Shown: positions 1-64,000 of the stretch, piece by piece
Layout: the number at the start of each line of letters is the position of its first letter
How positions within the stretch are numbered: the first letter of the stretch is position 1
Assembly (NCBI GenBank): GCA_964016885.1
Contig: OZ024740.1
Span: 375,100,001 to 375,164,000 of the forward strand
DNA from: Eledone cirrhosa
Taxonomy: Eukaryota
Direction of reading: 5' to 3'
Length of the DNA: 64,000 nucleotides
Notes under the pieces: generated by a model
Told to the model about the DNA's origin: nothing
What the model saw: the letters and a program-made list of their open reading frames with translations, nothing else
The model's database searches: none
Position numbers and translations under genes: made by a program

Positions 1-390
1 CCCCATAAGAGCATTTATTCTTATAGCTTGTTCTGATTGATTTTTTATATTGTTAATTATGCTAATTAGAAGAAGAAATAGTATATACTTTATTATCTGA
101 TGATTCTAAAGACATGATTTATGATATATATATATATATATATATATGCATATATATGTGGGTATGTATGTGTGTATATATAGATTTAATGTGTGTGTGT
201 GGGCGCGTGTATATTTGGGCGTGTATATGTATTTTTATATAATGGTTTTGTGTGTATATATATAATAGCCTCAGAAACGGCTTGAGATCTGCCGTGGGGT
301 CAGACTTTTTCCTATGTGTGTGTATATATATATACGTATATGTATGTCTGTGTGTATTTATGTGGTTGTGTTTGTGTGTGTGTATGTATA

Positions 391-428
<38 letters not shown>

Positions 429-588
429 TATATGTATATTTATGTGTGTATGTATATGTATAATTACATACAGTGATTTAATGCTTATTTTCTTTTGCTC
501 CAGGAATTGTTGAGTGCTCTAAATCAGCTATAAACATTTATACTCTTTTCTAATTATTTTTTAATTTATTATTTGTCGTATTCCCAAC

Positions 589-1045
589 TTTTTATTTTTA
601 TTTTTATTTTTATTTTTATTTTTATTTTTATTATTATTTTTATTTTTATTTTTAATTTTATTTTTATTTTTATTTTTATTTTTATTTTTATTTTTATTTT
701 TATTTTTATTTTTATTTTTATTTTTATTTTTATTTTTATTTTTATTTTTATTTTTATTTTTATTTTTATTTTTATTTTTATTTTTATTTTTATTTTTATT
801 TTTATTTTTATTTTTATTTTTATTTTTATTTTTATTTTTAATTTTATTTTTATTTTTATTTTTATTTTTATTTTTATTTTTATTTTTATTTTTATTTTTA
901 TTTTTATTTTTATTTTTATTTTTATTTTTATTTTTATTTTTATTTTTATTTTTATTTTTATTTTTATTTTTATTTTTATTTTTATTTTTATTTTTATTTT
1001 TATTTTTATTTTTATTTTTATTTTTATTTTTATTTTTATTTTTAT
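589..1045. repeat. (TTTTTA)n hexanucleotide microsatellite, about 75 near-perfect units
   Basis: Directly visible; it produces the spurious IKIK/FIFI ORFs at 569-1072. Confidence 0.98.
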
Positions 1046-1049
1046 ATAA

Positions 1050-4000
1050 ACATTCCGCAGGCTCACATACATTCTATGTGCGTGATTTGGTTCATCTCAG
1101 CCAATCAGCGCCAGTAGAAGAGGATGTATCCCTACGCATTCTGAGGGGGAAATAGCCCGCAAAGATTAGAGGACGCTACCACTCGCAGCCGCGACCGTGC
1201 TAATGTAAACAACCATTTTTCTTGCGCCGTGAAATCACTAGCCAATATATAACACAACAATTTAACCACGGCCTGGCAACGCTTCTCTCAGCCAGTAGCC
1301 CGTGTCTTTCTGGAATCTTAATTCGTTTGTTTAATTTCTCTTGGCATGCCAGCTCAACCTTTGTTAATAAATTATTTAAAAACAAGCTAAAGTCGTGATC
1401 GATATTCCTATCATATCTTTCTACCAAACTGGTGGTTCCTCGTGGCAACATTACAACTCTCGAAATATAACTCTCCGCTACATTGGTGACAACACATATT
1501 TTAACCCAATTGGCGCCCCTCGACGATTAAGAATGAAAACGCAGCCAATTTGAATTCGCCATTCATTTTGACGGCAATGTGGAATGGCTTAACATTTGAA
1601 ATGTTCGAATCGGGTAGCTAGACTCACTTAGCGTAAGTCCATACAATTCATAATATTCCATTTGTTGAAGCACGCATACAGACAAACACAAAAATACAAC
1701 ACAAAAAAAAATAAAAAAAAAATAAAAAAGGATTTCTGTGGATATAGAATTTTGCTTTCAACATTCTGTTAAAATTACAAATAGAGACTCAAACATTTTG
1801 TTTTCCCGCGTACAGCTTGTCTTCTTCGATCCCAGCCGTCTGATTGGCTGCGTCGTGTCACATGACGGCTTCTTCATCACAGCCGCATTTTTCAATCGGC
1901 CATCTTGCCGAATAATTTTCATTGAGAATAATTTGTTTTGTTGTTCGAATTTTCTTTCGAATATTTTTAGAAAAAAAATTAGCAGTACTTCAAAAAACTT
2001 TACGTCACGAGGAAATTTCAAAACGGCTACCACCAAGTACCAGCCATCAGCAGCAACACATGGCTAACTATTAAGCAACAACAGGGAACGGCTTGTAACT
2101 TTACCGACGCAACCACCATACCTTCTGTCTCGTTATAACAAGGACTCGTGAAATTAAGACATTAGTTTTCTCACCATTATGGCGTCAGACCTGGCGGCTA
2201 TATTGGTGAATCTGCGTTCTTCAACGCTCGACTTCTACTCTACAGAAGATTCATTGTGACTTTGCAACAGCAACTCTACTAGCTCCCTAGTAAGAGCGTT
2301 CCCAAAGAAAAAAGAAGCGAACTTTTTGTTAAAAGAAAAGAACAAATTCTTTCTTCCTTATTTTTTTCAGGCATTTATTTTGGACTTTTATTTTTTTTTA
2401 AAACTGTATTATATGAAAATTCACTTCTCTCTATCATTCTATATGTGACCGCACGCACACACTTTCTTTGTATTACATGCCTGCATATATACACACACCT
2501 ACAGATTCAACTTGCTTTTTTTTTCTTACAAAGCAACCAGCCATTTTTTCCTGGCTCCCTAGCACATTCGGCAATACATCTGGGAGGCCAACATTTTCTC
2601 GCCTACCCATCATCTTCTTGCCAGCACTGGTAAACTACCATAATAGCTTCGTTCACAGCTACTGGTACAACCAACACTTACCATTAACATTTAATGCAAG
2701 AACAGCAACTTCGCCCATGTCAGACTTTATCTGTTTTCTGGTAGACATTTGGTGGTCACGTATAAACTACAAAACAGCTAGTCATTTGACAGCGGCTCAA
2801 CACGGCCCGTCAAGCCTCATATTTTTTTTTCTTGCATGCATCTTTCTGCTCAATGATTTTTTCACTGATGTGCTCTTTCAGCATTTGTTCTTGCTGATTC
2901 AATAATCTGTGGGTCCTCGGCTTCATCGTTAACGATTTTCGGCTAAAAATCTGCTCGGAGGTGATGTAGTGACCTACATTCCGTGGGCTCACATACATTC
3001 TCTGTGCGTGATTTGGTTCATCTCAGCCAATCAGCGCCAGTAGAAGAGGATGTATCCCTACGCGTTCTGAGGGGGAAATAGCCCGCAAAGATTTGAGGAC
3101 GCTATCACTCGCTGCCGCGACCGTGCTAAGCTAAACAACCATGTTTCTTGAGCCGTGAAATCACTAGCCAATATATAACACAACAATTTAACCACGGCCT
3201 GGCAACGCTTCTCTCAGCCAGTAGTCCGTGTCTTTCTGGAATCTTAATTCGTTTGTTTAATTTCTCTTGGCATGCCAGCTCAACCTTTGTTAATAAATTA
3301 TTTAAAAACAAGCTAAAGTCGTGGTCGATATTCCTATCATATCTTTCTACCAAACTGGTGGTTCCTCGTGGCAACATTACAACTCTCGAAATATAACTCT
3401 CCGCTACATTGGTGACAACACATATTTTAACCCAATTGGCGCCTCTCGACGATTAAGAATGAAAACGCAGCCATTTTGAATTCGCCATTCATTTTAACGG
3501 CAATGTGGAATGGCTTAACATTTGGAATGTTCGAATCGGGTAGCTAGACTCACTTAGCGTAAGTCCATAAAATTCATAATATTCCATTTGTTGAAGCACT
3601 CATACATACAAACACAAAAATACAACACAAAAAAAAAAATTAAAAAAAAATAAAAAAGGATTTCTGTGGATATAGAATTTTGCTTTCAACATTCTGTTAA
3701 AATTACAAATAGAGACTCAAACATTTTGTTTTCCCGCGTACAGCTTGTCTTCTTCGATCCCAGCCGTCTGATTGTCTGCGTCGTGCCACATGATAGCTTC
3801 TTCATCACAGCCGCATTTTTCAATCGGCCATCTTGCCGAATAATTTTCATGGAGAATAATTGTTTTTGTTGTTCGAATTTCCTTTCGAATATTTTTAGAA
3901 AAAAAATTAGCAGTATTTCAAAAACTTTACGCCACGAGGAAATTTCAAAACGGCTACCACCAAGTACCAGCCATCAACAGCAACACATGGCTAACTATTA

Positions 4001-5360
4001 ACCAACAACAGGGAACGGCTTGTAACTTTACCGACGCAACCACCATACCTTCTGTCTCGTTAGCACAAGGACTCGTGAAATTAAGACATTAGTTTTCTCA
4101 CCATTATGGCGTCAGATCTGGCGGCCATATTGGTGAATCTGCGTTCTTCAACGCTCGACTTCTACTCTACAGAAGATTCATTGTGACTTTGCAACAGCAA
4201 CTCTACTAGCTCCCTAGTAAGAGCGTTCCCAAAGAAAAAAGAAGCGAACTTTTTGTTAAAAGAAAAGAACAAATTCTTTCTTTCTTCCTTTTTTTTCAGG
4301 CATTTATTTTGGACATTTATTTTTTTTAAACTGTATTATATGAAAATTCATTTCTCTCTATCATTGTATATGTGACCGCACGCACACATTTTCTTTGTAT
4401 TACATGCCTGCATATATACACACACCTACAGATTCACCTTGCTTTTTTTTTCTTATCAAAGCAACCAGCCATTTTTTTCCTGGCTCCCTAGCACATTCGG
4501 CAATACATCTGGGAGGCCAACATTTTCTCGCCTACCCATCATCTTCTTGCCAGCACTGTTAAACTACAATAATAGCTTCGTTCACAGCTACTGGTACAAC
4601 ACTTACCATTAACATTTAATGCAAGAACAGCAACTTCGCCCATGTCAGACTTTATCTGTTTTCTGGTAGACATTTGGTGGTCACGTATAAACTACAAAAC
4701 AGCTAGTCATTTGACAGCGGCTCAACACAGCCCGTCAAGCCTCATATTTTTTTTCTTGCATGCATCTTTCTGCTCAATGATTTTTTCACTGATGTGCTCT
4801 TTCAGCATTTGTTCTTGCTGATTCAATAATCTGTGGGTCCTCGGCTTCATCGTTAACGATTTTCGGCTAAAAATCTGCTCGGAGGTGATGTAGTGACCTA
4901 CATTCCGTGGGCTCACATACATTCTCTGTGCGTGATTTGGCTCATCTCAGCCAATCAGCGCCAGTAGAAGAGGATGTATCCCTACGCGTTCTGAGGGAGA
5001 AATAGCCCGCTTAGATTTGAGGACGCTATGACTCGCAGCTGGACCATGCTAAGGTAAAACACGCTTGTTCTTTTGCTCCGTAAGCACAAACAATATGTAA
5101 CGACAAAGCATTACCTACGAGCCTGGCCAAACGTTTTCAGCAAGTCGCCCGTATTTTCTCTTGTAATCTTAATTGATTTGTTTCATTTCTCTTGGCATGC
5201 CAGCCTAATTCACTTCTTAACCTTGGTTAATAAAGAATGTAAAAACAAGATAAAGTTGTTGTCGATATTCCTATCATATCTTTCTACCAAACCTGGTTCC
5301 TCGTGGCAACACATTACAACTCTCGAAATATACTTCTCTGCTAAATTGGTGACAACATCT
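1050..5360. repeat. Tandem repeat with a ~1.92 kb unit: two full copies plus a more diverged partial third
   Basis: ACATTCCG..GGCTCACATACATTC recurs at about 1050, 2976 and 4900. ORFs 1200-1451/3126-3377 and 1738-2067/3666-4001 are duplicated. Confidence 0.95.
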
Positions 5361-5364
5361 TCAG

Positions 5365-5715
5365 CCAAATATACAATATTTAGGTTTTTTTATATATATA
5401 ATATTTATGTTCTTTCTTATATATATATATATAATTATATGTGTGTGTGTGTGTATGTATGCATACATATGTGTATGTATGTATGCATGCGTATGTGTAT
5501 GTATATGTGTCTGCAGGTGTATATATATATATATATATATGTATATGTATATATGTGTATATATATATATATTTTTTTTAGAGTTAAACAAGGTTCATAT
5601 GAATACATCTAAGAATGAGTTTTACACACATACATATGTGTGTGTTTTTATTTGTATGTATGTGTTTGTGATATGTATGTATACGTATGTGTATGTATGT
5701 ATGGATATGTATGTA

Positions 5716-5778
<63 letters not shown>

Positions 5779-6398
5779 GTATATATGTATATGTGTGTGT
5801 ATGTATACGTGTATGCGTATGTATGTGTATATGTATTTGTATATGTATGTGTATGTGTGAGACTGGGTGTATGTATTTATTTTTACGTATGTATGTGTAC
5901 GTGCAATTGTGTGTATTGCTTAACACGTGTGTTTGTTCATTTATTTGTTGCCTGTATCGCGGTCAACAATATAATAATGTTTATATTCATTTTTATTCTT
6001 ATGTGACGGTATTTTTATTATTATATTTTTTCTTATATTTATTTGTGTGTGGAGTATGTAGGTGTGTGTATGTATGCATGTATGTGTATGTATATATGTA
6101 TGTATATGTATGGGTATATATATATATATATATATATGAGTGTATATATATGTATGTGTGTGTATGTATGTATATATATATGTTTATGTATATATATATA
6201 TATATATATATCTGCATGTATATGTGTTTATATTTGTATGTATGGGTATGTATGGATATGTTGATAATTATGTGTATGTAAGTATGTGTATATGTATGTG
6301 TATGTATTTATATACAGATATATATATGTGTGTGTGTGTGTGTGTATATGTGTGTGTATGCATGTGTGTATGTATGTATATATATGTGTATGTATACA

Positions 6399-6441
<43 letters not shown>

Positions 6442-6702
6442 ATGTGTGTTTATTTTTTCCTTTCCTTCTTCCTTTTCCAGCCTCACTTTCATATAGATTA
6501 TATTTTTGATTTTAAAATCCATTGCCAATAAATACACCAGGATTTTTTCATTCTGATGATTGAAAGCAAAATCTGTTTGCTTTTAAGAAACCACTAGTAA
6601 ATGAAATAATTGCCTTATGTTGTTTATTACATAACTATTAACCTCTGTTACCTAAATAGAGCACTCTTTTTTACTGGACTTTTCCGACGGAATTACCTCA
6701 TT
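5365..6702 (+). mobile_element. Non-coding PLE-type 3' UTR/pLTR fragment (family B), (TA/TG)-rich, with a hammerhead
   Basis: Homologous to 15075-16140 (+) and 10200-10620 (-); contains the HHR at 6546-6606. Confidence 0.7.
6546..6606 (+). ncRNA. Type I hammerhead ribozyme, family B
   Basis: TTTCATT CTGATGA TTGAAAGCAAA..TTTGCTTTTAA GAAA CCACTAG TA AATGAAA. Stems I and II pair, GUA site, one stem III mismatch. Confidence 0.8.
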
Positions 6703-6706
6703 TAAA

Positions 6707-6810
<104 letters not shown>

Positions 6811-6933
6811 AATATACATATATATATATATATATATATACTACCATACAATGGAAGGATAAGGCATGGCAAATTAATTAAATCATTCTTTGTTTTACGG
6901 TCGAATAGAGAACAAAATGATCGATATACTGAC

Positions 6934-7000
6934 CTACTGATGGAACTTATACAACTTCTTATGTGTAGCTTTGAAACAGCACATCGACTCAGCTGTCTAG
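6934..7000 (+). ncRNA. Type I hammerhead-like motif, family C (A9G core change)
   Basis: CTA CTGATGG [stem II ATACA..TGTGT] GAAA CAGC..GCTG TC TAG; GUC site. Confidence 0.6.
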
Positions 7001-7011
7001 TTCCGAGAACA

Positions 7012-7167
<156 letters not shown>

Positions 7168-7994
7168 AGAGTGTGTGTGTGTGTGTGTGTGTGTGAAAGA
7201 GAGAGAGAGTGAGAGAGATGTGTGAGTGTGCGCACACACTTGTGTGTGTATCTGTGAATGAGTTTATAGATAGAGAAAGAAATCACAAGAATTATATATA
7301 TCATATTTCATTCTGGTGTCAGTAGTTTCGCAAAAGTTAAGCACGTTTCTTCGCTTCAACTCTCAAAATATATTCTGCCGTCAGTTCAATCTACTCCATT
7401 TCACTTGGTATATTTCACTAATGCTGTGTTCAAGTGACTATTTAAATGAAATCGATAATATACTTCTTATTCAGATTTGTCTTAATGGAGTAGATTTAAT
7501 ACTTAACGTTATTAATTATATCGTTTGCAGAAGTCGTTTATCGTTTACTCGCCTTTGATAGTGGAGCTCTTATAATACAAGGACCTTTGAGAATATGTCC
7601 TTACAGTTACATACTGCAACATTACAAATGGAAATGTTAGATAATGGTAGTTAATTTCGAAAAAATAATATTATTCGATTTACACATATGCATATTACTT
7701 ACTTATAAAATGGCATTTAATTTTAAAATATTTATAGCCATGAATATTATCTAAATGTAGTTTGAAACAAACATTGTCTTTCTGAGTCAGAAATTTCGGC
7801 ATTTCCACATGCCAAACGTTTATCACTCTAATGTGTAATGAATATACACAATATTGTCTAAAATAAGCATAACACATCCAATGAAATACAAATGTACAAC
7901 ATTGGAATTTAGACATAAAACAGTCCATTTCTTCGATCTTCTGTACGTGACTACATATGACCTAAACATGTATATACATATATATATATATATA

Positions 7995-8115
<121 letters not shown>

Positions 8116-8126
8116 TATATAGATAT

Positions 8127-8157
<31 letters not shown>

Positions 8158-8430
8158 AATGGAATAGAATGAAACGAAATTTTATTTCTCACTCTTAGTA
8201 CGGCAGTTACTTAAATGTAAGTATGTATGTATACGTACATACATATATGTATAAAAACGTACAGTAGTATGTATATGTATACATACATGCACACATATAT
8301 ATATGCACGTATCGGTTTACCGAACATTTATTATAATGCTATGTTTGTTTGTAAACAAACAAACAGCCCGTATTGCGCCGTACAGTGTTTAGGCAACCAC
8401 GTCACCTTTTTGTTCAACATTGACACAGGA

Positions 8431-8473
8431 ACGATGTACTAGTTTCAAGCATATTATCTATCGTCAGCAACGT
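8431..8473 (-). ncRNA. Type I hammerhead, family D
   Basis: Reverse complement reads ACGTTG CTGACGA TAGATAATATGCTT GAAA CTAG TA CATCGT; stem II is weak. Confidence 0.7.
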
Positions 8474-8775
8474 ATACCTTCCTGCCAGATGGTTGAACGT
8501 CTGTAAGTATATACTTCCCTATGCATATTAACGGTTGAGCAGCCTAATTTGCATATCGAGTGAGTTTAGTCCATATACATACATACATACTTACATTTAA
8601 GTAACTGCCGTACTAAGAGTGAGAAATGAAATTTCGTTTCATTCTATTCCATTTATCGTTATCGGTGCGCCCGGCCGACACAGCTCACTCGATATGCAAA
8701 TTAGGCTGCTCAGCCGTTAATATGCATAAGGAAAGTGTATACCATCAGACGTTCAACCATCTGGCAGGAAGGTAT

Positions 8776-8818
8776 ACGTTGCTGACGATAGCTAATAAGT
8801 TTGAAACTAGTACATCGT
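8776..8818 (+). ncRNA. Type I hammerhead, family D
   Basis: ACGTTG CTGACGA TAGCT-AATA-AGTTT GAAA CTAG TA CATCGT; palindromic ACTAGT, GUA site. Confidence 0.8.
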
Positions 8819-9033
8819 TCATGTGTCAGTGTTGAACAAAAAGATGACGCGGTTTTCCTAAACACTGTACTGCGTAATTCGGGCTGTTTGTTTACAAACA
8901 TACCGAACATTATAATAAATGTTCGGTAAACAGACACGTGCATATATATATATATGTGTGCATGTATGTATATATATATACATACTACTGTACGTCTGTA
9001 TACATATATGTATGTACGTATACATACATACAT

Positions 9034-9107
<74 letters not shown>

Positions 9108-9476
9108 CAACGTACAAAACAAATACAATAACAAGGAGTACAGTTAATATATAAATATATATGTAAAAGCTGTCTGTCTTTATAGTAATGAAACAGAAGT
9201 TTAGTGGAAAAGCCCATTGTCGCTGTAAGTTCACTTATACGATTTAATATATTTATTTTAAATCTATTGACTAAACACAATGCAGAGAGATTCAATGGAT
9301 TCACGCCAATAGAATACAGAAAATAGAGTAAGGGTGAAAGTGCATGTTTTCTATGCGTGTGTGCATGTATATATATGTATATATATACATATACATAAAT
9401 GTAAGTATGCATGCGTACAGACACACACATATATATATATATATAAATTTACACACATCTCTCTCTCTCTCTCCCT

Positions 9477-9519
<43 letters not shown>

Positions 9520-9555
9520 TATATACATACACACATATGGGTTATATCGAACATT

Positions 9556-9745
9556 AATAATTGTTTCTACGTTTTGCACAAGGCCAGCAATTATCCCAGT
9601 GTATTACTGGTACTTTATTTTATCGACCCCGTAAGGATGAAAGGTAAAGTTAACCTCGGCGGGATTTGAACTCAGATCATAAAAGGCCGTAACTCTTTGC
9701 TGCAAAGCATGGCGTCTGCCCCTCTACCGATAGTGCCAATCCATC
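9556..9745 (-). mobile_element. tRNA-derived SINE (octopus-type)
   Basis: GTACTTTATTTTATCGACCCCGTAAGGATGAAAGG..GGGATTTGAACTCAG; reverse complement of the SINE at 61082. Confidence 0.85.
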
Positions 9746-9774
9746 GCGATCGAACGTTAATAATTACGTTTGAT

Positions 9775-10090
9775 TTGTTTGTAAACAAGCGGCCCTATTG
9801 AAAGTTGTGCAGTGCCGGTGACCAATCCTCACCCGTTTGTTCAACACTGGCTTTGAGAAACAATAGACATGCTTCTGGATCATTAGACTTCATAAGGACA
9901 GTATACCTCTCTGCCATTATGTTGACCGGTTGAAAATATATAGTATTTTCTTAGGTATACATCGGCTGAGTAGCCTCATTTGTATACCAACGACATTGCG
10001 GCTGGCATTGCCGAATATCAAAAATAAAATAAGAATCTTATTCCTCACTCTAGCAGAGCTGATGCATAATAGTAAGTATGTATACGTACA
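9775..10090 (-). mobile_element. Diverged relative of the family D monomer with a decayed HHR (about 9860-9900)
   Basis: Shares TTTGTTTGTAAACAA, GTATACCT..CTGCCA and CTCACTCT..GTAAGTATG blocks; relic core CTTATGA..GAAGCATGTC on the minus strand. Confidence 0.55.
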
Positions 10091-10133
10091 CACATATACA
10101 CACATACACACACAAACACACATACACACATGC

Positions 10134-10199
<66 letters not shown>

Positions 10200-10227
10200 T
10201 TATGTAATAAACAACATAAGGCAATTA

Positions 10228-10285
10228 TTCCATTTACCAGTGGTTTCTTAAAAGCAAAAAATTTGCTTTCAATCATCAGAATGAA
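10228..10285 (-). ncRNA. Type I hammerhead, family B (canonical core), in an inverted pLTR fragment spanning about 10200-10740
   Basis: Reverse complement reads TTCATT CTGATGA TTGAAAGCAAA-TT-TTTGCTTTTAA GAAA CCACTGG TA AATGGA. Confidence 0.85.
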
Positions 10286-10440
10286 AAATCCTGGACTGTT
10301 TATTGAATTTGGATTTTAAAAACAAAAATGCAATCTATATGAAAGTGAGGCTGGAGAAAGAAGAAGGAAAGTAAAAATAAAATAAAATAAAAACACACAT
10401 ACAAACACACACACGCACATACACACACAAATGCATACAT

Positions 10441-10499
<59 letters not shown>

Positions 10500-10783
10500 C
10501 ACTCATACATACACACACACATACAAACGTATATATGTGTATATAAATACACACATACACATACATATACACATACATACATACGCACATAAATATACAT
10601 ACATACATACGTGCGTGTTTGTGATATGTACGTATTTGTATGTGTATAATTGTATAGCTATGTATGTATGTGTGTGTGTATGTATATATATATGTGTGTG
10701 TATATGTGTGTGTGTACTTTTATATATATATTTATATATATATTACAGTTGAAAATTGCAAACTTGACTGTCACCACATATTA

Positions 10784-10822
10784 TGAACCTGAAGATTGCG
10801 AAAGCATGAAAGTACTTGTTCA
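10784..10822 (+). ncRNA. Minimal type I hammerhead, family A (5' pLTR of PLE-1)
   Basis: TGAAC CTGAAGA T TGC-GAAA-GCA T GAAA GTAC TT GTTCA; palindrome AAGTACTT, CUU site. Confidence 0.85.
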
Positions 10823-11024
10823 ATTAACACTTAGAATTTAATAATCTATCATACGATTTAATTATAATACCATTATATATTTTAAAGGATTGTAAATAAA
10901 ACGAGTAAATCAGACAAAGTTGGAATTCCTCTTATTAATATAATCTTCTATACACAATCATACACACCCGTGTATATTTACCTATCTCTCTTTATATATA
11001 TATTCCTATTGTGTATATGCCAAC

Positions 11025-12311
11025 ATGTCTAGAAAGCAACAAATGAAATCAACAGAATCAGAAAGAATTCTAAAGGAGATATCATCGAAATTATCAACAC
11101 TTATCACGATGATGGACACACAATACTCTATTTTAAAGGAAATAGAAAAACAATCTACAGACGGAAAACTTATAACTGAACATATAAACTCTGAAATTAA
11201 GAATTTAGCTGAAATTATACCAAGAGTTATCAAAGATACAAGAGAAAGCCTACCACAACCCCCTTGGATGTCAGAAATAAACGAAAGAAATTTGGAAAAC
11301 AAAACACATCGAATAAGAAAAGAAATGTGGAAGACATAGAAAAAATTCCTTAACATAAGAAAACAAAATTTCTGGAAAGCATACAAATACGAAAAATATG
11401 TCGAAACACATTCGAAATGGCTCTCTCTAACGGCCCCCATACTCCCTCGTAAATACCTAATTACAGAAATTGCAGGAGAACCAGAAGAAGAAACAAAACT
11501 CCGATGGGAACTTACATTAACAAAATTCAGGACCGACATCTCCATTTCTGAATGTAAACAATCCCGCTACAAAGCCATATATGAAGCTATTGATGACCAA
11601 ATTGAAGTTGAAATTTCAAAACTAACGACTGGTATTATAGCTGAAAAACTACGAGAACTATGGATCGGAGATATCTCAAAAGAAGAAAACAAATCAAGAA
11701 AGGTATGGCAGCAGAAACAATTATTTCTCGACGAATATGCTGCAAATTACGGTAAAGACTCTGGAACCCTGAGAAAAAGCATAAAAAGTGGACAATCTCA
11801 TCAACACAACATACGCCAGAACACGTGCCAACACAAACACTCACCTTACCTTGAATCAAAGAAGAACTACGGTAATAACTCTTCGCTTTTTCTACAAAAA
11901 CACCCTATCGCACACAACATGAACAAAAAGCACAAACACGATAGATATTCCTTTGACCTGACCATGGGAAGTAGTAAAACCAGGAGATCATTCTCAAGAT
12001 CTCAACAGAGATTGCCCACAAGAAACTGGACGAAAAAAAAACGATCTAAACCTGAAAGCAAACCTAGGTCATTTCCCCAGATTGTTAAAAATAATGCAAA
12101 CAGGAAGAAAAATAATATACAGAATACCAAATATAGGACAAAATACATAACGAAACCAAATATAATATCACGACCAAAAGTTCATCAAGCGAACACCAAC
12201 AGGATTATAAATCCTGAACGGAGAAAAATCCATTTTTTAACATCAGGACAACAAAAACCGGAAAAAGAAAAACTCCAGGAGGAAACATACCCAAAACAAC
12301 TGTACACGTAG
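11025..12311 (+). pseudogene. Upstream ORF of PLE-1 (helical N-terminus, K/R-rich tail), disrupted
   Basis: MSRKQQMKSTESERIL.. is conserved in the second copy (55674 downward); TAG at 11337 reads TGG in the other copy. Confidence 0.75.
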
Positions 12312-14536
12312 ATCCTAAAATTTATCTAAAAGAGATCTTGACAATGATGAAATGCAAATTCTGTCAAAAGGACTGAAATTTACACCGACTCCAACAGTCA
12401 ACCACCAAGAACTGAAGAAGGATACCCACGAATTCTGTCGAAAATTGCGTCTTGTAGAATTCTTCGCTGATAAAAATATCGAGAGTGATGAATCACAAGT
12501 AAAGAATAAATCAAATTTCACTCCGCCAAAAGGAAGAAATATCTATCACAACCAATACATTGACATCCTGTCTAAATTTCCTCTTAGACATAATACTAAT
12601 GTTAGGCCAAACATTAACAAATCAGAAATGTCTGTACTTAAACATATACAAAATGATAAAACAATAATAATTAAACAAGCAGATAAAGGGGGTGCAGTTG
12701 TTATAATGGATACTGAATACTACAAGGATTTGGTTGAGGAACAACTGAAAGACACAACATTCTATCATGAAATACCGTCAAATATAGACCACAACATCAC
12801 GAAGAAGATCAACAACCTGGCTTCAAAATACCACAACTCATTTACTGATAAGGAAAGAGACTACATCACCAATTTTGAGCCGAAACACAGCAACCTGTAT
12901 GGCCTACCGAAAGTTCATAAGTCAAAAGAAATACAACTGGCAGTAAGAGAACAAAACAGTGAGTACATTAAATTATTACATCCAAAAGACTTAAAACTTA
13001 GACCTATTATAGCTGGTCCAACATGCCCCACCCACCGTCTAAGCAATTTTGTTGACATTATTTTGAAACCACTATGTATTCACATACCCAGTTTCATCCG
13101 GGATGATATCGACTTCCTGTCCCATCTTCCTAAAACCACGAAAACGAATTCACTTCTACTCAGTTTTGATGTGGTAAGCCTTTACACCAACATTACACAT
13201 GATTTAGGAATAAAGGCGGTTAAATACTGGGTGGAAAAACACAGAGAAGTGATTCACATTAGATTCACAGCGCCATTTATATTAGACGTAGTTAAACTTA
13301 TTCTGGAAAACAACACTTTCTTCTTCAATGGAAAGAATTACATCCAAATTAGAGGCACAGCGATGGGAACGAAGTTTGCTCCCGTTTACGCGAACTCTGT
13401 AATGGGATACTTAGACAACAACTCTACCAAGAAATAGAGGAAAAATATAGTACTGACTTTAGAAAGTACATTGAAAAATCTTGAAAGAGATACCTTGACG
13501 ACTGTTTCATCATCTGGACAGAATCTCTAGATACTCTGGATGAGTTCAATATCCTCCTGAATAACCTACACCCATCTCTCCAATTCACAAAAGAGATGAG
13601 TAGCACCAAATTACCATTCGTAGATATAATGATAATCAAAAACGACACCACCATTACCTCGGATATATATTATAAACACACAGACAACCATCAATATCTG
13701 AATTTTAAGTCGTGCCATCCACCTCATACAAAACGCAACATCCCATACTGCCTAGCCAGAAGAATGTGTACCATTGTAGAAGATACGAATACCAGGTACA
13801 AACGCCTAACAGAAACTAAGAGAATTTTTGCTCAAACAAAAGTACCCATATCTATTTATAGAAAATGGCATACAGCGGGCTATAAAAATACCTATACAAC
13901 AACTTAGGACAACCCAAGGAAGAAGAAACCAAGAACTGGTCATACCATTTATAATGACACACAACCCATGTCACCAGATTATCTTCAACACTGCCAAAGC
14001 AAACCTACCGATCATTGCTCAAAGTAATGAATTAAAAGGCTTAATCACAGATCGATCTTTGACTCTTAGTAAAACACACCCAAAAAATGTGAAGCAATTA
14101 CTAACAAAAGCAAAGTTTGACCTTAACAACAAAGACCAATCATTCACTGTATCTAAATGCAATGATAGTCGATGCGGCACATGTCAATCCATACACGCCG
14201 GTCAATATATGAAAACAAAAACTGGAAAAATATTCCCAAATGCAAATATGAACTGCAAAAGCAGAAATCTAATTTACTGCATTAAATGCCTGAATTGTGA
14301 AGAACTATGTCGGTCAAACTGGAAATGCACTATCGGAATGTGCACGGGTACACCGTCAACAACTCAGAGACCCAAATGTCCGTCAGATACCCTTAAGTAA
14401 CTATCTAGCAACATCTGGTCAGGGAATATTTATAATATTCCCATTTTACAAGTTACACAGCCCAAGTGAAATCAAGAGAAAAATCAAAGAAAATAATTTT
14501 ATTGATAAATTCAAACCCAAGCTAAATGAACAATAA
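12240..14536 (+). pseudogene. PLE reverse transcriptase plus GIY-YIG endonuclease, frameshifted
   Basis: Motifs LSKGLKFTP, IKQADKGGAVV, YGLPKVHK, LRPII, SFDVVSLYTNI, GTAMG, RYLDD, CNDSRCGTC, NLIYCIKCLNC, YVGQTG, KPKLN. Confidence 0.95.
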
Positions 14537-14917
14537 TAACGCTTATGGGTATTACTTCTACTACCACTATGACTACGACCACTAACAACAACAACAACAA
14601 CAACAATAATAATAATAATAAAAGTGATGTTGATGGTGATGATTAATAGAAAATGCTATTTACATCATTTCTAAAAATAGCAAAACAATTGATATTTTGG
14701 ATATGATTATTGTTCGTTAGACATGCTCAACCAGCCGTGACGCTTAAACCAATCAGTTTTAGTAATTCAGTGAAACTACACACTGATTGGTCGAAATAAA
14801 GTTTACAGGGCTTAGCATTCTGGAGCCACTTTTCTCTGTATAAAATGTATAAAAGTTAGGAAATTTACCCATCTTATTACAGTTGAAAATTGCAAACTTG
14901 ACTGTCACCACGTATTA

Positions 14918-14956
14918 TGAACATGAAGATTGCGAAAGCATGAAAGTACTTGTTCA
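14918..14956 (+). ncRNA. Family A hammerhead in the 3' pLTR, core mutated (C3A: ATGAAGA)
   Basis: Identical to 10784-10822 except at position 14923. Confidence 0.7.
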
Positions 14957-15068
14957 ATTAACACTTAGAATTTAATATTCTATCATACTATTTCATTATA
15001 ATACCATTATATATTTTAAAGGATTGTAAATAAAACGAGTAAATCAGACAAAGTTGGAATTCCTCTTA

Positions 15069-15074
<6 letters not shown>

Positions 15075-15132
<58 letters not shown>

Positions 15133-15751
15133 TGTATATGTATATGTGTGTGTATATATGTATATGTGTGTGTGTGTGTGTTTGTGTATGTATTTGTTTA
15201 TGTATTTGTATATGTATATTTATGTGTGAGAGTGTGTGTATGTATTTACTTTTTCGTACGTATGTGAACGTGCATGTGTGTGTATTGCTTACCACGCGTG
15301 TTTGTTCATTTATTCGTCGCTTGTATCGCTGTCAACTGTATAATAGTATTTATTATTTTATAATTTATTTATAATTTATCTTATATTTATTTGCGTGTGT
15401 GAATATGTAGAGGTGTGTGTATATTTTTCTAATTTTGTAAATGCATATGTATGCATTTATGTATGTGTATGTATGTACGTGTGTATATAGGTATGATTGT
15501 GTGCATGTATGTATGTATATGTATGTGTGTATGGCTATGTATGTGTATGTGTATGCATATATATATATATATATATGTATTTATATTTCTATATATATAT
15601 ATGTGTGTATATAAGTGTGTGTGGTTGTATATATGTATGTGTATGTATGGATGTATTGATATGTATGTGCGTATGTATGTGTATATGTATGAATACGTGT
15701 GTATTTATATACACATATATATGTTTATATGTGTGTGTGTATGTATGAGTT

Positions 15752-15830
<79 letters not shown>

Positions 15831-15841
15831 ATGTATGCATT

Positions 15842-15872
<31 letters not shown>

Positions 15873-16140
15873 ATGTGTGTTTTTATTTTATTTTATTTTT
15901 CCTTTCCTTCTTGTTTCTCCAGCCTCACTTTCATATAGATTGCATTTTTGTTTTTAAAATCCAAATTCAATAAACAGACCAGGATTTTTTCTTTCTGATG
16001 ATTGAAAGCAAAATGTTTTGCTTTTAAGAAACCACTGGTAAATGGAATAATTGCCTTACGTTGTTTATTACATAACTATTAAGCTCTGTTACATAGAGCA
16101 CTCTTTTTTCCTGGACTTTTCCTAACGGAATTACTTCATT
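15075..16140 (+). mobile_element. Family B 3' UTR/pLTR fragment
   Basis: Homologous to 5365-6702; inverted relative to 10200-10620. Confidence 0.7.
15990..16046 (+). ncRNA. Type I hammerhead, family B
   Basis: CTTT CTGATGA TTGAAAGCAAAA-TG-TTTTGCTTTTAA GAAA CCACTGG TA AATG. Confidence 0.8.
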
Positions 16141-16149
16141 CACACATAT

Positions 16150-19730
<3,581 letters not shown>

Positions 19731-19752
19731 GTGTGTTACACGTCTATTCTTT

Positions 19753-19792
<40 letters not shown>

Positions 19793-19830
19793 ATTAAATA
19801 AATGGAAACTATATTTATAAAACCATATTT

Positions 19831-19894
19831 ATTTCATTATATATATTTCAGGGATATCATTTTAACAATATGCTATGCCTTCCTCAGACAAAAT
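19831..19894 (-). ncRNA. Type I hammerhead, family F
   Basis: Reverse complement reads ATTTTGT CTGAGGA AGG..CCT GAAA TATATA TA ATGAAAT; AUA site. Confidence 0.75.
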
Positions 19895-21279
19895 ACAATA
19901 TAAACAGTTTTATAGATAAATAGATTCGACATACCGTAACAACATCGACTTGTATTTGAAAAGGTTGGTTTGGCAGTGAAAAAATTGTACACAGATAGAA
20001 AGAAAGAGAGAAAAAAAGACAGAAAACGAAGAAAAAGAAGAAAAAGAAGAAATGCATGGAACAAAATAGAGAGATGGAAAGATAGATAAAGAGAAGAACT
20101 TCATGTAAAGAAACAGAAAGAGATATATATATAGAGAGAGAGAGGAAATAGAGATAGATACATATATATAGAAAATTAGGTAGTGGGACGTCTGTTGAGT
20201 AAACGTATCAATGATACATTTATTTATTTATTTATTTATTTAGCTCTAGTATTAATGTAAGGGAGATATATGGAGAGAAACCAGCTGTTATATATAGAGA
20301 GAGAAAAAATATAGAGAGAGAAAAATATAGATAGAGAAAAAATTTAAAATAACCAGATATAGGCGAGGCGTAAAAAACCCTATGTTTTAATGTAGAGGTA
20401 TTAGTATTTATAAAAACCAGCCACTATATTGTAAATATCAGTATTCCTGAATGAGACAAGTATCCATAATGTGTGAAAATTAATGATCTTATGTTTAGTT
20501 TTTTAAAAAAATTCATATGTTTATGTGATAGCTACAAACATCTATGTGAATCCACATGATCAACTCTGCAAACCCTAAGTTCACGGAAAACATTCTCAAT
20601 GTGGTATAAAAATTTAAGTATACATATATGTGTATATATATACACACAAATATATATAGAGTCAATATTACTATTCCTGTCTTTACTCTACAAGATTATC
20701 TATCAAGCAGAAATAGAGAACAGAATTCAATATACTAATAAAAATATATATCAGAAACAAAACTAAAAAATAACAATAATAATAATAAATAATAATAAAA
20801 TAGAAAACTAAAAAATATTACGAAAGAATATTACATATTAAAAATATTACATATTAAAAAATTTACATATTAAAAATATTAAAAATAAAAATATTAGAAA
20901 ATACTACAATAATAAAAATAAAAATAAACGACAAAGATCAACCCTTCAAAATTAATTGACAATATATTGCCAAGTTCATTATAAGCATCAGAGTCGAAAA
21001 ACAGATAAAGCCAAAAATTATCTATCAAATCACATCTAGCAAAGATCATTTCAAAAATTTAGGATGCCCAATTTGGTCTACATGTGTTCTTATATTTAAT
21101 ATAGAAGTTTATCTAGTGTAACGTTTATTCGAAATATTTGGAGCATCAACTTTTAGGGTAGCTTAATTTTTCATGAGGAATGTTTACATAAAAATAAAAT
21201 AAAAATAAAAAGAATAAAAAGAAGGAATCAAAGATTTATCGGCTAGTTTCCCATATAATTATAAATCAAACTAAATATA

Positions 21280-21948
21280 CTACATTTTAAATTTAAATTT
21301 ATATTTAAACGTTGAGTTTAATCTATGTTTGCAACAACTGAATAAATTTGTCCGTAGATTAAGGGAATTTTTAGATTTTAGTATAAAGAATATCTCCTCT
21401 GCGCAGAGGTCACATGTCTCAGAGGATGAATTAAAAGGAATCCCTCTTGAGACTATATTCCAAGCCGTCGAATATCTAACGTTATCTAGCTTAAGTTGCC
21501 AGAGTACGCCTGATAGTGCCGTTGAAGATTTTTTGCTTGGATCTGTGAAAGAATTTTTGTGGTTATTATAGCGAAGTTTAAATTCCGTCGATGTGGAACC
21601 GACGTAGTTAAAAGAATTAGAGTCAGTATTAACATTACAATTGTATACTATATTTTTAACTAAGCAGTTGTTATTTAACGGACATTTAGATCTATCTCTA
21701 CAGTTACATTTGTTAACTTGTATATTATTTATGCTATTATCACTAGGTTTTAAGTTCCTATTATTTATTCTATTAATATTTTGTGCTAAATTTTTGGTGG
21801 ATGAGTAGGTTAATTTTATTGTATGTCTATTGAAATTTGAGTGATACCTATGTGTTCTAGGGAAGCGATTATCAAGAGCTTTAAAAAATAGTTTAGCGAT
21901 GTGGGTGTTAATGTTTAGTGAGAAAGGGGGGGGGGGGGGGCAAACCAA
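21280..21948 (-). pseudogene. PLE C-terminal linker plus GIY-YIG endonuclease
   Basis: FNRHTIKLTYS, CNCRDRSKCPLNNNCLVKNIVY, YVGST, FKLRYNNHKNSF, CDLCAEE, LN. Confidence 0.88.
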
Positions 21949-22275
21949 ATTATGTTCCTAGTTCTATTTCTTTTTTGGCCTTTGGAATTATTGTAATGCT
22001 TTCTATTATAGTTGTTAAGGTTGTTGCCGTAATTAAAAAAGTTGTTACTTTGTTTAGTTTGTCTATCATTATCTATGTACACAATCTTATCAGCATATCC
22101 TGCTCTAGCTAATGCTTCATTATAGTATTGGGCTTTTTCGTCGAAAATCTTTCTATTCGACGAGATCCAAATATTTGTCGAGTGCTTTTATATCAGTTAT
22201 AAATATTTACTAGTTGTAACCCAACAATTTAAATATAACTTTCCATGTATATATATATATATATATTTATATGCA

Positions 22276-22357
<82 letters not shown>

Positions 22358-23408
22358 TGAAAGACGTAAAATAAGAAAATTATAAAAATTAACTCACTTA
22401 CTAAAATTTCACTCCAACTAATTAGTTTCTGAAAGGGAATAAACATGGTTTCTGAATGGAAAGCACGGAGAAACCTTTCGTCATCAGGAAGTTCGTTCTC
22501 AGCTAAGTGACCTAAGATGCGTGGACACAGGGAACTTATACAAAAATAATTCAGTGGATGGAAAAAAGCAAGCGTGGACATTAATTCCAAGACATTGAAA
22601 AAATCACTGCCTACTTGGTCAGTGGCAAATTCAAAAGAATCAATCACGTGACATCGATGTTAATCAGTGAGGAGTGGGGTGTTAAAAAGACAGTGGCCGA
22701 GCCAAGTTGGAGTGAAATTTTTGTAAGTATATTTTTATAATTTTCCTATTTTACGTCTTTCATATAATTGTTCTGCATCCCCTTGCATTGAACCACAAAG
22801 TTACTAAGACAAACCTATATATTTGCTAGCATAGGTATGCATCTGTATATATATGTTGGTAGATATACTAATTCTTTATAATTATCTCCAAATTATTTTG
22901 TTGAGCAAAAATTTGTCAAAACTGCTACTATAGTTCATCGTAATGGCTCGGCCACTGACTTTTTAACACCCCACTCCTCTCTGATTAACGTCGATGTCAC
23001 GTGATTGATTCTTTTGAATTTGCCACCCACCAAGTAGGCAGTGATTTTTTCAATGTCTTGGAATTTAGTCCACGCTTGCTTTTTTCCATCCACTGAATTA
23101 TTTTTGTATAAGTTCCCTGTGTCCACGCATCGCCTGGTAACTTATCTGAGAACGAACAGCCTGATGACGAAAGGTTTCTCCGTGCTTTCCATTCGGAAAC
23201 CATGTTTATTCCCTTTCAGAACTAATTAGTTGGAGTGAAATTTTAGTCAGTAAGTTAATTTTTATAATTTTCTTATTTTACATATTTCATATAATTGTTC
23301 TGCATCCCCTTGCATTGAACCACAAAGTTACTAAGACAAACCTATATATTTGCTAGCATAAGTATGCATATGTATATGTATATCTTGGTAGATATACTAA
23401 TTCTTTAT
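22358..23408. mobile_element. ORF-less HHR element, family G: inverted piece plus a 523-nt head-to-tail monomer
   Basis: 22360-22704 is the reverse complement of 22944-23290; 22705-22878 is directly repeated at 23228-23408. Confidence 0.85.
22412..22491 (-). ncRNA. Type I hammerhead with extended stem II, family G
   Basis: Reverse complement reads CTTC CTGATGA C GAAAGG..CCTTTC A GAAA CTAATTAG TT GGAG. The copy at 23157-23235 (+) has lost one A of GAAA. Confidence 0.8.
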
Positions 23409-23429
23409 ATATAAATATATATATATATA

Positions 23430-23672
23430 TTTCGTTTCTGAAATTGTTTAGCAAGATTCTTTATCTGAAAACGTGCGTTAAAACCGATATTGTTATACTT
23501 TGGGAGGGTCATTTTACAAATAAGTAAATTTAGGAATTTATAAATTTCCGTTTGGTTGGTTGGTTCCACAACCAGATGGTTGTTTATATATTTTCAAAGT
23601 TCTTTCGTCACACATTCTGTGAAAGCACTGGTGCGTGTGTTTCTTATTGGCAACATGACCCTCCCAAAGTAT
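23430..23672 (-). mobile_element. Deleted and rearranged pLTR fragment of the PLE-3 family
   Basis: Matches 47878-48130 and, in the other orientation, 27520-27572. Confidence 0.8.
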
Positions 23673-23674
23673 AA

Positions 23675-23707
<33 letters not shown>

Positions 23708-23713
<6 letters not shown>

Positions 23714-23843
23714 CACAACAGTTAGTTCACCATACCGAGAACAATCGTTTCACATTAGCGGATCCTCAGCTCGTTTACGAGCTAAGGATGGACTAAGGTG
23801 AAACAATTGTTCTCGGTATGGTGAACGAACTGTTGTGTAACTA
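23708..23843. repeat. ~136-bp imperfect palindrome
   Basis: TAGTTACACAACAGTT..GCTCGT-TT-ACGAGC..AACTGTTGTGTAACTA. Confidence 0.9.
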
Positions 23844-23913
23844 CTTCTACATAACTCGTCCCATAGACTGAGTGTTCTACCACTACGGACATTACCTTCC
23901 AGTGTTCTACCAC

Positions 23914-23965
<52 letters not shown>

Positions 23966-23981
23966 TATATATATATCTATA

Positions 23982-24040
<59 letters not shown>

Positions 24041-24042
<2 letters not shown>

Positions 24043-24790
24043 TACAATAAAGTATGTCCATAGAATCATTTGATAAAATATATACATCATCTCTCCCAAT
24101 CAGCATAATCAACCACACAAACAAAAATTAAACAAGGCATTAAAAGGCACCTATGAAGAAATAATAGATAAATAAACGACATGTATCTATCCGCAATCAA
24201 CAGCTATAGAAAATGTACCCATCATTTCTAATAGCACGTGGAAATCGATTAAATATATGGTCAACCATACACAATTAGGTATAAAATCAAAGTTACAAGA
24301 AAACATGTATATAAGCATACCAAAAGTATGTTTCTACCCCATGATGTTTCATTCGCTTTTTCGAAATATCCGATCAAGGATAAATTCATGAATTTCGAAA
24401 TCATCAGGAAACAAACTCACTTCGGCGAAGGTTTCTCTTAAATGATCGCCGCCAGAAACGAATTCAAAATGGCTAAGAAACTGTGACGTGGCAGTGGTCA
24501 AGTCAGAAAGAATGTGATTGGTGCCTTTCGGCGAGTGGGCCGGTTGCTAGAAAGCGCAGCCTAATACTGTCTACATTGCATCTGAACCAAATGGGAGATT
24601 ATCAAATATAAAGATTTACAGATACATAAACTAGACAAAGTCATAGATATATATGTGTTTTGGTCTACCATTCACGATGTGGCTCAATGACGAATTAATT
24701 AATTAAATAATCAACAATCAGAGCAATATACAATACAATAAAGTATGTCCATAGAATTATTTGATAAAATATATACATCATCTCCTCTAA
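24041..24790 (-). mobile_element. ORF-less HHR element, family H, ~691-nt monomer with a terminal direct repeat
   Basis: TACAATAAAGTATGTCCATAGAAT..CATCATCTC at 24043 and 24734; (TA)n flanks. Confidence 0.7.
24329..24413 (-). ncRNA. Type I hammerhead, family H
   Basis: Reverse complement reads TGTTTC CTGATGA T TTCG..CGAA T GAAA CATCATGGGG TA GAAACA; 6-bp stem I, GUA site. Confidence 0.75.
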
Positions 24791-24812
24791 TATATATATA
24801 TACATCATCTCC

Positions 24813-24862
<50 letters not shown>

Positions 24863-24927
24863 CGTAAAATAAGAAAATAAAAAATTTTTTTTTTTTTTTT
24901 AAATTAACTTACTTACTTAAATTTTCA

Positions 24928-25007
24928 CTCCAACTAATTAGTTTCTGCAATGGGATAAAGACAGTTACGTAATGAACTGTTGAGAATTGCATTGCGTCAT
25001 CAGGGAG
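24928..25007 (-). ncRNA. Type I hammerhead with extended stem II, family G' (canonical core)
   Basis: Reverse complement reads CTCC CTGATGA C GCAATG..CATTGC A GAAA CTAATTAG TT GGAG. Confidence 0.85.
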
Positions 25008-25650
25008 GTCATTCTCAGCCAAGTCTCCAGGCAATGCGCGGACACTGGGGACTCATATAAAAATAATAATAATTCGGTAAATGGAACAGCTATCGAGGAC
25101 TGGATTCCAGGTACTGAAAATTCTCACTGCCACTGGTCATATGGCCGATTCTAAAGAATCAATCACGTTACACAGAGGCTATTCAGTAGGAATGGGATGG
25201 TAAGATGACAGCCGCCTACTAACACCCCCAAAAAATTTAGAAGTGGTTTTGACAGGTTTGCTCGACAAATCAGTGATTTGGAGATAAATATAGATAATTT
25301 AATATATCTACTAACATAAGCGCACAGATGTACGCTAATGCCAGCACATACACAGGTTATGTCATAGTACCTAGGTGGTTCAATGCAGGAGGATGCAGAA
25401 CAATAATATAAAAGAAGTAAAATAAGAAAATTTAAAAAAAAGGCGTCTGTCATCTTACCATCCCATTCCTACTGACTAGCCTCTGTGTCACGTGATTGAT
25501 TCTTTAGAATCGGCCATATGACCAGTGGCAGTGAGAATTTTCAGTACCTGGAATCTAGTCCTCGATAGCTGTTCCATTTACCGAATTATTATTATTTTTA
25601 TATGAGTCCCCAGTGTCCGCGCATTGCCTGGAGACTTGGCTGAGAATGAC

Positions 25651-25730
25651 CTCCCTGATGACGCAATGAAATTCTCAACAGTTCATTACGTAACTGTCTT
25701 TATCCCATTGCAGAAACTAATTAGCTGGAG
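25651..25730 (+). ncRNA. Family G' hammerhead with mutated cleavage triplet (GCU)
   Basis: CTCC CTGATGA CGCAATG..CATTGCA GAAA CTAATTAG CT GGAG. Confidence 0.7.
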
Positions 25731-25905
25731 TGAAAATTTAAGTAAGTAAGTTAATTTAAAATAATGTTTTTTTTTTTATTTTCTTATTTTACGTCTTTTA
25801 TATTATTGTTCAGCATCCTCCTGCATTGAACCACCTAGGTACTATGACATAACCTGTGTATTTGCTGGCATTAGCGTACATCTGTGCGCTTATGTTAGTA
25901 GATAT

Positions 25906-25988
<83 letters not shown>

Positions 25989-26890
25989 CACATATAACTA
26001 TGTACGCATACTGTTCGATTCGTTTGTAAACAAACAGCCCGATATCTATATTTTCTGTAATATGTTATTTACCACTTGTTCCCGGCCGAGTAACTTGTCA
26101 CCTCAGATGTATATATTTTGACTAACTCAATTGTATCAGAATGTTAATCACGGGGCAACTGATTCCATTATTTTACTGGGTGTTATACAATATTTGGATT
26201 TAACGCGTAGTTCAAAACTCTAAGCATTGCATCCACTGCGGAACCACTGCACGGGAATCCGTTAAAGTGCTAGCATACAATTATAACGTTTAACACTAAT
26301 GTTATTATCACATTTGTAAACTACAGTCAACAATCAACTTGCAGACGAGGAATGTATGGAGAAATATGTACTCTAATGTATAGGGATCACCAAGGAATGT
26401 GTTCCCGCAACATAAATCATAGTAGTATTTTGGAAGTATCGTCAGAGGATGTCATATCATTTCATTCTCCAAGACTAGTATGTTAGTGCAACTTATGTGA
26501 AATAATTGGTAAATGGATAATTTAGAAATGGCATACATAATCAATATTCATTACATTGAAGCACCTCTATCATCTCTGTATGAGTGTGTTCGTATGTTTT
26601 CGTATGTGTTCGTATGTGTTCGTATGTGTTCGTACGTATTTCTTTATTTGGGACATAAATATATAAGCTATTATTGACAAGAAGACACCCAGTGTCAGAT
26701 AGAAAGAAAGAAAGAAAGAATAGAATAAAATGTGTATATATATATATATATATTAGAAAGTGAGGTTTTTTTTACAAAATGAAAAATAACCGAGGTGTCC
26801 TACACGAGTGGAAGTATAAAGAAAAAGGGATAAAATCGAAAATGCAACTGAAGTCTTATTTTTTTTAAAAATATATATATTTATTTGGTT

Positions 26891-26928
26891 CCTTTACCGG
26901 TTTCGCAGTTCTTCTGCTTTTCAAAAGG
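26891..26928 (-). ncRNA. Type I hammerhead with U3-A8 core variant, family E (in a pLTR fragment at about 26752-26985)
   Basis: Reverse complement reads CCTT TTGAAAA GCAG-AAGAA-CTGC GAAA CCGG TA AAGG. Confidence 0.75.
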
Positions 26929-26989
26929 TGAGTTGAGATGGAGGGTCTGTGGTTTTTCTCAGGTGTGAGACCTTCAAGATAGTAAAGAA

Positions 26990-27575
26990 TAATCTGTACT
27001 CTACCAACATGCTAAAATAGAACACAAGGGTAAATTAGAGAACATAGAAATAAAAATAGAATCTACACACAGAAAAGACGCAATGTTTAGACAAATTACA
27101 GAGGCAATAAACATAAAAGAATTACAACCAAAATTAAATAGAAAATATGAGTGGAACAGCAACATCACAACTTACAATTAAGGACAAAATAAAAACACAC
27201 ACATAGAACAAACAACCAACCAGTAACATGTAAATAAACAAATAAATAAATGAACATAAACACACACAGACACCCGGATGTGGCGCATGCGCAGACTGAG
27301 CACACAACACACTCACATAAACAAAATGGCGTAGGACAGAACAAAGGAGAGGCACAAAAACAAAGAAAGGAATCCCCAGTCACTGAAGAGGTCACAGAGT
27401 GTGTGACGAAAGAACTATGACAATATATAAACAACTATCTGGTTGTGGAACCAACCAACCAACCAGAAATTTATAAATTTATGAATTTATTATAAATTTA
27501 TTATAATAAATTGAAGTGAAAGCAACTGGTGCGTGTGTTTCTTATTGGCAACATGACCCTCCCAAAGTATAACAA
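26990..27575 (+). mobile_element. 3' end and pLTR of the PLE-3 family
   Basis: Encodes LYQHAKIEH..RQITEA..QPKLN; near-identical to 51330-51940. Confidence 0.92.
27379..27421 (+). ncRNA. Type I hammerhead, family I
   Basis: GTCA CTGAAGA G GTCACA..TGTGAC GAAA GAAC TA TGAC; CUA site. Confidence 0.8.
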
Positions 27576-29379
27576 TATATATATATATACACATTTTATT
27601 CTATTCTTTCTTTCTTTATATCTGACACTGGGTGTCTTCTTGTCAATAATAGCTTATATATGTATGTCCCAAATAAAGAAATACGTACGAACACATACGA
27701 ACACACTCATACACATGTTCAGGCAAAGAAACACACATAAGTAGATCCCCCTTCCTTCTCTGGAAATATTCCTCAGCTTGAAACTTGATTTAATTTTTTT
27801 GAGCAATTCGTCTTCCAACTATAAAACAAATAATTAATTAGAAATCCGTTTTGTGTTTTGATTCATCTAAGTAATGCATTATCCTGAAGGTCTTACCTTT
27901 TAAACTTGTTGCAAAACCTGTTCACTTATTACTCTCATTCAAACTTTTGTTCTGATAGCATTATGTTAGATTCGAACGTTGGTAGATCATTCACTATGTC
28001 TTTGATCAGGAATGTAGTTATATTCCTCATTATATCGAATTCAGATTGTGTAAACATTAAATATAGATATACTGTCAAATGGAATAATAGAACATTCAAG
28101 CATCAATCTAATTTCCATTCCTTCCCTTTATTCCATTTTTTAAAGTATTCGACTTTTAAAGAATGACTGCATGTATGACTGCAAGAGTGACTGACTGTGT
28201 GATTAAATGATTTGATATGCATGCCTATAATGGTGGAGATATTACAGGTTCTTGCAAATCTACAATGGAGATGAGATGATAGTAGTTTCCAATTGTGTGT
28301 CACATTTTCTGTGAACGAATTTCAACAATCAGGTTAGGAGTTGTATTCTACTGTAACAATGCATGACCATGATACTGTTGTATTAAAATTCAGTGAAGTA
28401 AATCGGACCCAGGTTTTCATTGGTACTTTATTTTCTCGACAAGAAAGTAAAAAGGGTCCAGTTGACTTTGGTTTTGATTTAAGCACCGAACTAAATGAGC
28501 TAGAATATATACCAGAATATAGACGTCGGATTTATGATCATTTAAATCTAGTACACTGTCATTTGTATGTAATTTTCTTGTCTTTTGTGAGATTGATATT
28601 ACTACTATTTATAGTGCAATTGTTTTCCTGTCTAAACCGTATCAGTCACGTTAGAGAAGATATTAAAGCATATACCAGCATTTTTCGTTTGGCCAAATAC
28701 ATCTCAAATACATTCAAATATGAATTTTTCTAAATCAGTATTGTGTTAGTTGAGAGAGAGATTGGCGCGATTTTTAGTAGGATATTTGACCACTAGTGTT
28801 CTGTTTCCAAACGTTACATCAACTAACTTGAAATTATACATACTGGATTATCGATATCTCGTTTATGTATATTATATACCTGATACAGTGGACTTTCTAT
28901 ACGTAATAAATAAATCTTCCGATCCAAAATACCAGTGAATATTCCTTTAAATCTCACCAAGCTGATTAAATAAACATGATATTAAGGATGGATAATGTTG
29001 TCAAATGGGATGATATCGACTAGAATTAGGTTGCCAAAGTCTACATCACCACATGAAGTACACTTTTTCACTTTTCAATTTCCGAGATATGTTGATGGAT
29101 ATCCCAAAACTGTCTAAATAATTGAGATGCTATTAACACTAATAAAGTATTTTGGAATATGTATCATGTCTTGCATTTCCTGTGAATTGTTATGTAAAGA
29201 TTGCACTGTATTTAGATTAATTTATGTTCCTTAGCATTCCCAAAACATGTTCAATTTGAAATTGTTGAGTAATCAATTTCTTCTATATTCATATTTTGTG
29301 ACTAAAGTAGTGAAACAACATGTGTCCTTATATTCAATTAGGCATTCTTAGAGCAGGGCTGCCTTAACGCACTCGATAG

Positions 29380-30850
29380 TAAATTATGAGATATCCAATA
29401 CATTCATAAATGCTGCAAACCAACTCTTCAACATCTGTTGATTAAAATGTTCAAGCGTGTTTATATTTCGCTGGTATGCTAAATGCAGTTTCAGATGCAT
29501 ACAACAATGAAGACAATACACGTATCCTGTACATCTCTAACTTTGTATGAGTGAATATTCCACATATGCACCCATGTAATTTGCCAAAATAATGAGTTGA
29601 TATATTTAGCCGTAAAGACATTTCATCATCAAGGGCGATTGTCTTGCTTACTATGCTACCTAAATGCATAATTGTTTCAAAAACCTGCTATGTTTTTCCA
29701 TACATATAAATGCTAGATTGGGTGAAATTCTTGCCTGGAGTAAGTTGATACGTGAAAATTGTCTTAGCCTGACTGATTACCAGATACAATGCACTGCAGA
29801 ATACCAAATATGCATCCACCAGGTAGTGCAGGTCACTCTCAGATTGAGAAACAATGTGACAATCATCTACATACACAAAAATCACGTATTAAAGAAGTGT
29901 GAGTTTGGAGCCAAGTCTCTGATGTTAAACAACCTGCCCGTCAAAAGATAGTTGATTTACATTCTATGTATACAGTTCTCAAATTCTATAAAAAGAACAT
30001 ATAAAAGTACAATGGAAACAGTGTAGGTTCAGGTATATCCCCTTGATTTACCCTCTTTTCAATAGAAATGTGATCTGATGCCTGTCCAACTATATTAACA
30101 CAAGCTTACACATCTTCATGAAAACCTCTCCAAACTGATTCAAACTCATCAGGACAACGGGGCTAGGTGAGAATATTTCATATCCTCTCATCAAAAGCCA
30201 TTGTCAGCAATGATGTGATACTAATCTATTCCCTGTTCAAGGCCTCACAGAAAACATCATATATGTTGTCCCGCTGCCAATACAAAACCCACACTGCAAC
30301 CAAGGAATAACATTGGAATGATTTCTCAAGTAATCTGTTCAGCATGAGATTACACAAGACTTTTCTGACAACGGACAGGAGGCCTACCCGAGATAATTAT
30401 CACAATTATCCTTTGCCCTCATAAACAAAACCATCAATATTTCTAGTCATGGGAGAGGCTTTCCTACTCCTCAAACTTACGTATTAAGTTTATAAAAAGC
30501 CGAAGAAAGTTTTGATTCCACATATCAGTACTTCAGCACATATAGCATCCCTCAAGAGAGGCAATCCATTAATGAGTAGCTTTACAGACATTCGCCCTTC
30601 CTCTAAGTTGTGATCTTCTACTAGTTCATCATTTGTAGGCCAAGTAGGATTTCAGTCAGTAAATTTACCATTGACCAAAGAATGCTTATTCAAAAGGGTT
30701 CCATCTCAAAATGGGTCTCTGAAATATACATTGCCATTATGAGATTTCGAAGGTGCAACTGGAGACTAATATTGCATATAAATATGGCAATGCTGCGTGA
30801 TTGTGCTGCACATGTAACAGCTACTCCATTCCCGCAGCTATGTGTCCAGT
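29380..30850 (-). mobile_element. Decayed RTE-clade LINE RT
   Basis: GVNQG..PTLF, YVDDC..S..DL, HLGSIVS..LDDEMSLRL, TKLEMY..VLSSLLYASET. Confidence 0.8.
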
Positions 30851-33800
30851 GACAAGCCAAGGCCTGATAAGAAGACAGTTACGAAGATCGCATGTGTTAT
30901 TATCACGGAGTTTAACCTCTCCAGAAAGTGTAGCCGTACTCAACTCATTTAGCCAATGGCAGGTTGGTGATGCATTTAACCCACAGCTGGGGTGTATGGC
31001 AGTTGACTGTGGAGTTCATACGTCCTTTGACAGTTTGTCATGCTGCTGGGTTTTTACTTAGCTTCCTCACCAGACAAGGGTCTGATGGTAGATCTCGTTT
31101 AATCGCCAACAACTCGAAAATGGAACAAGTTGTACTGGAGTACATGGTACAAATATCAGGCAGAGACCTGACCTGGCAGAAACATACATACACACAATCA
31201 TACATACATACATACATACATAGATACATGCATACGTACATACATACGTACATACATACGTACATACATACACAGATCCATACATACATACATACACACA
31301 TACATAAATTTAGATGTGTCCCGGTCGATAACAGGAGTTCATGTGTAACATTGATATAATTTCAAGACAATATAAACTCTTACATTGCTCAACAAATTTT
31401 ATTTCAATTTTCATAACGATTTACCGACTGCAACCCTCAAAATTATGGATAAAGATATATCTATGTAAATATACATTTGCCAACATATTGCTGTGGCGGC
31501 GGATACTTTTGATGGTTTGGTATTATATCCACACCAATATTGATCGATCCACCAGATTTCCTTGGTCCATGTCAGTAAACAATAGATAAAATTTCCTTTC
31601 GATGTCATTAATATAATATACTTCAAACATTTAACCTATTCTCTGATCTCTCTCCCCTATATCAGTTTCTTTGAGATTTGCATAAGATCCTTCCGGGAAA
31701 GATATGCAAGGTTTCTATTCTTACTGTGGTGGAAATGTCGATTTGTTATAAAAGTGCTAAACTCTGTTACTATCTATGTTTCCAACCAAATGATTAAGCT
31801 TTATAGATGATACGTGATAAATCATAGAAATTTCATTAAAGAACGGTATTACTTGTACTATCAGTTACTTCACTGTGAACTTCCAATCCCTCACTATCTA
31901 ATCAAAGTTATCGTACCACACTAAATGTATTTATCTCTAACAGCTATATTTAAAAATGTGTCACGATACGATATAGAAGGCCATTTATATCTGCATTATT
32001 CTTTAATGCATTTACGAAATGTTTATTGACCAATTTATGTAACCTGTCTGCAGCTAGATCAGTTTCTATTACAAGCTTTTAGACAGAACATTTTCAAGGA
32101 GACTTCGGCATGTTTCTAGTTTTTTCCCTCTCTCACCATTTCCATTTACCCTATTCTCTCTGTATGTATATGTGTATGTATATATGTATGTATGTATACA
32201 TGTATGTATATACGTATGTATGTATATATGTATGCATGTAGCTATGAATGTATATTTGAATGTATGTAATCTAACGGTTAACTTGCTGCAATACAGACTT
32301 CGGTCGTTTTTGTATTGATGGGGTGAAGATGTTTCCCCAAATGAGGCATTTTACATACGTTTTACGATACCATTTTCAATTGGCATTTACCTACTTCTCA
32401 CGATATCATTCACACTGGCGTGGTTTGTAATCTAATCCTACATCTGAGACCAGATGTTAGGCCATCGTAAAACTAATAGATGTATCATGAGAACGCATAT
32501 ATTCATTCATCGCAGCTGATTCATGGTTTCTGGCAAAGAAAATAATTTATCTTAATTGCTTGGGTTCATTCTCTCTAGACATGGATCCTTCTAATATGAG
32601 GCTGTTCCTTGAAATTAAGATGCCACTGAAAGATCCCCATTGTTTGAGTTAAAGGAAGACCATACAAACGGAGACGACAGAGTCGAGAGCTATTTTGATA
32701 GGAACATTCCTAACGTGCGTCGAACAGCAGAGAAACTGCTGGACACAATTGGGGAGGCACATGAGATCAATCTCAAATGGGATAAATGCCTGTTCACAAA
32801 TCTAAATTCGTGTATATTTTCGATAGATCTCTCGTACATAGCATTTATAGAGACTATATAATTTATGTTAATCTTATAGGAAAAAAATCGTTTGTGTTCT
32901 GTTGATGATCGTCAATGTTCAACGTTCGTACAGGTTATATCTACTAAAGAAATATTCACATATATAACCAGAATTGAATTTTTATTTCATTATAATATAT
33001 TTTCACAAATTTAAACAGCTTGTTTTTTATCTTACACTATATGTTTATATGCATCTTTAATCGTTTGAAATACATAGAAATATTATATTAAATATGAAAG
33101 AAGCAACTAAATGTCCCCAATATATTTACAAATACTTCTCTTCACTTTTAAAACATTTCTGAATATATGAAAAGAAAGAAAACTATTTCCCTCGATTCCT
33201 TGGAATATGGAAATCTTGCTATTATTACAAAACGTATAGTAACATCATTCATTCTGCTATTTGAAAATGTATGAGATTATATGATAATTACAGATTAAAA
33301 CAACGTTGTAAAGTCAGTATATATTTAATTTCCGAGATGCCATAGGATATATCTCTAAGATGTCTACATTACATTTCAATATATGTATTTCATGGTGCAT
33401 TTATTAAGAATATAAATACGATATAATCAATTGACAATTAATTCTCTAAGCATATAGCATTATGTTTCTTTGTGAATGTGTATAACGGCATTAAAAAAAA
33501 CATATATCTCAGTATTTTACACACTTTGTTTTAACTACACATAATAATACATACAAGAAGAAGAATGTCTTTAGTAAATATTTACTTTCAGTATTTAAAC
33601 AGATCGAACATAACTTCATAAGCTTACATAGCTTTCGTTATCTAAATTCAACGTATGTAGTTTATAAAATAAAACAGTAGCAGATGGCCTATATTAATTC
33701 TCCATTGTTTCACACATGGTCACATTAGAAGGGATACTAACATTTATTCTTATCTCCAGTAATAGTGCATTTATTTAACTCCTCGTACATGTCCATTACC

Positions 33801-34895
33801 TATAAGCATGAGTTTACATAGCAGCTTTTGAACAAAATAAATATCATGTGAAGGAAGTTCTACCACATGGTTGTAACCGCATTGGTAAGGTCTTTCTTTG
33901 GAAATCAGTTTTGCTAAAAGGATAATAATCACTATAAATACATTCCACGATTTATCGGCAATATATGACTGTTTTAAAATAACTTCACATTCTAATTAGA
34001 TAGTTTTCAGTCAAATTAATAGTTATCACTTTCCATTAACCGTCTTAACTGTTGTTGTTTTTGTTGGTGTTGGTGGTGTTGGTGGTGGTAGTGTCGGTTG
34101 CCTCATCACAAACGGAACTGAACAACACTAGGATCAAAAGAATCAGTACCACAGCACACACCCTGTCAGTATCAGTGGTGTTTTGTTTCTAAAATCGTAT
34201 TATACAATGAATTTTTCCATTGTCATGGATAGGCTTTGCTTTAAGAGATGTTTGCTGAATATATACGGCAATATATGCAACCACCAAAACGTTTGCTTAT
34301 AATCATGATCTCCATGAAAATTGAAATAAAACTAAGAGAAGAGCTTACTCAGAAAAACCCCTTGTGGGCTGCCTTCATTCAAGATGGTGCAAAATCCTAT
34401 AAAGTGAATCCTATAGATTGAAACAATGAAAAAAAGATTGGTTCGAAATAAACCAATTGTATTTACCATGATGAATTTGCCTATTCACCGATATTTGTAT
34501 TTAAAGTTTAAAGTAGACGATAATAATCTTTACAATTACCAAGAAGTATTTGTCACAAATTTACAGTTGTTCACATCTTGGGTAAACTTTTCTGTATAGT
34601 TATTTTAAATTCTATAAATATATTTCAATGTACATTCTTCATGTTACTTGTCTTGCCTTTTCATATGTAACGTTATCATTCTGCATTTATCTGTATATGT
34701 ACGACACAATATATTTAGTTTTTACAATTGTATGTAGAAATATTTGCAGCTAAACATATTCTGTAGGTCGTTCTTTCCTATTATATTATGTTGCATACGT
34801 TGGATTCAGATGAGCAGTAACTACAAATGTCTAATTAACAAACATACCAAAACGCTCGGCATTGTATGCGCCTACACACACAAACATAGACAGGG

Positions 34896-34953
<58 letters not shown>

Positions 34954-34999
34954 TATATACGCACACATATATTTATATATATATATATATATAAACTAT

Positions 35000-35075
<76 letters not shown>

Positions 35076-35098
35076 TATATATACACACACACACACAT

Positions 35099-35266
<168 letters not shown>

Positions 35267-35437
35267 ATACACACTATTCAAATAAAACTCAAAACATTAA
35301 GTTTGAATATGTCACTATATGTAAAAGAACATTTGTATTTTATCTGATGTGGGCGTACCAAAGTGTTGGTACCGTTGAAATATATATAATAAAATAAATA
35401 TGGTTTTATAAATATAGTTTCGATTTATTAATATTAT

Positions 35438-35567
<130 letters not shown>

Positions 35568-35675
35568 ATAAACTATACACACACACACACACACACATAT
35601 ATATATGTATATGTATATATATATATCTATATATATATATATATATATACACTATATATACACACACACACACAT

Positions 35676-35835
<160 letters not shown>

Positions 35836-37199
35836 ATGTGCGTGTGTGTGTGTAAATAAACTCACATATGTATAAGTATATGTTGATTAGTCATGCTAAT
35901 TTGAAGTTCCACTCACAAGGAAGATTGCGTTCGCCTAACAAAGGAACATCGAAGCTTCGACGTTGTTTGATGACGTTCATTTTCAATGCACACACATCTA
36001 TGCCCTCTCTTTTCTGTACTATGAACGGAATACACCAACAGAGCTGCTTGAAACCATTCTTATATCATAGAAAATGAATATGATATTTGGAAAATTCAGC
36101 AACGAAGTGCAAATAGTTTTTCTGGGAATTAAATAACATCAATGGTTCAGATCAAGCTTAGAAATATATACACTTATACAAAATTATACAACCAAACTCG
36201 GAGACATAGAAACACTCACGCATACGCATACTCCCTGATACATATTAATTCAGACTCTTACACATAGTTACTTCCATAAATATATAACGTTTTATATGCC
36301 CATATTTTAGTTTGTAATTTTGTATCATATTATATTTAATTATATCATTAAATTCTAGCCGCAAGATCAAACATACTTTGTGTTTTTACAATCCAACTAT
36401 GTTATAAGAATAGATCATACCCCGACAATTAGTAACTGCTTTACCCAATGTGAGTGAGGTATATTAGTCAGATCGGCTGGCGCAATTGATATTTGTAATA
36501 ATTATTTTCGACTAAGTAATAGCCGGCCTATGGTTGTATATCTATTGAAAAAGTCGTTTGGCGTGTAAGGGTGACTGTGTGTGCATCTAGCTATTGTAAA
36601 TTATGTTTTGTGAATGCTGTCTCAAGTTGGATGGAAAATACGATCCTGATTTAAGAGTAAGTAAAATAAGAATTACAATACGAAACATTAATATTTACCT
36701 ATTGTCATTTTATGAAGCAAAATACTCGAACTGAAAAATGTGTGTGTTGATTCTCTCTCTTTCAGGCACTGCTTCAGCCTCTCTCTTTCTCCACATTTCT
36801 CACTATTATATGCAAATGATAATGTCGCACTGGCCGCCCTGCGGTCTCAGCCGACGTTTCCCCCCGAGGATGGCGAGGGGGACGCGTTTGAAGAGTAAAT
36901 CCAGTCGCGAGTCTCATACCTGCAAATAGCCAACTCCGTGCACATGGTGGTGAGTAAGGAGGTGCTCCTTGGGCCATGAACCCCAGAAGTCTCCTTATGT
37001 TTCATTTTTTTGTTAGAACATATTTATCAAATGTAACGAATAAAAGATGGAGAACCTTGTTCTTATGACCTGGCCTTTACTGTTCGGGGATGTCGGTCAG
37101 TTAATAAGGGTTTCATGCGTAAACTGGTCACAGTAGCCATGCCGCCCAACGTAATTAAGATTTGAGGTTAATAATAGGTTTATATTTGTTGATAAGATA

Positions 37200-38065
37200 G
37201 GTGTGGTCAACGTTGTGACTGGAGGCAATCATTGCCCTCGACCAGTCGGGCAATGCTGTCAGTGGGAAATAGAATTCTATAGAGAGCTAGTGGTTGGCAA
37301 GTTCTACGATGCTCTTGGAGAGAGTCAAGGAATCTACGAAATCGAATTAACCTGTCTGTTCCGGAGGACCTATGAACCGAAATCTCTGGTTGGCTAGTGA
37401 TACCGGAGGGAGGACAACCGGTTCGAGATAAATTCAACAGGCACGGGAGTATAGTCAGAAGCACCTCTCCGAGATGCAGGCAGAGCAACGAAACTGGTCG
37501 GCGCGAACTAATGTATTGTCCGTGCTTTACTGGCTTATGCGGGTTGGTACGTGTATGCCGGATCCGGCTATCCAATTGGAAGTGCAGGCAAGTTTCCTCA
37601 CTCTGGTGGCCGTAGCAAAAGAGTTTGTGTGCTGACAAGTCTGAAAGAACAGAAGACAGACACATTTCCTTATCAACTTTTTTCAAGTTTCACATGGAAA
37701 AGAATTTGGGGGTGGAGAGATAAATTCTTCCCCCAATCCATACATTTGTTAACAAGTGGCTTAATGTAAGGAATATGGCACCGATCAATGGACCTATACT
37801 AACTATGGACCTGTTGACTGGCTAGTTTGGAAAGGAGGAGACGAGTGCTCTTCTATGTTACTCTTGGTGAGTAGAGTGGTTTATGATTTGTGGGGAACCT
37901 GAGTCACCCCTAATGGTGCTCCGCACCGCAACTAGGGTGTTTTCATTGTTCTAATTGTATTGTTTTTTTGTTATTGTTATAACATTTTTACTCGATTTCG
38001 TTGTAAAACCCCACTGTAGCTGTTTTTTTTATATTGTCCCCTATATGTCTGTCGTTGTGGCTAAT
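37200..38065 (+). mobile_element. Decayed 3' end of an L1/Tx1-like LINE (C-terminal zinc-knuckle region)
   Basis: PVRDKFNRHG..SPRC..ET..LMYCP resembles the L1/Tx1 CxxC..ET..H..C motif. Confidence 0.6.
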
Positions 38066-38132
38066 AAAGTAATTAAGGTTGTTAATTGTATTAGTAATAG
38101 CTGTTGTAGTAGTAATAAAGGTTTATGATTTA

Positions 38133-38285
38133 GGCACATGGGAAACAATTTGGGGGGAGGAGAAAGTCAATTAATTCGGCCCCATTGCATTACTGGTACT
38201 TTATTCATTGATCCCTTAAGAGAGAAAAGCAAAGCTAACCTCAGCGGGATTTGAATCCAGAATGTAAAGGGAAGTAAAGCATACA
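38133..38285 (-). mobile_element. SINE fragment
   Basis: TACTGGTACTTTATT..GCAAAGCTAACCTCAGCGGGATTTGAA. Confidence 0.75.
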
Positions 38286-38324
38286 GTTGTAGTAGGAGTA
38301 GCAACATCAGAAATAGCAGGTGTA

Positions 38325-38563
38325 ACAGCAGCAGCAGCAGGAGCAGCAGTAGTAGTAGTAGTAGTAGTGGTGGTGGTGATGGTGGTAGTAGTGATAGTGG
38401 TGGTAGTAGTAGTAGTAGTACTATTAGTAGTAGTAGTAGTAGAAGTAGCAGCTGCAGCAGCACCAGCAACATTAACAGTAGTAGTAGTAGTAGTACTAGT
38501 AGTAGTAACAACAACAACAACAGCAGCAACATCAGCAGCAGTAGTAGCTGCACAAGCAGCAGC

Positions 38564-38613
<50 letters not shown>

Positions 38614-38640
38614 CAGTAGTAGTAGTAGTATTAGTATCAT
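38325..38640. repeat. (AGT/AGC)n trinucleotide repeat
   Basis: Visible; produces the poly-L and poly-V ORFs. Confidence 0.95.
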
Positions 38641-39121
38641 CTTCATCATCAAAGCCACTATTAATGTTATCGACACCAGTATTGTTATTTATGTTTCTAC
38701 TCGTTTCTATTATGTTATATTTTACATATATGTTGTACTATCTAAACAGTATGATACTTCATTAATATTTACGATGTTCAGGAAATAACATTCTATGCCT
38801 CATGTCATTAATAACGAAATTTAAAAAAGAATCGATGTATACTAACGAAGGTCATGGAATATAAACTAATATATCATGTACTACCTGAAACGTAGATGAA
38901 TTTTAATCTTACCACATATATTGATATTTCCAATGGAATTACTATTAACATTAGTAAGGTAAATCGAGGCAGTTATATTTATAAAGAAGATCATCACATG
39001 ACACACTGCGATGTCCCGGATTCCTGCATATTTGTCATGTAATTCGGATATGACTTGTTTTTGTTATTTCTATTTTTCATGTGCTGATAGACTTCAACAA
39101 CATATGTAGAGAGTAAGGAGT

Positions 39122-39217
39122 TTCTTCTTCTTCTTCTTCTTCTTCTTCTTCTTCTTCTTCTTCTTCTTCTTCTTCTTCTTCTTCTTCTTCTTCTTCTTCT
39201 TCTTCTTCTTCTTCTTC
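39122..39217. repeat. (TTC)n microsatellite
   Basis: Visible; produces the poly-R ORF. Confidence 0.97.
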
Positions 39218-39235
39218 TATTATTATTATCATTAT

Positions 39236-39335
39236 CGAGGTTAACTTTGCCTTTCATCCTCACGAGGTCGATAAAATAAAGTACCAGAAAGATACTGTGT
39301 AATTGCTGGCCTTGTGCCAAAAGTAGAAACAATTA
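39236..39335 (+). mobile_element. 5'-truncated SINE
   Basis: CGAGGTTAACTTTGCCTTTCATCC..GTCGATAAAATAAAGTACCAG..GGCCTTGTGCC. Confidence 0.8.
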
Positions 39336-39549
39336 TTATTATCATTGGCTGTCAGAGAGTGAAGACGTGTTATTGTGAGCTCCGCAAGGTAGTGTATGTT
39401 CAAGACTATTACTCTGTATTAATTGATGTATGTTTTTAAAGGATTGTAATACTCTGTCCTTGTCCTGTGAAGGGGTGACCTTATATTATTTGTGCCTTTT
39501 GGCACAAATATTTGGATATTCCAACTAGATTATGTTTCATTTTTCTTGA

Positions 39550-41230
39550 AACATCATGGATGACACATGCCCTACCGCGAAACATTGGGTCTGTTGTCTC
39601 GTGAGGGTGACTTAAAAGCTGAAGAGGGGATAGCGAAACATGAACAAGCATCGTTGGGGATACAAAAGATTTAACAGTTCGAAACACAACATATAACAAC
39701 ATAATTATCAACACCACTAACAACGACATGGACAATGACAGCATCAACAATAACAACAAAAGAAATGTAGAACACTGCGGTAACGAAAACTCCAAGGGCA
39801 ACAATGTAATTAAAACCAATAACATCAACTGCAACAACGAAAACAATAGCAGCTTAAGAACTGCACCAAGAAAATACAAACACCAACTACAACAGCCATA
39901 ATAGCAGCACAAACAACATGAGCAACTTTGAAAGCAAGAACAACAATAACGTGAACAAATACGCATACGTAGCTGTGGCTGCAAAAACCAAAATATTTTA
40001 CCAAGTGGATATTACCGACAAAGAGTAAGAGTTGACCCATGATTGGAAACTGATTAAGCAAGAAAGAACCGGACGAAGCAATAGCAACAACACAAAGGAT
40101 AACTTTGTATTATAAGTGTATTTCAGTGCAGTAATGTAAAGCGGAACTCGCCACACAGGCAGACGCCGAAGCTGCACTGAAATACATCAAGTATGACATA
40201 GAATACAAAGCAAGGGTCAGACAATTCGGTATGGTCTGGGTTCTGTTAAAAGCCGAGCACCTTGCTATTAAATATTCAGTGGCCCCCTGTATAACTGACA
40301 GCATAGTAATGTACCTGTACAATATGTGAACAAGGAATATAAAGGTCCGTATTCCAAAGTTGTCGCCAGTACTAAATCTATGTGTGCTCCTGGGGTTTGT
40401 AATCGAGGGAGGAAGTGATGATACCCTCGTAGATGTGAAAAAACGTCTAGAAAGGACTGATCCGTGATGGATTTGGTGATTCTTATCCAAATAAAATCAG
40501 AACTTAAAAATGCATTCAGTGCGGGTCCACCACACAAGTGTTCACAAAAAAATCCACACATCACACACAAAACCAACACAAGAAACTGCAGACACCACAC
40601 ACAACAAAGGCAAGGCCTTCCACAACACCCACAACCATCACGACCATCACCATAATCCCCCAAACAACCGCAACAAATACAAGATCAAAACAAAATATAA
40701 CGTCGACAAGGAATTGATGGCATGAATGCAAGCCACAGAAAATACGTGGGAAATTTTCGGCACCAGCACGTTTGGCGTATCTGAAGATCTATCGATTGCA
40801 TATATGTCAATCTATGTAGATAAAGAGATAGGGAAGAATATGAAGTCCCACACCAAAGGTGTTCCGAAAGGAAAACGACAACAGAGGAAGTTGAATAACC
40901 CGAGCTCAACAAGCCCTCGAGAGGTAAGTAAACCTTTCTTCTTCTCCTTTAGCCTGCCAACATGGTCATCCTAAGAGTAGAATGTTTAAACGTTTGTGGC
41001 CTGATGTCGTCCTGGAAGCAAGGACCCATGGTAAATGACGTCAGGGCACTAGATATGGATGTGACTACCGTCAGTCGGATCAGGATTTCCAACACGTGGG
41101 CAGTAGCCCCCATTTTTCGCCACTATAATATCTTAACATTTCTGGCTCGGCCTGAGACTCTAGCGGATTTCAATCCCTACCTAAATGGCCTATCACCTTT
41201 CTCGCCGGCCGATGCAAAAGATCGTTGAAT
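39550..41230 (+). mobile_element. Decayed L1/Tx1-like LINE 5' part (ORF1 relic and start of the AP-endonuclease)
   Basis: 40962 ORF LRVECLNVCGL..KQG..DMDV resembles the APE N-terminus (LNVRGL..D); the 5' boundary is uncertain. Confidence 0.55.
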
Positions 41231-41299
41231 TCAGCCGAATAGGAATGGCTCCATTTCAACTTCTTGTGGAATAGACCGATTTCGTTGGTGAAGCTGTCT

Positions 41300-42430
41300 A
41301 TTTGCTGCTAGTAACCTCTATGCGGAGGTTTAGGCATGCCGGGGCTAACGGTGCCCAAACATTCACTGATGTTGCGGTATCTCCAGCTATTCTGAATACA
41401 CGATGACAGGAGTTGTCGCCGTGTGTGAGACAGGCCTTTCGAGGTATTCAGCACATTATAAGGAAACATGAAAGGTTGACAGGAGCAAAACTGAACACCC
41501 AAAAGTGTATTTGCAGCTCGATTTGGATTTTATACCTATCGCTTTTACTGTGATGACCGCTCTCCGAAGCTGGTGCATTTAAATAGGTACATTATGACTT
41601 GGCAACAAATCTATCCAGTGCATGTAGAGATCACTTTCCGACGTCTTCTAGTATCAGCGTAGTGATACTACACCGACCGTCAGTTATACTAGTTCCAACC
41701 GAGCTGCCATTGTCAATACCTTTCATGAAGACTATTAAATACTTTTCCTTGGGGCAAGCCGACGCCTTTGTTGAATGGTTTCGAGGATGTTTATCGGTCC
41801 AATGTTTTTGAATTGGCAATATTTATCCGGACACAAATAATAAGGTATCCTTATAGAGACTTCTGTCCAAGAAGAAGCTTTCTATCGATCCTATATTCCT
41901 GCAGATCTTTCCATAACAAGTCCTGTGGACGCGACCATATGCCTTTTCCCATTTCATGGAACAAGCATACACCTCTTAACAATAATCCCTCGATTACTCG
42001 AAGCTGCAACATAATGAATATTTGGACAGTTGTGCTATCATGGACTAAATTCACACTATAGATGAACATGTTTCGTCTCGACAATATATCTACATCTCTT
42101 TGCCAGACACTTGGCATATAAATTACTGGTGTCGCGTATCAAGGATGTTCCTCTACAATTACATCAATCTCTCTTGTCACCCGTTTTGGAAATTAGGATG
42201 ATCATTCCCTATTGCCATGCTTTGGGGGACTTTCCAGAGATAAAGACCATGCGGCACACACGAGTCAGTAAACAGATACCTTCTATATATAAGTCTTTAG
42301 CATTCTCAGGCCGAATGTCATCCTGCCCAACGACCTTACCATATTTAAGGGATGTAATTGATATGCTATCCTTATCCACTAAAAGTTTAATCTGTGACCC
42401 TATATTGACCTCATGCACATATTATTTCTA
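41300..42430 (-). mobile_element. Decayed RTE-clade LINE RT
   Basis: LKYGKVVGQDDIRPE, WQ*GMII.I.K.GD, CNCRG.SL match the RTE GKA.G.D.I.PE and NYRGISL motifs. Confidence 0.8.
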
Positions 42431-43336
42431 ACCGCAACTATTATTATGAGTATTGTTACTATTTCAATATCCAGGCTCTTTGTATTTTTATAAGTAGTAA
42501 TTTATATGATTGTAGATTTCTCAATTGCATTGGAATATTTATAACAATTTTACGTAACCGTTTTAACGTTAATATCTGTGACAGGTATTGTAATCACCAC
42601 GTTTGAACTATTGAGGATTACACAAAACTGAGCTATTTTCTGTTGACTAGGAGCACCTAATGTCTTTTATATGTGTTCTGCTTAAGATTGTTCTCATGTC
42701 AGAGGTCTGAGACATTATCCTCCACGATAACTGTTTACATATACTATCTTGTGGGAAACATCATATTTTTTCTTAGCCAAACAAAATATTGCTTCATTCA
42801 CTTTTTCTTTATTTCTTGAGGTGTCAAATTTTCGTCACACATCTGCAACCTGGGAACTGACATAATTTGCCTATATCAGTTGTTTATTCTTACTTTCTGG
42901 AGTGTTTTGTATGACACATATTTTTGTTTTTACATTTTCGTTTTTAAATTTAGACATAGAGGTATGTTGCATACTTGTCTGCATTTCTGACATGGGTTAC
43001 AGTTTTATTCTTTAAATTCAATTCTACTGTTTGGGTACACGTCTATATGTCTCCCTTCTCTCATTCCTCTTATTTCTTAGGTGTGTTTTATAGTGGTTGA
43101 TTTATTGTTATTTACGTAGACGAGGTTCGCGTTTTATATAAAATATATATCTGTGAAATATTTCTTTCTATTACTAGTTTATTGAGGTTAAACTCTTTAT
43201 AAATTTATGCATTCAACTATGATATTATGGAAGATGATAATACAGAAACAATAGAACATAAAAAAGTATACATATGATATATCTGAGTATATTCTAGTAA
43301 ATAAGCATTAACCACAGTAGCATGGAATATCGAACG

Positions 43337-43374
<38 letters not shown>

Positions 43375-43377
<3 letters not shown>

Positions 43378-45558
43378 GAAGGAAATGTGGTAAGAAACCA
43401 GATGGACCATAACTCACTAAAGTACTCAATACTTATGGTAGTAGAGTGGGTAATAGGAACAAGCAGGACCCCGACGGCTGAGCTCAAGCCGTTTCGACGG
43501 CTAATTCTTGACTAAATGAACATTTTTAGCCTCGTAAATGAATAGCCGAACTTCTCAGGGGGTAATTCCATATATGGTAACAGTAATTGTCACAAGGATT
43601 GGTCAAAAGTTTGTTGTTAAGACACATGATTCTATCATGGCATTTTGTGGGAGGTAGGGGTAGCTGAACTTGCCAGTAAAAGAAAGAGAGTGAGGGAGTG
43701 GAGGAAACCCAGTCAAGCGTTGAAAGTGAAAACTACAGCAGATTCTACGGATAGTGTATAGAAGATCGAAAAAGGTATACTAGAGAATGGGAGGGGGGAG
43801 GAAGTTGAAACAATAAGTAAATCTAAATGGAGTAAATATATAGAAAATATAAAAAATATTAAAAATATTAAAAATATTAAAAATATTAAAAATATTAAAA
43901 AAAACAATCTCTGGTTACTAGTTCCCTTCCACAATCATGAAATCTCTCACTGGTACTGCTAAGCTATAGAAAAGTTTAATAGGTTGAAAGGACTACTAAA
44001 TACGAGATTTTAGTGAAAGAATTGTATGAGGCCATCATTACAGGGGTTCTACCACCGCTACAATAGTTAGTAGTAATCGGCCAAATCTATCTTACAATGA
44101 CAGGTCAACAAGTTGAAATACTCATACAATATATATAAAAAAACAATACATTATATATAAATACTGCTACATACATACATTCTAATACAATCTACATAAA
44201 TACATGTACAAAAAGTAATACGAAAAATTAATTTAGAATACCCCAAGATAAATACTGAAATACGAGAAATTAAAGCAGAAATACCACTAAAAAATCTAGA
44301 AATCAAGGAAATGGGGCAGCAAGCAGAGAAGAAAGTAAGTACCTGGTGTCTAGCACATCTGCTATAAAAAGCGAAATCGGCCAATTTTATCATAAAATAA
44401 GGGGGTGGGGGTACTGAGGCTATAATGGACCGTAGGGCTACATCGGGGTGGGCGAGAAGGTGAAAAGAACGACGACAAAGAAGATCTGGGGTCGGAGGAC
44501 TAGGAAGAGATGGGGGAATAAGGAAATATAGAGGAAACGGTAAAAAATATATAAAAAATATATAAAAAAGTTACGTCTAACTTTGTAAGCAGGGGTTACC
44601 CATTACAAAGTCGGCAAGTGGGGTGTTTCAGCCCTTGCCCCCCCCCCCCCCCCTGATCATTATGGGGTTTGAGAGGGAGGTAAGTCCTACGCAATCTGTA
44701 TTTGCATGCAGTTACCATTTCGTCTTTCTTGTATAGGAGTTAGTCCGTCGAAAACAGCATTTGTAATGTTTCCTCCGAGCATAAGTTACACGGACGGCGT
44801 CCTCCCGTGTAAAAGTTGGCTCTGGACAGTAAGCTCCAAGTGAGATTATAGGTTATATTGTTATCTTTGAGGTCCCAGATGTGGACCGAAAGTCTAGTGG
44901 CGTCACGCCGGGCCGGGTTTGGGAAAGTATGTCTGTGTTGGTATAGCCGGGTCTTGAAGTCACAAGCGGTAATTCCTATATAAGCTTTGTTGGAGGTGTC
45001 CGTCCTCACGTTGCTCTGGTAGATCACATTACGCTCTCTGCATCTGTTGTGGAGGGGGCAAAGGGATCCATCAGGACAGTATACCTCCTGGTCGGCTCTC
45101 CACTGCTATCTAGGTTATATCTTCCATAGGGGTTGAGATTTTGGTGTTAGAGGAGACGATGTTTTGTGCAAAGTTAGGTGTGGTGCTGTAGATGAGTTTG
45201 GTATTATTTTGTTGATTATGTTGTGTTAGTGGTGTTGTAGTGGGAAGTGTTTTTCGATGAGCCTAAAGAAGATTTTCCCGATAGGTGTTGTCACCTCGGC
45301 ATTGTGGGGATAATTGTGACACGATACGCTGCGTGAGCGGCGGTGTCGCCTGCTGGTTCCGCTAATGGAAGCTGGACAATAGGATATTTCCTCCCGGAAG
45401 CCACTCCGCTTGACCAATCCTTGTGACAATCACTTTTACCATATATGGGATTACCCCCTGAGAAGTTCGGTTATTCATTTACCAGGCTAAAAATATTCAT
45501 TTAGTCCAGAATTAGCCGACGAAGCGCCTTGAGGTCAGCCGTCGGCGTCCTACTTGTT

Positions 45559-45562
<4 letters not shown>
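43375..45562 (-). mobile_element. 5'-truncated PLE (second type) with GIY-YIG at about 44700-45400 and an inverted 5' pLTR at about 45412-45562
   Basis: YIGITACDFKTRLYQH, LSVHIWDLK, CNLCSEE; 43452-43603 is the reverse complement of 45412-45562. Confidence 0.88.
43468..43563 (-). ncRNA. Type I hammerhead-like motif, family J (core CUGAGAA)
   Basis: Reverse complement reads ACCCC CTGAGAA G.TCGGCTA..TAGCCG.C GAAA CGGC..GCCG TC GGGGT. A decayed copy lies at 45453-45548 (+). Confidence 0.65.
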
Positions 45563-45600
<38 letters not shown>

Positions 45601-45669
45601 AAGAAACAAAGATGAAATTGAAATTGCAACTGGAGTCTTATTTTTAAAAATATCTAAATTTATTTGGTT

Positions 45670-45706
45670 CCTTTACCGGTTTCGCAGTTCTTCTGCTTTT
45701 CAAAAG
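45670..45706 (-). ncRNA. Family E hammerhead (U3-A8 core), in a pLTR fragment at about 45597-45855
   Basis: Reverse complement reads CTT TTGAAAA GCAG-AAGAA-CTGC GAAA CCGG TA AAGG. Confidence 0.75.
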
Positions 45707-46165
45707 TACAGTTTAAATGGAGGGTCTGTGTTTGAAAAACCATAGACCCTCCATCCAGTTGCATTTTCGATTTCATCTTTTTTTCTTTATACTTTCACTA
45801 GTGTAGGACACCTCGGTTATTTTTCATTTTGTAAAAATAACCTCACTTTCTAATATAGTAATAATAATAAAATAGGAGACCAAAATCCAAAGAGGGCTCG
45901 ATAAGGAAAATATATATCAAATATATAAGAACCGTAGAGCAAATATTTATTAAAATAACAGATTAAAGTTTAAGCAAAGAATCGCTGCTTTCACCCTTAA
46001 CGGGATCTTTCCACCAACGAGCGCATTTTCAACGACCATTCCGCTTATTACAATGAAGCTCTTGCTCGAAGTGGATTTGTCGATAAGGTAGCATATACAG
46101 AGTACGAAAATAGACCTAGAAGATATAGATCCCGTCGCATTTGTTGGTTTAACCCACCATATAAT

Positions 46166-46816
46166 ATGGAGGTGTCCACACCATTAGCTAAGATCTGTCT
46201 TTCCCTTATTACGAAGCATTTTCCCCCTACACATAAATATAGTAACATTTTTAATAGAGATACTATTAAAATTTCTTACTCTACGACTCCTAACCTTGCA
46301 CATAACATGACAGCTTCAAATTTAGCTAAACTACCTAGCCGTAGGAACACGTGCAACCCTGTAGTTAGTACTAACTGTAATTGTAGGAATCGGGCTGATT
46401 GCCCTCTATCCGGGAAATGCCTCTCTAGTAACATTGTCTACAAATGTAAGGTTGTAACACCCACGTCCCATAGGGCCTACATAGGGTTAACCGCCAATAG
46501 TTTCAAGCAGCGTCTTTACATGCATACCCATTCTTTTCGCTGCCCTCTAAGAAGGAATATGACGTCACTTTCAGCTTATATCTGGAGTCTAAAAGATAAC
46601 CACACCCAATATAAGTTACACTGGGAGATCCTAGCTAGGGCTAGATCGTATAACGGAAATAAAAGACCATGTGACCTCTGCGCCGCTGAGGCCCTGGAAA
46701 TACTCTACGCCACATACCACATCTTAAACAAAAAATCTGAGGCAATTTCGGCTTGTAAACATAAATTGCACAAAACTTTCCTGTATTACAGCCCCACGTT
46801 ATACCCTAACGGATAG
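46166..46816 (+). pseudogene. PLE linker plus GIY-YIG endonuclease (open frame, element 5'-truncated)
   Basis: WFNPPY upstream, IFNRDTIKISYS, CNCRNRADCPLSGKCLSSNIVY, YIGLT, FKQR..H, CDLC..E, LNKKSE..CKH. Confidence 0.9.
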
Positions 46817-47744
46817 CACGACCTATACGTGGATATTTTACGTCTTGATGTGGGAGCTAAGTATATGTTTTGTTTATTCCTTTACTTATTTGCATAGGTA
46901 AGTATATATTACCCGTATGTTTTGTGAAGGTATGTAAACTTTCTCGTACGTATAGTTGACTGTTATGGCGTATACTTTTTACATAGTCTGGTATTTAGGG
47001 TTTGGCTATGTGTATACGGGAGTTTTGCGTCTGCGTGAGTATGCAGGTTCGTACGCATGGTGGGTGTGTGTATATGTGTACTTCTTGTTTTAGTTGACTT
47101 ACGTCTCCGAACATTCGTGTATTTATATCTAGGTATGCGTGTGCGCTTGTTATATACGTATTTATTTACTTATATACGTTGATATAATTATTTATTTATT
47201 TATTTATTTGTACACAAGCATACACACACACACACATATTTATATGTGCGTGGATTTGTATACCTATTGTAGGGTTTTGCGTATGCTTGTGTATGTACGT
47301 ATCTGTTTGCATGTATGTATTTATTTGTTTCAATTACATCTGTATTGTATTTATTTACTTTGTTCTTAACTCTGTAGCGGAGATTAATTTTAGTCTACGA
47401 CTTCTGCTATACCATTTACGTGGTTTTGTCTGTGCGTGCTATTGTTCTCCACGCTCCACATATGACTTATTATCTTCGTTTTTTCGTTTTTTCGTTCATT
47501 GCCAAAGAACGTCTCTATGCACCACCTAAGAGACCATTAGTCTATGACCTCTTTTATACCATAACGTGGTTCTGTCTTTGCGCGTAATTGTTTTTCACCG
47601 CTCCTATTAATGACGTATTATATTCGTTTTTTCCCGTTCTTTGCCAGCGAACGTTACCACGAACCAAAGTATCGTCTCCCTGTCTTCCTCCGGTTGCAAC
47701 GTTTTTTGAAATATCCAGTTCTGCGTTTACAGATTGACTTTGTT

Positions 47745-47795
47745 AGTTTCAGAAGATCCCGTTAAGGGTAAAAGCAGCGATTCTTTGCTTAAACT
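47745..47795 (+). ncRNA. Hammerhead-like motif, family K (core CAGAAGA; G12 mutated in this copy)
   Basis: AGTTT CAGAAGA T CCC-GTTAA-GGG T AAAA GCA..TGC TT AAACT. Confidence 0.6.
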
Positions 47796-47811
47796 TTAAT
47801 CTGTTATTTTA

Positions 47812-47877
<66 letters not shown>

Positions 47878-48099
47878 TTCGTTTCTGAATTTGTTTAGCA
47901 AGATTCTTTATCTGAAATTGTGCGTTGAAACCGATATTGTTATACTTTGGGAGGGTCATGTTGCCAATAAGAAACACACGCACCAGTTGTTTCACTTCAA
48001 TTTATTATATATTTATAAACTTATAAATTTACAAATCTACAAACTTATAAATTTCTGGTTGGTTGGTTGGTTCCACAACCAGATAGTTGTTTATATATA

Positions 48100-48142
48100 G
48101 TCATAGTCCTTTCGTCACACACTCTGTGACCTCTTCAGTGAC
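48100..48142 (-). ncRNA. Type I hammerhead, family I (canonical core)
   Basis: Reverse complement reads GTCA CTGAAGA GGTCACA..TGTGAC GAAA GGAC TA TGAC. The copy at 51725-51769 (+) has G12A. Confidence 0.82.
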
Positions 48143-48403
48143 GGGGGATTCCTTTCTTTGTTTCTGTGCCTTTCTTTCTTCTATCCTACGCCATTTTGTT
48201 TCTGTGTGTGTGTTGTGTGCTCAGTTTACGCATGCGCCACATCCGGGTGTCTGTGTGTGTTTGTGTTCATTTATCTATTTGTTTATTTATTTATTTATTT
48301 ATTGTTGGTTGGTTGTTTGTTCTATGTGTGTGTGTGTTTTCATTTTGTCCTTAATTGTAAGTTGTGATGTTGCTGTTCCACTCATATTTTCTATTTTTTC
48401 TAT

Positions 48404-50872
48404 TTAATTTAATTTTGGTTGTAATTCTTTTATGCTTACTGCCTCTGTAATTTGCCTAAACATTGCATCTTTTCTGTGTGTGGATTCTATTTTTATTTCT
48501 ATGTTCTCTAATCTACCCCTGTGCTCTATCTTAGCATGTTGGTAGAGCACAGATGATTCATTATTATCTTGAAGGTCTCGCCAGTGTTCATTTATTCGTT
48601 CCCCTATACTACGAGCTGTCTCACCTATGTACACTATATTTTTGGTTCTACTTTGTCCTTCAGTACAACTTATGCTATACACTACATTTCTAGTTTTACA
48701 GTTAATATGGAGGCTTATTTTACAGGTTATACATTTCTTATCTATACATGAGGGTCTTTGGAACGGGTATGTCTTGCTAATAAGTGTTTTTACGGAGGTA
48801 CCTGGTCTTTCTACTATCTTAATATTGAGTTTATGTTTATTTAGGGCCCTTCTAAATTAGTAGGCTAGTTCGCCTCTAGGGGTTGTATTGATGAACATTA
48901 CACTCTGGTATTTATTGCTATCATACCATGAGTTTATTCTATTGGCCTTGTTCCTAGTTCTTTCTATTCTATTCCAAAATTTGCTCCTATACAAGGGGCA
49001 GGTCCCATTTATGTCATTATTTACCATTTTTACCCATTTGATTCTGGCTCCTCTATACACTCTGATTCTATCTCTCTGATTGTAGCCAGAGAACTGCATA
49101 TGGTGGATGATGTGTTGTATGTGTCTCTCTAGTTCTTCGGGGTTGCACATGCGGGACACATTTCTCATCACCCGTACCAAATCCGCAATCATTATGTTGA
49201 TTTTGGTATGGCCCGAAATGGCCGAGTTTCGGTGGATCAGATGTTTGGAAGTCATGGGTTTGGCATAATGGGAATGGAGGATTTGTTTTTGGTTGTTAAT
49301 GGTATCTAACCAGAGCTCTGTGTCTAGTACAGGTAATCGATGGTTGGGGTGTCTACTTGGGTAGTCTATAGTAACTCTAATGCTCTAGTGGATGGAGTTT
49401 GCTATTTGCTGGATGCTTTCCATTGTGTTTTTCTCTAGTTCCTGACTTTTCTTTAGTGGGGGTGTCTTAACTACGATGTTTATATCATCTGCGTAGCGGG
49501 AGTACATTATCAGGGTTAAGCTGTCTTCTAATTGTTCTTTAACTTTTTGTTTAAGTCTACTGTCCCACCATACCATGAATAAGTTAGCTATGTCGCCTGC
49601 AATGCTAACACCAATGGCTGCTCCTTCCTCTTGGGCATATGTTTTACCATTAAATTTGAACATATGTTCCTTAAGGGTTAATTTTATGCTGGCCCCTACC
49701 GCATGTGCAATCATTTTCTTCAGTTCATCGTGGTGTTCGGGTGTCCGTATGGCTCTGGTCCACCCGTTCCATCTATCTGTGTGGGTTTTCTTGGCCATTG
49801 AGGTAATGGTAGGTGGTCTGCCTCTTGCTGGTCTTGTAGGGCACAGGTTGCTAAGGTCATAAGTGTCTAGGTAACTATTACTATGGGTAAGCTTAAGTAG
49901 AAGTCCCAGCTCACTGGTATCAATCCCACGGAACTCAACCTTGCTCTCGCTGATCATTTCTACGCATTTCTCCACAGCAAAATCCACGTCAATAGATGGA
50001 TACAGGGACACAACATCCATACTACCTATTATGCAGTTTGTTAGGTCCCCAGATCGGTTACTCGCGCCGAATCTGCTGAGGAGGTCCTCCGTGCTGTCAC
50101 ATACATATGGGAACATCTCAATGATGGGGCGTATGATCAGGGAGAGGAAGTAGGACAGTCTGTAGTTACTAGCAATGTTAGCTCCACAGACTGACCGTGT
50201 TGGTGGTCCCGCGACAGGGTCACAGCCCGTTTTATGGTCTTTTCGAAGCCCATACAACGCCGGCACGTCATTGTTCCAGGCCTGGAAGTTGTTGGCAGTC
50301 CTTTTGTTGGGCTGCATTATATTCGTCCACATCACCATATGGGCATTGAGGGCTTTTTCTCTATCCTCATGCTCCTGTGGTGTTAACTCTCTTGTGTTAG
50401 TGATGTGGGGTTGCATTGACTGGATGTAGTTTGGCAGGCTGTCAACCGACATTCTGCCAGACTTGTCTGTTGGAAAGCATGCTATCTCTCCATTACGCGA
50501 GCGCTGCATGAGCTTACGCAAGCCATTTGCAGATTTTTCTCCCAGTTGCTGGGCCTCTATTCTATTATGCTTCTTGCTATACTGTTCTATAATATTTCTA
50601 AGTTCGTATTTAGCTATACTAAATTGTGCTTCTGTTTGTTCATCGACCTGCGACGGCAACTGCGTGAGTTTGTTAAATGGTAAAGTCGTGGCTTGGACTC
50701 GTCGCAGGTCGAATGATTTATCGGAGGGATTATAAAACGGAGAGTTGCAGGCTGCTGCTTTATGTGTACTAGTGCTATTGTTATTGTTAGTTGTGTTGTT
50801 TCTATGTCTATTTCCACCAACAGCCTCATGGTTGTTTCTATGTCTCTCATAATTACTCCTGTCTCTTTCCAC
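48404..50872 (-). pseudogene. PLE-3 RT plus GIY-YIG, with a few stops and frameshifts
   Basis: PTDKSGR, LYGLRKDHK, GSMDVVSLYPSI, GAAIG, RYADD, VYSISC..YIGETARS..ER..EH, QPKLN. Confidence 0.93.
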
Positions 50873-52139
50873 TGGCTCAATGTTGTTATCTACCCTATTT
50901 TGTGTGTCTCTGTGTTCGTCTTGGTTATTCTCTTGTCCTTAGTCTCCCATCTCCTTTTCTTTTTAATCTTATTACTTTCCCTTATTTCTCTGATTTCTGT
51001 GCTACTGTCATTACTTGTTTTCTGTGTCTGTGTGTTTGTTAAGATTGTGGTGGTGGTGAGAGGCATTGAATGCGTGTGTGTTGTTGTTGTTGATGTCTGC
51101 TGTTGTTGACGTGTGTTGTTGTTGTCTCCGTGTGTGTTATCGTTGTTGTGTGTGTTGTTATTGTTGTTTGTGTCTGCGTGTCTGTTGTTGTTGTTTCTGG
51201 GTATGTTGCTATTGTTGTTGTTGTTGATGTGTGTGTTGTTGTTATTGTTGTTTGTGTCTGTGTGTCTGTTGTTGTTGGGATGGGTGTTGTATATGTGTTG
51301 TATATGTGTTGTATATGTGTGTGCGTAAAGAATCATCTGTGCTCTACCAACATGCTAAGATAGAGCACGGGCGTAGATTAGAGAACATAGAAATAAAAAT
51401 AGAATCCACACACAGAAAAGATGCAATGTTTAGGCAAATTACAGAGGCAGTAAGCATAAAAGAATTACAACCAAAATTAAATAGAAAATATGAGTGGAAC
51501 AGCAACATCACAACTTACAATTAAGGACAAAATTAAAACACACACACACATAGAACAAGCAAACAACCAACAATAAATAAATAAATAAACAAATAGATAA
51601 ATGAACTCAAACACACACAGACACCCGGATGTGGCGCATGCGCAAACTGAGCACACAACACACAGAAACAAAATGGCGTAGGATAGAAGAAAGGAAAGGC
51701 CCAGAAACAAAGAAAGGAATCCCCAGTCACTGAAGAGGTCACAGAGTGTATGACAAAAGGACTATGACTATATATAAACAACTATCTGGTTGTGGAACCA
51801 ACCAACCAACCAGAAATGTATAAGTTTGTAGATTTGTAAATTTATAAATTTATAAATTAATTAATATATAATAAATTGAAGTGAAAGCAACTGGTGCGTG
51901 TGTTTCTTATTGGCAACATGACCCTCCCAAAGTATAACAATATATATATATATATATATATGTAAGTATGCATGTATACGTACATACATATATGTATACA
52001 GACGTACAGTAGCATGCACATATATATATATATATATACATATATATATACATATGCATACATTTAAGTAAGTGCCATACTAAGAGTGAGAAATGAAATT
52101 TTGTTTTCATTTTGTTTCAATTTATATATATATATATAT

Positions 52140-52372
52140 ATATGGAAAAGAAATAGTAGAGGCAACTGGATACCTTTTAAGAATATTTATTTATTAACTT
52201 TAACGGTTTCACAGTTCTTATGCGTTTCAAAGGAAACATTGAGATGTGGTGCTAGTGGTTTGTCTCGAGACGTTTTCGTTTTAATTTCCTTATACTGTCA
52301 CCTGTGTAGGACATCTCGTTTTATTTTTCGTTTTTCTTTTTGTAATAAAAAAAAACCTCGTTTTCTTATATA
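52140..52372 (-). mobile_element. Diverged family E pLTR fragment with a decayed HHR (52198-52233)
   Basis: Similar to 45600-45850; minus strand reads TTGAAAC GCA..TGT GAAA CCGTTA. Confidence 0.6.
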
Positions 52373-52411
52373 TAAATACATATATATGTGTGTTTGTGCA
52401 TTTCCAGCTTG

Positions 52412-55400
52412 AGCGACATATAATTCTTCACAATTCGGGCATTTAATCCAGTAAATTAGATTTCTGCTTTTGCAGTTCGTATTTGCATTTGGGAATATTT
52501 TTTAGTTTTTGTGTTCATATATTGACCAGTATGTATGAACTGACCTGTGCCACATCGACTATCATTGCATTTAGATACAGTGAATGATTGGTCTTTGTGG
52601 CTAAGGTCAAACTTTGCAGTAGTGTGTAATTGCTTTTACTAAGAATCAAAGCTCGGTCTGTGATGAAACCTTTTAATTCCTTAATTTGAGCAATGATCGG
52701 TAGCAATGATTGGCAGTTTTGAAGATATTCTGGTGACATGGGTTGTGTGTCATTATAAATGTTATGACCAGTTCTTTGTTTCATCTTCTTTGGGTTGTTC
52801 TAAATTGTTGTATAGGTATGTTTATAGCCCGCTGTATGCGATTTTCTATAAGTAGAGATGGGTATTTTTGTTTGAACAAAAATTATCTCAGTTCTGTTAG
52901 GCGTTTGTTCCTGGTATTCGTATCTTCTACAATGGTACAAATTCTTCTGGCTAGGCAGTTTGGGATGTTGTGTTTTGTATGAGGTGGATGGCACGACTTA
53001 AAATTCAGATATTTATGGGTGTCTGTGTGTTTATAGTATATATCCATGGTAATGGTGGTGTCGTTTTTGTTTACTACTAATCTCTTTTAAATTGCAGAGA
53101 TGGGTGTAGGTTATTCAGGAGGATATTGAACTCATCCAGAGTAGCTAGAGATTCTGTCCAGATGATGAAACAGTCATCAAGGTATCTCTTCCAAGACTTT
53201 TCAATGTACTTTATAAATTCAGTGCTATATGTTTCCTCTATTTATTGGTAGAGTTGTTCTAAGTATCCCATTAGAGTTCACGTAAACGGGAGCAAACTTC
53301 GTTCCCATCGCTGTGCTTCTAATTTGGGTGTAATTCTTTCCATTGAAGAAGAATGTGCTGTTTTCCAGAATAAGTCTGACTGCGTCTAATATAAATGGCA
53401 CTGTGTATCTGGTGGGATCACTTCTCTATGTTTTTCCAGCCAGTATTTAACCGCCTTTATTCCTAAATCATGTGTAATGTTGGTTTACAGGCTTACCACA
53501 TCAAAACTAAGTAGAAGTGAATTCGTTACCGTAGTTTTGGGAAGATGGAAGAGGAAGTCGATATAATCCAGGATGAAACTGGGTATGTGAATACATAGTG
53601 GTTTCCAAATAATGTCATCAAAATTTCTTAGGGTGTGGGTAGGGCATCTTGGACCAGCTTTAAAAGATCTAACTTTTAAGTCTTTTGGGTGTAGTAGTTT
53701 AATGTAGTCACTTTTTTTCTTTTACTGCCAATTGCATTTCTCTTGACTGATGAATTTTCGGTAAGCGATAAAGGTTGCTGGGCTTTGGCTCAACATTGGT
53801 GATGTAGTCTCTTTCATAATAAGTAAGTGAGTTGTAGTATTTTGAAGCCAGGTTGTTGATCTTCTTCATGATGTTGTGGTTTATATTTGACGGTATTTCA
53901 TGGTACAATATTGTGACTTTCAGTTGTTCCTCAACCAAATCTTTGTAGTATTCAGCATCCATTATAACAATTGCACCCCCTTTATCTGCTTGTTTAATTA
54001 TTATTGTTTTATCATTTTGTATATGTTTAAGTGCAGACATTTCCGATTTGTTAATGTTTGGCCTTACATTAGTATTACGTCTAAGACAGGATATCAATGT
54101 ATTGGGCGAGATAGATATTTCTTCCTTTTGGCGGAGTGACATTTGATTTAGTCTTTACTACTGATTCATCACTCTCATTACTTTTATCAGCGAAGAATTC
54201 TACAAAACGTAATTTTCGACAGAATTCTTGGGTATCCTCCTTCAGTTCTTGGTGGTTGACTGTTGGAGTCGGTGTAAATTTCAGTCCTTTTGACAGAATT
54301 TGCATTTCATCATTGTCAAGATCTCTTTTGGATAAATTAATTATTCTAGGATCTACGTGTTCAATTGTTTTGGATATGTTTCCTCCTGGAGTTTTTCTTG
54401 TTCCGGTTTTTGCTGTCCTGACGTTAAAAAAGAGATCTTTCTCTGTTCAGGATTTATATACCTGTTGGTGTTTGCTTAATGAATTTTTGGTCGTGATATT
54501 ATACTTAGTTTCGATATGTTTTTGTCCTATTTTTTGTACTATGTATATTATTTTTTCCATTTCTTGTTAGCATTGTGTTTAACAATCTGGGAAAATGACT
54601 TAAGTTTGCTTTCAGATTTAGACCGTTTATTGCCCAAATTCTTGTAGGTAATCTCTGTTGAGATCTTGAAAGTGATCTGGTATTCTACGTTTTATTCCCC
54701 GTTACTTGTGGGTAGTCTCTGTTGAGATCTTGAGAATGATCCTCTGGTTTTTCTACTTATCATGGTCTGATCAAAGAAATATCTCTCGTTTTTTTTGCTT
54801 TTTGTTCATGTTGTGTGCGTTAGGGTGTTTTTGTAGAAAAAGCGAAGAGTTCTTGCCGTAGTTATTCTTTGATTCAAGGTGAGATGAGTGTGTGTGTTGT
54901 CATGTGTTCTGGCGTATGTTGTGTTGGCAAGATTGTCCACTGTTAATGCTTTTTCTCAGAGTTCCTGAGTCTTTACCGTAATTTGCAGCATATTCGTCGA
55001 GAAATAATGTTTTCTTATGCCATAACGTTTTGATTTGCTTTCTTCTTTTGAGATATCTCTCATCCATAGTTCTCATAGTTTTTAACCTATATTACCAGTC
55101 GTTAGCTTTGAAATTTGGACTTCAATTTAGTCATCAATAGCTTCGTATTTGGCTTTGTAGCAAAATTGTTTACATTGAGATGTCCGTCCTGAATGTTGTC
55201 AATGTAAGTTCCCATTGGAGTTTTATTTCTTCTTCTGGCTCACCTGCAATTTCTTTAATTAGGTATTTACGAGGGTGTATGGGTGCCGTTAGAGAAAGCC
55301 ATTTCGAATGTGTTTCGACATATTTTTCGCATTTGTATGCTTTCCAGAAGTTTTGTTTTCTTATGGTAAGAAATTTTTTCCATGTCTTCCACATTTCTTT

Positions 55401-55692
55401 TCTTATTCGATGTGCTTCATTTTCCCAATTTCTTTCGTTTAGTTCTGACATCCAAGGGTGTTGTGGGAGGCTTTCTCTTGTATCTTTCAGCTAAATTCTT
55501 AATTTCAGAGTGTATATGTTCAGCTATAAGTTTTCTGTCTGTAGATTGTTGTTCTATTTCTTTTAAAATAGAGGATCGTGTGTCAATCATCGTCATAAGT
55601 GTTGATAATTTCGATGATATCTCATTTAGAATTCTTTCTGATTCTGTTGATTTCATTTGTTGCTTTCCAGACATGTTGGCATATACACAATA

Positions 55693-55740
<48 letters not shown>

Positions 55741-57190
55741 TTCACGGGTGTGTATGATTGTGTATAGAAGATTATATTAATAAAGGGAATTCCAACATTG
55801 TCTGATGTACTCGTTTTATTTACAATCCTTTAAAATTACAATGATATTATAATGAAATAGTATGGTAGAATATTACATGTTAAATGTTAATTGAACAAGT
55901 ACTTTCATGCTTTTGCAATCTTCAGGTTCATATTCAGTGGTGACAGTCAAGTTTGCAATTTTCAACTGTAATTTTCAACTAAATATGTGCCTCATATGCA
56001 GTAAAAACGGGCTACAGAATGCTATGTTTTGCAAACTGTATTTCGACCAATCGGTGTGTGGTTTCCTTAGATTACTAAAGCTGATTGGTTTAGGCGTCAC
56101 GGTCGGTTGAGCATGTCTAACGACTTCTATTTGACCCTATCCAAAGCATCAATTGTTTTGGTATTTTTAGAAATGATGAAAAGAGCATTTTCTAGTGTTT
56201 TTATAAAAATTCTTCAGTAATCCTCAACATCGACATCACTTTTATTATTATTATTGTTGTTGTTGTTAGTGGTGGTAGTTGGCATGTCGTAGCGTAGTAA
56301 TAGAAGAAGTAATACCCTTAAACATTATTATTGTTCGTTTAGCTTGGGTTGGAATTTATCAATACAATTATTTGCTTTAATTTTTTTCTTGATTTCACTT
56401 GGGCTGTGTAGTTGTTAAAATGGAAATATTAGAAATATTTTCTGACCACATGTTGCTGGATGGTTACTCAGGGGTATCTGACGCACATGAGGGTCCCTGA
56501 TTTGCTGTCGGTGCACTCGTGCACGTTCCGATAGTGCATTTCCAGTTTGACCGACATATAGTTCTTCACAATTCGGGCATTTAATGTAGTAAATTAGATT
56601 TCTGCTTTTGAAGTTCGTATTTGCATTTGGGAATATTTTTCCAGTTTTTGTTTTCATATATTGACCGGCGTGTATGAACTGACGTGTGCCACATCGACTA
56701 TCATTGGATTTAGATACAGTGAATGATTGGTCTTTGCTGTTAAGGTCAAACTTTGCCTTTGTTAGTAATTGCTTCAAATTTTTCGGCTGTCTTTTATTAA
56801 GAATCAAAGCTCGGTCTGTGATGAAACCTTTTAATTCATTACTTTGAGCAATGATCGGTAGTGTTGAAGATATTCTGGTGACATTGGTTGATTGTCATTA
56901 TAAATGGTATGACCAGTTCTTGGTTTATTGTTCCTTGGGTGGTCCTAAGTTGTTGTAGAGGTATTTTTATAGCCCGCTGTATGCTCTTTTCTATAAGTAG
57001 AGATGGGTATTTTTGTTTGAGAAAAAATTCTCTCAGTTCTGTTAGGCGTTTGTTCCTGGTATTCGTATCTTCTACAATGGTACAAATTCTTCTGGCTAGC
57101 AATTTGGGATGTTGCGTTTTGTATGAGGTGGATGGGACGACTTAAAATTCAGATATTGATGGGTGTCTGTGTGTTTATAGTTTATATCCG
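52412..57190 (-). mobile_element. Second PLE-1 family copy in partial tandem: EN/3' part (57190-56330), pLTR, then ORFs 55674-52412; decayed
   Basis: Homologous throughout to 10742-15072. Confidence 0.93.
55892..55930 (-). ncRNA. Minimal type I hammerhead, family A (canonical core)
   Basis: Reverse complement reads TGAAC CTGAAGA TTGC-AAAA-GCAT GAAA GTAC TT GTTCA. Confidence 0.85.
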
Positions 57191-57365
57191 GTTATTTGTA
57201 TGAATTTTCGTGATTAAGTAAGACAAGAGTTATCTTTCGTAATCAAGAGTTATCTTTCGTAATTCGGCTTATTCGGACTTTAATTTACTCTTTGTACTTG
57301 AAACAAAGAGAATAACAATATCATTTAGTATATTTCACAACCAGCAATTTCTAACAGATTACTAA

Positions 57366-57435
<70 letters not shown>

Positions 57436-57464
57436 TAAAATAACAGATTAAAATAACAGATTAA

Positions 57465-57515
57465 AGTTTAAGCAAAGAATCGCTTCTTTCACCCTTAACG
57501 GGATCTTCTGAAACT
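57465..57515 (-). ncRNA. Family K hammerhead-like motif (CAGAAGA core)
   Basis: Reverse complement reads AGTTT CAGAAGA TCCCGTTAAGGGT GAAA GAAG..TGC TT AAACT. Another relic lies at 58665-58711. Confidence 0.6.
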
Positions 57516-57584
57516 AACAAAGTCAATCTGTAAACGCAGATCTTCAATTTTATTATTATTACTATATATATATATATATATATA

Positions 57585-58297
57585 TATTCTTTGTCTCTCA
57601 ATCTGTCTGTCTATCTGTTCCTTATGTATTCTAGGTTCGAATCAGATACACAGAATTAAACACATATACACATGTACACATACATCACATACATGTACAT
57701 ATGTGTGTGTGTTCTTTTATATTTATATTCTATACCTTTAAGTTAGCAGTTAATATATTTGCTCATAATTGGTTAATTTCCACCGCATACAAAAATAGGG
57801 ATTAATATATATTTCTTTTGAATGCTGATACATATTCGATTATAATATTGAAAAAAAAAATGCTTTCATTCTAAACATTTTCTCCCATAGATACTGCTGT
57901 TTCATATGAATTTAAGAGATTTCACTTTCAAACTAAGTTTTGTTATTTCAATTAACAAATCTCAGTGTCAATTCCTCAAGGTAGTTGCATTTGGTCTCTC
58001 TACTACATGTTTCTCCCACAGTTAACTCTATGCTAGTAGCTCACGAGTTGGAAGCAGCAATAACTTGTTCATTTGGACACCAACAAAACATTACACAATA
58101 AATATTGTTTACCCTGAGGTGCTTCATGTTTGGCAGATTGTTATTTCTAAATGCTCTTATCATTACTATTTTGATATTTTTTTTTTTTTTTAATATAGAA
58201 TTTGAAATAATTATTAGAAAAATATATCTTCATATTTATTGTTTACTATTTTGAATAAAAAGAGCAGTAACCTGGGCAACGTCGGATCATTCAGCTA

Positions 58298-58299
<2 letters not shown>
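57585..58299 (+). mobile_element. Possible non-autonomous Helitron relic
   Basis: 3' end CCTGGGCAACGTCGGA..CAGCTAGT (decayed hairpin plus CTAG) and a short (CTGT)n near the 5' end. Confidence 0.45.
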
Positions 58300-58334
<35 letters not shown>

Positions 58335-58335
<1 letters not shown>

Positions 58336-58537
58336 ATAATTGTTTCTACTTTAGGCACAAAGCCAGCAATTACCCAGCGCATTACTGGTACTTTATTTTA
58401 TCGAGCCCGTAAGGATGAAAGGCAAAATCAACCTCGGCAAAGTCAACCTTACCACCTTGAACTCAGATCGTAAAGGGACGTAACTATGCTGGAAAGCATG
58501 GCGTCCGACCCTCTACCGATACTGCCAATCCACCACC
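58335..58537 (-). mobile_element. tRNA-derived SINE
   Basis: Homologous to 9556-9745 and to the reverse complement of 61082-61305. Confidence 0.85.
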
Positions 58538-58765
58538 CTTTTTATATATAGTAATAATATTAATGAATGTGTAGACTGCAATCCAATATGGGGTCGGTAA
58601 GGATAAACATAAGTCAAATATATAAAAACCATAGGTCAAATATTTATTAAAATACCAGATTAATGTTTAAGCAAAAAACCGCTGCTTTCACTCTGAACGG
58701 GATCTGAAACTATATATATATATATATATAGGATTATGAGTTCATGCAATCGACTTATGTTTCGT

Positions 58766-58869
<104 letters not shown>

Positions 58870-59004
58870 TAGGTTTGGTGGTCCACCACTGGATAGAACT
58901 GGTCATTCCGTATGGTCAACCTCGATGTAATATTAGGCAGAGCACTCGACGTAATGCAACTCACTCGTCTTCGTTCGTGTTGTTGGTGGCGCGAGTACGG
59001 AGTT

Positions 59005-60200
<1,196 letters not shown>

Positions 60201-60248
60201 ATATATATACATAATCACATATTCATATACACAAGCGCATATATTTAG

Positions 60249-60313
<65 letters not shown>

Positions 60314-61081
60314 AAAGGAGTCGTTGTCGTATTAGTCAGAAAAAGAATGTCATCAACCACTGGTGACTCTTTTTTTATGTTGAGTTACGTTGTTGGGCAT
60401 ATTGATCCACAAACATCCACAGAAACACAGAAACCCACACGGACACAGAAATACACACACTTCATTTTAGTTAGTTAGAGAGAGGGAGAAGTGGCTGCAG
60501 GAGTATTTCATTCTTTATATATTGATAGCCTGATGGACGAACAGACAGTAACTGGATGCAAGAAAGTGCAGTAAATTCACCTTCAACCCTCCGCCATTCC
60601 ATTTTAGGGAAATACGTCGAAAGCGAGTTTGATGGAGGTCAGATTAAAAGAAAACAAAAACAAAAGCCTAACATACAGCCAATGGTCATGTGATAGCGTC
60701 TGAAAGTTCAACACACGTATCTCTACCTACACCACCACCAATCTTACCGGTGTTATCATTACCAACATTACAGACAGCAAGCCTACCGTCGCTGGCAACA
60801 ACACAACAATAATAATAACAACGGCAGCGATAACAGAGACAGTAAATGCAACAGCAACGACGACTACAACAACTAGAGAGGGACATGCTCTCCTCCATTA
60901 CATTTGTTAAAATGTGAATGAATGTAGCGAGAATGGGTCTATTCTAACCATGCACCTGTGGACTGGCGAATTTGGTGGGATTTTGTTATGGTTACCTTTG
61001 TTGCTGTAGTTGCCGTCGTTTTTGCTGCTGATGCTGTTTCATCGTTTTGATGTAATCTATGTTATTATTGGTAGTATCCCA

Positions 61082-61305
61082 GGGCGGCGGCTTGGTAGTA
61101 TCGGTAGAGGGTCGGACGCCATGCTTTGCACTATAGAGTTACGGCCCTCTATAACCTGAGTTCAAATCCCGCTGAGGTTAACTTTGCCTTCCATCCTTAC
61201 GGGGTCGATAAAATAAAGTAACTGTCACATACTGCGGTCGATCTAATCGACCATCCCCTGCTCCAAATGTGGTGGCCTTGTGCCTATATAAAAAAAACAG
61301 TATCA
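61082..61305 (+). mobile_element. Full-length tRNA-derived SINE (a partial minus-strand copy follows at 61345-61425)
   Basis: Pol III A box TGGTAGTATCGG (61093) and B box GAGTTCAAATCC (61158). Confidence 0.88.
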
Positions 61306-62099
61306 TTATTGTTGTTGTTGGTGATGGTAGTGGTCGATTAAATTTACCGCAGAGCATTACTGCTGCTTTATTTTATCGACCCCGGAATAATGAAAGTCAG
61401 AGTGTAACACGGTGGGATTTGAACAGCTATTAGTAGAAATGATTATTGTTGTTGTTGTTCGTGATGGTGGTGGTGGTGGTGTTGTTAGTGTTGGTGATGG
61501 TGATTATGGTGAGATTGGTCATGATGTTTTTGGTTATATAATTATAAGTAAATATCCATCGTGATAGCTTGTACTTTGCATATAATGCATATTTGCCGAT
61601 ATTTACGAAATATACATCTAGATAAAAAATGTAATTTTATTTTTCAGAAAACATCATTTATGTACTCAACTATGCAATGTTTCTCATTTAAAATTCTTAA
61701 ATACTGTCTTATTTGTTTACTTTCCACTCAAAATATCTACGATATATAAAGACAACGACCACCAGATAACAAGTAAATTCAACATTTTTAAAGAATAAAA
61801 ATAAAAAGTAAGAAATTATATTATACAGCTGAACATATGTACTAAACACGGAGAAATATTGATGAGTTTTGAGAGAATACATTAAAATTGTACTGGATAT
61901 CCATAAAGACCAGGCAAAAGAAAACACCAATGAAAACGGCAACAACAATTATGGAAACTCACACATTAACGCAGTTCGGCAAAGGAAAAAGAATATTCAT
62001 TTTAATTAAATAGTTGGATGACATGAAGTTGTATCAATTGAAATGAATATATGTAACATAGAAGAAATAATATATGACCAAGTAAAAGGCGTTTGTAAC

Positions 62100-63900
62100 T
62101 GAAGCCCTTTCTATCAGAGATCGATGGTAGGAAATTCATATATACTTTTATCGTATTCACATCAAGTAAATAACAGCAAGATGCCCTGTCCGATGTGCGC
62201 ATAGATCCACTGTGTGTTTCAGGTTTAAGGTTAGAGCGAGTTCCCAAAGTGTGTTGGGGCATTAAATATCTGCCCATGTAATGATAATGCAAGACATGTT
62301 TCGACAACACGCGAGAGTAACATATAAACATATTTGCAATTATTTCGTCTAGCTATGTGGCATATTGTGATTATGTGATAAAGACTGAGGATACCATGAT
62401 TAGAATCGTTCTGTAGGTTATGTATGAGTGGCCCTTCGAGTCATAATGAGCCACAAATAGAATGTGTTTGGCAATTGTGCTCCGTTGCAAATGCAGGAAA
62501 AAATGCAATTAGAAACGTTAGGGGAGCCTGTAAGAATATTGAACTGAGCTGTTGCATGTTGAGTAATAAAAGACCCCGGACAGAAATACTGCACGAGTGA
62601 CTCCAGAATCAGGGAAGTGTAGATCAGTGGAGAGCAGTAGTAGCTGGAACATTAATAACAAGACCATGAATCTGCAGTCTTCAGAATTCAGTTGCTTGCA
62701 ACTACGAGCGTTGGCGGAAAATCCTTTTAGTAGACCAAGGGACGATCAGTTGATGCGGGACAACCAATCCAACCAGTGAGGCGAACAAAAGTCAGCTTTT
62801 AAGAAAGAGTTTTGTGACTGGCGATATAGTTTTCATGATCCCACATTACGGCAAAATAATCATAGATATTGTCCTGCGGAACACGCCGAAGATAAGCGAT
62901 AAGACCAATCAAGTACAATAGCAGATAAGAGTTAATCGTACGAAGATTACGGCAGCAAATATTAGAATCAACTAAGGTAATATAGTGTGGAGTTGTCGAA
63001 TGAGAATATATAGCCACAACGTTCAAGTAGCTAGAGGAATTCACATCTCTCGAAATTCATATCTCTCGGAAAGAACGACAAATGGGGAGAAGAGTGAGGG
63101 GGCGATAGCAGCATTGTAACATAGGATGCCAATGTTTGAAACATATGAAGGGCTCTATATGTTCGGGGCGAATATTGGTATGAATATCAGCACTTGGTGT
63201 GACAGGATGTAAGTTACCTCGACCAAGTGGGTAAATACCGATATATGCTGTTCTTTTTTAAGGACAACTTTCAAATGAGGTCAAAAACAAAGTTAGAATT
63301 TACAGGTCTACTCTGATACGGTTATTGCAGTACAAGAAATATGTAGCGTATCTATTTATTCGGAAGACATTGGCCTAGATTTTGACCTTTGTCATGGAAA
63401 ACTATGTGTCCCACAGCTGGAAAGTGGTCAGGAACATAAGCAATTGCTCTGATGAAACAAATGCCCGAAGCCCTAATAACTGAACTCGGCTCTTTCTCAA
63501 TAGTTACGTTACCAAGATGTCTACACTTCGTGACGAATAATTACACTCCTATAATTTCTGGAAAATGAGTGAAGAGGTAGTTTGGAGAAATGTGTGAAAC
63601 CCTTACATAGAAGGAGAATAGAATAAATAGAAAACAAAATGAGAATGAGTCTAACCTAAATATATGTAAAACTTTGGATTCTCTTGGAGATATATACTCC
63701 TGGAATTCCTATCCGATATGGTAGTTATTCGATGGTATAAACATAGCCTAACTGATAACGAAATTTAAGAAGATGAAGTTATTATTGATTGAAAAAGAGG
63801 TGAGTGCCGGGAGAATATCAGGTGTTCCTAGATTATAGATGGCATTTGAAGAGCATATCATTATTCGCTAGGGAATCACTTTGCACGGACTTTGCAGAAC
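62100..63900 (-). mobile_element. Heavily decayed CR1/Jockey-group LINE RT
   Basis: Minus strand reads CYRPLTLLPI (NYRPISLL-like) followed by degenerate RT motifs; boundaries vague. Confidence 0.5.
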
Positions 63901-64000
63901 TTTGCAGGCCTTGATATAGGTTGAAGATGCTCATGAACACTTTCGCTTAAAAGTTCATAGAAGTAGAATTACAAAATAAAGCAGAATTGGTCAGGAAGTT

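Follow-up and report, generated by a model that had tools for sequence, protein, structure and literature searches.

Does a tandem run that begins beside a predicted ribozyme cut record the copying of a ribozyme-processed RNA? The question is raised by a locus in a stretch of 64,000 nt from Eledone cirrhosa (contig OZ024740.1), here called the window, in which two arms of a repeat family, family G, lie head to head between two (AT)n tracts. The first-pass annotation had read this copy as the cDNA of a processed, possibly circular RNA that started at the cut, was extended for more than one round and then underwent a 5' inversion. In this family the 3' ends of arms are fixed at about +59 (site A, the short end) or +174 (site B, the long end) from the predicted cut, where they are joined to (AT)n, and the tail between the two sites measures ~115 nt. 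The features of the locus and its surroundings are these, in window coordinates:

19753-22247: young coding Hydra-type Penelope-like element (PLE), a two-arm insertion, with its own minimal hammerhead near 19887 on the minus strand
22248-22357, no strand: left (AT)n target microsatellite, common to the neighbouring coding PLE insertion
22358-22704, minus strand: site A (short-end) arm, 94% identical to the plus arm
22411-22492, minus strand: minimal type I hammerhead, intact, with the predicted cut after GUU at 22416/22415
22705-23408, plus strand: site B (long-end) arm
22709-23231, plus strand: cut-to-cut monomer, 523 nt between predicted cuts
23156-23236, plus strand: degenerate hammerhead with helix I mismatches and a GAAA one base short; predicted cut at 23231/2
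23409-23431, no strand: right (AT)n target microsatellite
24858-25906, no strand: second insertion, of a subfamily ~70-74% identical, with a minus arm to site A and a plus arm to site B

The coordinates given earlier for this copy are correct. The plus arm opens AGTT/GGAG at 22705, four nucleotides ahead of a predicted cut (22708/9), and from there it is 523 nt to the next one, with no ORF in between; the longest ATG ORFs of the copy are 58 aa (sense) and 68 aa (antisense). The arm consists of these 4 nt, one full monomer and ~174 nt, and then enters (AT)n, while the minus arm starts mid-unit (family position ~241), runs through its ribozyme and meets its (AT)n flank ~59 nt beyond the cut. The minus-arm hammerhead has a 5-bp helix I, CUGAUGA, a C.A between the core and a 6-bp helix II, and a 3-bp helix III within a 12-nt palindrome. 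The plus-arm ribozyme has two helix I changes and has lost one base from GAAA, a degeneracy that the first-pass annotation missed, so the only intact ribozyme is in the minus arm. Since the plus-arm ribozyme is broken, the locus cannot release the cut-to-cut monomer. In addition, the two arms meet bluntly at 22704/5. The four bases that precede the cut agree with the plus unit, whereas in the family the minus arm continues with a different sequence; since microhomology with the other arm does not explain these bases, the plus arm did not arise by run-off from a cleaved 5' end. Two consecutive complete ribozymes, which Li et al. require of an active copy, are absent from the window copy and present in other copies of the family such as L274 and L361, and neither arm of the second insertion starts at the cut. 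The window locus is a dead, decayed and ordinary copy of family G, and its start near the predicted cut is best taken as chance. Contigs from one sample (three runs, kind unrecorded) include the G unit and are too short to span the 22704/5 junction.

Family G itself is an abundant non-autonomous PLE-type element (a non-LTR retrozyme), of a kind already known. The 19-nt cut-site motif has 9,591 exact copies in the 3.0-Gb genome, 7,969 when the upstream core is included, and the exact junction motifs number 1,648 for site A and 877 for site B; reversed controls gave 0 in each case. For the subfamilies reached by the junction motifs, recapture (12/51 and 7/52) gives a rough estimate of ~7,000 A arms and ~6,500 B arms. 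The modal monomer is 530 nt (range 508-554, with lengths reaching 594 in a younger subfamily). Clustering splits natural monomers into a dozen groups or more, which share ~80-94% identity with the reference copy, and the longest sense ATG ORF is 16-77 aa across 81 of these monomers. The suggestion that the unit is larger than most animal retrozymes holds against the 170-400 nt circular RNAs reported in PMC7229834, but 523 nt is well inside the retrozyme consensus range of 51-972 bp given in 10.64898/2026.07.22.740005. The same G insertion was seen at several places (L200-L203; L122, L123 and L126; L088 and L089), and such recurrent insertions are therefore carried inside larger duplicated segments.

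The 3' ends were studied in 180 loci fetched by their junctions, 90 of the 100 matches listed per site out of the 1,648 and 877; all lay on one contig (C1), and 168 remained after 12 duplicates were dropped. These comprised 99 loci with a partner arm ending at A or B, 45 single arms, 11 with a partner ending elsewhere, 6 with a short inverted fragment, 5 with a direct rearrangement and 2 that ran off the locus. Ends were paired A+B in 97 of the 99 two-arm insertions, the rule-breakers being one A+A and one B+B; one long array was also A+A. An independent set of 52 ribozyme-anchored loci held 32 tail-out pairs, and all 25 with both ends at A or B were A+B, the 7 others having a non-standard end. 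Pooled, 122 of 124 inverted insertions show A+B pairing and hence a tail at one end, and of 100 partner arms 95 have a microsatellite on their outer side. The part of the earlier reading that saw a PLE-type inverted insertion stands, but a later inversion of the same cDNA does not, since each arm has its own fixed 3' end.

The (AT)n target and end architecture of G are the same as those of coding PLEs of the genome (9/9 short+long pairs), two coding families with Hydra-type endonucleases giving 4/4 and 5/5; one short+long-pairing coding family matches the Hydra motifs and (TA)n habit described in PMC8557442. According to PMC11167929, a PLE protein in vitro nicks and extends both target strands and uses two internal RNA start sites that define a tail between them; the same account has ribozyme mutants inserting normally and the start site being the same on both strands. 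A PLE tail is often present at one end only (PMC8557442, PMC3846280). The pairing pattern is known in outline, and family G adds its near-strictness and a 115-nt tail. The origin of tandem and inverted PLE insertions with a one-sided tail is named as an open question in PMC8557442, and the in vitro work answers how these insertions are built only in part. With its thousands of copies, family G offers countable rules, namely short+long ends, cross-family partner arms and template-matched repeat runs at the priming site, together with a 530-nt substrate on which PLE insertion rules can be tested.

Does the cut set the start of the run? In 267 arms the 5' starts are scattered round the whole unit. 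Starts from -5 to +5 of the cut occur in 8 of these arms, with 7.8 expected from exposure, and in 3 of 85 arms of an independent sample, so the claim that the tandem run begins at the ribozyme cut fails. At the cut itself breakpoints are mostly random. Starts are enriched at +1 to +30 (58 against 24.1 expected) and at +1 to +13 (33 against 9.9), the latter being 12 of 219 against 7.9 (p 0.1) once symmetric junctions are set aside, so that the +1 to +13 excess may reflect palindromes or stalling at structure. A minority signal stays: in 9 of the 99 two-arm insertions both arms end at +5 to +24 with the cut not crossed. The 6-nt palindrome that directly follows the cut holds seven junctions and the 12-nt palindrome that precedes it holds none, even though 53 insertions have both arms crossing the cut. 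This minority is what run-off from cleaved ends in roughly one event in ten would give, and it also fits stalling at helix I or fold-back. No 5'-end pile-up marking a transcription start or a full round was seen in the arms, a weak post hoc excess at 165-190 (10 against 4.3, asymmetric arms) being all that the search returned.

These counts bear directly on the original view, in which the ribozyme cut sets the run starts and one cDNA then makes the 5' inversion. The window copy, starting 4 nt from a cut, and the enrichment at +1 to +30 speak for it, but the flat count at -5 to +5 already largely refutes it, the plus arm of the window copy extends past the cut on its upstream side, and each arm has a fixed 3' end of its own; we consider it highly improbable. 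We give equally little credence to the G unit being a mere pseudo-LTR (pLTR) of a coding PLE, with truncated copies. PLE pLTRs with such ribozymes and tails are described in PMC4209133 and PMC8557442, and at one locus (L145/L232) a GIY-YIG ORF is fused to G, both lying in the same orientation. However, 109 of the 267 arms wrap upstream into the previous unit, a contiguous ORF was found in 0 of the 52 ribozyme-anchored loci, the 39 other best-scoring copies of the L145 ORF do not continue into G, and the 19 of them that were fetched have a terminus of their own. The L145 join, the one such case in the samples examined, is unique and was rejected as a natural pLTR. No RT + GIY-YIG ORF between pLTRs was found in the sampled loci of family G, nor any G-like terminus in the coding PLE families sampled, which are a minority of the PLE families of the genome. 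The earlier proposal of a non-autonomous hammerhead retroelement with PLE-type inverted insertions is upheld.

The neighbouring GIY-YIG ORF (21280-21957) was considered as a coding partner and rejected: its family is distinct, has a ribozyme of its own and shows no similarity to G. Pfam searches with 7 window ORFs gave weak RVT_1 and GIY-YIG matches alone, in 2 of the 7. The coding PLE beside G has its short end near 19789 and its long end near 22247, and G sits in its (AT)n flank. Its RT + GIY-YIG frames are 747-785 aa, with RWR, DKT, CxCx5C, CxxC and CxH motifs that agree with the Hydra description in section 11 of PMC8557442, and it is very high-copy, with 71,589 first-look candidates and 98-99% protein identity among the top copies. 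Directly to the right of G, at 23432-23670, is a short two-arm insertion of another ribozyme-bearing PLE family, apparently also with one long and one short end.

Copies of family G are tandem non-coding units with one type I hammerhead per unit, and core and helices are intact in 135 of 204 ribozyme copies with full upstream context. Across 22 aligned ribozymes the named structure is 96.5% paired, against 33-48% in slid controls, and both partners have changed in 2 of 6 helix II pairs and in 2 of 3 inner-hairpin pairs; a shuffle test on these ribozymes is inflated by the relatedness of the sequences. The core is conserved across subfamilies, with compensatory changes in helix II, and this covariation supports the predicted, putatively self-cleaving hammerhead. 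The GUU triplet before the predicted cut is conserved in the family, and such a triplet would be expected to cleave slowly. The helix III palindrome is perfect over 12 nt and is computed to pair between molecules at -10.8 kcal/mol; dimeric PLE ribozymes with intermolecular palindrome pairing are described in PMC4209133, as are minimal PLE hammerheads that cleave poorly in vitro. Rfam returned 0 matches over the window at the gathering threshold and, at E up to 10 over 22300-23450, chance miRNA-like matches alone and no hammerhead. The monomers have a GC content of 0.35-0.36, and in 4/4 monomers circular folding is far better than that of shuffles (z -4.4 to -6.5), giving a predicted hairpin chain in which sites A and B are each a few bases 3' of a predicted hairpin.

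We propose, with good confidence, that G, whose tandem hammerhead units have no ORF, is likely mobilised in trans by a Penelope-like RT/GIY-YIG protein. This protein would nick both strands of an (AT)n microsatellite and prime two cDNAs at separate internal positions, one at site A and one at site B. Both cDNAs would stop at variable points and be joined head to head via short microhomology, and single-arm copies would have lost one of the two. The template would mostly be an RNA with no end close by, in the form of a ligated circle or of an uncleaved multimer; about a tenth of two-arm events would copy ribozyme-cleaved linear ends, and the RT could slip and repeat at the priming site. In 83 of 97 insertions the B arm continues beyond site A, which excludes a simple form of twin priming in which both cDNAs use one RNA and no displacement occurs. 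The inverted arm might instead arise at palindromes, by self-priming or fold-back and not by a second priming from the target, an origin that has been proposed for rotifer Penelope elements. Symmetric junctions are in excess here (24/99 against 12.3 permuted), and junction palindromes have been read as self-priming in PMC3846280. However, 75 of the 99 junctions are asymmetric, arm lengths are uncorrelated, neither arm is consistently the longer, and in some insertions the partner arm derives from another family. We regard fold-back as an unlikely explanation.

Copying for more than one round, as the first reading held, is evident: 77 of the 267 arms exceed one monomer and 10 exceed two. Units diverge as much within arms as between them (4.7% and 4.4% in 33 loci; 1.2% and 1.4% in the young subfamily), both arms nearly always come from one variant, and their differences are distributed like private mutations. 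No position-specific difference recurs significantly between upstream and terminal units; the 8 loci against 2 at position 38 fall short of significance, and the anchor motif dictates position 41. Equal divergence and single-variant arms fit a monomeric circle as template, and homogeneous multimers fit the same facts. A monomeric circle has been proposed as a PLE template (PMC4209133) and circular RNA has been shown for other retrozymes (PMC7229834). A ligated circle is plausible for G and we lean slightly towards it, the alternative being an uncleaved multimer. In its fullest form that alternative has two-site priming from linear uncleaved multimers of tandem source loci, with no circle at all and with arrays re-grown by later duplication. 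In its favour are arrays of up to ~6.3 units, some with nearly identical neighbours (0.2%) and subset-shared alleles, and the accounts in PMC11167929 and PMC4209133 of cleavage as dispensable for insertion and of minimal PLE hammerheads as poor cleavers in vitro. Against it are the retention of the ribozyme core with its compensatory helix II changes, the missing pile-up of 5' ends at a transcription start and the lack of significant recurrent differences between upstream and terminal units. We treat this multimer-only reading as a real possibility, albeit one that we would not bet on.

The two longest arrays, of 5.5 and 6.3 units, have rare alleles in subsets of their units, and a single monomeric circle predicts neither such subset-shared alleles nor a three-unit period. 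Array length was dropped as an argument for a circle, the arrays showing signs of later duplication. In the 5.5-unit arm (L254/L256, G000:C11:2869005-2871940), units three apart tend to be the most alike (1.4-2.4%), a hint of a three-unit template or of block duplication. Rare alleles common to all units are concentrated in two loci, L065 and L168. In L065 a private variant is present in all three tandem ribozymes and in the inverted arm, and its units are 98.4% alike yet ~12% from the nearest other sampled locus.

Loci without an A or B partner were informative in another way, as the left flank was not (AT)n in 36 of 67. Eleven of these flanks, classed by hand, are inverted arms of another PLE or ribozyme family that end at that family's own short or long end, and the partner arms span several RT types. 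The pairing is short+long in 10 of the 11 (L070, L086, L093, L095, L145, L155, L156, L162, L164 and L174; the exception is L109; Fisher p 0.015), in a classing that was post hoc and not blind, with two assignments resting on one comparison locus and 5 further flanks giving no class. Deletion into older neighbours is a fair alternative origin for these hybrids. One partner, in L164 (1438-3062), is a second tandem hammerhead family with ~660-nt units and its own short and long ends; similar units were seen in L171 and L111, and no PLE protein match was seen at the three loci.

The priming sites themselves bear repeats. In subfamilies with site B TCTCTAT, 21 of 24 terminal B sites have 3-35 extra CT units ahead of (AT)n; the 31 internal sites have none, and neither do the 22 terminal sites of the TCTTTAT type. 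The simplest reading, which these counts suggest, is reiterative copying at priming; choice of compound microsatellite targets or later slippage is the alternative. One might tentatively picture an asymmetric protein pair, in which one RT always uses the short site and the other the long site, each being free to work on its own RNA, which may even belong to another family, with telomerase-like repeat addition at priming and with G as a circular-RNA parasite. We offer this as a speculation that is somewhat more apt to be wrong than right; if it is true, G insertions record both steps and lengthen the microsatellites that they target. A literature search, mostly outside subscription papers, found no description of the short+long rule, of cross-family hybrids or of repeat runs at the priming site.

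The proposed element shares features with three known systems, as far as the cited texts describe them. Like animal non-LTR retrozymes (PMC7229834; 10.64898/2026.07.22.740005), it has tandem units that lack an ORF and carry a single type I hammerhead, with a low GC content (35%) and strong self-pairing, and both co-occur with PLEs and are proposed to be PLE-mobilised. In contrast to them, the G ribozyme is of the minimal PLE type and not the canonical type with loop-loop contacts, and the G arrays are short, scattered over (AT)n tracts and built with inverted arms whose 3' ends are fixed at two positions; a circular RNA of G is putative, and G matches no coding pLTR among the sampled families. 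With EN+ PLEs (the Hydra clade, PMC8557442; Poseidon PAc, PMC11167929) it shares partial tandems, an inverted 5'-truncated arm, a one-sided tail between two internal start sites, a hammerhead upstream of both and (TA)n targeting. G differs from these in having no ORF and a tail of ~115 nt against 30-40, and the short+long pairing in 122/124 differs from PAc, for which PMC11167929 reports that the strands did not differ in vitro. Non-autonomous Chlamys elements such as MRC1 (PMC8557442) are likewise non-coding PLE dependants with head-to-tail multicopy insertions. However, those described there generally have 3' ends like those of their autonomous families, whereas G has no such partner among the families sampled, and most Chlamys elements in that account have no canonical hammerhead.

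Elsewhere in the window, further PLE-like RT/GIY-YIG ORF remnants of several types occur at 10944-14400, 16671-18309, 44740-46816, 48404-50938 and 52700-57100, and many of them adjoin minimal hammerhead motifs. A tandem repeat at 897-5199 has a period of ~1,925 nt, more than two copies at 96-98% identity, and short ORF remnants. Finally, a TCACGTGATTGATT block, which we take to be E-box-like, is present at 22997-23010 and 25488-25501; it is conserved between the two G subfamilies of the window and may be part of an internal promoter.
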